A DNA stretch of 64,000 bases. Source: a virus. The position numbers were made by a program, and so were the translations under genes. The stretch lies in the IMG/VR virus record IMGVR_UViG_3300002092_001378, positions 37,757-101,756 of that record; one strand, written 5' to 3'. Shown piece after piece: positions 1 to 64,000 of the stretch. The notes under the pieces are model-generated. The model saw nothing but the letters and a program-made list of their open reading frames with translations, made no database searches and had not been told where the DNA came from. Numbering within the stretch: position 1 is the first letter of the stretch; every line of letters begins with the position of its first letter.

Positions 1-3000
1 ATACAGTAAAAATTGATGAGCAATGGGCAATTCGTCTAGGTAATTTTGGTGGATACAATCAAAAGAAGGACATCGAAATAAGTCTTGCCGGCGCCAAAAC
101 ATACAACAGCTCTTATATCATTGAACTTATTGAAGCAAATGATACTCGCAGCGAAAGTTGGAATAGCTACAAGCCCAAGGATCTACTGGTAAAGCCAGCT
201 GCATTTGACACTAATATTTTCTCTTCAAATGAAGAATATGCACCAATGATCCCAATGGCTGGGCATGTTGTTAACTCTGAAGTTGACGTTACAATATTTG
301 ATATCAATAAGATTAACAATGCAAGTTCATTGGTAACTGTACTTGGTGAAGGCAGTAGAATATGGGTAGCCAGTGATACTAAAAATAATTGGAAAGTATA
401 TAGAATCACTGCCGATTATAAAATAACAATTATTGGCGCAGTTGTTGTTAATAACGAGATTGAATTTACAACTGATGTGGCACATACACTCAGTAGAAAT
501 GATTTCATAATGATTAAAAGAGGCAGTATTACATCTACTGCATCTGGTAATAAAGATCTAAGTGGATTTTATAGAGTAAATGCTGTTTCAGGAAAGAAAT
601 TTAGAGTTCCTGTATATCCCAATGGAACATCTGCTTCTGGAGCAATGACAGGCGAATTATATGTTCTAAAAACTGTAAGATTCAGTGATAGAAGTAGATT
701 TGCTATTAATCCTCCTGGACGTGGCTGGCAAAATGGCGATAGAGTATGGATTGATGGGCTTGATGGCAATTGGGAAGTATTGGGAAATCAAAGCCCATGG
801 TTAAACAATTATACATTATCCCCTGTATTTGGCACTAATTCACATCTATTTGGTAATGGTATTGACTTAAAAACAACTCAGGACATCATGGTTGTTGGCG
901 CTCCTGGCAAAGACAAAGGCTATGTGTATGTTTATGAGCAGATGGGTGATAACACTTGGTCTGTCGCAAATAGTGTAACTCCCGAGAATAGTTACACAAG
1001 TCAATTTGGATACAGTGTAAAGTACAATGATCTAGATCTAGCAGTTGTGGGTGCCCCTGGCAGTAACAGCGGCGCTGGCTTTGCATACATTATGCAGACA
1101 AGCAGTAGTGCTATTCAAATTAATCAGATTATAAATCCAGCTGGATTAACATCTTCATCTGGATTTGGTACGGCAGTAGCAGCAAGCTCAGACGGTAATT
1201 GGGTTGCTATTTCTGCTCCCGGTACTAATAATGTACTCATTTACAAGTACAAAAAGGTAACTGTTCCAGCAAACAAAAGTTATACATTAACTAAGCTAAT
1301 TTATGGACAACCAACACACACTATTATTCCGGACCTAGTGGGTACTGGGAAAATAGCTGCGGACTTAAGAGTTACTTTAAATCAAGCAATGCTTGTACCA
1401 AATATTGATTACACTGTAGCTGAAGGTGCTTCAGGTACAGAAATAACACTGACATTCCCAAATTGGCAGGCAAATACATTCTATAAAATTGGAGATCAAT
1501 TTTACTATAGTCCTGTAATTTACAATCCAACTGAAACACACATTTGGACTGTTACTGCACCATTTACATCCGGTGCAACTTTTAGTACAACTTGGACTGA
1601 CCCAGTAACCAGCACAACTGCTACGGTAATGACTCAGTCATTGTCAACATTGACAATGACATATGATTCATACTATGAATATAAAACTACTATTACATTA
1701 TCAAATGGTACAACTTCGCCAAAATTTGGATCAAGTTTAAGTTTTGCAACAGATGGCAGTCAGTTAATAGTTGGTTCACCGAATTATAGCCCAACTGCAA
1801 CTGACGTCAATGTTGGTCAAGTAAATGTTTATCAAAGAAGAATTGAAACTTTTATCGCCAACGGTGTATCTAAGGTATTCACATTAGCAACAAGTACAAC
1901 TAATCCAGATGTAATAGTAAATGGAACACTATTAACTACAGGCTATACTTTTGTTTCCAGTACGTTAACTCTCGATACAGTGCCATCTGCTGACTCAATA
2001 GTTACTGTTGCCACAAATGCATTTAACTTAATTGAAACAAAGTCACCCACAGTTGTTCAGTCTTACGGATATTATGGATCTAAAGTTTTGATCTGTCCTA
2101 AGAGTTGCAGTTTATATGTTGGATCGCCTGGATACAACAATGTCAATTATGGCAATGGTGCGGTGTATCGTTATGTAAATGAAGCAAGAACATATGGATC
2201 AATTGTTGGCCAAAATAGTAATCCCACATTAACAATTGGTGACTATCTCAGAATTAATAATGTAAAGGTTGCATTTACCGGTACAACTGTGACACAGTTG
2301 GTAAAGGATATAAACAATGCACTAATACCTGGCATTACTGCTAGTCTATTGCGTGGTAATTTAGTATTGAAGACAGACAGTGAAATTGCCTTTAATAAAA
2401 TTACAGTTGATGCTTCTTCCACTACTGTTCTTGCCACTTTAGGATTAACAATTTTCAAGAGCAGTCAGATTATCACTAGCAATGCTGACCAAGACACTGT
2501 TAATTTCGGTAATCAAATTGCTATTAATAACGACTCAACTAAGTTGTTGATCAGTGCAAATGTTGCAAACAACAGAACTATAATTACATTTGATCAGGGA
2601 AGAACAACATTTGACAGTAGATCAACAAAGGTTCTGTCCATTGCATATAGAAGCGGATGTGCATACTTGTATGAATATATGGGCGATGCAACTGAAACAG
2701 CAGCAACTCCCGGCGCATTTACTTTTGCTCAGACATTTAATAACAGTGTACTGGCAACTAACGATTATTTTGGAACAGGTATTGCCCTAGGTAAAAATTG
2801 GGTTATGGTTTCAAGCTTGAATAGCAAAAATAACAATGCTGGTGCTGTTTACACTTACCTTAATAGTAATGGGTTGGATAACTGGAGAGTTGTCCGCAGT
2901 AAGCCTACCAATATTGATGTTAGAAAACTAGAGCGTCTGTACCTATACAACAACAATACAAAAACTTTGATTACTGATCTACCAATCATTGATCCAGAGC

Positions 3001-6000
3001 ATGGCATGCCTGTGCCCAGTGCGCCTGAACAAATCAGATACATGGTAAACTATGATCCAGCCATCTATAACAATTCACCCAACAACAACACCTTTGCAAA
3101 TGATTCAAGAAATGCATGGGCAGATGAACATGTGGGTGAACTATGGTGGGATACGAATCAGATCAAATATGCAGACTGGAATCAAGGCGACTTATTGAAT
3201 AGATTTAACAATTGGGGTCTTTCTTTCCCCAACAGTTATATCAGTGTTTATGAATGGGTTGAAAGTGATGTAATTCCCAGCCAGTTCGCAACCAGCAAGT
3301 CAACAACAATTCCAGTTTATACAGTAAGCGATGTTTATACTGCAAAAACAAAAATTGATCCATTGACACTACAGGCCGTAACAAAGTATTATTTCTGGGT
3401 TGTTAACAGTAATTCTAATTCTTCAATGAAGCATAGAGATACTGCGGTTGCATTACAGAATTTAATTGTTAACCCACGTAACATAAATCAACCATTTGCT
3501 GCTGTTATTGCTGGCAATGCACTTGCATTATTCAACTGTAAAGACATTGTCAATGAAGATACAGTATTGCATATAAGCGTGAATGATAATTTAACAGTGA
3601 ATCCAGTTCATCGAGAATGGAGTATGTTTGACGATGGCACAGATCTTGGTGTGGCTGAAGAATTCTTAAATCGTATGAATGATAGTATGGCAGGCGAGGA
3701 TGCTCAAGGTCGCACTGTGCCCGACCCTGGTTTGACTGAAAAGGAAAAATACGGACTTGATGTACGCCCAAGACAAACAACTTTTGCTGATAGATTCAAA
3801 GCAAGAGAAATCTGGGTTAATAATGTAAACGCTGCATTTATCAAATATCCAATGTCAATTCTCAGAGATCTGACAGATCTTAATGATTACGATCCATTGC
3901 CAATGGTTGATGGCATTGACATTAAACTACAAGTAGATTATGATACAGATCTACCATACATTAATAAAGCTTTCTATACTCAGGGTGATAAAATTCTCGT
4001 AGTAAATGACTCAACAACCGGTGGATGGTGTATTAGAAAACTATTACCCAACCCAGCTAACACTGTTGAAAATAGCTGGCAAGTTTATCAAATTCAAACA
4101 TATGACCTAAGAAAGTATTGGGAATATGCTGACTGGTATGCTACACAATACAGCAAAGATACTCCTGTAAGTAAAATATTAAATTATGAATATGAGATTG
4201 CAAATAGTAATCCAGAAATTGGTGATGTCATTAAAATTCTAGCTGGTACTGACGGCAAGTGGAAACTTATCCTCGTTCAGGAAAATAGCCTTGAACTAAT
4301 AGGACAACAAAACGCTACTATTCAATTCAGCCGTTCATTGTATAGTAATTTAAATGCTGGTTTTGGTTTCGAGACCATCAGCTGGGAAGTTACTTCTTAT
4401 GCCAAGGACGCTGCAATTGAATTTAGAAAGATCTTTAATACAACAAACAATTATCTACTGACAAACGAGTTGCGCAGTGAATATAAAGCACTTATTGGGA
4501 CTATGATTGATAACATAGCAACTCAGTTCAAGCAGAATGATTGGTTGTTTAAGACCAGTTTGATTAATATCAGACATAATGTTCGCAGCTTGGATCAGAT
4601 TCCAGTTTATACTAAGCAGCCTGAAAATGTTGTCAGTGGCTTCATAAGTGAAGTTAAGCCCTATCATACAAAAATTAAACAATACGTAAGCATATACGAT
4701 AAGACTGATACATCTTTATTGGATGTAGTAGATTTTGACTTGCCTGCTTATTATAATTCTCAGTTGGGCAAGTACAGACAGCCTCAGCTTGGAAATCCAT
4801 TTGATGATGCAGTAATTGATAATGTGATATACAGTCCATGGATTGCAAATCACACTTATAGCATTGATTACATTGATATTGCATCACCTGGATCAGGCTA
4901 TAATAATGAAACTAAAATATTAATAATGGGTGATGGTGTTGGGGCCACTGCAACAGCGTATGTCAGAGGCGGGCAATTATACGATATCATTATTACAAAT
5001 CCAGGTAAAGGTTATACATATGCCAATATTAAAGTTCTGGGTATTGGTAGTGGAGCATCTGCTTATGTGAAGTTGGGTCGTGCAACTGCTCGTATGATCA
5101 GTACTAAGTTAAATTTTGATAGATTTACTTACACTCAACTTACTAAAGATTGGGCAGCAAACACCATATACAGCATTAATGACATAGTATTGCACAATAA
5201 TACAGTTTACAGAATTGCCACTGGTAATAAAGGACGTTCTGGTGATCAAAATGTTGTGTTATCAGTGATGGATGCTGTAGTAAGCTCCAGTGGTACTGGA
5301 TATCAACCAGGCGATAAGCTTTATGTAACAAGTAAAGATGCACAAGCTGAAACAATTAGTTTATATAATGCAAGTCTTGGTACTGTAGCTGATACGACTG
5401 TTTTTGCTAGAGCAGCATTTAATGTCGATGCAATTAAGTTAGCATCAGTAACTATTCAGAATGGTGGATCAAATTATGCAGTTGGTAACACTATTGTATT
5501 TGAGCTGGATAACGACGTCAATGTTGTATTAAGTGTCACTGCTATTAGTGGCGGTGGTGCAATTGGTCCGATTACTGCGGTATCCATTGCAAATGCTGGC
5601 AAGAGAACAGTGGTGCCAGCAGCTAACCCATTAAAATATGACATATTAACACAAGGTGCAGCAGCCAATCAACCCACTGGTTATGGTGCAACATTTAATT
5701 TTGTATGGGGCATTCGAAACGTATCAATCGACAATCCAGGTGCGTTTACATCCAAGACTGTCAATGGTATATCATATACCACAGTACCAAATAATCCAGC
5801 AAGCACCACTACTAATAGCAGTGCTGGTACAAATGCAAAGCTTACATTAACATATGATGTTTCTTCATATATTAGCGGTGATACATTTGATCTTGATTAT
5901 CTGATTGAATACAAAACAAGAGAATGGAAGCCAAATACCAGTTATCTTAAAGACACTATTATTGTTTATAAGAAGAAGCCATATGTTGCACTATGCAACT

Positions 6001-9000
6001 TTACAAGTGGTAGATATTTTGAATGTAATACTGATATTTCGATAACAAATTCGGTTACTTGGGAAGCAAACACATATTTTGTAAAGGGTTCTGTTATTGT
6101 CAATGACAATACTGCTTATCTAGTAGCTGACAACTATACAAGTCCAATCTTGTTTACTAATTTTGTTGCGCAGTCAACTATAGCATGGACTGCAAATACA
6201 TTCTTCACTGAAGGGCAAATCTTAAAGTTTGCTGGCATTTCCTATAAGGTATTAAATGATTACACTTCTGCTGGATCATTTGATACAAATAACTTAGTGG
6301 AGCTTTATGAAAATTATATCATTAACGTATTCCCAATTGCCGAGTACACCGGCGGATATTTTGATGATGCAAGTTCTAGAGTTTGGGGTTATTATCAACC
6401 AGCAGCTGGTATGCCAGGAAAAGATCTTGCTCAGGTCATGACAGGTATTGATTATCCAGGTGTAAACGTACTTGGTGCAACATTTGATCAAGCTCCTGGA
6501 TACGGATTTGGATTATATGAACAAATAAAGTATGATACTAGAACCTACGATGAAAATGGATTACTTGATATCTATGGCAGTCAGTCATTGGATACAGTAC
6601 TGCATAGTCTTTACACTGACACTCAACTTGGTCTACGTCCGGCAGATATTATAAGTGATGGTTCGCAGTTTATTGATGTCTATAACAGTCATGCTCCTGA
6701 AGAATTAATTCCCGGACATATGTTTGATAGCTTAAACATGAGAGTTAAGACTTTGACTGCAACTGTGGTTGAAACTGCTCCTAAAGTATTAGTAGTTTCT
6801 CAATATGCAGACAATGTGACAACTAAGTTTTATTTTGATCCAGCGTTGCTAAGTCCTCCTCAGCCACATACAAACTTGCCAGTTGAAAACATTGAAAATG
6901 TAACAGTATTCAGTGACTTTGAAGGACCAAGAACTCAGGGTGTTGATTACACAGTTAATTGGGAAGCTCGTTATATTGAATTCCTAAATCCTCCAAAAAC
7001 ACCAAGCAGCATCTATATTTCAATATATGGTAACAGTGGTCAGAGAGTTGTTTATAATAACGAATTTATATCTGACGGTATACAGTTAGAATATGTGGCC
7101 GAAGATGTAACTTTAGATGTTGTGCAACAGGCTTATGTAAAAGTCAACAATGTACTTGCAGATAATTGGACTATTGTAAAAAATGATATAGTTGCTGATT
7201 GGCTACCGGTCTTTAGTTACAGCAAGGATGATTATGTACAATACGAAGGGATAACATATAGAGCAACCGAAGATTTCACAACTGATGTTGAGTTTAATTT
7301 AACATATCTTACAGCAGCAAATAAAGTCGTTATTAGATTTGATGAGGCACCAGAGGCAGGAGCAAGAATACAAATTCACTTGTATGATTTCCCAATTACA
7401 CAGAAAGCATACAGTCAAATTATGAATGAGCGTGTAGTAGTGCCAGTGGGTTATTCTGGGTCAGCACTTGGCTATCAGACTGATTTGCCAGAAGATCAAG
7501 GATTTGCGTATCCAAGAGAAGCAAATATGGTAGTCAAACTCAATGGATTAACACTGGAGCCAAGTAATCAAAGTTATTATACTGGTACAGGTATGAAAAC
7601 TTTATTTGCTATGTCAGCTACACGAAACATTGCCAATAAATTACAAGTTGATTTAATTGTTACTGTTGATGGGGTATTAAAATCTCAAAATCTAGACTAC
7701 CTAGTTAATAATAATGGTGTGGCAACTCCAACCATTACATTTACTACACCCCCTCCAATGGGATCAAGAATTATTATAAGTGATAGAAGTACATCAAAGT
7801 ATATTATTAATGATACAAATGTATTAACTATACGTCCAACTGTCGCTTTAAGTCCAGGTGATGTCATTGATATTGTACAGTACAGTAACTATGATCAATA
7901 TCAATTTAATGTACAAGTATTTTCCGGATCATTAACTGATACGGTTAGTGCTGCATTGGGATTTGAAGATATTGGCTTTGATCAAATGGGATTTGATAAT
8001 GAATTAACCAATACCCTAAGTTCAGTAACCTTTACAGTTACTAGACCAGTGACAAATATTTCAAATGTTGAAATTACATTGAATGGTATTGTATTGCAAG
8101 CATATATTGATTACTACTTCGTAACACCAACAGTAGTTCGTTTGGATCCAGGGTTAAGCATTGTTAGTGACTCAATTATTGTTATAAGACAAGTGAGTGA
8201 AGATCATGCTCTACCATCACTGGAATACCGAATCTTTAAGAACATTGCAGAAACTTATGACTACATTGGTATTGGTGCATCTACTACAACAGTATTAACT
8301 AAGGACTTTGCAATTGGTGATGAGTGGATGTATGTTCAAGATACTACGGTATTTGGAAGACCTGATCCATCACTTGCAATCCCAGGTATATTGTTCTTAA
8401 ATGGTGAACGAATCACATATTATTTTGTTGATACAATTAACAAGAGATTAGGCCAATTAAGAAGAGGAACAAATGGAACTGGTGCTGGCGATCTGTACGA
8501 AAAAGGCACAAAAGTATATGATGCAAGTGCTAAAAATGAGATTCCAATGGCTAGAGACACATATACTATAACAAATCCAACTATTAATTGGAAAGCTGAA
8601 ACTAGTATTGTAAAGGACTCATTAATATCACATGATGGTTTGATCTACAGATCTTCTATGAATTTCACACCAAATACAGATTTTGAAACAACAATGACAA
8701 TGTTTTATCAAGTAACATTGTTAAACACAATCAAGTGGACTGCCAACAGATCATTCTCCGCAGGTACTATTATTAGTAACAGTGGAGTATTCTACAAAGT
8801 TCTAAACGATTTTACGTCAGGAGCTAGTTTCAGCAGAACTAATTTGGCTACAGCATTGCCCTGGGTAGCAAATACTGCTTACGTCAAGAATGACCTAATC
8901 AGTTACAATGGTGCAACTTACCAAGCAAAGGCATCGTTTACCAGTAGAAGTGCATTTGAAACTTCAATTGTTGTTCTTACTGAAACTGGCATTGCAACAC

Positions 9001-9158
9001 TACTAATGAATAAACAAGGTACTGTTATATCGTTACCACCCAATAGCCTAGTACGTCAAGGTAAAATTTGGCTAAATCCAGGGTATGCTGGGGTAACTGA
9101 CGGCAATGGATTATTAGCTTCAACTTCTCAACAGGCATTGTTCCTAAAGGCATTATAA
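1..9158 (+). CDS. Giant virion structural protein (baseplate/tail-associated), 5' partial, >3050 aa
   Basis: The frame of ORF 246..9158 is open back to position 3 (TVKIDEQWAIRLGNFGG...), so the gene starts before the window. It has FG-GAP-like propeller repeats (FG.xV...VVGAPG), about 9 W-x-A-N-T-x-Y/F repeats and GSGY/GKGY beta repeats, and lies directly upstream of fibre genes. Confidence 0.8.
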   Translation, partial: TVKIDEQWAIRLGNFGGYNQKKDIEISLAGAKTYNSSYIIELIEANDTRSESWNSYKPKDLLVKPAAFDTNIFSSNEEYAPMIPMAGHVVNSEVDVTIFDINKINNASSLVTVLGEGSRIWVASDTKNNWKVYRITADYKITIIGAVVVNNEIEFTTDVAHTLSRNDFIMIKRGSITSTASGNKDLSGFYRVNAVSGKKFRVPVYPNGTSASGAMTGELYVLKTVRFSDRSRFAINPPGRGWQNGDRVWIDGLDGNWEVLGNQSPWLNNYTLSPVFGTNSHLFGNGIDLKTTQDIMVVGAPGKDKGYVYVYEQMGDNTWSVANSVTPENSYTSQFGYSVKYNDLDLAVVGAPGSNSGAGFAYIMQTSSSAIQINQIINPAGLTSSSGFGTAVAASSDGNWVAISAPGTNNVLIYKYKKVTVPANKSYTLTKLIYGQPTHTIIPDLVGTGKIAADLRVTLNQAMLVPNIDYTVAEGASGTEITLTFPNWQANTFYKIGDQFYYSPVIYNPTETHIWTVTAPFTSGATFSTTWTDPVTSTTATVMTQSLSTLTMTYDSYYEYKTTITLSNGTTSPKFGSSLSFATDGSQLIVGSPNYSPTATDVNVGQVNVYQRRIETFIANGVSKVFTLATSTTNPDVIVNGTLLTTGYTFVSSTLTLDTVPSADSIVTVATNAFNLIETKSPTVVQSYGYYGSKVLICPKSCSLYVGSPGYNNVNYGNGAVYRYVNEARTYGSIVGQNSNPTLTIGDYLRINNVKVAFTGTTVTQLVKDINNALIPGITASLLRGNLVLKTDSEIAFNKITVDASSTTVLATLGLTIFKSSQIITSNADQDTVNFGNQIAINNDSTKLLISANVANNRTIITFDQGRTTFDSRSTKVLSIAYRSGCAYLYEYMGDATETAATPGAFTFAQTFNNSVLATNDYFGTGIALGKNWVMVSSLNSKNNNAGAVYTYLNSNGLDNWRVVRSKPTNIDVRKLERLYLYNNNTKTLITDLPIIDPEHGMPVPSAPEQIRYMVNYDPAIYNNSPNNNTFANDSRNAWADEHVGELWWDTNQIKYADWNQGDLLNRFNNWGLSFPNSYISVYEWVESDVIPSQFATSKSTTIPVYTVSDVYTAKTKIDPLTLQAVTKYYFWVVNSNSNSSMKHRDTAVALQNLIVNPRNINQPFAAVIAGNALALFNCKDIVNEDTVLHISVNDNLTVNPVHREWSMFDDGTDLGVAEEFLNRMNDSMAGEDAQGRTVPDPGLTEKEKYGLDVRPRQTTFADRFKAREIWVNNVNAAFIKYPMSILRDLTDLNDYDPLPMVDGIDIKLQVDYDTDLPYINKAFYTQGDKILVVNDSTTGGWCIRKLLPNPANTVENSWQVYQIQTYDLRKYWEYADWYATQYSKDTPVSKILNYEYEIANSNPEIGDVIKILAGTDGKWKLILVQENSLELIGQQNATIQFSRSLYSNLNAGFGFETISWEVTSYAKDAAIEFRKIFNTTNNYLLTNELRSEYKALIGTMIDNIATQFKQNDWLFKTSLINIRHNVRSLDQIPVYTKQPENVVSGFISEVKPYHTKIKQYVSIYDKTDTSLLDVVDFDLPAYYNSQLGKYRQPQLGNPFDDAVIDNVIYSPWIANHTYSIDYIDIASPGSGYNNETKILIMGDGVGATATAYVRGGQLYDIIITNPGKGYTYANIKVLGIGSGASAYVKLGRATARMISTKLNFDRFTYTQLTKDWAANTIYSINDIVLHNNTVYRIATGNKGRSGDQNVVLSVMDAVVSSSGTGYQPGDKLYVTSKDAQAETISLYNASLGTVADTTVFARAAFNVDAIKLASVTIQNGGSNYAVGNTIVFELDNDVNVVLSVTAISGGGAIGPITAVSIANAGKRTVVPAANPLKYDILTQGAAANQPTGYGATFNFVWGIRNVSIDNPGAFTSKTVNGISYTTVPNNPASTTTNSSAGTNAKLTLTYDVSSYISGDTFDLDYLIEYKTREWKPNTSYLKDTIIVYKKKPYVALCNFTSGRYFECNTDISITNSVTWEANTYFVKGSVIVNDNTAYLVADNYTSPILFTNFVAQSTIAWTANTFFTEGQILKFAGISYKVLNDYTSAGSFDTNNLVELYENYIINVFPIAEYTGGYFDDASSRVWGYYQPAAGMPGKDLAQVMTGIDYPGVNVLGATFDQAPGYGFGLYEQIKYDTRTYDENGLLDIYGSQSLDTVLHSLYTDTQLGLRPADIISDGSQFIDVYNSHAPEELIPGHMFDSLNMRVKTLTATVVETAPKVLVVSQYADNVTTKFYFDPALLSPPQPHTNLPVENIENVTVFSDFEGPRTQGVDYTVNWEARYIEFLNPPKTPSSIYISIYGNSGQRVVYNNEFISDGIQLEYVAEDVTLDVVQQAYVKVNNVLADNWTIVKNDIVADWLPVFSYSKDDYVQYEGITYRATEDFTTDVEFNLTYLTAANKVVIRFDEAPEAGARIQIHLYDFPITQKAYSQIMNERVVVPVGYSGSALGYQTDLPEDQGFAYPREANMVVKLNGLTLEPSNQSYYTGTGMKTLFAMSATRNIANKLQVDLIVTVDGVLKSQNLDYLVNNNGVATPTITFTTPPPMGSRIIISDRSTSKYIINDTNVLTIRPTVALSPGDVIDIVQYSNYDQYQFNVQVFSGSLTDTVSAALGFEDIGFDQMGFDNELTNTLSSVTFTVTRPVTNISNVEITLNGIVLQAYIDYYFVTPTVVRLDPGLSIVSDSIIVIRQVSEDHALPSLEYRIFKNIAETYDYIGIGASTTTVLTKDFAIGDEWMYVQDTTVFGRPDPSLAIPGILFLNGERITYYFVDTINKRLGQLRRGTNGTGAGDLYEKGTKVYDASAKNEIPMARDTYTITNPTINWKAETSIVKDSLISHDGLIYRSSMNFTPNTDFETTMTMFYQVTLLNTIKWTANRSFSAGTIISNSGVFYKVLNDFTSGASFSRTNLATALPWVANTAYVKNDLISYNGATYQAKASFTSRSAFETSIVVLTETGIATLLMNKQGTVISLPPNSLVRQGKIWLNPGYAGVTDGNGLLASTSQQALFLKAL

Positions 9159-9835
9159 TGACAAACAATAAACCCGAGGTTTCTGTTAGAATAAATAAAG
9201 AACAGCAAGAGAAACAAAAAATGTCTAAACCAGATGAAACCAGTGGTATACGAATTGAGGGTCACATTAAAATATGGGATCCTAGTAGTGGCGAAATTAT
9301 TGTTAATAAACGTAATGCTATTCATTATGAAAACTTCAGCCAAGCTCTTGCTCACAGTGTGGGTAATCAACAAGAGGGTTGGATTGCAGAAATGGCATTT
9401 GGAAATGGTGGTACCAGTGTTGACCCCACTGGTGTTATAACCTATTTGCCAACAAATACTTCAGGCAGTAATGCTGCATTGTACAATCAAACATATTATA
9501 AGGTTGTTGATGCAAATAGTATCTATAATACTGATCCCACTAGAAACTTAATTCAAGTAAGACACGTTCCCGGAACAGTATACACTGATGTGCTTGTGAG
9601 TTGTTTGCTTGATTACGGTGAGCCCAGTGACCAACAGGCATTTGACAATAGCACTAGCATGGCTGATGTTTATGTCTTTGATGAGCTAGGTTTGAAAGCT
9701 TATAATGTCAATGGTATTAACACTGGCAATTTATTAACTCATGTTATTTTTCATCCAGTGCAGAAGTCATTAAACAGACTTATTCAAATTGATTATACGG
9801 TTCGAATTCAGACACTAACTACATTAACATCATAA
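9158..9835 (+). CDS. Phage structural protein (baseplate/fibre attachment-like)
   Basis: 225 aa, coupled by a TAATG overlap to the giant gene. Motifs MAFGNGG, FDELGL and LTHVIFHPVQKSLNR resemble jumbo-phage baseplate-region proteins as I recall them. Confidence 0.6.
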   Translation: MTNNKPEVSVRINKEQQEKQKMSKPDETSGIRIEGHIKIWDPSSGEIIVNKRNAIHYENFSQALAHSVGNQQEGWIAEMAFGNGGTSVDPTGVITYLPTNTSGSNAALYNQTYYKVVDANSIYNTDPTRNLIQVRHVPGTVYTDVLVSCLLDYGEPSDQQAFDNSTSMADVYVFDELGLKAYNVNGINTGNLLTHVIFHPVQKSLNRLIQIDYTVRIQTLTTLTS

Positions 9836-9849
9836 GGTTGTATCATTAG

Positions 9850-10779
9850 ATGCCATACTATATTAATCACACAAACGGAACAAGTCTTGTCACAGTAGAA
9901 GATGGTACTGTAGACAATACGACTACGAGTATTAATCTTGTTGGCAAGAGTTTTCCAACTTATGGTCAATTGTTTAATCAGAATTTTGTCAATCTATTGG
10001 AAAATTTTTCCAATACCAGTGCTCCTGATACCCCACTAATTGGACAAATTTGGTACGATAGTGCTAACAAAAACTTAAGTTTTTATAGAGAAGGATCGAC
10101 AGACAGTTATTGGCAAAAGGTTGCCATGACTCATGAAGGCACAACAGCGCCCAGTGATCCTCGCTTGGGTGATTTGTGGTGGGACACTAATAATGCTCAG
10201 TTAAAAATATATGACTCAAGTCAGACACCAAATTGGCGTGTTATTGGCCCGCAGACTACTAACAATGGTCAGTTAAACGTAACAAGTGCCACTGGCTTGG
10301 TAATTCAAGTAAGTGGCAATAACTCGTTGCAAATTGATGCATCCAGTGCAGTTATTTTAAATTACAATCCATGTTTTTATGGCTATGGACATACTAGTGG
10401 TGCAACTTCAATAATTGGAAGTGGTATCACAACATATAATGCATGGATGCCAAGACCATTGAGTACTACTATTGACAAGGGTACAAATTGGGATGCAGTG
10501 CATTCATGGTTTAATGTTAATACAACAGGTGTTTACCGCGTAACTTCAAGTATTACAACTTTGGGTGGTGGAAATATTAATCTAAAATGGCAAGTTTCTG
10601 GTTCTGATCAGAATATTTCGTCTACTAACAATCATACAAGTTCAGAAGTTCATCATTTGACATGCTCGGGGTTAATTAGAGCAAGCAGTGGTACTTACAT
10701 TCAATTACTTTGGAGTGCTGATTCTGTTGCAAGTGTGAGCACGTCCAATGCTACCTACAGTATAGAATTTGTTGGCTAA
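9850..10779 (+). CDS. Tail fibre paralog 1 (shared N-terminal module, C1q-like beta C-terminus)
   Basis: N-terminus LVGK..YG..NQNFVNLLENF..P..GQIWYD is shared with three other genes in the window. C-terminus F.V..TGVY.V resembles a C1q/TNF-like head. Confidence 0.7.
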   Translation: MPYYINHTNGTSLVTVEDGTVDNTTTSINLVGKSFPTYGQLFNQNFVNLLENFSNTSAPDTPLIGQIWYDSANKNLSFYREGSTDSYWQKVAMTHEGTTAPSDPRLGDLWWDTNNAQLKIYDSSQTPNWRVIGPQTTNNGQLNVTSATGLVIQVSGNNSLQIDASSAVILNYNPCFYGYGHTSGATSIIGSGITTYNAWMPRPLSTTIDKGTNWDAVHSWFNVNTTGVYRVTSSITTLGGGNINLKWQVSGSDQNISSTNNHTSSEVHHLTCSGLIRASSGTYIQLLWSADSVASVSTSNATYSIEFVG

Positions 10780-10785
10780 AGCCAA

Positions 10786-10791
10786 TAAATA
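10786..10791 (+). promoter_or_regulatory. TAAATA late-promoter-like motif
   Basis: Lies in the short intergenic gap before 10808. The same hexamer recurs upstream of many genes and matches the core of the T4-type late promoter TATAAATA. Confidence 0.6.
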
Positions 10792-10807
10792 ACTGAGGGA
10801 AAGATAC

Positions 10808-12667
10808 ATGGCATATATTGTTAATAAAACAGATGGAAATATTGCTGCTGTTGTTAATGACGGCACGCTTAGTACAGTTACGAGCATAAAGCTTGTTGGT
10901 ATCGGTTACCAAAATTATGCTGAAACAATTGCTGAAAATCTTGTGCAGATGATGGAAAACTTTGCACACATAATACCCCCAACTGGACCTCTTCCTGGAC
11001 AAATTTGGTTTAACAAAAATACCAGTCATTTGCAAGTTTATGACGGTGTAATGTTTAAGGAAATTAACAATACTGCAATTAGTGACTCTACACCAATACA
11101 CGCCAGAACCGGTGATTTTTGGTTTAATAACACCACAAAACAATTATTTTTCTATAGAAATGGTAACTGGCAAGTAATTGCTCCTGCGTATCCAGCAAGT
11201 ATGGGTGCAACAGACCTAGTAGCTGAAGGGTTAACTGATCTTAGTGGCAACGTACATCCTGCTGTTACTTTATATGTTGATGGTAGTAGAATGGCCATTA
11301 TCAGTAAAGACGATAGTTATATGCCCATTCCTTATATTGAAGGGTTTACAAATGTAAATCCAGGCATAAACTTAATTGAATATCCAGGATATAGATACAG
11401 TGGTATAGTAGACTATGCAGGAGCAGCATATGGTTTACTATCAGACGCCGATGCAACGTATATGCATGCCAACTCCGATGCCAGTACAGTAGGTACATTG
11501 AGTGTTATAAATGATGGTGGGATTGCAATTGGCGCAAATGGTGATGTTGTTATATCATCAATAGTAGCCAGTCCCTATACTTTTGGTTCATCTATAACAT
11601 CAACAACTGATAAATCTTTGGCATTAGTTGGTTATGGCGGTGGCACATTAGTAATGGATAACGCTACTAATTGGATCGCCATTAATAAGATTAATCCCAC
11701 TGCTGACTTAGATGTTGGTGGCTCAATTAATGCTGACGAGACTATTACTTCGCAGGGCGGTTATTATTTTACTGATGGCAGCTTTATAAATTATTCTAAT
11801 GTAAGCGGGTTAAGCACAATAAGATTGGCACCAGGTGGTGAGTTAGTTGCATTAACTGCTGATAGCACAGGCAATATTTTTGTTCAGGGATCTTCCAACT
11901 TTAATGATTCAATTGGAGTAACTGGTAGTGCTGTAGTGACAGGCAATGTTAGTATACAAACTTGGCCAACTGAAAATTATCATGCCACATCTAAGCAATA
12001 TACTGAATCTTTAACAGTATCAAATATGTTACCATATGGTAGTATTATCATGTGGTATGGTACAGTGGCAGATGTACCAGATGGATGGGCAGTATGCAAT
12101 GGATCAAATGGAACACCAGACTTAACTGATAAGTTTGTTATGGGTGCCGGAAACCAAGCTGAATTAGGAACTATTGGTGGACAAAGCTTTGCAACAATAA
12201 CAACAAATTTAAGCGGAGCACATACACATACTGGATCAACTGCATCTGCCGGTAGTCATGATCACTCAGGATTAACAGGCGCACATGCGTTGACACCGGG
12301 AGAACTTGCAAGCCATCAACATACGTTTAACGACGTCTATGCTCTTCAGGATGATGCTAATCCACCATTATATGACAGAAATGGTAATAGAGTCTTTAGG
12401 TACAGTAGTTGGGGTGATGATGGCGACAATGATTCTGGTAACCCTGCATACTTTGAAAGTATTACAGATAGTGCTGGTTCAAGTGATCCACATAATCATC
12501 CAATAAGTTCTGATGGTATTCATTCACATGCATTGGCAATAGATCAAACAGCCGCGCATTTACATACAATTGATAATTTTGACAATAGACCTAGCTTTAT
12601 GGCATTATACTATATTATGAAAGTGGCAAATGCACTAGTAGAACCTTTACAACCACCGGGTTATTAA
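10808..12667 (+). CDS. Tail fibre paralog 2 with tail-collar domain and His-rich tip
   Basis: Shared N-terminal module, collar motif GSIIMWYG..VPDGWAVCNGSNGTPDL, several HxH motifs and terminal NRPSFMALYYIMK. Confidence 0.85.
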   Translation: MAYIVNKTDGNIAAVVNDGTLSTVTSIKLVGIGYQNYAETIAENLVQMMENFAHIIPPTGPLPGQIWFNKNTSHLQVYDGVMFKEINNTAISDSTPIHARTGDFWFNNTTKQLFFYRNGNWQVIAPAYPASMGATDLVAEGLTDLSGNVHPAVTLYVDGSRMAIISKDDSYMPIPYIEGFTNVNPGINLIEYPGYRYSGIVDYAGAAYGLLSDADATYMHANSDASTVGTLSVINDGGIAIGANGDVVISSIVASPYTFGSSITSTTDKSLALVGYGGGTLVMDNATNWIAINKINPTADLDVGGSINADETITSQGGYYFTDGSFINYSNVSGLSTIRLAPGGELVALTADSTGNIFVQGSSNFNDSIGVTGSAVVTGNVSIQTWPTENYHATSKQYTESLTVSNMLPYGSIIMWYGTVADVPDGWAVCNGSNGTPDLTDKFVMGAGNQAELGTIGGQSFATITTNLSGAHTHTGSTASAGSHDHSGLTGAHALTPGELASHQHTFNDVYALQDDANPPLYDRNGNRVFRYSSWGDDGDNDSGNPAYFESITDSAGSSDPHNHPISSDGIHSHALAIDQTAAHLHTIDNFDNRPSFMALYYIMKVANALVEPLQPPGY

Positions 12668-12672
12668 CTGAA

Positions 12673-12678
12673 TAAATA
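12673..12678 (+). promoter_or_regulatory. TAAATA late-promoter-like motif
   Basis: Intergenic, upstream of 12701. Confidence 0.6.
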
Positions 12679-12700
12679 TATAACAACAGAAGAGTGAGAC

Positions 12701-14293
12701 ATGTCATATAGTATTACTACGTCCAATAACGCAACTTCCTATCTGGTACCAGATGGTCGTTTAAATTCCGACACTTCCTTGGATTTTATTGGTAAGGGAA
12801 CAACTGCATATGGTACATCACTTAACTCAAATTTTTTACATCTATTAGAAAGTTTTGCGGCACCAACTCCTCCAGCGCGATCAATTGCTGGGCAAATATG
12901 GTTTGATACTTCAACTGGATACCTTAAAGTCAGCAATGGGCTTGGATTTAATTATGTAACGGGCCCAATTGATTTTATTGATCACAGTACAATTGGTAAT
13001 ATTTTACTACAGTCAAGCAGTATTACTGGCACACTCACTAACGCTAATGTAAACATTACACCCAATGGTACAGGAAGCACTGTAATTAAGAACATTGCAT
13101 CTAATAATTTTACTGTTGGTCGTGTTCCTTATATTGCTGCAAATGGTGCATTAGTTACAAATGCAATGAGTTATAATGTAGTAACTGATACATTAGCTGC
13201 CGCATATCTAACTGCTGGTAGTGGTATATCAGGGCTATTAACTACTGCTGCTCAGACTAATATTACAAGTCTCGGAACTTTAAATACACTTGCGGTTAAC
13301 AGTGCAAGTGCAATTTCACTTACTTCTGCAAATACAAATGTTGTTGGGAACGCCACAGTTAGTGCAAATCTAGGAGTCAGTGGCACTGGTAATTTTGCTG
13401 GTACGGTTAATGCAGCGACAGTATTAGCAACTTCAATTGGTAATTCAACTACTGTAATGACTGCTGCTACATTTACTGGCACACATAATGGAACACACAA
13501 CGGTGCATTAAACGGGGCACATAATGGAACTGTTGGTGCAACTACTGCTAACACTGGAAATTTTACCACTATCACTGCTTCGACGATCAGTACGACTGGT
13601 GGATTGTCTGGAGTTGCAACAAACTTCAATACGAATCCAGCAAGTATAGATACAGGTAGAATATTTGCTATCTATAATACAAATTATATGCCGGGAGCAA
13701 GTTACAGCTCTTCTGATTCACGTATATTTGACTTTGGTGTGACTACTGGTAATATCGCTTATCTACGTACAAGTGGAACCAATGGGTTTCAAATTTTATC
13801 AGGTGGAAGTGGCACCAGTTTTAATAACTCAATATTACCTACAACTACTGCCACCTATAATTTAGGTTCATCAGGTGCTACTTGGGCAACTATCTACGGT
13901 CTAGCAACATCTGCAAAGTACGCTGACTTGGCGGAAAATTATGTTGCTGATGATGATTATGAGCCCGGCACTGTTGTTATATTTGGTGGGGATCAGGAAG
14001 TTACTGTTTGCGATAAAGATGCAAGCAATGCTATTGCTGGTGTAATTTCAACTGAACCAGGCTACTTAATGAATGCTGCAATTAATGTACCACATGTTGC
14101 CACAGTGGCATTAGTTGGCCGTGTTCCAACTAAGGTTAAAGGGCCAATTAAAAAGGGACAGATGCTGGTTGGAACTGCTGACGGCATGGCTCGCGCAGAA
14201 GACAATCCCAAGATGGGAACAGTAATTGGCAAGGCGCTTAAAGACTTTAACGGTGACGTTGGGGTTATTGAAGTTGTAGTTGGGCGTCTCTAA
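12701..14293 (+). CDS. Tail fibre paralog 3 with C-terminal intramolecular chaperone-like domain
   Basis: Shared N-terminal module, Thr/Gly/Asn-rich shaft, and C-terminal YADLAENY...PGTVV...GVIST.PGYLMN...ALVGRVP...IGKAL. Confidence 0.8.
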   Translation: MSYSITTSNNATSYLVPDGRLNSDTSLDFIGKGTTAYGTSLNSNFLHLLESFAAPTPPARSIAGQIWFDTSTGYLKVSNGLGFNYVTGPIDFIDHSTIGNILLQSSSITGTLTNANVNITPNGTGSTVIKNIASNNFTVGRVPYIAANGALVTNAMSYNVVTDTLAAAYLTAGSGISGLLTTAAQTNITSLGTLNTLAVNSASAISLTSANTNVVGNATVSANLGVSGTGNFAGTVNAATVLATSIGNSTTVMTAATFTGTHNGTHNGALNGAHNGTVGATTANTGNFTTITASTISTTGGLSGVATNFNTNPASIDTGRIFAIYNTNYMPGASYSSSDSRIFDFGVTTGNIAYLRTSGTNGFQILSGGSGTSFNNSILPTTTATYNLGSSGATWATIYGLATSAKYADLAENYVADDDYEPGTVVIFGGDQEVTVCDKDASNAIAGVISTEPGYLMNAAINVPHVATVALVGRVPTKVKGPIKKGQMLVGTADGMARAEDNPKMGTVIGKALKDFNGDVGVIEVVVGRL

Positions 14294-14946
14294 ACATAGT
14301 CTGCATCAAAAACAATACAGTTTCTAGGTAAATCACTGTGATGTTCAGTTACTGCATGCCATACTTCAGGTTTATGAAGTACTAATTCTCCCTCTGATGG
14401 CTGCAAATACCATTTGTCTTTTTCATCATAGATCGTGTGCAATGTGTCAGGTATACCGTTTTTAATAAACACCAAATTACTAGAATTTTCAGGCACATCT
14501 AGGTAAAAAATTGCCACTATATCAGCTCTAAAATTTTCACTACTTAAATCAGTATATTCTGCCATATAAGAATCTAGCTCAATATGTCTATGACATTTGC
14601 CCTGTGATCCTTTGACCATTCTATTTGCCCAAGCACGTTTATAAGAAACACTAGTGCCCAATTTATTGATTCCAAGTGTGTTTTTTGCTAACAAAATTTG
14701 TTCGCTTACCCATTGAGTTAAAGGTTGAGCGCCAGGCAAATGTATTACTTGCAAGTATGTCTGCCCAACAGTTGTCATGCCTCCGCCCACATGGCTATCT
14801 CCACGCGGTGCTTTTACTCTGAATTTTACTTCAGGTAAATTTAATACACGATTAATACTTTTTGTTAAATCGCTGTTCCTATATAGTGATACATCTGTGC
14901 ATTGTATTCTAACTACAGTGCTGCCAAAAACATTTTCAACTTTCAA
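14290..14946 (-). CDS. Putative Fe(II)/2OG oxygenase (TIGR02466-like)
   Basis: WAN...HRH...IFYL...LV...WHAV...R..IVFD pattern of a double-stranded beta-helix oxygenase. Ends in TAG. Confidence 0.7.
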   Translation of the reverse strand: MKVENVFGSTVVRIQCTDVSLYRNSDLTKSINRVLNLPEVKFRVKAPRGDSHVGGGMTTVGQTYLQVIHLPGAQPLTQWVSEQILLAKNTLGINKLGTSVSYKRAWANRMVKGSQGKCHRHIELDSYMAEYTDLSSENFRADIVAIFYLDVPENSSNLVFIKNGIPDTLHTIYDEKDKWYLQPSEGELVLHKPEVWHAVTEHHSDLPRNCIVFDADYV

Positions 14947-16327
14947 CTTTTTTCCTTATGAAATCTGCATGATCTTGTAAATGACTTGTATCTAGATTTT
15001 TAACCTGTAAAGGCTTTATGATTCCAATTCCTGCCATAACATATTTCCAATCTTTAAAATCCAATGGTCTTAAGTAGTCTGTTACTTTGTTTGTGGGCAT
15101 TATTCTTATCAAATAATCTAAATCTTTTTCAGTTAACTTTTCACCAAATTCAATGACATTTTTTACCAAGTCTGGTATTGTATTTTTGTTTTTAAAATTG
15201 CGCCAAAAAACGGTGTCAGTTCTTTTGGTCATATAATGTAAGTGTACAAAACAGGAGTTTTCTTCGTTAAGCTGCCTAACTGCATTATTGTATTCATCAA
15301 TGGACTGTTGGTGTTTGTGTCTGCCCATGCCATTAATTTTTGCTTGTAGCATCCTTAGGCTCATAATTGAAATGCCAATTGCAGTTGCTTCTAAAGGTTC
15401 AGCAAATCCACTGGAAAGCCCAATGGCAATGCAATTATTGATCCAAGTTTTTTCGTAACAGCCTGCATTAAAATTAAAAATCTTAGGAGGAATTACTTCA
15501 ACTCCAAAATATTCTTCTAATTCTTTTTTAATTTCCTCATCAGTAGCTAGGTTACTGTCAAATACATAACCACACCCAAATCTATCTTGTACAGGAATCT
15601 TCCAAGCCCACCCATGTTTCATTCCAATAGATTCTGTATATGAAGGAATATTTTCATTGTCATGTGGTAAAAAAAATGGCATTGCTCTATTAACAGGTAA
15701 AAAATCTGCATAGGAATGCCAAGTAGCTTTGTAAAAATTACCTATAATTAATTTTTTAAACCCGCTGCAATCAAATACAAAATCTAGTTTAATTTTTTGA
15801 TTATTGGATAACACTAGCTCACTGATGTCATTTTTATCATTCGGTATTATTTCTGTTACTTGTGCATCTATATATTCTATACCACGTTGAATGGCAAACC
15901 CCTTAAGGTAGTCGGCCATTATCATTGCGTTAAAATGAACTGAATCTTCGGTCAATATTCCATTATGTCTAATTCGTTGATTGTTATAATCAAAGAGAAC
16001 TTTATTTTCTTTTGCTGCTGCGATACTGATATCTTCTGTGGAAGAAATAGCTGAATGAAAATAAGAAGTGCCGTCTCCGTTCCAGTTAGTAAACTTAATA
16101 GCATTTTTTATGGTAATTTTACATTTCTTTATTACTTCATTGAAGTCCAACCCCAGATCATTTTCTAAAAATTCACTGAAATTTTTAGTGGTTCCTTCAC
16201 CAGCACCAAGTACTCCTATTTCACTACTTGCGACAACCGTTACATTGCTATATGGGATATTTTTTTGCACATACAATGCCGTAAGCCAACCAGCAGTTCC
16301 ACCACCTACTACAACAAATTTTTTCAT
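14936..16327 (-). CDS. Flavin-dependent halogenase (tryptophan halogenase family)
   Basis: GGGTAG FAD motif, GEGT, Lys in ITIKNAIKF (position of the catalytic Lys), FDCSGF, WAWKIP (WxWxIP) and GFAEPLEAT. Confidence 0.9.
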   Translation of the reverse strand: MKKFVVVGGGTAGWLTALYVQKNIPYSNVTVVASSEIGVLGAGEGTTKNFSEFLENDLGLDFNEVIKKCKITIKNAIKFTNWNGDGTSYFHSAISSTEDISIAAAKENKVLFDYNNQRIRHNGILTEDSVHFNAMIMADYLKGFAIQRGIEYIDAQVTEIIPNDKNDISELVLSNNQKIKLDFVFDCSGFKKLIIGNFYKATWHSYADFLPVNRAMPFFLPHDNENIPSYTESIGMKHGWAWKIPVQDRFGCGYVFDSNLATDEEIKKELEEYFGVEVIPPKIFNFNAGCYEKTWINNCIAIGLSSGFAEPLEATAIGISIMSLRMLQAKINGMGRHKHQQSIDEYNNAVRQLNEENSCFVHLHYMTKRTDTVFWRNFKNKNTIPDLVKNVIEFGEKLTEKDLDYLIRIMPTNKVTDYLRPLDFKDWKYVMAGIGIIKPLQVKNLDTSHLQDHADFIRKKVES

Positions 16328-16902
16328 GACAAATACCTAAATTCTAATACCAAACTTACTCTTAAATCATCGCTAAGGTTTGTTTCAACGCTATGAATAG
16401 CATAAGAAGGAAATAAAATAAGTTTGCCAGGTTCCGGAGTTACTCGATGTGTCATATAACCTGAATTATTCTTCTTATTTGTATCAAATGTTTGTTTAAC
16501 ATATGGATCTTGCCATATGTCAGGAACAGATCCTCTTGCGTCATGTATTAATAGATCTCCGCAATTTTTAGGAGCTTTTAAATAATAAACACCAACTACA
16601 CCGTCTACATATGGATGGTGGTGTGGTGGATCACTTTCCAATGGTCGCCGAACATGTTGACGACCCCTTATTTGTACAGTATTAAAAGTAATACCATAAT
16701 CTCTTGCAACTTGTTCGGCAATATCAATTACTTTATCTTTAAACTCAGTGATACCCTCACCCGGCATATCAAATAGTATATAATCCCCATTGGCCTTATA
16801 GTTTAAGGTATCCATTAATATTTTCTTGTTCATCATTCTAGCATCGTCAAAGTTAACAATCCAGACTGGGGTAGAAAACATTAGATTAGTATTAATATCC
16901 AT
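16324..16902 (-). CDS. Putative Fe(II)/2OG oxygenase (TIGR02466-like)
   Basis: Start moved to ATG 16902 (MDINTNLMFSTPVW). Motifs PHHHP..GVYYLKAPKNCGDL..D.R..P.PGKLILFPSY..HSV..N....RVS. Confidence 0.8.
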   Translation of the reverse strand: MDINTNLMFSTPVWIVNFDDARMMNKKILMDTLNYKANGDYILFDMPGEGITEFKDKVIDIAEQVARDYGITFNTVQIRGRQHVRRPLESDPPHHHPYVDGVVGVYYLKAPKNCGDLLIHDARGSVPDIWQDPYVKQTFDTNKKNNSGYMTHRVTPEPGKLILFPSYAIHSVETNLSDDLRVSLVLEFRYLS

Positions 16903-17473
16903 TTTCAATCCCTTTATTGATAAATCTAAATTCAAATACTACACTAATCCTTGTATCATTGCTAAAATTGGGTTCGACTGAATGTATTAGATAGTTGGGA
17001 AACAATAGTAACATGCCAGGTTTAGGTTCAATCTTAACAGATACCCTCCCGTCCCTCATTATACCATCATTGGTAATATTAGGATCTTTCCACATATTTG
17101 AAACTGAACCTCGGCAGTCTATAAACTGTATGTCCCCGCAATTTTTTGGAGTTTTAAGGTAATATATACCTAGCATATCAGACCCTGGATGATGATGTGG
17201 GGTATCAAACTCGCCAGGTTTCATTGGGTTAAGTCGACTTCGAATATTTAAATTATCGTACACCCAATTATTTTCAACAGCAATTTCTGTAACAGCATCT
17301 ATAATAATTTTTTTAAGTTCGGCAATGCCCTCACTTGGTAAATCAAGAAATTCTTGATTTCCGGTTTTATATTCAGCACTATCTACTATGAGTTTTTTAT
17401 TTAAGAACCGATAATCTTCAACTTGATATATCCACAGTGGAGTAGCAAACAGTTGCTTTACTTGTCTTTGCAC
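16892..17473 (-). CDS. Putative Fe(II)/2OG oxygenase (TIGR02466-like), paralog of the adjacent gene
   Basis: LFATPLW, PHHHP, GIYYLKTPKNCGDI, PGMLLLFPNYLIHSVEPN...RIS. Confidence 0.8.
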   Translation of the reverse strand: MQRQVKQLFATPLWIYQVEDYRFLNKKLIVDSAEYKTGNQEFLDLPSEGIAELKKIIIDAVTEIAVENNWVYDNLNIRSRLNPMKPGEFDTPHHHPGSDMLGIYYLKTPKNCGDIQFIDCRGSVSNMWKDPNITNDGIMRDGRVSVKIEPKPGMLLLFPNYLIHSVEPNFSNDTRISVVFEFRFINKGIENGY

Positions 17474-17474
17474 A

Positions 17475-18134
17475 TTAAAGTCTTTCTAGATCCTGCTTCA
17501 ATTTAGAAACGATGTCATCGTGTAGATCTTCATTGTCATAAATTTCAGATGTCAGTGAATATTCAATAACAATATGATTTGGTTCAATGGCAGAGAACAC
17601 ATTGTAAATTAAATCAGCTGGTACTGTGTCTAGTGTATGACCGGCAACTTTACATGAAATTACAATCTTGTCCTCTCCATATAATTCATAGACAGTAACA
17701 GCCTCAACGCCATCAACGTCGTCAATTAATTGTAACAGTTTTGACAAATTATCAGAGTAATTGGAAATAGGAGCTAATGAACGATTGTTATAAAGCAGAG
17801 AAGAAACTTTTGTTTCAGGATCAATGAAAAAAGTAATGTTTTTAGAATGGTCATTACTTAATGTAGATATCACTGCAAACGCTTCTTCCGCAACATTTGT
17901 TTTTGCCAACTGATCGACTGAGTCAATTAAATTATCAGTAACAACTATATTCAATACTCCACCGTCAAATTCAAAAATAAATTTAATTAAGTTTTTGCCA
18001 GTGATATTATACTTGCTTGCTATTTGCTTTACTGTGATTTCGTCTGGCACGTCGACTGATGCCTTTGTAAAAGCACTATGCCCTGTAAATAAATCAAATA
18101 CCTTTTGTATATTTTTAGTAACTGTTATTGACAT
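17475..18134 (-). CDS. Hypothetical protein within the modification cassette
   Basis: 219-aa ORF tightly packed between the radical SAM and oxygenase genes. No motif recognised. Confidence 0.6.
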   Translation of the reverse strand: MSITVTKNIQKVFDLFTGHSAFTKASVDVPDEITVKQIASKYNITGKNLIKFIFEFDGGVLNIVVTDNLIDSVDQLAKTNVAEEAFAVISTLSNDHSKNITFFIDPETKVSSLLYNNRSLAPISNYSDNLSKLLQLIDDVDGVEAVTVYELYGEDKIVISCKVAGHTLDTVPADLIYNVFSAIEPNHIVIEYSLTSEIYDNEDLHDDIVSKLKQDLERL

Positions 18135-18137
18135 TTG

Positions 18138-19604
18138 TTATCCTTTAAGGCTTTTTGCAAGCCATCCTTCAACTTTTGCCTGACCGTAAATTTCTATGTC
18201 GTCAATCATTCCAGTTTTTTCAATTACTACCTTTTTAGTAGTCCACTTGGGAGTATTCATATCCGTATGTTCATAAACAGTTCCCCAAATGTCTTGCCTA
18301 CCCAATGGCAATCCGTCGCCTTCAATGGTAACAGGAATAAACCCATTGGTCATTTTTACAAAACTTAGAGCAAATAAAGGAACATTATCTGAGTATGCAC
18401 TGTCGCAAGTTGCATCCCAATTTGGACCATCTAGATACATGCAAGATCCCTTGCATAGCTGTAGTACAGGACAATCTTTACACCCTGCTCTATTTTTCCA
18501 ATGTGTGACAGATTTTAATGCTACATTAGCATAATCTTCTAAATTACCACCTAGATGCGGCTCACCATTCTTACTTAATTCCTTAACACTTACATTTTGA
18601 CATGTGACAATGTTACCCAATAGGTCCACAGCAATTGTATGCTCATCATCCATGCCGCATTTTTGTCCAAGATTTGCAGCATCAAAATGATTCAAAACAC
18701 TTTTAGTAAAATTATCAATTTTTTCGTATTGCCCATAAAATCCCAATGTATCTTCGTATCCATACACATCATTAAAACTCTGACGTCTATATTCAAAATG
18801 TTCATTCAATGTAGCAAAACTACTATTAAGGCCATCATCGTCGTAAGCATCGACGAAAGACCCTTCGCCTATAATTACATCAGGATCGCCGGTAAATTCA
18901 ACAAACCAATCATAAACTGCACGTCTGCTGGTATTACTTTTGTTCATCATAGTATTAAAGCTAATCCTGCCATGTGGTTTCATAACTTTATAGAATTCCA
19001 TAAGAATTTTCTTTTTTTCAGGATCAATGAATGGGTCCGGACCTCTTGTTGGTTGCCCAGGGCCATCATGGCTAATGCCAACATTAAAGCCCATATAATA
19101 CAACCACGAGCAAATTTCTCTAGTTAGTAAACTGCCATTAGTAATAACACTGAAAACAGGTTTTGTTTTCCAACTATCAAATTTCTCATCAAGTGCTTCT
19201 GCCAATGGTTTTAATGTCTTCCAATAAACGAAAGGTTCTCCGCCCCAAAATTCAATCTTTAACCCTTTATCTTCACGAAATTCTAACACATCCATTTTAG
19301 CAAGAAATGCATCTATATCCTTCTTACTGGTCTCATCAGGACGTTCAACAAACTTTTGACTACAATAGCTGCATGAATAGTTGCAACTTAACCCCAATTG
19401 AATTTTAAGTGTATTAATTTTATTTGATTTTAGTAGAGGATCTTCTTTGGAAAATGCTCGGCTGGGAGTTAATCCAGAAAAATTTGCAAGATTAGGATAT
19501 TCAAAAACAAATCCTGATTCATCTGTCAGAATATTTTTTTGATTGTCGTAAAAAAATGTTTTACGACCCTCGCCAGCCTTTTCTGCTTCTACTTTAAATA
19601 ACAT
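18138..19604 (-). CDS. Radical SAM/SPASM peptide-maturase-like enzyme
   Basis: CNYSCSYC (CX3CX2C), FWGGEP, ITNGSLL, ISHDGP. C-terminal SPASM Cys set CGMD...CQ...CKDCPVLQLCKGSC...C. SD AAGGA upstream. Confidence 0.92.
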   Translation of the reverse strand: MLFKVEAEKAGEGRKTFFYDNQKNILTDESGFVFEYPNLANFSGLTPSRAFSKEDPLLKSNKINTLKIQLGLSCNYSCSYCSQKFVERPDETSKKDIDAFLAKMDVLEFREDKGLKIEFWGGEPFVYWKTLKPLAEALDEKFDSWKTKPVFSVITNGSLLTREICSWLYYMGFNVGISHDGPGQPTRGPDPFIDPEKKKILMEFYKVMKPHGRISFNTMMNKSNTSRRAVYDWFVEFTGDPDVIIGEGSFVDAYDDDGLNSSFATLNEHFEYRRQSFNDVYGYEDTLGFYGQYEKIDNFTKSVLNHFDAANLGQKCGMDDEHTIAVDLLGNIVTCQNVSVKELSKNGEPHLGGNLEDYANVALKSVTHWKNRAGCKDCPVLQLCKGSCMYLDGPNWDATCDSAYSDNVPLFALSFVKMTNGFIPVTIEGDGLPLGRQDIWGTVYEHTDMNTPKWTTKKVVIEKTGMIDDIEIYGQAKVEGWLAKSLKG

Positions 19605-19628
19605 TCGATATTCCTTGATTTGTTGAAT

Positions 19629-20009
19629 TTACCATAAACAAGCACATAAACAAAGGCAATTGCAGTTATAAGAGCGTGTAGTGATAGTACAATTATATGT
19701 ACATGCACAATTGCAATTGGTTTGTAGGTATGACTGTGCGTCGCAGTTTGCACAATCTACAGTGCCATTAATTACACAATTTACACAGTTAATATTGCCA
19801 CTTCCCAGTGATTCAACACAATTCCCGTTATCGCAATTTCCATCAGCATTGCGCTGATAATATGCTTTACTATACTTGCCTGACAACGGATTGGTTGGTA
19901 CTTTCTCAACAGATTTAATCCAGCTCATACTCACACTAAGAGTAGTTGCACGTCCAAGTTCAGTATTAACGTCGCTAAATTTAATTATTCCGGAAGCTGG
20001 TAATGTCAT
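19629..20009 (-). CDS. Cys-rich small protein, putative radical SAM substrate (126 aa)
   Basis: ATG at 20009 (MTLPASG...). 15 Cys in the C-terminal ~70 aa, 10 of them as Asn-Cys, ending CNCLCLCACLW. First gene of the minus-strand cassette. Confidence 0.8.
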   Translation of the reverse strand: MTLPASGIIKFSDVNTELGRATTLSVSMSWIKSVEKVPTNPLSGKYSKAYYQRNADGNCDNGNCVESLGSGNINCVNCVINGTVDCANCDAQSYLQTNCNCACTYNCTITTRSYNCNCLCLCACLW

Positions 20010-20030
20010 GACTATTTCCAAATGTTACGG

Positions 20031-20036
20031 TATTTA
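20031..20036 (-). promoter_or_regulatory. TAAATA late-promoter-like motif for the modification cassette
   Basis: TATTTA on + reads TAAATA on -, 21 nt upstream of ATG 20009. Confidence 0.55.
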
Positions 20037-20057
20037 TCATCACATAACACTGTCATT

Positions 20058-20086
20058 ACAATATACGCAACTGATGTTAAAGTCAA
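20058..20086 (-). promoter_or_regulatory. Possible sigma70-type promoter
   Basis: Minus strand reads TTGACT-N17-TATTGT, upstream of the cassette. Confidence 0.35.
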
Positions 20087-20100
20087 TTTTTTAATGCCGA

Positions 20101-20106
20101 TAAATA
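20101..20106 (+). promoter_or_regulatory. TAAATA late-promoter-like motif
   Basis: Upstream of 20125, divergent from the motif at 20031-20036. Confidence 0.6.
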
Positions 20107-20124
20107 ATTGAGTCAGGGGTAGTC

Positions 20125-22224
20125 ATGTCATATACAATTAATGTCACTAATAGTAATCCAATTACAATATTGTCAGGTACTTCAGATACCAGCACTGCAC
20201 TTACGCTTGTGGGAAAGAATATTTCTAACTACGGAGAAATATTTGCTCAAAATTTTGTTGACTTAATGCAAAACTTCGCAAGCCCCAGTGCTCCAAATGG
20301 GATATTAGAGGGACAATTATGGTATGACAGTGGCACATATTCCTTAAAATTATATAAGAACGGCAGCTATAAAGTTATATCAACTATTTCATCCAGTACA
20401 ACCGCCCCAACTGCCCCTTACATTGGTGATTTGTGGTGGGATACGGCAAATAGTCTTCTTAAGATATGGAATACTACTACTTGGGTTTCTATTGGCCCCA
20501 ACGTATTGAATACTTCCAGTTCAGCAGTTGCGGACGCTATACTTGACACCAATAATGTGCTGAGACCAATCTTAAAAATGGTAGTTGATTCGGCTGTTGT
20601 TGCAGTATTCAGTTCTGCTACCTTTGCACCTCAGACAACATATAACGGGCTTACATTAATTTACGGTGGCATGACACTTGTTGGTACCGGAACAACTTTC
20701 GGAAACATTGTTAGCTCATTTGCGTCAATTACTACTCTTAACGCAACTACAACTAATGCTTCGCAAGTAAATGCTGTTACTGTAGTTGCCACAACAATTG
20801 GAAATGCTAATTCAGCAATACGAGGAACAAGTGCCACCGTTGCTGGCGCAATTACTGCTGCAACTGTCAATGCACTTAATATTGGAAACGCCGGAGCTAC
20901 AATAACAGGTACACATAATGGTCCACATAATGGACCATTTAATGGAAATATTGGATCAGTAACTCCTAACACTGCTGTCTTTACAACTGTGACTGCTGAT
21001 ACTGTTACTGCAATAACTGTGACAGGTAATACTATAGGAAATACTGGTGCTACATTAACTGGTACGCTCTCAACTGCTACTCAACCAAATATTACAAGTG
21101 TGGGAACATTAACTGGTGCAACAGTAAATGGAACTTTAACTGCTACAACTGCCAATGCAACCACGGTAAATGCAACTACCACTAATAGTAGCACGGTAAA
21201 TGCATCGACTGTTAATGCTGTAACACTAGCGGCAACAAATATTGGTAATGCTACCTCGGTTGTAACTGGTGCAAGTGCTGCAATAGCTGGCACAGTGACC
21301 GCTGCAACAGTTAACGCCCTGGCAATCGGAAACAACGGTGCGATAATAACCGGAACACATAACGGTCCACTTAATGGACCATTTAATGGAACTATAGGCG
21401 CTACAGTTGCTAATACAGCAGCATTCACTACAATGGCAACATCGGGTACAACCAGTTTAGCAACATTGAGTGGTAATGTTGGGATTGGTACTGCGTCAGC
21501 TGCTGCAAAATTACATGTTGCGGGAACACTTAATTTAACGAGCACACTGTCAATATCTGGTGCTCCAGGTGGGAGTGGGCAATTCTTAACATCCGGTGGC
21601 GCAGGCGCCGCCCCTACTTGGACTAGTATGCGTAGCGGATTTAGCGACATGGTAGTTTATGGTGTGGCAGGCACTTATGCTTGGACTGTGCCGGCAAATG
21701 TTACTAAAATAAAAGCAACTGTTGTTGGTGGCGGTGGTGGTGGCGGCGGCAGTGGCCAAAATTATGATAGTGGCGCTGGTGGCGGCGGTGGTGGCACATC
21801 CACTAAAATTATTAGCGGTTTAACTCCTGGAACTTCTATTACTGTCACTGTTGGTGGTGGTGGCGGAGGTAGTAATGGTTGGGGAGGAACTGGGCAAACT
21901 GGCGGAACTTCGTCTGTTGGTTATTGCAGCGCGACAGGTGGTGAAGGTGGTGCTCCAACTTCTGGCTCTGGTGGCGTTGGCGGCATAGGTAATAGTGGAG
22001 ATATTAATATTAGAGGTCAGGCAGGTGGTTCCGGCATTGCGTGTGGTACATACGGCGGTAGTCCTGGGGGCAATGGCGGATCTTCTACGTTGGGTGGCGG
22101 CGGCCAAGGCGGATCAGGTACTGGTGGCATTGGTGGATCTTATGGCGGAGGCGGAGGCGGCGCCGGTGGTATATACACCTCAGGTGGCGCAGGCGCCACG
22201 GGTGTTGTAATAATAGAATACTAA
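20125..22224 (+). CDS. Tail fibre paralog 4 with Gly-rich C-terminal adhesin-like domain
   Basis: Shared N-terminal module, duplicated ~70-aa shaft segment, GNVGIGT motif, and C-terminal WTVPANVTKI..VVGGGGGG...GVVIIEY Gly-rich domain. Confidence 0.8.
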   Translation: MSYTINVTNSNPITILSGTSDTSTALTLVGKNISNYGEIFAQNFVDLMQNFASPSAPNGILEGQLWYDSGTYSLKLYKNGSYKVISTISSSTTAPTAPYIGDLWWDTANSLLKIWNTTTWVSIGPNVLNTSSSAVADAILDTNNVLRPILKMVVDSAVVAVFSSATFAPQTTYNGLTLIYGGMTLVGTGTTFGNIVSSFASITTLNATTTNASQVNAVTVVATTIGNANSAIRGTSATVAGAITAATVNALNIGNAGATITGTHNGPHNGPFNGNIGSVTPNTAVFTTVTADTVTAITVTGNTIGNTGATLTGTLSTATQPNITSVGTLTGATVNGTLTATTANATTVNATTTNSSTVNASTVNAVTLAATNIGNATSVVTGASAAIAGTVTAATVNALAIGNNGAIITGTHNGPLNGPFNGTIGATVANTAAFTTMATSGTTSLATLSGNVGIGTASAAAKLHVAGTLNLTSTLSISGAPGGSGQFLTSGGAGAAPTWTSMRSGFSDMVVYGVAGTYAWTVPANVTKIKATVVGGGGGGGGSGQNYDSGAGGGGGGTSTKIISGLTPGTSITVTVGGGGGGSNGWGGTGQTGGTSSVGYCSATGGEGGAPTSGSGGVGGIGNSGDINIRGQAGGSGIACGTYGGSPGGNGGSSTLGGGGQGGSGTGGIGGSYGGGGGGAGGIYTSGGAGATGVVIIEY

Positions 22225-22252
22225 TTTTCAAAATGACATAAAAAATAAACAA

Positions 22253-22258
22253 TAAATA
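22253..22258 (+). promoter_or_regulatory. TAAATA late-promoter-like motif
   Basis: Upstream of 22276, followed by SD AGGA. Confidence 0.6.
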
Positions 22259-22275
22259 TTGTACTAGGATAAAAA

Positions 22276-23193
22276 ATGGCATACTCTTCCGGCGGGTTAA
22301 TTGAAGCAGTTGATTATAATAACAGAGTAAATGCTCTCAATTCAATCTGGGGCGCAGGTTCCGGTGCAAACGGCTATGGGCAAACTTCAACTACACTTAG
22401 TACAACTAGTACCAGTGCAGCGGTAACGGCAACTCAATGGGCCAGTTTAATTGCTAGACTGGACGCGATAACCGTTCATCAAACTGGCGTTACGTCTAGT
22501 ATATCACAGCCAACTGCTGGTACAACAATTGCATGGTTGAGTACAATTGACACAAAAATTGCAGCAACTTATACAAATAGACTTTCAGTTTCATTTAGAG
22601 GCGCACTTAATTTGACCGCAATTGGAACTATTTCTAACAGTACTGGTTGGTATACAAGTTCCACTAAAGAAGGGCAAATGTCATTTAGTAGTACTGACAC
22701 TGTGCGATATTTCTTTAATGCAGGCGGTCTAATATCAATGAATATAACACAGGCCGCAGGTGCAAATATTAAAAGTACAGACTGGTCAAATTTTTATACT
22801 AATCAAATTGGTGTAATAAGTTTGGGATATAATTTTTGTAGCAGAAGTGGATCAGGTGGTGATAACTTAACTTTAAATACCAGTATCGGATGGACTAATT
22901 TAACATCAACATATCAAACATTGTTTAGTGTTGGTTCCACAACCGCCACTGGTTATTATGGCAACAACTATATGACTATTGAAGCAAAAATTGGTTCTAC
23001 AAACAATGTGCTACAATTTAGATTTATCTCATATGATGTGGCACTTGATTCAGCTCCCTATAGAAACTTGGCACAACAAATAATATCAGGCGCAAATACT
23101 GTTAATTTTGGTTGGACTCCGCCCGAAACAACGTATCTAACCAATGTCTGGGGAACACCTGCATTTGGTATTGTAACTAATAGCCAAGGCTAA
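22276..23193 (+). CDS. Probable virion structural protein
   Basis: 305 aa, Ser/Thr/Gly-rich. MAYSSGGLIEAVDYN, GYGQ and RYFFNAGG motifs. Late motif upstream. Confidence 0.65.
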   Translation: MAYSSGGLIEAVDYNNRVNALNSIWGAGSGANGYGQTSTTLSTTSTSAAVTATQWASLIARLDAITVHQTGVTSSISQPTAGTTIAWLSTIDTKIAATYTNRLSVSFRGALNLTAIGTISNSTGWYTSSTKEGQMSFSSTDTVRYFFNAGGLISMNITQAAGANIKSTDWSNFYTNQIGVISLGYNFCSRSGSGGDNLTLNTSIGWTNLTSTYQTLFSVGSTTATGYYGNNYMTIEAKIGSTNNVLQFRFISYDVALDSAPYRNLAQQIISGANTVNFGWTPPETTYLTNVWGTPAFGIVTNSQG

Positions 23194-23194
23194 T

Positions 23195-23223
23195 TTGATT
23201 TATTTTTTAATTTGTGTTATTAT
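23195..23223 (+). promoter_or_regulatory. Sigma70-type promoter heading the GT/radical SAM operon
   Basis: TTGATT-N17-TATTAT with an extended TG. ATG 23229 follows 5 nt later. Confidence 0.55.
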
Positions 23224-23228
23224 GAGAC

Positions 23229-23549
23229 ATGGACATAGACAATCTACAACGCCAAGCTCAATTAAGTTTTGATCATGCAATTGCTAAGAAAAACCTACAG
23301 CAACGTATACAATCGCGACTTAATGTTACATATAACGATGGTTTCTTTACAGTAACAAAAGAACAAATAAACTTTCTGGATTTACTAGGATCACAGTCTG
23401 TGGTACTACTTGATGATTACCAAACTCCCATTGAAGTAAATGCATTTGAGTTACTCAAGATCATGTTTCAACGATATCACGAAATTATGAATGAATGGCT
23501 TGAGGAATACGAGCAACTTAAAAAGATTAGATCAGCAAAACATGTCTAA
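23229..23549 (+). CDS. Hypothetical protein
   Basis: 106-aa ORF, first of an overlapping gene run. Confidence 0.7.
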   Translation: MDIDNLQRQAQLSFDHAIAKKNLQQRIQSRLNVTYNDGFFTVTKEQINFLDLLGSQSVVLLDDYQTPIEVNAFELLKIMFQRYHEIMNEWLEEYEQLKKIRSAKHV

Positions 23550-24336
23550 TACCGGCGCAGTCATTGTTGCTAACAACACCGATAGATTTAATTACGTTAG
23601 GTTGGCGGAAATATGCGCGGAACGAGTACAACGTCATCTAAAAATTCCAGTGTCACTTGTTACAACTTCAGATGTTACATCTACAGTTTTTGATAAGATT
23701 ATCATAATGGAATCATATGAACAAAATCAAAGATTCTTTACGGCAACACAAGAGAAGACAGAGTGGCGTAACATGGGTCGTACTCAAGTATACGATCTTA
23801 CTCCATATGATAGAACATTGCTATTGGATGCAGATTTGTTTATACAAACCAATGCACTGCTGAATCATATAAAAACAAACAATGACTTTGCAATTGCCAG
23901 AGACGTATACGACCCAACAACTGGCCATATATATAAAATGAAGTTTGGCAAAACTCAAATGGATCAGTGCTGGGCAACATTGGTAATCTTTAATAAGTCT
24001 GAATTAGCTCGCAACATATTCGATATGGCACAACATGTTTTAAATCATTATGCTTACTATTGTAGGCTATACAATTTTGCAGATGTCCCATTAAGAAACG
24101 ATTACGCATTTACAGTTGCATGTCATCTAATGGGTGGCTATGGACAAAGACATTTTGATATTACTGGTTATGCTTTACCCAACTGTGACTTTTATACAGA
24201 CATACTTGAGCTGAATACTGATAACATTCTAATAAAGTATAGTAAGCAGGAAAAGACATACGTGCAACGAATTAAAAGTGATCTGCATATGCAAAACAAA
24301 CTAAGTCTATTTGAGAGAATCAATGAAAGCAGGTAA
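23542..24336 (+). CDS. GT-A fold glycosyltransferase-like protein (GT8-like)
   Basis: Start moved to ATG 23542. YDLTPYDRTLLLDADL (DxD), WATLVIF, RNDYAF. Confidence 0.75.
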   Translation: MSNTGAVIVANNTDRFNYVRLAEICAERVQRHLKIPVSLVTTSDVTSTVFDKIIIMESYEQNQRFFTATQEKTEWRNMGRTQVYDLTPYDRTLLLDADLFIQTNALLNHIKTNNDFAIARDVYDPTTGHIYKMKFGKTQMDQCWATLVIFNKSELARNIFDMAQHVLNHYAYYCRLYNFADVPLRNDYAFTVACHLMGGYGQRHFDITGYALPNCDFYTDILELNTDNILIKYSKQEKTYVQRIKSDLHMQNKLSLFERINESR

Positions 24337-25093
24337 GGGATTTCTAACAGTTGCATGTAACAATTACTTGCCTTATGCTTTTAAGTTAGCAGAGAGTATT
24401 AAAGCTACGCAACGTGATTCAAATATAAGTGTAATTGTTGATGACCTTGATCAAATTGAAAATAAGCATCAGGACATATTTGATAAGATTATTCAAGTTG
24501 CCAAAAATGAAAATAAATTTTGGGCTGAGACGCAGGTCTGTGCATTAACGCCATATAAACAAACTATTAAAATTGAAGCGGACATGATTGTGCCACAGTC
24601 AATTGATCATTGGTGGAGTATACTTGATCAAAAGAATGTTGTACTAACCAACCATGTAAAAACATACTGGCATACAACAGTGACAGACAGAAGTCAACGT
24701 CGGTTATTTGATGACAACAATTTGCCTGATGTTTACAGTGGCATCTATTACTTTAGGTACAGTAAAGAGTCATATAATTTCTTTCAGATTGTCAATCAGA
24801 TATTTGATAATTGGACATGGTTTAAAAACAATTTAAAAAACTGTAGGTATGAACAGCCAGTAACAGATGAAGTATTTGCTATTGCTGCTCAGATATATGG
24901 TGTCGAGAATTGCACAATTAATAATGAAATTCCCACCTTTGTGCATATGAAAAATAAATTGCAGGATATACCAAGCGACGACAACTGGTATAGGTATGTT
25001 GCGTATGAGAAATCACAACAGGCAATTGGAATGTATAAACAACAGTATCCCATTCATTATTGGGATAAAGCATTTTGGAACAACAATGACTGA
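24323..25093 (+). CDS. GT-A fold glycosyltransferase-like protein (GT8-like paralog)
   Basis: Start moved to ATG 24323. LTPYKQTIKIEADM (ExD variant), VYSGIYYF, TDEVFAIA, FVHMK. Confidence 0.7.
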   Translation: MKAGKGFLTVACNNYLPYAFKLAESIKATQRDSNISVIVDDLDQIENKHQDIFDKIIQVAKNENKFWAETQVCALTPYKQTIKIEADMIVPQSIDHWWSILDQKNVVLTNHVKTYWHTTVTDRSQRRLFDDNNLPDVYSGIYYFRYSKESYNFFQIVNQIFDNWTWFKNNLKNCRYEQPVTDEVFAIAAQIYGVENCTINNEIPTFVHMKNKLQDIPSDDNWYRYVAYEKSQQAIGMYKQQYPIHYWDKAFWNNND

Positions 25094-25433
25094 TGAGGAA
25101 ATGTTTGCTGATATATTCAAACTGTATCAACCAATCAAATTACCAAATTTAGATTATAAAGCCTATTATAATGACTCAAACGAAATAGTCTGCTTCAGCC
25201 AAGAAGAACTGGACATGCCCTATTACGTTATTACACAGGAATGGTTCATGATTGGGCAACCAAATCTGTTTAAAATATATGACGGTCAAGTGGTAAAGCG
25301 TGACGTAAATCAAAAAAACCGGTTGCAATTAAAGTCAAACGGTAGTATATTTGCTTGTATGCAACATGACATGCAGTTTGCAGTGTCGGAGTCGTATACT
25401 GGTGATAAAGCATACTGGGACCCAAATGACTGA
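25086..25433 (+). CDS. Hypothetical protein
   Basis: Start moved to ATG 25086. Overlaps both neighbours by 8 nt. Confidence 0.65.
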   Translation: MTDEEMFADIFKLYQPIKLPNLDYKAYYNDSNEIVCFSQEELDMPYYVITQEWFMIGQPNLFKIYDGQVVKRDVNQKNRLQLKSNGSIFACMQHDMQFAVSESYTGDKAYWDPND

Positions 25434-26355
25434 AATTGTTGATGTTAGCGAATTGGATTGCATTTATCTCAGCTATGATGAGCCGCAGGCCGATGAGTTC
25501 TTCATCAAGATACGCAGTCAAATACCCTGGATCAAACGTGTACATGGTGTAAAAGGCAGTGATGCTGCTCATAAAGCTGCTGCCGCCGCAAGTGATACTG
25601 AACGCTTTATTCTTATTGACGGCGACAATATGCCCAACTGGAATTTCTTCCATGAGCAACTGCGTATTGATCATACAAATGATGAATGTGTATTCCGCTG
25701 GCGTGCTAAGAACGTCATTAATGGATTGACATATGGCAACGGTGGCATCAGCTGCTGGACTAAAACATTTGTCAACAATATGCGTAGTCATGAAGCAACC
25801 AATGGCACGGATGCAACACAAGTTGAATTCTGCTTTGATAACAAATACTGGGCAATGCACGACGTCTACAGCACAACATATCCTAATCAAAGCCGATATC
25901 ATGCTTGGCGAGCAGGGTTTAGAGAAGGTGTTAAAATGTGTTTGGATCAAGGACGCAGATTAACGCCAGCGGAGTTTGAATCTGCTTGGCAGGGCAACAG
26001 GCATAACCTTGAAATTTGGTGTACTGTTGGCAACGATGTTGACTATGGCGACTGGGCTATAATGGGTGCCAGATATGGCGCATGGCGTGTTATGTTTGAT
26101 TCTGCTTGGGATCACACTGAAGTAAGAGATTTTGATAAGCTAAAAGAGATTTATGAGAACTTTAACGACACTTATATCGAAGATTATACCGCAGAATTAA
26201 CTAATAGGCTTGGACTTAATATTGTTCATTTGTCATCTGAGCAAAGTGCATGGCATAAAGCACATCAAACAGAATATAAAAACGTAGACATCATGCTTCC
26301 TGAACGAGACTACAACAGAGTAATAAATGACACAGCAAGGACCCTCAGGCGATAA
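25426..26355 (+). CDS. Glycosyltransferase-like protein (GT2-like)
   Basis: Start moved to ATG 25426. DCIYLSYDEP, RVHGVKGSDAAH, FILIDGDN (DxD), YGNGG, AWRAGFREGVKM. Confidence 0.7.
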   Translation: MTEIVDVSELDCIYLSYDEPQADEFFIKIRSQIPWIKRVHGVKGSDAAHKAAAAASDTERFILIDGDNMPNWNFFHEQLRIDHTNDECVFRWRAKNVINGLTYGNGGISCWTKTFVNNMRSHEATNGTDATQVEFCFDNKYWAMHDVYSTTYPNQSRYHAWRAGFREGVKMCLDQGRRLTPAEFESAWQGNRHNLEIWCTVGNDVDYGDWAIMGARYGAWRVMFDSAWDHTEVRDFDKLKEIYENFNDTYIEDYTAELTNRLGLNIVHLSSEQSAWHKAHQTEYKNVDIMLPERDYNRVINDTARTLRR

Positions 26356-27757
26356 GACTACAACAAATGATGATGGCACACTTAATAGTGCGTTCATGTC
26401 ATCAGCAGAACAAATGCGAGAAAAGCTTGGGCCAGCATTATGTCTTGCCAAGTGGCAACAGACCAGCCTACACTTAACTACTGGTCATACAAATAGCTGT
26501 TACCATCCACCACTACACAAGATCGAGGAGACAGAACTTGAGAATAACCCCAGTGCGCTCCATAACACCCCTTACAAGAAGACCCAAAGACACAGGATGT
26601 TACGGGGAGAGAAGCCAGAAGAATGTTCATATTGCTGGCGTGCTGAAGCCACTGGAAACTTATCAGATAGACACTACAGGTCAGGGGAGCCCTGGGCGGC
26701 TGAGAGATTTGATGAGATTTTGGTTCAAGATCCCCTAACATGGAATGTGAATCCCGCTTATGTTGAAGTCAATTTTAGCAATATTTGTAATCTTAGATGT
26801 AGTTATTGCAGCCCTCAATTTAGTAGCACATGGGCACAAGAAGTCGCCAAGTTGGGCGCCTATCCTACCCATAATAGACATAACGACCCAAGTCATTTTG
26901 TGGGGGAACGTCATGTTATTGCTAATCGTTCCCATAATCCTTATGTTGACGCCTTTTGGAAGTGGTGGCCTGAACTATATCCCCAACTAAAACACTTCCG
27001 TATGACTGGTGGTGAGCCAACCATGGATAAGAATACATATCGTGTATTTGACTATGTGTTGGCAAATCCAAAGAAAGATCTACATCTCAACACCACAAGT
27101 AACTTCAGTCAACAGCCGGTTGTGTTTGACAAGTATCTGGATTATGTTAAGAGACTATGTGAAGGTGAGCACATTGAGCATTTCATGCAGTTTGTTAGTC
27201 TCGACACATGGGGCAAGCAAGCTGAGTATATACGTGATGGTATGGACTTTGATCTTGTTATTGCGAACGTAGAAAGATTTTTAACTGAAGTACCTTATCG
27301 CAATAGCCTCACGTTCATTATTACTGTGAGCAATCTTGCCATTCCTAATATTCACAGGCTATTGCAGTATATATTAGATCTTAGATCAAAGCACAGCACA
27401 ACATATCAGCGTGTTTGGTTTGATACTCCTGTATTGCGTGAACCATTATGGCAAACGCCAATTGGCATGCCGGAAGCTTATCAATGGAAGCTGAAGAAAA
27501 CTGTTGAGTGGATGAACAATAATCTAGAAACAACTGAAAATCGTTTTCACGGATTTAAAGATTATGAGATACAGCGTTTACAGCGTATAATAGATCAAAT
27601 GGGTTCAAAGAAAAATCAATTTGCCAATGAGACAAAAGCAGACTTTTACAAGTTCTTCGATGAACATGACAAGCGCAGAAACACAAACTTTCTTAAGACT
27701 TTTCCTGAGATGAGTGAGTGGTATGACGAATGTAAGTATTGGGCTGCCAATGTTTGA
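26327..27757 (+). CDS. Radical SAM protein with N-terminal twitch-like domain (1 of 7)
   Basis: N-terminal C..W...CYH...CSYCW..E, CNLRCSYC, TGGEP. Confidence 0.9.
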   Translation: MTQQGPSGDKTTTNDDGTLNSAFMSSAEQMREKLGPALCLAKWQQTSLHLTTGHTNSCYHPPLHKIEETELENNPSALHNTPYKKTQRHRMLRGEKPEECSYCWRAEATGNLSDRHYRSGEPWAAERFDEILVQDPLTWNVNPAYVEVNFSNICNLRCSYCSPQFSSTWAQEVAKLGAYPTHNRHNDPSHFVGERHVIANRSHNPYVDAFWKWWPELYPQLKHFRMTGGEPTMDKNTYRVFDYVLANPKKDLHLNTTSNFSQQPVVFDKYLDYVKRLCEGEHIEHFMQFVSLDTWGKQAEYIRDGMDFDLVIANVERFLTEVPYRNSLTFIITVSNLAIPNIHRLLQYILDLRSKHSTTYQRVWFDTPVLREPLWQTPIGMPEAYQWKLKKTVEWMNNNLETTENRFHGFKDYEIQRLQRIIDQMGSKKNQFANETKADFYKFFDEHDKRRNTNFLKTFPEMSEWYDECKYWAANV

Positions 27758-28610
27758 TCTTAATAATGTTAAAACACTGCATCTGGAAATAACCAGTAAC
27801 TGTAATGCTGCTTGCCCACAGTGTGATCGCTATCGTCTTGACAAATTAAATCCCAACCTGATAGTAAATGATCTTAGCCTAGCTGATATACAAAGCAAAC
27901 TTACAACTGACTTTGTTAAACAATTGAATAAAATGTTTATGTGTGGCAATCACGGTGATCCTGCTGCTGGCAAAGACACACTGGAAGTATTCAAATGGTT
28001 TCGTCAAATTAATCCCAAGATCACACTGGGAATGAATACCAATGGTGGACTTAAAACTAAACAATGGTGGAATCAACTTGCACAGCTAATCAATCGTGAA
28101 CGTGATTATGTTGTGTTTAGCATTGATGGATTAGAAGATACAAATCACATCTATCGTCGCAATGTTGAATGGCAACGTCTAATGGAAAATGTGCAGTCAT
28201 TTATAAATGCAGGTGGTAGAGCTCAGTGGGATATGTTGATATTCCGACACAATGAACATCAAGTACCAGAAGCAAGACAACTTGCCACTGATTTGGGGTT
28301 TGTCCGTTTTAATTGCAAGGTGTCTCGACGTTTTGATATGACACCAGTAGATTACCTTGAACCACCGGTTAATTACAAAGCAGCATATCACGAATCCTCG
28401 GACAATATTGAATGTATCGCACTTAAAGACAAAAGCATTTATATGGATAGCAGAGGCGATCTAATACCTTGTTGTTGGTTGGGTATTGATGTTGTTAATA
28501 ATAAGTCTCAATATACAGTGCAAGGATTTGTCCCCACTAAAGACAATGCAACGTGTCTTAAGACATGCGGCACCGCAGACAAAAGCAAGTATGAGAAACA
28601 ATGGATATGA
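27750..28610 (+). CDS. Radical SAM protein with C-terminal twitch-like domain (2 of 7)
   Basis: Start moved to ATG 27750. CNAACPQC, CGNHGDP, TNGG, FSIDG, C-terminal C...PCCW...C...C. Confidence 0.9.
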   Translation: MFDLNNVKTLHLEITSNCNAACPQCDRYRLDKLNPNLIVNDLSLADIQSKLTTDFVKQLNKMFMCGNHGDPAAGKDTLEVFKWFRQINPKITLGMNTNGGLKTKQWWNQLAQLINRERDYVVFSIDGLEDTNHIYRRNVEWQRLMENVQSFINAGGRAQWDMLIFRHNEHQVPEARQLATDLGFVRFNCKVSRRFDMTPVDYLEPPVNYKAAYHESSDNIECIALKDKSIYMDSRGDLIPCCWLGIDVVNNKSQYTVQGFVPTKDNATCLKTCGTADKSKYEKQWI

Positions 28611-29632
28611 ACTTCCCAGTCTGGCATTGGCATATTGAGAACTCCAGCATATGCAGTTTAAAATGCCCACGGTGTCCCCGTCAAGAAGTTGCAGGCAATC
28701 GTCAAACAAGTCTTAACCTTGACTTCTTTAAACGCAACTTCAATGCGGATATGTTACGTGACGTATGGCAAATTACCTTTTGTGGTGATGATGGTGATCC
28801 CATATATGGTGAAGATTTTCTTGACATCGTTACCTACTTAAAACGTACTAAGCCCAAGATTAGTCTGCGTATCGTTACCAATGGCAGTTATAAGAAAGAC
28901 TGGTGGTGGCATAATTTAGCTAGAGCACTAAACCAATATGATGAACTACAGTTTAGTTTGGATGGATGGGATCAACAATCCAATGAACAATATCGTGTAA
29001 ATTGTGATTGGGATAGTATAACAACTGCAATTAAAACTGTACATAGATACAGTAAGGTCATAATGACCTGGGCTGCAATTGGATTTAGGTTTAATGAATA
29101 CGAACTTAAAGATATGAAAGCCCTGGCAATTGAACTTGGATTCGATAAGTTTCAATTAACCAAAAGTACAAAGTTTGGTCACACATATCCTCATTATTAT
29201 CAAGATGGTGATGATGTATTGGAACCATATAACTTAAAGTTAATTGCCAAGGGTAGACGTTTTGATCGAGATGTTGTTGATCTAACCACACGCAAACAAA
29301 TGGACAATGGCAAGACATTAATTAATGTTGATCTATGGGAAAACATTGATAAAACAAAAGCAATTATTCCCATGTGTAAGATTGGCAACAAGGGCCTGTA
29401 CATAAGTGCAGATGGTTACTTCTATCCCTGTTGTTGGATGGCCAATAGATATGATCATACACGTTGGGAACAATTTAAGCAGCCGCAATTTAATTTGCAT
29501 GAGCGTACAATCACTGAAGTGTTGAGTGATGAATCCTGGCAGCAGTTTTTCGCAACACTACATAACAACAGAGAGTGTTCAGACAAATGTGCTGAACCCA
29601 ACTATAACAGGGAATATGCCACACAATGGTAA
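28601..29632 (+). CDS. Radical SAM protein with C-terminal twitch-like domain (3 of 7)
   Basis: CSLKCPRC, CGDDGDP, TNGS, FSLDG, C...PCCW...CSDKC. Confidence 0.9.
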   Translation: MDMNFPVWHWHIENSSICSLKCPRCPRQEVAGNRQTSLNLDFFKRNFNADMLRDVWQITFCGDDGDPIYGEDFLDIVTYLKRTKPKISLRIVTNGSYKKDWWWHNLARALNQYDELQFSLDGWDQQSNEQYRVNCDWDSITTAIKTVHRYSKVIMTWAAIGFRFNEYELKDMKALAIELGFDKFQLTKSTKFGHTYPHYYQDGDDVLEPYNLKLIAKGRRFDRDVVDLTTRKQMDNGKTLINVDLWENIDKTKAIIPMCKIGNKGLYISADGYFYPCCWMANRYDHTRWEQFKQPQFNLHERTITEVLSDESWQQFFATLHNNRECSDKCAEPNYNREYATQW

Positions 29633-30987
29633 GAAGTAAAAAAGACAGTGAGTCATTTCTTGAATACAAGCAGCGTGTACTGGATACAAAGTCAGCGACA
29701 TTCTGTGGAGCCAAGTGGTACAATGCAACCATTTGGTTAGGCAGTGGCATGACTACAAGCTGTCATCATCCTCTTCCACATAAAGTAAGCGTTGAAGAAG
29801 TAACAGCTAATCCCATGGCGTTGCATAATACTACACAAAAGAAAATGGAACGTCTAATGATGCAGAAGGGGCAACGTCCCAGTGGCTGCGAGTACTGTTG
29901 GAAAATTGAAGATACTGGACCAACTGCCATCAGTGACAGGCCTTACAAGTCAATGATATATAGTGAAGAGGAACTTTGGTTCGCTAATGCTATTCCCAGC
30001 GACACGGATATTAATCTACGAACATTAGAGATAGCATTTGATCGCAATTGTAATTTTGCTTGTAGCTATTGCAATCCTGCTTTCTCAACAACCTGGGCAA
30101 AGGATATAAAACAAAATGGACCTTACACAAATCTTACTAGCGATGGTCGTAATCATTTTACTCACGATCATGGCAGTAGCCAGCTTTTTAAGGTGGGTGA
30201 GACTAATCCATATGGAGAGGCGTTCTTTACGTGGTGGGAAACAGACCTCAAGGACACCCTCACAGAGCTTCGGATAACAGGCGGCGAACCACTGATGTCA
30301 GCAGACTTATGGCGTCTGTTGGATTGGTTTAAGGCAAATAAAAGCAGGGTCAAGCTTGCCATTAACAGTAACCTGGGCGCAAAGAAAGAACTCATTGACA
30401 ATCTTATCGCAGCAAGTCATGACATTCCACACGTAGAACTCTATACCAGCTGCGAGGCAACCGGTGTTGCTACTGAATATATTCGGGACGGTATGGTGTG
30501 GCGAGACTGGGTTGATAATATCAACCGGTTGGTCGAAGAAGGCAACTTTAAAGCTCTTCATGTCATGTCTACAATTAATGGCCTTTGTTTGCCAACTATA
30601 ACTGAGTTTCTCGATATGATACTAGGCTGCAAGGAACGATATGGAAGAGATTGGCCAACCGTTACACTAAACATTCTACGTTTCCCCAGCTTTCAATCAC
30701 CGCTGGTATTACCACTGAGTTACCGTAAGAAGATAGTTGCAAGACTGCGTGACTGGTTTGCTAAAAATGGTGAAAGCAATCTACTGCACAACATGGAACG
30801 TGAACACATCATTAGACTAATCAATTATCTTGAATCAGTTGAATCACCACATGCAGGTGCAAGTCCCACTAGTGAACTTGAGCGGGACTTTAAAAAGTTC
30901 TACACACAGTATGATGCACGTCGCGATAAAGACTTTGAAAAAACATTTCCTGAACTGAAAGCATGGTATGGCAATATACAATTATAA
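29626..30987 (+). CDS. Radical SAM protein with N-terminal twitch-like domain (4 of 7)
   Basis: CGAKW...SCHH...CEYCW..E, CNFACSYC, TGGEP. Confidence 0.9.
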   Translation: MVRSKKDSESFLEYKQRVLDTKSATFCGAKWYNATIWLGSGMTTSCHHPLPHKVSVEEVTANPMALHNTTQKKMERLMMQKGQRPSGCEYCWKIEDTGPTAISDRPYKSMIYSEEELWFANAIPSDTDINLRTLEIAFDRNCNFACSYCNPAFSTTWAKDIKQNGPYTNLTSDGRNHFTHDHGSSQLFKVGETNPYGEAFFTWWETDLKDTLTELRITGGEPLMSADLWRLLDWFKANKSRVKLAINSNLGAKKELIDNLIAASHDIPHVELYTSCEATGVATEYIRDGMVWRDWVDNINRLVEEGNFKALHVMSTINGLCLPTITEFLDMILGCKERYGRDWPTVTLNILRFPSFQSPLVLPLSYRKKIVARLRDWFAKNGESNLLHNMEREHIIRLINYLESVESPHAGASPTSELERDFKKFYTQYDARRDKDFEKTFPELKAWYGNIQL

Positions 30988-32284
30988 CGGCAAAGAGCCA
31001 ATTAAAATCGCAGTGGAGGATCTAAGTGACAAACACCGCGATCTTATTTTTGAGAATAAGACATTCTGTATGTTGCCATGGATCCACTTACACAGTTTTC
31101 CCACTGGTGAAGCATATCCCTGCTGTAATACAGAAATGAAGAACACAATTGGCAACACCAGTCAACAAAGTCTCAATGACATTTGGCATGGTGCAGCAAT
31201 GCAGTCAGTACGTGCCAATATGCTGGCAGGTGAACCTGTAGCGGGATGTAGTCGTTGTTATGAGCAGGAGGAAGCAGGCTTCTTTAGTATGCGTCTCAGC
31301 AGTAACAAACACTTTGGGCATCACATTGCATTAACTGATAATCCCACTCCTGAAATGAAATTGGTATACTGGGATATACGTTTTAGTAATCTCTGTAACC
31401 TACGCTGTCGCAGTTGTGGTCACATCTTTAGTAGCAATTGGTATGACGATCAAGCTAAACTTGTGGAGATGGAACATGGCAGTGGCGACCATTGGAAGAA
31501 CAAGCACAAGCGTCTGTACTTTGCTGGCCGCAGTGAAGATGACATGTGGGATCAGTTAAAGGATCAAATTGATAACCTTGAGCAAGTATACTTTGCAGGT
31601 GGTGAACCATTGATCATGGAGGAACATTATCGTCTGTTGCATGAATTAATTAAGCGTGGCCGCACAGATGTTAGACTTATCTATAACACTAACTTTACCG
31701 AGATGCAGTACAAGAAGACAAACATTCTTGAACTCTGGAAGGAATTTAAAAGTGTCAGTGTTGGTGCAAGCTTGGATGCCATGGGTATGCGAGCAGAGTA
31801 TATACGCAAGAACTGTGACTGGCATCAAATTGAATCCAATAGAAGTGCAATGTTGGAAATATGTCCCAATGTTGATTTCTACATCAGTCCCACAGTTAGC
31901 ATAATGAATGCCTGGCATATCAGTGACTTTCATCGTGCATGGGTACAAATGGGATTTTTAAAACCACAGGACTTGAACATTAACATACTACAGGATCCTG
32001 CACATTATAGAATTGATGCATTTACCACACGCTTCAAGGAAGTAATTAAAGCCAAATGGGAAGATCATTTGACATGGTTACGTCCACTTGACAGTTTGAC
32101 AAGAGCAACGACCGGCTTTGAAAGTGCAATTAAGTTTATGATGGCTGATGACAAAAGTCATTTGCTACCACAATTTTTTGATCGTACCCGCAAGTTGGAT
32201 AAAATACGCAATGAGTCGCTAACAAGCGCAATACCGGAATTATATCATGAAGAAGTTATGTATACTGCCATGGGTCAGCGTTGA
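30968..32284 (+). CDS. Radical SAM protein with N-terminal twitch-like domain (5 of 7)
   Basis: CMLPW...PCC...CSRCY..E, CNLRCRSC, AGGEP. Confidence 0.9.
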   Translation: MAIYNYNGKEPIKIAVEDLSDKHRDLIFENKTFCMLPWIHLHSFPTGEAYPCCNTEMKNTIGNTSQQSLNDIWHGAAMQSVRANMLAGEPVAGCSRCYEQEEAGFFSMRLSSNKHFGHHIALTDNPTPEMKLVYWDIRFSNLCNLRCRSCGHIFSSNWYDDQAKLVEMEHGSGDHWKNKHKRLYFAGRSEDDMWDQLKDQIDNLEQVYFAGGEPLIMEEHYRLLHELIKRGRTDVRLIYNTNFTEMQYKKTNILELWKEFKSVSVGASLDAMGMRAEYIRKNCDWHQIESNRSAMLEICPNVDFYISPTVSIMNAWHISDFHRAWVQMGFLKPQDLNINILQDPAHYRIDAFTTRFKEVIKAKWEDHLTWLRPLDSLTRATTGFESAIKFMMADDKSHLLPQFFDRTRKLDKIRNESLTSAIPELYHEEVMYTAMGQR

Positions 32285-33428
32285 GACAACTCCAATTGGA
32301 GATGTTAAACCCTGTTGTTTAGCTAAGGAAGCAATACCCAATGTTGATCTTAATACATCAACATTGGAGTCAGCATTTGCCAGTGAATATATGCGTGATC
32401 TGCGTCAACAGTTTATCAATGGTGAACAGCCAAAAACATGTGATCGTTGCTGGGATGAGGAAGCTGCCGGCAGAACAAGTAAACGTATGAATAGCTTTCT
32501 ACGTCTCAGAGAAATGATGAAAACTGTTGATGTTGATTTTACGTCGACAGATGGTAAGTTAATCTTCTTGGATTTAAAGCTGGGTAACATCTGCAATCTA
32601 AAATGTCGTATATGTGGCAGCTTTAGCAGTAGCAAGTGGGCACAGGAAGAAATAGAAATACAAAAGGAATGGCCAGCGGATTATAAAAACAATTGGCCAC
32701 ATGATCATCTACGCAAGGGACAATGGCCACGTAAGAATCAGGACTTTTGGGATAACATGGATAAGTTATTACCATATATCCGTTACTTTGAATTTACAGG
32801 TGGTGAACCATTCCTAATCAGTGAGCATTTTGATCTATTGCGTCGTGCTGTTGAGCAGGGATATAGCAAGAACATTGAAATACATTACAACACTAATGCA
32901 ACTACCTTTCCTAAGGAGGGCGTAGAATTATGGCCCAACTTCAAATTGGTGGAGATTGCATTTAGTGTTGATGATGTTGGCGACAGGTTTGAGTATCAAA
33001 GGTTTGGTGCAAAGTGGCAGGAAGTCAATGACAACATCGCTAAGTTTCAGGAACTAAAGAGGAATAATGTAAACATCGTACTACAACATTGCCTTACTGT
33101 AAATGTGTTTAACATATACTATCTCAGAGAACTGTTTACATGGATGCAACAGCAGACATTTGACAGCACGTACTTTAACGTATTACATGATGCACCTTAC
33201 TTCAGTATTAAAAGTTTACCTGATGCTGCCAAACAAGAAATAATTGAGGTCTATCGCGATAACCCTTATTATAAAGAAGAAGTTGACAACTTAATTAGGT
33301 TTATGCAATTGGGCACAAGCACAGATGGCAGTGATCTAAAACGTCTTAGCGATGAAAGTGATAGACAGCGTAAGCAACATCTAAAGGATCATCATCCTGA
33401 ACTTGCTAGGGCTGTTGGTTATGAATGA
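32247..33428 (+). CDS. Radical SAM protein with N-terminal twitch-like domain (6 of 7)
   Basis: CILPW...PCC...CDRCW..E, CNLKCRIC, TGGEP. Confidence 0.9.
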   Translation: MKKLCILPWVSVETTPIGDVKPCCLAKEAIPNVDLNTSTLESAFASEYMRDLRQQFINGEQPKTCDRCWDEEAAGRTSKRMNSFLRLREMMKTVDVDFTSTDGKLIFLDLKLGNICNLKCRICGSFSSSKWAQEEIEIQKEWPADYKNNWPHDHLRKGQWPRKNQDFWDNMDKLLPYIRYFEFTGGEPFLISEHFDLLRRAVEQGYSKNIEIHYNTNATTFPKEGVELWPNFKLVEIAFSVDDVGDRFEYQRFGAKWQEVNDNIAKFQELKRNNVNIVLQHCLTVNVFNIYYLRELFTWMQQQTFDSTYFNVLHDAPYFSIKSLPDAAKQEIIEVYRDNPYYKEEVDNLIRFMQLGTSTDGSDLKRLSDESDRQRKQHLKDHHPELARAVGYE

Positions 33429-34713
33429 TTTTTGTCTTGCACCATGGACACACACTTATATTAGTCCTCAAGGTGAACGAAGACTCTGTTGCGCCAGTAG
33501 AGAACCCGCACAAAATTTCAAACAGTACATTGATACTGATGCGGGCACAGGTGCGTTTGCTCCACTCAGCTTAAAGTCATGGTGGAATGGCGAACACATT
33601 AGAACTATCCGCAGCAAGTGGCTAAGTGGTGAAGTTCCCGATGCCTGTGAAGTATGCGACAAGAAGTTGTTGAATACCAATGTCTATAAGGATTACTTTG
33701 GGCATTTGTTTGGCAATCTTAGACAACAGGCAATTGACACAACTGATCCACTGGGTTACACAACAATGGAACCCATTAGCTGGGATTATCGTTACAGCAA
33801 TGTCTGTAACTTCAAGTGTCGTATGTGTGGCGACATGCTTAGTAGTGCGTGGGAAAGTGAAGCTGTCAATAATCAAATGGTTGATTTAAACAATCCAAAA
33901 AACAATTGGTTAAGACAAGACAACAGACAATTGATTAAAGAATTTGTAAGTAATACAGTTGTGCCGGAATTTATGGATGCGGTGGAAGCAAAGACAATCC
34001 GTGAGATATATTGGGTTGGTGGTGAACCATTACTTTATTCAGAACACTGGCGAGCAATGGAACGCATAGTGGAATTAAATTATGCGGATCAAGTACGTGT
34101 GCGTTATAATACTAACCTAAGTCAAATTAACTATAAAAAAGGAAATCTTTATGACACCTTGGACAATTTCAGACACTGGGAAATATGCGCAAGTTTGGAC
34201 GGAACAGGAGGCATTGGTGAGTATATTCGTAGTGGCCTTGTTTATGATACTTGGCTTGAGAATTTTAGAGCTGGTATGGCACATCAGCGGTACCCTAATC
34301 AAATGCGTATTGACTTTACTCTCACTCTTCCTGGCCTGTGTGATATACCCAACATTGTTCGCCTTTCTAATGACCTCGAGTGTGGTCTTCTTAGTAAGTG
34401 TATCTTTAGTTTTAGCGGCGATATTCTCCTAAGCCCGCTCGCACTACCCAGAGATATTTTAATTCCTTGGATTGAAGAGATACAACACGAGATAAAGGAT
34501 ATAATTTCACCACGTACTCAAAGCATGTGGGATTTACTTGAACAATTAAAAACACGTCAAACATTCGAGGAACAATACAATGATCCTGCTGCTTTAAAAA
34601 GGGGCAAGGCTCATTTATTAAAGTTGGAATTAATACGTAAAGATGTTACACTGTCAATGAAGGACATATTGGCTGCATATAAGCCTGCTGTTGAATGGTG
34701 GAATAATATATGA
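33421..34713 (+). CDS. Radical SAM protein with N-terminal twitch-like domain (7 of 7)
   Basis: Start moved to ATG 33421. CLAPW...LCC...CEVC, CNFKCRMC, VGGEP. Confidence 0.9.
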   Translation: MNDFCLAPWTHTYISPQGERRLCCASREPAQNFKQYIDTDAGTGAFAPLSLKSWWNGEHIRTIRSKWLSGEVPDACEVCDKKLLNTNVYKDYFGHLFGNLRQQAIDTTDPLGYTTMEPISWDYRYSNVCNFKCRMCGDMLSSAWESEAVNNQMVDLNNPKNNWLRQDNRQLIKEFVSNTVVPEFMDAVEAKTIREIYWVGGEPLLYSEHWRAMERIVELNYADQVRVRYNTNLSQINYKKGNLYDTLDNFRHWEICASLDGTGGIGEYIRSGLVYDTWLENFRAGMAHQRYPNQMRIDFTLTLPGLCDIPNIVRLSNDLECGLLSKCIFSFSGDILLSPLALPRDILIPWIEEIQHEIKDIISPRTQSMWDLLEQLKTRQTFEEQYNDPAALKRGKAHLLKLELIRKDVTLSMKDILAAYKPAVEWWNNI

Positions 34714-35768
34714 TTACAATGACTCTGAGAGATCCTGTAACCAAGCGGGATCTATTGCCTGTTTATATTGAACCAAATGCAACTGAGCTTGCTGTTGATT
34801 GGCAAGTGGCATTATCCAAGGAACTAGCTAAGAATAGCCCACTGGAAAAGAACTTCTGTTGGCATGGCTGGGCCGATACACAACGAGATTTGCCTTATCT
34901 CTGTGAGCTATTGTGTCAACATATTAAAAGACTTAACGATAATCTTGAAGGTTATGAAAAGATAGATTATGTTGATGAGGATGAAATCTTCAAGAATCTT
35001 GAAATTAATCATGACATCATGAATAAGGTGCATAATCATTTTGAACATCTGCAGGGTACAGTAGACAATCTATCACCATATTACAAATCAGCACAGCCAG
35101 AACTAAAGTATAGTATAAGACAACTCAACAACATATGTCATGAGATTGAATCACTTTGTCTTAGCCTGCGTAAGAAAGCCACCGCCCCAGAGTGGCAACG
35201 CCCCAGTCAAATTACAACTTTTCTTAATGCCACACGATACATGTTAAACGATGAACATCGTAAAGGTTTTCTAACCAATGGGTATGATCGCAAGTTTGGT
35301 CATGTGTATATGCATTGGGCACAGATTGGTAAGACACTGTATGAAGTCTTTCGTGACGAGTGTGGCGCAGCAGTGCCTCATGTCATTTGTGATGCCATTA
35401 CTCATCTTGAATACTACAGTGGTGAATTTGATATTGAATGGGGACAGGATGTTGTATACGGTAACGCTCATCCCTGGCACACTAAGGAAATGGATAGTTT
35501 TAAATTGTGGTTGGAAACAAATGGATTTAAAATTGACGATACAAAACTAAGTTTGGGTTATTTGGAAATTGGCAAAGTTAATTTAATAAAATCATTTGGT
35601 ACAACTAACCGTGACAAGATCTGGCAGATGATGAGCAAACGTCTAGACATATACAGTATTGAGTGTATGAATACTCGCGCAGTATATGACTATTGTTGGA
35701 GTGACAATGATTACGAAAAACAGCAGATTAAATTCCTACTGCCAGGCTATATGAGTCATGTACGATAA
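34710..35768 (+). CDS. Hypothetical protein in the radical SAM operon
   Basis: 352 aa, ATGA-coupled. Contains HNHFE, CHEIE and WAQIGK. No family recognised. Confidence 0.7.
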   Translation: MITMTLRDPVTKRDLLPVYIEPNATELAVDWQVALSKELAKNSPLEKNFCWHGWADTQRDLPYLCELLCQHIKRLNDNLEGYEKIDYVDEDEIFKNLEINHDIMNKVHNHFEHLQGTVDNLSPYYKSAQPELKYSIRQLNNICHEIESLCLSLRKKATAPEWQRPSQITTFLNATRYMLNDEHRKGFLTNGYDRKFGHVYMHWAQIGKTLYEVFRDECGAAVPHVICDAITHLEYYSGEFDIEWGQDVVYGNAHPWHTKEMDSFKLWLETNGFKIDDTKLSLGYLEIGKVNLIKSFGTTNRDKIWQMMSKRLDIYSIECMNTRAVYDYCWSDNDYEKQQIKFLLPGYMSHVR

Positions 35769-37851
35769 GTTTTATCATAATGGTAACTTGGCAGAGACAT
35801 TAGAACATGCTAAACATGCACGAACAGAATTTGCATGGGTATTGCATCCTGATGTGGACTACAGCAACTTTGATTTGCGTTATGTTCCCAGTAAGTTTGA
35901 ATACAATCAAGCTCATGTTTGGAGCAGTCATAATAACGTAAACAGTCACACAACTTGGTTGGTGCCACGGCAATATACTGACATAAACTATCATGATCAA
36001 GTGTTGCCCATTGCCAATCCAATACCACGCATAACAGTTGAGGTTGCATCCAGTGATGTCATGCGACAACATGCAACTACTGAGTGGCAATGGATATGTG
36101 ACAGCAGAATAGATTACAGTGACTTTAACTTTGATTGGTTGCCTGACAGCAGTGAAAACAGTCTTGTGCATTGTTTTGAGGTAGCTGATAATATAGGGTA
36201 TACATGGCTTGTTAATAGCAACTGCACGGATATTCGTTATCATAAAAGCACTCTCAAATTTAAAGAATTGCCTCATACTGTTGCGTGGCCCAACTTTGCT
36301 TTCGAATCATTAACTGGAACAGATTGGAATGACAGTCTTGCCAATTGGCTATTAGCAGAAGACATAGAGTCTGAATGGGTATGGGTAATTGATACAAGAG
36401 TAGACTATACTAGGTTTGACTTTACTTGGTTACCTGCGGCTTGGGACACACAATACATTCACTGTTTTACTATGAAGGATAAAGAACAGTTAAGTTACAC
36501 ATGGCTTGTTAATACTGCAAGTCTTAAAGACAAACAGTACAAATTTGTTAAAAGCAATTTACGGTTTATTGATAGGCCTGACATTGTACTATTGGACATG
36601 GGACTCAACGCCAATTCACATGACTTTAAACAGTTTACCAAACGTCTAAGGTTTACTGGGACAATGGAAGCCATGTTACACAGTGCTGTTAAACGTGCGA
36701 CAACAGAGTGGTTGTTTGTTATTAGCAACTGCTGCGACTACTGGAAATTTGATTTTAATTGGTTGCCTGATTTGGATCAAATTAACCACACACATTGTTG
36801 GCCCAGTAACGATCAATTAAAAGGTGATACATTCCTTATACACGTTCCCAGCTATATGCAAACACGGGAGTTTAGATTTAACTTCGATCATGACAGTGTG
36901 CTTAGATTACCCTGGCCACCACACGTATATGAAGAGGATAGTTTAGCTGCGGCAATGAATAGTCATCTTCGTTCAGCTAGTCTTTATGTTGTTTATTATA
37001 AACGTGATTCAATAATAAAGAAATTTCCCACACCTTGTCTATGGGAGAATAGGCCTGTTATTGGTATGAATGCGGGAAACAGTGTAAGCCTAGTACCACG
37101 TGATTGTGTAGTAAAGGACGAGGTATATGAATATCCCCACCTTGAAAATTATACTGACTGTGCAGATCATGATGGTTTAGATGTTATATTCATACATAAC
37201 GGTGAGAAGGATGCGGGTGTTAATCTGGCGCACTGTAGTATCAAGACACCGCATAATATGTCATTTAAAATTAGTAATGGGGTTAATGGCAGATTAAAAG
37301 CTTATCAAGCTGCTGCTAACATGAGTAATACAGCGTGGTTTCTTGCAGTGTTTGCCAAGTGTCATATGAAAGATGATTACGCAAACTTTGATTGGCGACC
37401 TGATTACTGGCAAAAACCCAAGCATTATATCTTCCATAATCACAACTTGGATCTTGAACTGACATATGGTCACATGGCTCCCATTGCGTATAACAAACAA
37501 TTAATGCTGGAAAATACCGGCGGACTTGACATGACACTTGCGCAGGAACATGCTGTTATACCCATTGTGTTAAGTGACACTTATTTGACTGATCCCTGGG
37601 ATATATGGCGTACTGCTTTCCGTGAGACAGTTAAACTCATGTACTATGCCAAGACAGATGAAAGCATTGAGCTAAAGTATAGATTGCACACCTGGCTAAA
37701 CGCTGAACAAACCTGGTACAAAAATGGTGCGCAGGATGCCAGAGATTTCTTTGAGAGTGTGGATGGTGACTGGGGTTGGATCATGGTAACCAATGAGTGG
37801 TCGTGGCTCCGCAAGAGATTTAATGCGTTGTATCCTACAGTCCAGCTTTAA
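35758..37851 (+). CDS. Multi-repeat glycosyltransferase-like protein
   Basis: Four EW.W....DY..F.F.W.P repeats, plus a C-terminal domain similar to 25426..26355 (DVIFI, GVNG...AYQAAA, YGH, WRTAFRE.VKL). Confidence 0.65.
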   Translation: MYDKFYHNGNLAETLEHAKHARTEFAWVLHPDVDYSNFDLRYVPSKFEYNQAHVWSSHNNVNSHTTWLVPRQYTDINYHDQVLPIANPIPRITVEVASSDVMRQHATTEWQWICDSRIDYSDFNFDWLPDSSENSLVHCFEVADNIGYTWLVNSNCTDIRYHKSTLKFKELPHTVAWPNFAFESLTGTDWNDSLANWLLAEDIESEWVWVIDTRVDYTRFDFTWLPAAWDTQYIHCFTMKDKEQLSYTWLVNTASLKDKQYKFVKSNLRFIDRPDIVLLDMGLNANSHDFKQFTKRLRFTGTMEAMLHSAVKRATTEWLFVISNCCDYWKFDFNWLPDLDQINHTHCWPSNDQLKGDTFLIHVPSYMQTREFRFNFDHDSVLRLPWPPHVYEEDSLAAAMNSHLRSASLYVVYYKRDSIIKKFPTPCLWENRPVIGMNAGNSVSLVPRDCVVKDEVYEYPHLENYTDCADHDGLDVIFIHNGEKDAGVNLAHCSIKTPHNMSFKISNGVNGRLKAYQAAANMSNTAWFLAVFAKCHMKDDYANFDWRPDYWQKPKHYIFHNHNLDLELTYGHMAPIAYNKQLMLENTGGLDMTLAQEHAVIPIVLSDTYLTDPWDIWRTAFRETVKLMYYAKTDESIELKYRLHTWLNAEQTWYKNGAQDARDFFESVDGDWGWIMVTNEWSWLRKRFNALYPTVQL

Positions 37852-38917
37852 CTGTCATAACTACTTTTTCAACATCATCGTCGGATAAATGCCAATGATT
37901 GGGAAGACTAATACAACGTCCAGCAAGTTGTGATGCCCGTGGTGCGAAATCAGTGTCAGTTTTATAAGCATCATAATGATGTATGGGCATGGGGTAATGG
38001 CTGGCAAATTCAATATTTGCAATACCCAGCATTAGTTTAACCATGTCTGGATTCTTGGGTGCAATTACAAATACATAATTTGTACTGGTGCAATGATCAA
38101 CACGTTCTGGCATCTCCACTAAATCTTTCAGTTCGTGTCTATAATACCAACTGATCTCAGACTTGCGTAATTGTCCGTCATCATATACTTTGTATTTGAC
38201 GTTTAATATTGCAGCTTGTAATGCATCAATTCTACAGTTTAATCCTGGCTCAATGACATTGTTATTTTGTTTGCCCTGTGTACATACACTATACATTTCT
38301 TCATATGAGTAATTCTTGCTGACTATTGCGCCAGCATTTCCCATTGCGCCAAGGTTCTTAAGTGGGTTAAAGCTTAATGCCAAACTATCACAGTAATCAA
38401 TTTGATGATAATAGTCGTACATTATCTCAAAGCTTTGTGCAGCGTCAACAATAAGTTTAACATTGTAATGATCGCACATCTTCTTGAATCGTGATATTTC
38501 TACACCCTGACCATAAAGGTCCACGACAATTACTGCTGATATATTTGGTATCTTATCCAAGTAATCCATAAGCATTGAATAGTCCATAAGCCAATGTTCA
38601 TCTATGTCAATACAAATGGGAACACATCCAGCGGCGACAACAGCATTGGCAGTAGCCACATATGTCATTGCTGGTATAGCAACAAAACTACCCAGTGGAA
38701 GTTTTGCTAATTTTAAGGCAACAGTAAGCGCACTTGTGCCACTGTTAGTTGCCACACAAGCAGCCCTATCATATAGACGACTGACAAGACTTTCAAACTT
38801 TGCAACGGATTCATTGGCAAAGTATTGTCCACTACTGGCAACCTCAACCATTGTGCGTCTAAGTTCAGCTTGTTGATCCAGAAACTGTTCTTCAAGATTA
38901 TAAAATTTAATAGACAT
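37835..38917 (-). CDS. DegT/DnrJ/EryC1/StrS family PLP-dependent sugar aminotransferase
   Basis: Start moved to ATG 38917. NSGTSAL, TYVATANA, VDLYG, DAAQS, SFNPLKNLGAMGNAG. Ends in TAG. Confidence 0.92.
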   Translation of the reverse strand: MSIKFYNLEEQFLDQQAELRRTMVEVASSGQYFANESVAKFESLVSRLYDRAACVATNSGTSALTVALKLAKLPLGSFVAIPAMTYVATANAVVAAGCVPICIDIDEHWLMDYSMLMDYLDKIPNISAVIVVDLYGQGVEISRFKKMCDHYNVKLIVDAAQSFEIMYDYYHQIDYCDSLALSFNPLKNLGAMGNAGAIVSKNYSYEEMYSVCTQGKQNNNVIEPGLNCRIDALQAAILNVKYKVYDDGQLRKSEISWYYRHELKDLVEMPERVDHCTSTNYVFVIAPKNPDMVKLMLGIANIEFASHYPMPIHHYDAYKTDTDFAPRASQLAGRCISLPNHWHLSDDDVEKVVMTVKAGL

Positions 38918-47123: not shown

Positions 47124-47432
47124 ATGCGGGCTGCTGAGTTTATACAAAAACTTGTTAAGATGGTAGATGCTATGGATAAGCAGACAACTGCGGCTCCTCC
47201 ACAGCAGATCGTCATTAACATCAACGGTGGAACAGCCTCAGTAACAGATACTAATGCGATTAAACCATCTGGTGAACCAGTGAAGGATCCAGCTGATAGA
47301 AAAGGATCTGATGGCAAAGTCAAATGGACTCCTCCTCTACAACAACAATTAGATACGATTAAGACTGACGTAGCCAAGAATCAAGCAGATCCTGCTACCA
47401 TGGTGAATGATCCTGCAATCTTAGGACACTAA
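47124..47432 (+). CDS. Hypothetical protein
   Basis: 102 aa, MRAAEFI...PPLQQQLD, good SD. Confidence 0.7.
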   Translation: MRAAEFIQKLVKMVDAMDKQTTAAPPQQIVININGGTASVTDTNAIKPSGEPVKDPADRKGSDGKVKWTPPLQQQLDTIKTDVAKNQADPATMVNDPAILGH

Positions 47433-47433
47433 T

Positions 47434-48513
47434 ATGTCCCAGAAGTTCTATCAGGAACTAGTAACAAGCAGAAAGAACTACCCCGGCGGTGATGGGATAG
47501 TTGGACAAGTTGGTCGTCTATGGTTTGAAAACGAAACTAACAGTATTAGACTTAGCGATGGCGTTAGACCCGGCGGTCGTATTATTACCAATGGTGTTTG
47601 GTATAATGACAATACAAATAGCCTTATGTGGACTGATCCTGCGACTGATATTGAATATGTCATTGCATCAGCAGGTCCCAGAGCAGCAAATCAATTAACA
47701 AATGGCACTGTTTCTTTAACATTAAATGAAGATGGTTCAGTCTCATTCCCCAACTATACATTCCCTGCTGAAGATGGATTACCTGATCAAGTATTAGTAA
47801 CAGACGGCGCCGGGACATTAAGCTGGCGTGATCAAACAGGTGGTGGCGGTGGTGGCAACAGCAATGTATCCATCAGTGACACAGCACCTGTTAATCCTGC
47901 TGTTGGTGATTTATGGTATGATAGTACATCAGGTAGAACCTACATTTATTATGATGGGGTGTGGGTTGATTCCAATCCAACTGGCACAGCAAGAGTTACT
48001 ATCAGTGAAAATCCTCCTCGTCGTGCGACATTGGGTGACTTGTGGTATGACAGTGTAGGCGGCGTTACCTATCTTTATTATCAAAATCAATGGGTTGACT
48101 CGAACCCCATGGGTGATTTCAGAGTCAAAGTTGGAAGCACGGCGCCTAGAGTAGCAGTAACCGGTGACCTTTGGTATAACACCATTGAGCAAACAACTTA
48201 TGTTTATGTTGATGGCAATTGGACAAATACTAACCCAACAGCTCGAGGATTCAGTGGCGACTATAACGATTTAACTAACAAGCCAGTGCTGGCAAATGTT
48301 GCCACAAGCGGTAGTTATAATGATTTAGTGGACAAGCCAAATCTTGGTCCTGTTATAAATACATTAACGGACATCCCGGATGTCTATACAGGTGGAATGG
48401 GTATGCCAATGTTACAAGACGGTGTCACTTTAATTTATTCCGCAGGCATGACACGCTGGGAGACCAAACCAATTGATACAGCACAAATAAATCTTAATGG
48501 TGGAGAATATTAA
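47434..48513 (+). CDS. Fibre-like virion protein with GDLWYD repeats
   Basis: Three S..P....GDLWY....TY.Y....W..NP repeats, QVLVTDGAGTLSW, and SGDYNDL.NKP repeats. Confidence 0.7.
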   Translation: MSQKFYQELVTSRKNYPGGDGIVGQVGRLWFENETNSIRLSDGVRPGGRIITNGVWYNDNTNSLMWTDPATDIEYVIASAGPRAANQLTNGTVSLTLNEDGSVSFPNYTFPAEDGLPDQVLVTDGAGTLSWRDQTGGGGGGNSNVSISDTAPVNPAVGDLWYDSTSGRTYIYYDGVWVDSNPTGTARVTISENPPRRATLGDLWYDSVGGVTYLYYQNQWVDSNPMGDFRVKVGSTAPRVAVTGDLWYNTIEQTTYVYVDGNWTNTNPTARGFSGDYNDLTNKPVLANVATSGSYNDLVDKPNLGPVINTLTDIPDVYTGGMGMPMLQDGVTLIYSAGMTRWETKPIDTAQINLNGGEY

Positions 48514-50909
48514 TGTCAGCACCCGGTTCAATTATTAAAATTAAACGCTCGCCTAATGTAGGGTCGCCCGCTACACTAGCGCAAGGCGAAATGGCCTACA
48601 GTTATGCAGCAGGTGGTTATAATCTACTGGGTGATAGGTTGTTCATTGGTACAGGTACTGAGAGTGGCGGTGGCGATGCTGCAAATCACAGTGCCATCGG
48701 TGGACTTTACTATACAAGATTAATTGATGCTAGTTTGCCTGGAACACTTACTACCAATGCCAATAGCATTCCAGTTTTAAATTCATCTGGTAAGATTGAC
48801 AAGTGGTATGCTGGTAACACATACATTTATGACAGTGTAATTACAACTACTACCACCAATGGTAATTTAAGTCTTAATCCCAATGGTACTGGCATGGTTA
48901 AGATTGCTGACACTTGGACACTGCCTCGTAGTGCTGGTACAAACAATTACATTCTTAAGACTAATGGCAGTGATACTGCTACTTGGGCTGAACCAAAAAC
49001 ATATATTGGATCAACTGCTGTTAATCTGTTTAATTCAAGCGGCGATGTTAGTGCATTAAATTCTGTTAATTTGAACGGTGGTAATTATAGTGGAAATTAT
49101 GTAAAAGTTAGCGATGTTGGATTCGGCCCGGCACTTGGCACTACTAACAGTGATAGTGCTGTTCGTATTGAAACTGGCGCAAGTGGCACAGTCAATCATA
49201 CTTGGTCATTTAATGCCAATGGTTCTACTACATTCAATAGTGCCTATACCTTACCTGCTGCTGATGGTACCGGCGGATACATTTTAAAGACTTATGGTAA
49301 TGGTCAGGTATATTGGAGTTCAGCAACTGCTGCCCAAATTCAAAGTGACTGGACACAAACTGATACTGGTGCTGTAGATTATATTAAGAACAAGCCAAGT
49401 CTTGCTAGTGTTGCTACAAGTGGTGATTATAATGATCTATCTAATTTGCCAACATTATTCAGTGGCAGTTATACTGATTTAACTAACGCTCCAATGCTTG
49501 CTACTGTTGCTACTAGTGGTTTATATAGCGATCTAAGTGGCACACCAAGTCTAGCTGCTGTTGCTACAAGTGGTGACTACAATGATTTAATTAATAAGCC
49601 TGATACTGCTGCTTATCTCAATCTTACAGCTGACAGCGGTTCTTCCAATGTAAGTCTCATCACTGATACAATTGACTTTGTTGGTACAAATGGCATTAAT
49701 ACTGCTGTTGTTAAGGTTGGCACAACTGTATCAGTAACAACAAGTCTTTCAGCAGGTGGTATTACAAACGCCAGTCTAGCAAATAGTAATGTTACAATTG
49801 GTAGCACAACAGTAAATCTTGGTCAAACTGTAACTGCATTTGCTGGTCTTACAAGTTTACAAGTTGGCAACATTAAGATCTACAGTGATAATCAGATTAC
49901 ATCCACAGAAACAAATGGTAACATTAATCTAGTACCAAATGGTGGTACAGTTGATGTTAACAACACAAGAATTACAAGCGTTGCAACTCCATCCTATTCA
50001 ACTGATGCTGCAAACAAGTATTATGTTGATACTGTTGCAAGTGGTATGCATATCCACAGTCCTGCTATTGTGGCAACTAATGCTAACTTGGCAACACTGT
50101 CAGGTGGCACAGTTACATATAACAATGGTACCAGTGGTGTTGGTGCAACATTAACTTTAAGTGTTGCAATTAGTACAATTGATGGACAAAATTTTGGCAG
50201 TGACTTTACATCCGGCGACAGAATCTTAGTTAAGGATGAATCAACTGCTATTAATAATGGTATCTACACCATTAGTGCAAATGGTAAAGTACTAACTCGT
50301 GCAACAGATTTTAATACAACTACACTGGTGCATGGTGGCGATTTTGTGTTCATTGAAAAAGGGCATCTCTATGGATCTACAGGATGGGTACAAACTACTG
50401 ATGCGGTTACACTAGGAACTGATGCTATTGTATTCAGTCAGTTTGCTGGTCCTGGAACTTATACCAATGGCGCTGGACTAGATTTAAATGGTACACAATT
50501 TAGTGCGAATGTCAATAGTACAAGCGGCGGCATTGAAATTGTATCCAATCAGATACAGCTAAAGTCTACTATTGCTGGTAATGGTTTAACTTATTCCAGT
50601 GGTGTTGTAAATGTCGTTGGTACAAATAATAGAGTTGATGTATCAGCTGATGCAATTGATATTTCCAGCAACTATGTTGGTCAGACAAGCATCACAACAC
50701 TGGGTACAATTACAACTGGTACTTGGCATGGTGTCACTATTGGCAGTGGTTACGGTGGTACTGGTCTAACTACATATACTGCTGGTGACATACTTTATGC
50801 AAGTGCCACTAATACTTTAGCAAGTCTTGCCAAAGGTACTGACGGACAACTACTAACAATGGTTAGTGGTGTGCCCGCTTGGCAGAATCTAGATGGCGGA
50901 ACGTATTAA
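48513..50909 (+). CDS. Tail fibre-like protein
   Basis: IIKIKRS...PATLAQGEMAY N-terminus, QSDW....DYIKNKP, ATSGDYNDL-type repeats, DAANKYYVD, GDRILVKD...NGIY...LTRATDF, ends LDGGTY. Confidence 0.8.
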   Translation: MSAPGSIIKIKRSPNVGSPATLAQGEMAYSYAAGGYNLLGDRLFIGTGTESGGGDAANHSAIGGLYYTRLIDASLPGTLTTNANSIPVLNSSGKIDKWYAGNTYIYDSVITTTTTNGNLSLNPNGTGMVKIADTWTLPRSAGTNNYILKTNGSDTATWAEPKTYIGSTAVNLFNSSGDVSALNSVNLNGGNYSGNYVKVSDVGFGPALGTTNSDSAVRIETGASGTVNHTWSFNANGSTTFNSAYTLPAADGTGGYILKTYGNGQVYWSSATAAQIQSDWTQTDTGAVDYIKNKPSLASVATSGDYNDLSNLPTLFSGSYTDLTNAPMLATVATSGLYSDLSGTPSLAAVATSGDYNDLINKPDTAAYLNLTADSGSSNVSLITDTIDFVGTNGINTAVVKVGTTVSVTTSLSAGGITNASLANSNVTIGSTTVNLGQTVTAFAGLTSLQVGNIKIYSDNQITSTETNGNINLVPNGGTVDVNNTRITSVATPSYSTDAANKYYVDTVASGMHIHSPAIVATNANLATLSGGTVTYNNGTSGVGATLTLSVAISTIDGQNFGSDFTSGDRILVKDESTAINNGIYTISANGKVLTRATDFNTTTLVHGGDFVFIEKGHLYGSTGWVQTTDAVTLGTDAIVFSQFAGPGTYTNGAGLDLNGTQFSANVNSTSGGIEIVSNQIQLKSTIAGNGLTYSSGVVNVVGTNNRVDVSADAIDISSNYVGQTSITTLGTITTGTWHGVTIGSGYGGTGLTTYTAGDILYASATNTLASLAKGTDGQLLTMVSGVPAWQNLDGGTY

Positions 50910-50913
50910 ACCA

Positions 50914-50919
50914 TAAATA
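50914..50919 (+). promoter_or_regulatory. TAAATA late-promoter-like motif
   Basis: Intergenic, upstream of 50941. Confidence 0.6.
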
Positions 50920-50940
50920 TAACGTCGTTAAAGGCGTTAT

Positions 50941-51927
50941 ATGTCATCTACCATTAAATTAAGACGCAGTGATCAAGCGGGAAATGTTCCGCTTGTTGGT
51001 AATTTAGCCACTGGTGAGGTAGCACTCAACACTGCTGACGGTAAACTATTCTTTAAGAAAACAGTTGGCGGTGTTGACAGCATTGTTGCTATTCAACAGG
51101 TTAATGCTGGTATTGGTGTTGACATTGACACTGCCGGCAATATTAATATTGGCCAGGATGTCAGTACTACAGCATCTACTACATTTGGCAATTTAACTGT
51201 AACCAATAATTTAAAAACCAGTACAATAACTGACAGTTTAAATTCTATTGGATCCAATTATCAAGTATTAACATCCACTGGGTCTGGGTTACGTTGGAGA
51301 ACTCAAAGTGGCGGTGGTGGTGCTGGACTTACTGTAAGAAATACGCTGGGTGCTAATGGTACTGTTTCAACAGAAGTAACTGACGTTACTGGTATTAATT
51401 TTGATTTTAATACCGGTATGAAAATTGATGATCAAGGCGATGGTAATGTATTCGTCAGTCTTGGTTCAAGTTTCAAAACAATTAAAGTTGCTGGACAAAG
51501 TGATGTCATTGCACTGGGTGAAGATACACTTGAGCTTATTGCAGGATCTGGCATTGCGCTATCCACCCATCCCACTGCAACAAAATCAATTACAATTTCA
51601 ACTACAGGCAGCAGTGCGCCAATTAAAACATTTAATATACTTGGTGATTTTGGTCTGCTAACTGGAACAGCACGTTTTTACCCTGTGCAACAAGATACTA
51701 TTAAATCAATCATTATGAGTGTAGCAGGTATTGTGCAACAGGATCTAATGGTTGGCTTATATCGCAATAATCAATTTTTACAATTCTTTACTATAACTGC
51801 TGGCACAAACTATGCCAAATATAGTAATTTAAACTATATCGTACAAACAGATGAATCCTATACAGTTAATGTTGTAGCCGGCAATGCCACGAATTTATCC
51901 ATGGCCCTGTTCAATATCAATCTGTAA
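50941..51927 (+). CDS. Fibre-like virion protein
   Basis: IKLRRS...P....GEVALNTADGKLFFK N-terminus related to that of 48513, QVLTSTGSG..W, FKTIKVAGQSDVIA. Confidence 0.72.
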   Translation: MSSTIKLRRSDQAGNVPLVGNLATGEVALNTADGKLFFKKTVGGVDSIVAIQQVNAGIGVDIDTAGNINIGQDVSTTASTTFGNLTVTNNLKTSTITDSLNSIGSNYQVLTSTGSGLRWRTQSGGGGAGLTVRNTLGANGTVSTEVTDVTGINFDFNTGMKIDDQGDGNVFVSLGSSFKTIKVAGQSDVIALGEDTLELIAGSGIALSTHPTATKSITISTTGSSAPIKTFNILGDFGLLTGTARFYPVQQDTIKSIIMSVAGIVQQDLMVGLYRNNQFLQFFTITAGTNYAKYSNLNYIVQTDESYTVNVVAGNATNLSMALFNINL

Positions 51928-51939
51928 TTTGGTTCGCTG

Positions 51940-51947
51940 TATAAATA
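51940..51947 (+). promoter_or_regulatory. TATAAATA, exact T4-type late promoter consensus
   Basis: Upstream of SD GAGGAG and ATG 51986. Confidence 0.7.
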
Positions 51948-51985
51948 TACTAAACAAGCAGCATTCTGTCTGAGGAGATTTATTA

Positions 51986-54900
51986 ATGGCAACGCTTAAC
52001 GAACTTGGAAGAAATAGTTCTTCGGTAACATACGGTCCATACGCAACTGGGCAGGATCTATTTCCCACATTACAAGCTGTAGATACATGGTTTAGAAACG
52101 ATACTTGGCAGGGTACTGCTACAGCTGCCAGCACTACTTTAACTGGTACTGGTACGATTTGGACTACTCAGGCACGTGCAGGTGATTATATCATGGTAGC
52201 TGGTCAACAGCGTATCGTTGCTGCTGTTGCTTCTGATACTTCAATGACCGTGACAGTTGCTTTTAACCCAGCAATTACTGTAGCAAGCTTGGTACGTGTA
52301 GTAAGCAGTGTCCAGACCACTCAGACAGCTGGTTACGTAAGCTATATTGCCAGAGGTTCAACCAACGGTGTTGTTTCAACAACTGCTGGTTCTGCTACTA
52401 TTACAGGCGTTGGCACATACTTCCTTGCAGAAGCAACTAACTCAGTTGCCACAACAGCAATGACTGGTACGGTTGCCATTGATACTAACGGTACAATTAC
52501 TGGTACTTCAACAGTATTCTCTACTGGTGCTCCAACTAACAACAGCTTGTATCCAGGTGATAGCATTGCTGTTACTGCAAACGGTGCTATTTTTTACTTC
52601 ACTATTGCTACAGTAGCCAGCGATACTAGTGCTACTGTTACAATTCCTCCAACAACTGCTATTGCAAGTAGTGCTACCATTGCCAAGGCAACCAATGGCG
52701 TAACTGGTCGTTCAATTCAGATTAACGGACGTACCAGAACAATTACTGCCATTTCAAGCAATACTTCAATGACAGTTAACTACGCAATGGATTTCACCGA
52801 TAGTGCAATGCGCTATAAGGTCTATCCTCGTGGAACAGTTTCAAACGCCAGTGCTGCAAACGGTACATTATATGGTACAACTTCAGCAACTGCATCAAAC
52901 TCTACTACATTAGCAATTGCTGCTACTGTAACTGGTCAGATTATGCCAGGTATGTTAATTTACGGCGCTGTTGGTACTATCCCAGCAAATACACTTATCA
53001 CTAACCAACAGTTTGCTTCTGGTGCTGCTACTGTATCAACATCATCGACTGGCACTATTGGACAGAATACACTAACAGTTACATCGGCTACTAGCATTGC
53101 AGTTGGGCAGCTTGTACAAGGTAACGGTGCTGCACTTGCTGGCATTCCTGCTGGTACTTACGTTGTATCAATCAGTGGTACTAGTGTTGTAATCAGTCAG
53201 AATCTAGTTGCTGGTTGGACCAACACTACTGTTTACTTCTACACTCCAGGCGGCGCAGGTACTTATACAACTAACAATGCTACTACACTCAGTGCTGCTC
53301 AGATTTACTTCAGCGCAATACAGGCAACTGGTGCTAACTGGTTTTGGGATCTAGGTTATAATAATATTAACTCAACAACTTATACTCCATTCATGTATCA
53401 GACAAGTCAATTGGATCAGGTATGGTTTGGTGACGAAGTTAGAACATTGAATTTCAGCACATATTCGGGTGCATTGACAACAACTAATACATTATACGCT
53501 TATACAACTGACTACACTGGCTTCAGTGGTACAGCAATTGGCGCAGTGCGTCAATTAATGTATTTGCAACCATTTAGACGTGAAGATTCCTATATTAACA
53601 TGAACGTATACGGCACTGCGGCTGCTGCACTTTCAGACTTGCGTGTTGGTGACGACTTAATCATTGACGGCACTGAAGTAACAGTCACAGCATTGGTCAG
53701 CAATACACAGTTTAAGGTTGATAAAGACTTTACTCACACTACTGCTAACAACTCAGGTGGTACTGCTACTGCTTCTACTACACAAGCAAGCGGCGGCGCT
53801 CCTGCTGCAACTACTTTCGTTGTATCTAGTGCTTCAAACATTACCATTGGGCAGCTAGTAACTGGTACAGGTCTTGCTCAAGGTACATATGTAACTAATA
53901 TCTCATCAACTACCGTAACAGTAAGCAATGCATTCACTGTTCAAGCAACTGGTACATACAACTTCTATAACGGCACTTCATTCTACAAGAAGCTAAAGCT
54001 ACATGGTTATACATTGGAAGGTACTCGTGAAGGTGGTATTGGGTTCAATGCTCCAACTAGTCAGATGCCAGTTTATACAACCAGTGCTACTGGTTCTACT
54101 ACTAACTTAACTGTAGCAGCAACATTGACTGGTACTATTTTACCAGGTATGCAGATATTACCAACTGGTGCTACCGGTATCTATGCTCCAGCTACTACAA
54201 TCTCTGGTTTAACATACATTACCAACCAACAGTATTCAACTGCTACTCCTACTATTAATAATACCTCTTGCGCTGGCACAGTTGGTTCTAACATTATTAC
54301 AACATCAGGTACACAGACTGGTACTATTACAGTTGGTATGATTGTAACTGGTAACAACGCCGCAGTCACTGGTATCCCACCAAGCACATATGTTCTTAAC
54401 ATTACTGGTACATCACCTAACTTTACCATTACACTAAGCAATAACATTACCACTGGTTATACAACTGGTACACTTTACTTCATTGCTCCAGGTGGTATTG
54501 GTGTTTACACTACTTCATCAGCAACTACAATCTCAGCTACCAACCTTGGCTTTATTATGCCACAGACTGGTAAGTTTACTCAGTCAACAACAATGTTTGC
54601 AACTGCTGGTACATCTTACCCAATTGGCACACAGTCAATTGTTGTTGCTACTGCTCCAACGATTGGTCAGTATAACTTTGTTAAGATCAGTGGTGCAGGT
54701 GGTCCTGCAATCCCACTAAGTGGTCAGGTAACTTATGTTTCAACATTTGTTAATGGTGCTAACACTGCATTTACAACACAGCTACACATTGGTGCTGAAA
54801 TTGTTGTTGGTGGTCAGTATCTAACTGTTGTCAATATTATCAGTGATACACAGTTGATTGTAGCACAGAACGCAGGTTCTTTCCCAATCCAGTATCTAAC

Positions 54901-56590
54901 TCCAATTTACAGAAGTGTTCCACTTTACACTTATGCAATTTCAACTTCATCAACTACTATCAATTTAGCCACTCCAATCAAGAACAACCTGTACTCAACA
55001 CAGGCTAACCCACCAATGGTATATTTCCCATCAACTGGCGCGGACTTCTTAGAGTATGTGTATAGTTCAACTAACTACAGTGCAGAACAGGGCACAACAA
55101 CTCTAAGAAATCAGTCACTTGATCGTAAGTATGTTGGTTTTAGAATCTGGCCTCTATTCCAGAGCACTAATGCTGCTCCAACTAATACTAGTGCTATCGC
55201 AAGTGCGTTCGGTGCATATGCAACTCCAGTATATGAGCGTTGGGCTGCAAGTTATGGACTAGCACATGGTGTTGGTATCAACCAAGCTGATATGAGTGGT
55301 GGCACAATGATGTGGGGTTACCAATCAACTACTACTCAAACTACAATTATGCCAGTTGCAGGATCACTTACAGCAGCAACTACAGGTGGTATGGGTATTC
55401 AAGGTCTAGCATCTGGTTATCCAAATCCTGTAACAGCAGTAACAGCAAGCACTATAATGGGCAGTGCTAACTCCTCATACACTGTAACAACATCTACTAT
55501 TGGTGCAATTGGTACTCCAGCCCCAATTTGCGCAAGTTTGTATGGTGTTTATGACATTACAGCAATGACACAGATTTCAGGTGGCACATTGTTCTTGTTT
55601 GGTACTAATCGCTACTTTGCAATACAGGGTAGAAGCAGTGCCAACATTCAGACACAGTGGGTAGGTTGCTTGGAATTTGAACGTGCGCAGCCAGAAGATG
55701 CCAGCACTGGTCTTGGATCAACAAGCGGTGTTACATTTGGTGGTACACAGTATGGTGGTCTACAGTTGGCACAAGGTGCTGCTCCACCATCAACTTCTGG
55801 TACACCGGGCTTCAACCAGACAATTCAGTTTACTTCAGGCGTTGCTCCTTGGCCTTGCTTTGCTTACTTTAACGGCAACAGAATGCCAACAGGCGCACAA
55901 CAGATTCCAACTCTACCCAACTTAGGCACTGCAAACTATCCAGTGCATGGTTGTGTATTAAGTTGCCCAAGAGTTCGCAACTCAGCAGGCGACTTGGTTG
56001 GATTTAATGCTCACATTTACTCAGCACTAACCGTAACAACTGGACGTTGGGGACATATAATGGAAATAGGAAACTATGGAACTTATACTCCAGCATATAC
56101 TAACGCCAACGTAACTGCTACTTCCAACACATTAACTAACATTGCCAACGCTATTCCGCAGATACACATGGGACAGATTATTCCTGTGTATACTAACGTG
56201 TATAACAGCAAGCGTTTCATGTTTAGTCCAGTTGTTGTGCTTGGTCCAGCATATGATCCTGACGTAAGAGGTCGTATATATGGATTGAAGGTATTACCAA
56301 GTGCATTGGGAACTTTGATGGATACTGTGTCAATTACTACTGATGGTAGCTATTTCTACAACACTAGCTTCTCAGCAGTTGATCACTGGGTATTAACTAC
56401 ACCTCCGGCAGCAGTAGTATATGCAAGTGCGTATCCTGGGCAGTCGACTGTAGTAACCAACCGTTGGACATTGACTCAGAATACTCCTCAGATTCAGCAG
56501 TCATGGAGAAGCTTGGAAGATACTGGCACACAGTCATCATCTACTTCTACTACATTCACTAATAACTTCCGCTTTGCGTTGCCAGCTTAA
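51986..56590 (+). CDS. Large Thr/Gly-rich virion protein (fibre/spike-like), 1534 aa
   Basis: Repeated TGTGT.F....GD.I and G..V.G..IP..TY...I beta modules. Flanked by a late promoter, strong SD and a downstream terminator. Confidence 0.75.
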   Translation: MATLNELGRNSSSVTYGPYATGQDLFPTLQAVDTWFRNDTWQGTATAASTTLTGTGTIWTTQARAGDYIMVAGQQRIVAAVASDTSMTVTVAFNPAITVASLVRVVSSVQTTQTAGYVSYIARGSTNGVVSTTAGSATITGVGTYFLAEATNSVATTAMTGTVAIDTNGTITGTSTVFSTGAPTNNSLYPGDSIAVTANGAIFYFTIATVASDTSATVTIPPTTAIASSATIAKATNGVTGRSIQINGRTRTITAISSNTSMTVNYAMDFTDSAMRYKVYPRGTVSNASAANGTLYGTTSATASNSTTLAIAATVTGQIMPGMLIYGAVGTIPANTLITNQQFASGAATVSTSSTGTIGQNTLTVTSATSIAVGQLVQGNGAALAGIPAGTYVVSISGTSVVISQNLVAGWTNTTVYFYTPGGAGTYTTNNATTLSAAQIYFSAIQATGANWFWDLGYNNINSTTYTPFMYQTSQLDQVWFGDEVRTLNFSTYSGALTTTNTLYAYTTDYTGFSGTAIGAVRQLMYLQPFRREDSYINMNVYGTAAAALSDLRVGDDLIIDGTEVTVTALVSNTQFKVDKDFTHTTANNSGGTATASTTQASGGAPAATTFVVSSASNITIGQLVTGTGLAQGTYVTNISSTTVTVSNAFTVQATGTYNFYNGTSFYKKLKLHGYTLEGTREGGIGFNAPTSQMPVYTTSATGSTTNLTVAATLTGTILPGMQILPTGATGIYAPATTISGLTYITNQQYSTATPTINNTSCAGTVGSNIITTSGTQTGTITVGMIVTGNNAAVTGIPPSTYVLNITGTSPNFTITLSNNITTGYTTGTLYFIAPGGIGVYTTSSATTISATNLGFIMPQTGKFTQSTTMFATAGTSYPIGTQSIVVATAPTIGQYNFVKISGAGGPAIPLSGQVTYVSTFVNGANTAFTTQLHIGAEIVVGGQYLTVVNIISDTQLIVAQNAGSFPIQYLTPIYRSVPLYTYAISTSSTTINLATPIKNNLYSTQANPPMVYFPSTGADFLEYVYSSTNYSAEQGTTTLRNQSLDRKYVGFRIWPLFQSTNAAPTNTSAIASAFGAYATPVYERWAASYGLAHGVGINQADMSGGTMMWGYQSTTTQTTIMPVAGSLTAATTGGMGIQGLASGYPNPVTAVTASTIMGSANSSYTVTTSTIGAIGTPAPICASLYGVYDITAMTQISGGTLFLFGTNRYFAIQGRSSANIQTQWVGCLEFERAQPEDASTGLGSTSGVTFGGTQYGGLQLAQGAAPPSTSGTPGFNQTIQFTSGVAPWPCFAYFNGNRMPTGAQQIPTLPNLGTANYPVHGCVLSCPRVRNSAGDLVGFNAHIYSALTVTTGRWGHIMEIGNYGTYTPAYTNANVTATSNTLTNIANAIPQIHMGQIIPVYTNVYNSKRFMFSPVVVLGPAYDPDVRGRIYGLKVLPSALGTLMDTVSITTDGSYFYNTSFSAVDHWVLTTPPAAVVYASAYPGQSTVVTNRWTLTQNTPQIQQSWRSLEDTGTQSSSTSTTFTNNFRFALPA

Positions 56591-56601
56591 TAAAAGACTA
56601 A

Positions 56602-56636
56602 GAAAAACGGCTACTTTAAAATAGTAGCCGTTTTTC
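56602..56636. terminator. Intrinsic terminator hairpin (potentially bidirectional)
   Basis: GAAAAACGGCTACT-TTAAAAT-AGTAGCCGTTTTTC is a perfect 14-bp inverted repeat with A and T tracts, just after stop 56590. Confidence 0.85.
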
Positions 56637-56640
56637 AAGG

Positions 56641-56646
56641 TAAATA
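56641..56646 (+). promoter_or_regulatory. TAAATA late-promoter-like motif
   Basis: Immediately after the terminator, 5 nt before ATG 56652. Confidence 0.6.
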
Positions 56647-56651
56647 TTAAT

Positions 56652-64000: not shown

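What the first reader, a model, noticed from the sequence alone, without database searches (positions are those of the whole stretch)
14290..20036. Phage-encoded RiPP-like modification cassette inside the tail-fibre module
Seen: one tightly packed minus-strand unit running Cys-rich small protein > radical SAM/SPASM > orphan > 2 oxygenases > flavin halogenase > third oxygenase. It lies antisense between fibre genes and is headed by the same TAAATA motif as virion genes. No protease or exporter is present. Known: SPASM radical SAM enzymes next to Cys-rich peptides form thioether crosslinks (sacti/ranthipeptides), and halogenases and Fe/2OG enzymes are RiPP tailoring enzymes. Inference: the phage builds a crosslinked, possibly hydroxylated and halogenated small protein late in infection, more likely a virion component or lysis-released product than an exported peptide.
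Basis: partly seen in the sequence, partly recalled or inferred. Interest (0 to 1): 0.9.

Follow-up and report, generated by a model that had tools for sequence, protein, structure and literature searches.

The report
Enzyme cassette modifying phage fibre-tip protein
This phage carries, among its tail-fibre genes, a small protein with an asparagine-cysteine-rich end plus enzymes that probably cross-link it, oxidise it and halogenate its last tryptophan, chemistry known from peptide antibiotics that no paper I could search describes on a virus particle.

Summary
One minus-strand unit (14290-20036) encodes an Asn-Cys-rich 126-aa protein, a radical SAM/SPASM enzyme, a 219-aa protein, three 2OG-Fe(II) oxygenases and a flavin halogenase. 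It lies between fibre genes and is headed by the same ATAAATA motif.

The refutation test failed to refute. In 76 of 76 informative viral loci, the homologous radical SAM gene sits within 1-3 genes of an Asn-Cys protein. More distant homologues (35-58% identity) sit in prophage tail modules, beside fibre-type proteins that end in NCNCNC.

In relatives, self-cleaving fibre domains (Peptidase_S74 or Hint) follow the Cys-rich end. This points to a virion fibre part, not an exported peptide.

- The "orphan" is a conserved cassette member (26 unique homologues, always directly downstream of the enzyme).
- The halogenase co-occurs perfectly with a C-terminal Trp (25/25 against 0/25), across 2-3 changes on the enzyme tree.

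No chemistry is shown. Cys-Asx thioethers are inferred from the NxxcB, PapB, QhpD and CrpC precedents.

I found no paper describing this. This scan has already reported the same system on other DNA several times. I rate it a new variant of a known kind, of high interest.

The parts
20031..20038 (-). Late-promoter-like motif GATAAATA, 22-27 nt upstream of the ATG at 20009
   Evidence: The same (G/A)ATAAATA sits at the same distance ahead of fibre genes 10808, 12701, 20125, 22276 and 50941. This is the only ATAAATA on the minus strand of the window.
19629..20009 (-). Asn-Cys-rich substrate protein (126 aa from ATG 20009; the ORF is open from TTG 20021). It has an N-terminal ~55-aa domain (MTLPASGxIxFSDVNTELG...), a CxxC/NC-rich middle, the conserved core YLQTNCNCACTYNC...SYNCNC, and the tail LCLCACLW.
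   Evidence: There are 97 homologue clusters, none of them named. N-C pairs are invariant or nearly so. The closest relative, P0006 (85% identity), continues after ...CACAW with a Peptidase_S74 domain. In the AlphaFold2 model the N-terminal domain has pLDDT about 80 and the Cys core is below 45.
18138..19604 (-). Radical SAM/SPASM enzyme (488 aa), the predicted maturase of the Asn-Cys protein
   Evidence: C74/C78/C81 (CX3CX2C) and the seven SPASM cysteines C316, C335, C375, C378, C384, C388 and C400 are invariant, including in the RSP15 and JWF homologues. The best NCBIfam hit is PapB at 80 bits, far below its cut-off of 340. 253 clusters at 50% identity match at E<=1e-30.
17475..18134 (-).
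   Evidence: An iterated HMM finds 26 unique members, always directly downstream of the radical SAM gene in the Trp-tail clade. There are no invariant residues. The AlphaFold2 model has pLDDT 82.7. The best fold match is only Z 6.4.
16892..17473 (-). 2OG-Fe(II) oxygenase 1 (193 aa)
   Evidence: PF13759 73.2 bits; TIGR02466 74 bits (cut-off 62.5); phrog_81.
16324..16935 (-). 2OG-Fe(II) oxygenase 2 (203 aa from TTG; an ATG at about 16902 is a likelier start)
   Evidence: PF13759 53.4 bits.
14936..16327 (-). Flavin-dependent halogenase (463 aa)
   Evidence: PF04820 306.9 bits. GGGTAGW, GWAWKIP and GFAEPLEAT are conserved, and K74 is invariant. Its presence matches a C-terminal Trp on the substrate in 25 of 25 cases, against 0 of 25 without.
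14290..14946 (-). 2OG-Fe(II) oxygenase 3 (218 aa)
   Evidence: PF13759 38.1 bits. Its family (F45) also follows the halogenase in L004, L007-L009, L011 and L012.
12701..14293 (+). Flanking fibre gene (530 aa), convergent with the cassette (4-nt overlap)
   Evidence: phrog_19602 tail fibre and phrog_14394 virion structural protein.
20125..22224 (+). Flanking fibre gene (699 aa), divergent from the cassette; Gly-rich C-terminal domain
   Evidence: PF21722 Gly_rich_2 at 47.5 bits; phrog_863, phrog_6202 and phrog_21412 (tail fibre).

Best explanation
The cassette is a late-expressed maturation system for a small virion protein that sits on or at the tip of a fibre. The 126-aa protein has an N-terminal domain that probably docks it on a fibre, and an Asn-Cys-rich C-terminal domain. 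The dedicated radical SAM/SPASM enzyme acts on that domain. The most likely reaction joins Cys sulfur to the beta-carbon of Asn or Asp (ranthionine-type thioethers), giving a covalently stapled tip. The three 2OG-Fe(II) oxygenases probably hydroxylate residues of the same domain. The flavin halogenase probably chlorinates or brominates the C-terminal Trp. The conserved 219-aa protein is a non-catalytic helper. Shown: gene content, catalytic motifs, conserved synteny, the halogenase/Trp co-occurrence, and the fusions to fibre domains. Inferred: the chemistry, the order of steps, the docking and the presence in the virion.
For: (1) Enzyme and substrate travel together.
- 76 of 76 informative IMG/VR loci have the Asn-Cys gene within 1-3 genes of the radical SAM gene. 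The 4 loci without it are cut at the enzyme.
- In bacterial genome contigs, enzymes at 35-58% identity lie 1.5-3 kb from proteins whose extreme C-terminus is ...NCNCNC(A/D)C....

(2) The context is fibre-related.
- Homologues of the substrate continue with Peptidase_S74 (P0006 at 85% identity, L003, L035) or with Hint (L081, P0069) directly after the Cys tail.
- Achromobacter phage JWF gp028 is a true fibre with NCNCDCNCNCSC followed by Hint, two genes before the enzyme.
- The side fibre of Ralstonia phage RSP15 ends NTNCQCGN.
- In a Limnohabitans prophage the order is fibre, NC-tail protein, three 2OG oxygenases, radical SAM, minor tail protein, J protein.
- The N-terminal domain recurs on Gly-rich proteins of tail modules and is fused to Gly-rich plus Cys-rich domains in L005 and L010.

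(3) The same ATAAATA motif heads the cassette and the fibre genes.

(4) The Asn before Cys is itself invariant. Radical SAM Cys-Asn beta-thioethers are known (NxxcB, PMC9389541), as are protein-sized substrates (CrpC/CrpA and QhpD/QhpC, PMC13692751).

(5) Halogenase and terminal Trp: 25 of 25 against 0 of 25, with 2-3 joint changes on the enzyme tree. SrpI brominates a C-terminal Trp (PMC12615548).

(6) 2OG oxygenases accompany the enzyme in 47 viral loci and in prophages. An Asp/Asn beta-hydroxylase family (PF05118) is present in 43 loci.
Against: - No modification has been observed, and no virion proteome was available.
- In many T4-like loci the cassette lies beside PhoH, a DNA-binding protein and an exonuclease rather than fibres. 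There the substrate carries an unknown C-terminal domain with hydrophobic segments.
- The window's own protein has no S74 or Hint domain.
- The match of the N-terminal domain to gp38-type adhesins is weak (E 0.5-2).
- The enzyme is below the cut-off of every named maturase family.
- About half of the halogenase relatives occur without this enzyme or substrate.
- The 25/25 count is not corrected for relatedness.
Confidence: 0.55

Rival explanations
1. The substrate is the same, but the chemistry is different. The Asn-Cys domain is mainly a metal or Fe-S binding module (as His-x-His motifs bind iron in T4 fibres). The radical SAM enzyme then does something other than thioether formation, for example Cys to formylglycine (as anSME does), epimerisation or C-C coupling.
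For: - CxxC and CxCxC spacing suits metal binding.
- JWF's enzyme was annotated as an anaerobic sulfatase-maturating enzyme.
- The enzyme reaches no cut-off of any thioether family.
- The authors of the CrpA study themselves suspect metal binding (PMC13692751).
Against: - anSME (TIGR03942) scores 37.9 bits against a cut-off of 349.45, lower than PapB, the geopeptide maturase and QhpD.
- The Asn next to Cys is as conserved as the Cys. That fits an acceptor residue better than a ligand set.
Confidence: 0.2
2. It is a classical RiPP. The N-terminal domain is a leader, the core is cut off, and the product acts as a free peptide (antibacterial, signalling or superinfection-related) released at lysis.
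For: - The layout is leader plus core, beside a radical SAM/SPASM enzyme and tailoring enzymes, which is the RiPP pattern.
- In many T4-like loci the cassette is not next to fibres.
- The leader-like N-terminus is conserved from residue 2.
Against: - There is no protease or exporter here or in related loci.
- The core lies upstream of fibre-type self-cleaving domains in relatives.
- The same tail sits on 180-620-aa fibre-type proteins in prophage tail modules.
- The N-terminal domain also occurs on Gly-rich tail-module proteins that have no Cys core.
Confidence: 0.12
3. The genes are neighbours only because this is a variable island. The oxygenases and halogenase act on other targets (host metabolites, DNA or other virion proteins), as in cyanophage dioxygenase/halogenase arrays. 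Only the radical SAM enzyme, if any, acts on the small protein.
For: - Halogenase plus 2OG oxygenase pairs occur without this enzyme or substrate in about half of the sampled loci, and in Pelagibacter phage HTVC008M and cyanophages.
- Such arrays were earlier read as metabolite pathways (PMC2938197).
- The G+C content is lower than in the flanks.
Against: - The halogenase matches a terminal Trp perfectly wherever the radical SAM enzyme is present, across 2-3 changes on the tree.
- 2OG oxygenases stay with the enzyme even in distant prophages.
- The genes are packed as one unit behind one promoter-like motif.
Confidence: 0.08

Closest known systems
NxxcB/NxxcA (streptococcal radical SAM RiPP)
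   Same: A radical SAM/SPASM-type enzyme links Cys sulfur to the beta-carbon of Asn. It also accepts Asp or Ala at that position (PMC9389541). The phage substrate is built of N-C, D-C and A-C pairs.
   Different: NxxcA is a short secreted peptide with one NxxC motif. Here Asn is adjacent to Cys, there are many pairs, the substrate is a 126-aa protein of fibre type, and the enzyme shows no family-level match.
CrpC/CrpA of Methanococcus voltae (TIGR04463 family) and QhpD/QhpC
   Same: Radical SAM/SPASM enzymes that install ranthionine thioethers on cysteine-rich proteins rather than short peptides. N-terminal domains of the substrate help engagement (PMC13692751).
   Different: The host is an archaeal or bacterial cell and the product's role is unknown or is an enzyme subunit. 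TIGR04463 scores 39.8 bits against a cut-off of 525 here. There is no viral or virion context, and no halogenase or oxygenases.
PapB/PapA (freyrasin) ranthipeptide system, NF047865
   Same: This is the best-scoring named family for the enzyme (80.2 bits, residues 63-390). It makes Cys-to-Asp beta-thioethers in repeated motifs.
   Different: The cut-off of 340 is not reached. PapA has CxxxD repeats and is a small peptide, and it has no fibre context.
SrpI/SrpE and MibH (peptide Trp halogenases)
   Same: Flavin halogenases that act on a Trp in a ribosomal peptide. SrpI brominates a C-terminal Trp and depends on a large structured leader (PMC12615548).
   Different: Those products are free peptides from bacteria. 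The phage enzyme is closest to cyanophage and pelagiphage 'tryptophan halogenases' whose substrates are unknown.
Phage fibres with C-terminal intramolecular chaperone (Peptidase_S74) and gp38-type tip adhesins
   Same: Relatives of the substrate carry S74 directly after the Cys tail. A small protein with an N-terminal docking domain and a distal binding domain resembles the gp38 layout.
   Different: No enzymatic cross-linking is known for these fibres. The window's protein lacks S74 and ends where relatives are cut. The gp38 similarity is weak.
Cyanophage tandem dioxygenase / tryptophan halogenase arrays (Syn9 gp49-58 type)
   Same: Phage-borne 2OG oxygenases and halogenases in clusters near structural genes (PMC2938197).
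   Different: Those arrays were read as metabolite pathways and have no radical SAM/Asn-Cys pair. Here a specific protein substrate is identifiable.

Membership tests
Radical SAM superfamily with SPASM domain | CX3CX2C cluster motif, plus the seven-Cys SPASM motif (CX9-15GX4C, gap, CX2CX5CX3C, gap, C) | tested here: met
   PF04055 scores 31.2 (cut-off 29.5) and TIGR04085 scores 31 (cut-off 27). C74/78/81 and C316, C335, C375, C378, C384, C388 and C400 are invariant in 11 diverse homologues.
PapB ranthipeptide maturases (NF047865) | Score at or above the curated cut-off of 340 bits | tested here: not met
   80.2 bits. This is the best named hit, but it shows only superfamily-level likeness.
CrpC-type Cys-rich protein maturases (TIGR04463) | Score at or above the curated cut-off of 525 bits | tested here: not met
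   39.8 bits.
Anaerobic sulfatase maturase (TIGR03942) | Score at or above the cut-off of 349.45, and a sulfatase substrate with a C/S-x-P/A-x-R motif nearby | tested here: not met
   37.9 bits. No sulfatase gene is in the cassette.
RiPP pathway (classical) | Precursor with leader and core next to its modifying enzyme | tested here: met
   Conserved N-terminal domain plus a variable Cys core, adjacent to the enzyme in 76 of 76 loci.
RiPP pathway (classical) | Leader protease and/or exporter; small free product | tested here: not met
   No such family was found in the cassette or in related loci. Relatives are 180-620-aa fibre-type proteins.
RiPP pathway (classical) | RiPP recognition element (PqqD-like) on the enzyme or a partner | tested here: inconclusive
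   No PqqD/RRE family hit at E<=0.01 for the enzyme or the 219-aa protein. Only about 60 residues precede the radical SAM core. No dedicated RRE tool was available.
Flavin-dependent tryptophan halogenases (PF04820) | Family score, GxGxxG, WxWxIP, catalytic Lys and Glu | tested here: met
   306.9 bits (cut-off 21). GGGTAGW, GWAWKIP and GFAEPLEAT are present and K74 is invariant. Assigning the Lys and Glu as catalytic rests on my knowledge of PrnA/RebH.
2OG-Fe(II) oxygenases, PF13759 | Family score above 27 bits and metal-binding His residues | tested here: met
   73.2, 53.4 and 38.1 bits. HHH/HRH and a distal His are visible in the sequences. The substrate of this family is unknown.
Phage tail-fibre proteins with C-terminal self-cleaving domain | Peptidase_S74 or Hint domain at the C-terminus | tested here: not met
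   The window's protein ends at Trp with no such domain. Relatives at 85% and 55% identity have S74 right after the same tail, so the window encodes the equivalent of the cleaved form.
Virion structural protein | Detected in purified particles | not testable with these tools
   No proteome or cryo-EM data were available for this phage or for JWF or RSP15 in the searchable papers.

The most novel reading that the evidence does not exclude
Many unrelated phages and prophages harden or tune the host-binding tips of their fibres with RiPP-type enzymes. A dedicated radical SAM/SPASM enzyme staples Asn-Cys tails with thioethers. In one sub-lineage, which includes this phage, a flavin halogenase also puts a halogen on the C-terminal Trp. 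That would be the first enzymatically cross-linked and halogenated virion protein.
Probability: 0.35. Interest if true: 0.9.

Novelty: new variant of a known kind. Interest (0 to 1): 0.78.

Why it matters
Phage fibres decide host range. If their tips are matured by radical SAM, oxygenase and halogenase enzymes, sequence-based structure and host-range predictions for these fibres would be incomplete. Recombinant fibres made without the enzymes could also be non-native.

It would extend RiPP chemistry from secreted peptides to virus particles. It would give an abundant, unnamed radical SAM family (253 clusters at 50% identity) a substrate. It would also offer the first concrete protein substrate for the long-unexplained phage 'tryptophan halogenase' and 2OG oxygenase genes.

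The system is small (2-7 genes), so it can be tested directly by co-expression and mass spectrometry.

Tried and rejected
- **Near-identical DNA.** A megablast of the cassette against phage records gave no match.
- **Cys-rich protein.** It has no Pfam, PHROG or NCBIfam family, and the ESM Atlas gives only unnamed viral clusters. The AlphaFold2 model is confident only for residues 1-55, so the Cys core cannot be interpreted. The Foldseek BFVD hits to gp38-domain proteins are weak.
- **219-aa protein.** Foldseek against PDB gave nothing at E<=0.001. VIA-align gave a best Z of 6.4. Its rows are aminotransferase C-terminal domains and type III secretion chaperones, within the noise range stated by the tool. 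I therefore assign no fold.
- **Complex prediction.** The 219-aa protein with the Cys-rich protein returned 'no answer' (score 0.00). This is evidence neither for nor against binding.
- **Shared N-terminal domain.** An HMM of the N-terminal domain finds no second copy in the 101.7-kb contig, so the idea that flanking fibres share it is rejected.
- **Larger 'Cys family' members.** These (396-656 aa in L014, L027, L041 and others) are ordinary fibres that clustered only through their S74 domain.
- **Unknown C-terminal domain of the ~300-aa forms (SKIIC...).** It has no Pfam family and no Atlas lead.
- **Promoter and terminator scan.** Sigma-70 promoter-like sites are below, and terminator-like sites at about, the shuffle expectation.
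- I used viral-contig scans centred on the halogenase instead.
- **Literature.** Searches on radical SAM with tail fibre, SPASM, thioether, ranthipeptide or virion found no description of this system.

Full report
**What is there.** The window is the last 64 kb of a single 101,756-bp contig. Its baseplate-type gene 9158-9835 is closest to giant phages: Agrobacterium Atu_ph07, Sinorhizobium Phosso and Rak2-like Escherichia phages, at 44-54% identity. The contig may therefore be part of a larger genome.

Between plus-strand fibre genes lies one minus-strand unit of seven tightly packed genes:

| Coordinates | Product | Evidence |
|---|---|---|
| 19629-20009 | Asn-Cys-rich protein | 15 Cys, ends CNCLCLCACLW |
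| 18138-19604 | Radical SAM/SPASM enzyme | PF04055 31.2 bits, TIGR04085 31 bits |
| 17475-18134 | 219-aa protein | no family |
| 16892-17473 | 2OG-Fe(II) oxygenase | PF13759, 73 bits |
| 16324-16935 | 2OG-Fe(II) oxygenase | PF13759, 53 bits |
| 14936-16327 | Flavin halogenase | PF04820, 307 bits |
| 14290-14946 | 2OG-Fe(II) oxygenase | PF13759, 38 bits |

The enzyme's CX3CX2C motif and all seven SPASM cysteines are invariant across homologues down to 43% identity. The unit has 34-36% G+C against 38-43% around it.

(G/A)ATAAATA lies 22-28 nt before the start codons of five fibre or virion genes and of the Cys-rich gene. The copy before the Cys-rich gene is the only ATAAATA on the minus strand of the window.

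**The refutation test.** A scan of IMG/VR gave 80 loci with enzymes at 56-68% identity.
- In every locus that is not cut at the enzyme (76 of 76), a gene with the core W/YLQxNCNCACTYNC...SYNCNCxCxC lies within one to three genes, on the same strand.
- A scan of bacterial genome contigs with an enzyme alignment gave 80 more loci at 35-58% identity. Most come from freshwater Burkholderiales such as Limnohabitans, Polynucleobacter and Burkholderia paludis.
- In most of those with enough upstream DNA, a 180-620-aa protein 1.5-3 kb upstream ends in ...NCNCNC(A/D)C(C).
- The enzyme family has 253 clusters (at 50% identity) at E<=1e-30 in 1.84 billion representatives.

The pairing of enzyme and Asn-Cys tail is therefore old and general.

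**Why a virion fibre part.**
- The nearest relative of the window's protein (P0006, 85% identity) and several others continue, directly after ...CACAW, with a Peptidase_S74 intramolecular chaperone. Others continue with a Hint domain. Of these, S74 is the known self-cleaving C-terminal module of phage fibres and spikes.
- The window's protein stops exactly where those relatives would be cut. It therefore encodes the equivalent of the mature form.
- Achromobacter phage JWF gp028 is a 483-aa fibre with fibre repeats, then NCNCDCNCNCSC, then Hint. It lies two genes before the enzyme.
- Ralstonia phage RSP15 has the enzyme three genes after a side fibre ending NTNCQCGN.
- In Limnohabitans the order is tail fibre, NC-tail protein, an unknown gene, three 2OG oxygenases, radical SAM, minor tail protein, J protein.
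- In T4-like loci L014-L016, L036 and L041-L046 the pair follows large fibres and is convergent with gp15.
- The N-terminal domain (MTLPASGxIxxSDxNxExG) is unique in this contig. It recurs on a Gly-rich protein of the baseplate/fibre block of Pseudomonas phage Cygsa01. It is fused to Gly-rich plus Cys-rich domains in L005 and L010.

Against this, in many T4-like loci the cassette lies beside PhoH, a DNA-binding protein and an exonuclease. There the substrate carries an unknown C-terminal domain with hydrophobic stretches. Not every member is therefore proven to be fibre-bound.

**The 'orphan'.** A single-sequence search gave only weak hits. All of them were the gene directly downstream of the enzyme in other loci. 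Three rounds of HMM search collected 26 unique members. These sit always in that position, in the clade with a Trp tail plus L035. The alignment has no invariant residue. The AlphaFold2 model is confident (pLDDT 82.7) but matches no solved fold convincingly. I read it as a non-catalytic helper, and this reading is weak.

**Halogenase and terminal Trp.** I sampled loci from the halogenase side as well and tabulated unique substrates.
- All 25 that end in Trp, or have Trp just before the S74 cut, have a halogenase of at least 38% identity.
- None of the 25 without a terminal Trp, and with at least 6 kb of downstream DNA, has one (Fisher p = 1.6e-14, not corrected for relatedness).
- On a quick enzyme tree the Trp/halogenase loci form two separately supported clades, and the label needs 2-3 changes. 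The two traits therefore moved together more than once.
- The halogenase keeps GxGxxG, WxWxIP, an invariant Lys and the EPLE motif.
- About half of its relatives occur without this system.
- A divergent halogenase-like gene accompanies non-Trp tails in L016, L036, L038 and L041-L046.

The family therefore has other substrates too. SrpI, which brominates a C-terminal Trp in a leader-dependent way, is the nearest precedent (PMC12615548).

**Likely chemistry.** The Asn that precedes Cys is as conserved as the Cys (N58-C59, N85-C86, N88-C89, N100-C101 and N106-C107).
- Radical SAM enzymes are known to link Cys to the beta-carbon of Asn (NxxcB) or Asp (PapB, QhpD), and to act on whole proteins (CrpC).
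- The best-scoring named families here are PapB, the geopeptide maturase and QhpD, all far below their cut-offs. The closest solved structures are a cyclopropyl synthase (8VPO) and CteB (5WGG).
- 2OG oxygenases stay with the enzyme from this phage to distant prophages. A PF05118 Asp/Asn beta-hydroxylase and a B12-type radical SAM enzyme join it in T4-like loci.

Thioether formation plus hydroxylation of the Asn-Cys domain is the most economical reading, but none of it is shown.

**Comparison and novelty.** The system works like a ranthipeptide or CrpC-type pathway with RiPP-style tailoring. It fails the membership cut-offs of every named maturase family and lacks a protease and an exporter. 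Nine literature searches found no description of it. The nearest statements are cyanophage dioxygenase/halogenase arrays read as metabolite pathways (PMC2938197) and 'radical SAM cassettes' noted in pelagimyophage host-recognition clusters (PMC7029224).

Earlier follow-ups of this scan reported the same enzyme-plus-Asn-Cys-tail system, including the halogenase variant, on other genomes. My tests were run independently and agree with them.

**Verdict.** It is a new variant of a known kind, with interest 0.78.

Noticed in passing
window 43744-43815 (-): ARAGORN calls a single tRNA with anticodon CUA (amber) and labels it tRNA-Pyl. The phage otherwise reads well in table 11.
   Followed up: no
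window 26327-34713 (+): A run of seven further ORFs of about 300-480 aa, which earlier notes call tandem radical SAM genes, follows glycosyltransferase-like genes. None clustered with the B12-type radical SAM family (F14) that accompanies the cassette in T4-like loci.
   Followed up: no
window 10808, 12701, 20125, 22276, 50941, 51986 (upstream regions): (G/A/T)ATAAATA lies 22-44 nt upstream of fibre and virion genes. It resembles the T4 late promoter TATAAATA. There are 10 copies on the plus strand and 1 on the minus strand.
   Followed up: partly
window 3-9158, 51986-56590, 56652-63998 (+): Three giant ORFs (about 3051, 1534 and more than 2449 aa) hit virion structural PHROGs. Gene 9158-9835 is shared with giant phages such as Atu_ph07 and Rak2-like phages.
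   Followed up: partly
L020-L082 (e.g. L028 9468-10376): In most T4-like loci the Asn-Cys protein is about 300 aa. After the Cys tail it carries a conserved unknown domain that starts (S/G)KI(I/V)C(A/T)KL and ends in hydrophobic segments. It has no Pfam or Atlas lead. It occupies the place of S74 or Hint in other lineages.
   Followed up: partly
L176 (Limnohabitans sp. JirII-31) 888-11597; L171; L177 (Burkholderia paludis MSh1): Prophage-like tail modules in freshwater Burkholderiales carry an NC-tailed protein, one to three 2OG oxygenases and the radical SAM enzyme, between the fibre and the J-type tail genes.
   Followed up: partly
L016, L036, L038, L041-L046 (e.g. L041 10484-11686): A divergent Trp_halogenase-family gene (about 20% identity to the window's; PF04820 106 bits) accompanies substrates whose tails end in CNCNC without Trp. 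Its target must differ.
   Followed up: no
L084 (Pelagibacter phage HTVC008M) 4421-6380: The closest isolate homologue of the halogenase (39% identity) sits with a 2OG oxygenase between the small and large terminase genes. There is no radical SAM or Asn-Cys gene nearby.
   Followed up: no

Follow-up and report, generated by a model that had tools for sequence, protein, structure and literature searches.

Why would a phage carry, among its tail fiber genes, a gene for a small protein with a dense Asn-Cys repeat, followed by genes for enzymes of the kinds that mature peptide natural products, and does the gene's product leave the cell as a modified peptide or stay with the virion as a modified protein? 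The gene in question lies in a 64,000 nucleotide stretch of viral DNA (the whole stretch that was analyzed is called the window below), and the IMG/VR record from which the window comes, a 101.8-kb fragment judged about 29% complete, belongs to a virus that has a T4-type gp23 capsid gene; the virus is a large T4-like phage.

The Cys-rich gene and its product

The Cys-rich gene occupies positions 19629-20009 on the minus strand (ATG at 20009, TAA stop at 19629-19631) and encodes 126 amino acids. The program-made list of open reading frames starts it at an upstream TTG at 20021, and we take the ATG at 20009 to be the true start because the homologs begin with MT(L/T)P. These homologs form 97 protein clusters that are 39-85% identical to the window protein and have its whole length in common, and relatives are encoded on 136 viral contig stretches in IMG/VR. 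This conservation argues that the short plus-strand open reading frames lying over the gene are spurious; judged by it, the Cys-rich frame is a real, conserved gene. No family in Pfam, NCBIfam or PHROGs matches the protein, megablast of the whole cassette (below) against the phage collection gave no match, and tblastn of the protein gave three weak N-terminal matches only, in a search whose low-complexity filter may mask the core.

The protein is built in two parts. Residues 1-58 contain no Cys, while 15 Cys are spread across residues 59-124; ten of these follow an Asn and one an Asp, and the protein ends with CNCLCLCACLW. An earlier note on this DNA had described just this anatomy (about 58 Cys-free residues, then 15 Cys, ten in NC and one in DC, with the same terminus) and had called the protein bipartite; the translated frame agrees on both counts. 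The Cys-rich part, which we call the Asn-Cys ladder or core, spans 19632..19841 on the minus strand (residues 57-126, with all 15 Cys and a Trp at the end, before the stop at 19629-19631). None of 20,000 shuffles of the 70-residue core matched its ten NC dipeptides, and across the 97 homologs 68% of the Cys are preceded by Asn and 10% by Asp. The residues that are invariant in the family sit almost wholly in the core: G57, N58, C59, N63, C78, C86, N88, C89, D90 and Q96, and also N100, C101, Y105, N106, C107, C116, C118 and C120. The core thus has six NxxC motifs plus the invariant C59-x3-N63 and C86-x3-D90. AF2 fails on this part of the protein (pLDDT < 50).

Six genes follow the Cys-rich gene tightly on the same strand, and in order they encode a radical SAM/SPASM enzyme, a 219 amino acid partner protein, two oxygenases, a halogenase and a third oxygenase-like protein.

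A radical SAM enzyme tied to the ladder

The first of these genes (18138..19604, minus strand) encodes the presumed maturase, a 488 amino acid protein with a Pfam Radical_SAM match and a SPASM domain (TIGR04085). Its CX3CX2C, CxnGx4C and Cx2Cx5Cx3C motifs are at residues 74, 316 and 375, and CX3CX2C and the full SPASM Cys set (the seven-Cys motif) are kept in all 75 full-length homologs.

Is the enzyme coupled to the Cys-rich protein, and if so to which part of it? When 80 viral loci that had been fetched with the family alignment were searched by tblastn with the window's radical SAM protein, a homolog was found to adjoin the Cys-rich gene, on either side, in 80 of 80; the same was true of 5 of 5 contigs from bacterial genomes, whose ladder loci include Polynucleobacter, a Paraburkholderia prophage and a Hyphomicrobiaceae MAG. 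Gene order varies among the ladder loci, but the adjacency of these two genes is kept. As a control, 80 viral loci were fetched for the same N-terminal module (70 leader open reading frames were parsed, none with a Cys core), and in these loci, where the module carries non-Cys heads, the enzyme was found within 6 kb in 0 of 80. The presence of the enzyme in 85 of 85 core loci and 0 of 80 control loci therefore ties it to the Asn-Cys core and not to the N-terminal module, and the pairing with a radical SAM enzyme that the earlier note implied proves to be very strong.

The cassette gave no Pfam match to an RRE (PqqD-like) domain, and just 73 residues precede the cluster motif of the radical SAM protein. 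The radical SAM enzymes of phage DNA hypermodification were considered and ruled out as an identity for this protein, as those are SPL-like rather than SPASM enzymes and have no tie to Cys-rich genes. Other radical SAM genes were seen as well. A second radical SAM protein of ~505 amino acids (CxxxCxxC within ELARGCIFKCKFC) is encoded within the cassette in twelve halogenase-type loci (for example L005:8439-9971, plus strand; L015:4861-6369; L063:8440-9966), and the window cassette is without it. Outside the cassette, the window has two radical SAM-like open reading frames (26327-27757 and 27714-28610, CxxxCxxC) at 26327-28610 on the plus strand, downstream of glycosyltransferase-like genes.

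The N-terminal part is a docking module

The Cys-free part of the protein that precedes the ladder (residues 1-56; 19842..20009, minus strand) follows the pattern MTLPASG.I..SD.N.ELG...YYQRN.D. The earlier note drew attention to a likeness of this N-terminus to small fiber-associated phage proteins and supposed that it may dock on a fiber, on the maturase or on both. When 1.84 billion representatives were searched with a profile made from residues 1-56 only (E <= 0.001), it matched 679 clusters, always within residues 1-60 of the matching protein. About half of these clusters are without the ladder and bear other heads, which are Gly-rich, fibrinogen-like, BNR or beta-propeller-like, or beta-rich; among ten non-Cys heads that were tested, three matched Gly_rich_2 and one, that of the docking-module relative L105, matched the GP38 adhesin family PF05268 at 29.5 bits (cut-off 25). 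Two phage genes whose products have this N-terminus, Vibrio phage BUCT194 gp065 and Pseudomonas phage Cygsa01_00011, each overlap the stop codon of an S74-terminated tail fiber gene.

The leader profile and these fiber-overlapping genes of cultured phages show that this likeness to fiber proteins is real. The AF2 model of residues 1-55 is a small helical domain (pLDDT 73-83), and Foldseek with the Cys-rich protein gave no match in the PDB and weak N-terminal matches in a viral library, some of them annotated as gp38 (E 0.5-1.4). As far as its distribution among protein sequences tells, the N-terminal module serves small fiber-tip proteins in general as a docking domain and is not a RiPP-specific leader. 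Nor is the module specific to the maturase, since the enzyme is missing from all 80 loci with non-Cys heads.

C-terminal forms of the ladder and its fiber context

Proteins of the ladder family have four architectures: stand-alone, with a Peptidase_S74 domain after the ladder, with a Hint domain after the ladder, and with a ~170 amino acid C-terminal domain. The window protein is of the stand-alone form, without S74 or Hint. In the second form S74 begins directly after the ladder (e.g., CACAW followed by SDD.LK), and in the third Hint does so (CF.AG..V.MADGS). Both S74 and Hint are self-cleaving, and S74 domains are intramolecular chaperones typical of trimeric fibers and spikes. Because they sit exactly after the ladder, cleavage would leave a C-terminus of the stand-alone type. 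When longer proteins were searched with the core only, just S74, Hint and D-type forms of 223-342 amino acids were found, and no long fibers; an apparent 402 amino acid fusion in L090 was rejected as an out-of-frame read-through artefact of high-GC DNA. The ~170 amino acid domain (SKIIC[TA]KLYE.G.M...W.ADQ.YG) follows the ladder at L001:5581-6108 (plus strand) and in 27 further loci, and in these 28 loci the last part of the domain is hydrophobic and membrane-like. Pfam and PHROGs gave no match for it and the ESM Atlas shows viral hypothetical proteins only; it may serve as a third type of module for processing or anchoring the C-terminus.

In the window the cassette is antisense to the plus-strand tail fiber genes that flank it and is not directly downstream of one. 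On one side are two tail fiber genes (10808-12667 and 12701-14293, both plus strand), the first of which has a Collar match and six HxH motifs, and on the other are a fiber gene with a Gly_rich_2 head (20125-22224, plus strand) and a fiber-module gene of 305 amino acids (22276-23193, plus strand). The HxH motifs of the 10808-12667 fiber (HTH, HDH, HQH, HNH, HSH and HLH) bring to mind the needle of T4 gp37, which binds metal.

A late-promoter-like motif, GATAAATA, lies at 20031..20038 on the minus strand, 21 nt upstream of the Cys-rich ATG, with its ATAAATA at 20037; this is the single minus-strand copy of ATAAATA in the 64 kb window. On the plus strand the same heptamer lies 17-25 nt upstream of the fiber-gene ATGs at 10808, 12701, 20125 and 22276. 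The T4 late promoter is TATAAATA, which ATAAATA resembles, and ATAAATA is probably the core of the phage's late promoter. As the motif is common to the fiber genes and the Cys-rich gene, the cassette looks co-regulated with the fibers. The positions of ATAAATA before fiber-module genes are 9191, 10785, 12672, 20100 and 22252 (plus strand), and extra copies at 47098 and 50913 are also ahead of ATGs.

In relatives the gene's setting is of more than one kind. In the fiber-type ladder loci PHROGs identifies the gene upstream as a "long tail fiber distal subunit", and its stop and the next start overlap. Two cultured phages, Achromobacter phage JWF and Ralstonia phage RSP15, have a 44%-identical radical SAM enzyme in the tail fiber module. 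The JWF tail fiber gp028 ends with NCNCDCNCNCS and then Hint, and the radical SAM gene is two genes later (L082, 3832-7353); in RSP15 the radical SAM gene comes after a side tail fiber that ends with NCQCGN (L081, 3431-7341). The ends of these two fibers indicate that bona fide fibers can bear the ladder in short versions. In many T4-like relatives, on the other hand, the cassette adjoins an exonuclease and gp59/gp32, not a fiber gene.

Could the protein then be a true RiPP precursor with a 56 amino acid leader, whose modified core a host or unlinked protease would free, so that it leaves the lysing cell as a diffusible peptide (toxin, signal or metal chelator)? Besides its place away from fiber genes in those T4-like relatives, the cassette does resemble a RiPP cluster (Cys-rich substrate, radical SAM/SPASM enzyme, oxygenases, halogenase), and halogenases of the SrpI type act on the C-terminal Trp of leader-bearing precursors (PMC12615548). 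We nevertheless judge such a release unlikely: Pfam detected no RRE, and neither among the seven genes of the cassette nor among the conserved neighbors of relatives did a leader protease or exporter turn up, which leaves the earlier note's word "precursor" without support in the RiPP sense of a cleaved leader and a released peptide; the supposed leader is shared by the 679 clusters of an adhesin-like set and goes without the enzyme in 80 of 80 control loci; S74 chaperones, typical of trimeric fibers, are fused after the ladder; the ladder is within a bona fide tail fiber in JWF; and the late-type promoter motif is common to fiber genes.

If the protein acts on fibers, need it remain on them? 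It might instead be a fiber-assembly factor that helps folding or binds metal and is absent from the virion, as T4 gp38 is a chaperone, with the radical SAM modification tuning that role. The position of the gene in relatives is that of gp38/Tfa-type genes, and a small gene after a fiber gene can encode an assembly chaperone that is not retained in the virion. Such a transient helper is hard to square, however, with a C-terminus that would be heavily modified, self-cleaving (S74/Hint) and halogenated, and the docking-module relatives bear heads of the receptor-binding type (GP38 adhesin, Gly_rich_2), and so we regard it as quite unlikely.

Partner protein, oxygenases and halogenase

The 219 amino acid partner (17475..18134, minus strand) is a tandem of a ~100 amino acid alpha/beta domain that belongs to no family and was traced by iterative HMM searches: it follows the radical SAM gene in halogenase-type loci and is replaced by two separate ~100 amino acid genes in fiber-type loci. 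Its AF2 model (pLDDT 81.5) has a weak likeness, Z 5-6 (maximum 6.2), to type III secretion chaperones and YbjN, and Foldseek against the PDB was uninformative. Since the chaperone likeness is weak, a substrate-holding role is only a suggestion, and the modeled fold, possibly that of a substrate chaperone, differs from the PqqD-like fold of an RRE. Two small conserved genes of D-type loci (c4 and c5) were tried as relatives of the partner and are unrelated to it by hhalign. Fiber-type loci also have, after the partner genes, a 373 amino acid gene (L012:13213-14334, plus strand) with weak PAPS-reductase/QueC-like (ATP pyrophosphatase) similarity.

Two genes for 2OG-Fe(II) oxygenases of family PF13759 come next on the minus strand, at 16892..17473 (Pfam E 2.4e-20; also TIGR02466) and 16324..16935 (Pfam E 3.7e-14), and a third oxygenase-like gene of this kind lies at the end of the cassette (14290..14946, minus strand; PF13759 E 2.1e-9). 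PF13759 genes are present in 45 of the 80 viral loci, the third oxygenase-like gene is found together with the halogenase in 19 loci, and the 28 loci with the ~170 amino acid C-terminal domain have a gene of the Asp/Asn beta-hydroxylase family PF05118 (E 5.6e-9). The recurring oxygenases and the PF05118 gene plausibly fit a hydroxylation of the Asn/Asp-rich core. The earlier note had offered the Asn/Asp beta-carbons as crosslink acceptors or hydroxylation sites, and the three 2OG oxygenases of the window and the PF05118 gene of its relatives make hydroxylation plausible. A search for core residues specific to oxygenase-bearing loci found none, and the core is equally conserved across the three context classes. 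D-type cassettes also have a conserved 180 amino acid gene (L001:6493-7023, plus strand) with HxD...H (PPHTDTG ... SQPHSV) that is cupin/2OG oxygenase-like; with PF05118 and PF13759 it makes up to three oxygenases in each such cassette.

The halogenase gene (14936..16327, minus strand) encodes a 463 amino acid flavin-dependent halogenase (PF04820, E 3.2e-91) whose GGGTAGW (GxGxxG), catalytic-position Lys, GWAWKIP (WxWxIP) and EPLE align with the solved Trp halogenases 5hy5 and 6nsd. The solved halogenases of free Trp are 497-554 amino acids long, and the shortness of the phage protein is compatible with a peptide-bound substrate. Is there a candidate for that substrate? The ladder ends in W (or in W before an S74 cleavage site) in 18 of 18 halogenase-bearing loci, the window included, and in just 1 of 53 halogenase-free loci, where the contig is cut before the halogenase position. 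In a tree of the radical SAM proteins (57 distinct rows) the loci with a halogenase fall into two clades, and about two changes account for the halogenase label, so this perfect association with Trp rests on few independent events.

The proposed chemistry of the ladder

What would the radical SAM enzyme do to the ladder? Its best NCBIfam matches are the PapB, geopeptide and QhpD maturases, followed by CcpM, SCIFF and TIGR04463, and it is above the curated cut-off of none of PapB, QhpD, CcpM, SCIFF or TIGR04463: PapB, the best, gives 80.2 bits against a cut-off of 340, QhpD 69 against 453 and TIGR04463 39.8 against 525. The closest solved chains are 8vpo and CteB (5wgg), and the anSME model TIGR03942 aligns over nearly the full length (E 1.1e-9). 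With every one of these family scores far short of its cut-off, the enzyme may do something other than what the named families do.

We propose thioethers because of these best family matches and the precedents of NxxcB, QhpD and CrpC. NxxcB joins Cys sulfur to the Asn C-beta as a thioether in NxxC motifs (PMC9389541), CrpC of Methanococcus voltae puts ranthionine links on the 29-kDa Cys-rich protein CrpA (PMC13692751), and QhpD cross-links the gamma subunit of quinohemoprotein amine dehydrogenase (QHNDH), in which the flavoenzyme QhpG then modifies Trp (PMC7876137). The enzyme might act on the ladder by other means, such as Cys-to-formylglycine conversion, C-C or C-O links to Tyr or Trp, or epimerization. 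The low family scores and the long anSME alignment would allow this, and two aromatic residues, Y105 and the terminal W, are conserved; we hold it to be very unlikely, as the top matches (PapB, QhpD, CcpM, SCIFF) and the solved chain CteB are formers of Cys thioethers and most of the invariant residues are Cys, Asn or Asp, which are of the kinds that NxxcB, PapB and QhpD use as donors and acceptors (PMC9389541). That the ladder is an unmodified metallothionein-like or disulfide-bonded domain beside an unrelated radical SAM gene, as its alternating CxC strings (which resemble metal-binding or disulfide-rich beta-solenoid proteins) and the HxH metal-type motifs of the phage's own fiber might suggest, is extremely improbable, for the strict coupling of enzyme and core (85 of 85 loci, against 0 of 80 without the core, with adjacency kept despite varying gene order) leaves such a protein next to no room.

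A proposed modified fiber-tip protein

The reading that we prefer, to which we assign a probability of roughly 0.55, is that the Cys-rich gene and its cassette would make a thioether-stapled, hydroxylated and Trp-halogenated fiber-tip protein rather than a secreted RiPP. We infer from the genes the type of cross-link, the targets of hydroxylation, the halogenation and the presence in the virion. The product of this late, two-module gene would stay a protein, and its residues 1-56, a module used by hundreds of phages, would attach it as a small tip or adhesin protein to the tail fiber. In the reducing cytoplasm, where disulfides cannot form, the radical SAM/SPASM enzyme, dedicated to the ladder, would staple Cys sulfurs to Asn/Asp carbons as thioethers, and the tandem 219 amino acid partner may keep the ladder extended. 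The three 2OG oxygenases would then hydroxylate side chains, most plausibly those of Asn/Asp, and the flavin halogenase would then halogenate the exposed C-terminal Trp126. The finished knot, independent of redox state, would be mounted on the tail fiber as a robust distal tip or receptor-binding head.

At somewhat below even odds we would go further, and suggest that the result is an enzymatically built receptor-binding fiber tip (stapled, hydroxylated and Trp-halogenated) that is swappable with polyglycine heads of the GP38 type, and the first such maturation of a virion protein; a literature search found no paper in which a radical SAM enzyme matures a phage fiber or virion protein. If this is true, phages turn RiPP-style radical chemistry on their own host-recognition hardware and not on natural products; both this RiPP-type radical maturation and the halogenation would be the first of their kind for a virion structural protein. 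That receptor-binding proteins are modified by enzymes would add a new layer to phage biology, and the cross-links would be a cytoplasm-compatible replacement for disulfides in extracellular stability. Such cassettes could also supply compact, hyper-cross-linked scaffolds for binding, as well as new radical SAM, oxygenase and peptidyl-halogenase activities whose protein substrate is defined. Hundreds of clusters from freshwater, soil and host-associated viromes make this a large family, and the cultured phages JWF and RSP15 are usable experimental models.

Comparison with known systems

How does the window cassette compare with systems that have been described? In the ranthipeptide systems NxxcB/NxxcA and PapB/PapA (freyrasin), as in the window, a radical SAM/SPASM enzyme adjoins a Cys-rich substrate; in NxxcB/PapB systems Asn or Asp accepts the Cys sulfur in a C-beta thioether (PMC9389541), and the window core has its six NxxC motifs. 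In contrast to the ranthipeptides, the window's substrate is a 126 amino acid phage protein with a fiber-docking domain, the PapB score is below the cut-off, and no RRE, protease or exporter was found. With the radical SAM/SPASM thioether RiPPs more generally, the window protein shares a Cys-free N-terminal part followed by a C-terminal Cys-rich core. The CrpC/CrpA pair is like the window in that the substrate of the SPASM radical SAM enzyme is a Cys-rich protein and not a peptide; CrpA has a region for recognition at its N-terminus and a Cys repeat at its C-terminus, and a helper, CrpB, raises the extent of modification (PMC13692751). CrpA differs in being archaeal, 29 kDa and built of 17-residue repeats, with no link to a virion, an oxygenase or a halogenase.

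QhpC, QhpD and QhpG likewise combine a small Cys-rich protein, a radical SAM/SPASM enzyme and a flavoenzyme of the Trp-modifying type, and their product in QHNDH is a subunit of a larger assembly (PMC7876137). The flavoenzyme of the window differs from QhpG in being of the halogenase family with its motifs intact (the QhpG model gives 18 bits against 240), and the cassette has no QhpA/B dehydrogenase subunit genes. The SrpI/SrpE Trp brominase and MibH are precedents for a flavin-dependent halogenase acting on a peptide-bound C-terminal Trp, SrpI brominating that of a leader-bearing precursor (PMC12615548); unlike theirs, the substrate of the window halogenase would be a cross-linked phage protein.

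The adhesins of the gp38 type (PF05268; T2/S16) are also small proteins encoded after the distal fiber gene, in which a modular head sits on an attachment region; PF05268 does not match the window protein, whose head is an enzyme-tied Asn-Cys ladder instead of polyglycine. In comparison with S74/Hint fiber C-termini, the window copy ends at the very Trp that S74 cleavage would expose, the cut in its S74 relatives coming before SDD.LK. What is known, then, is the maturation of a Cys-rich protein by a radical SAM/SPASM enzyme, and what is new is its biological setting.
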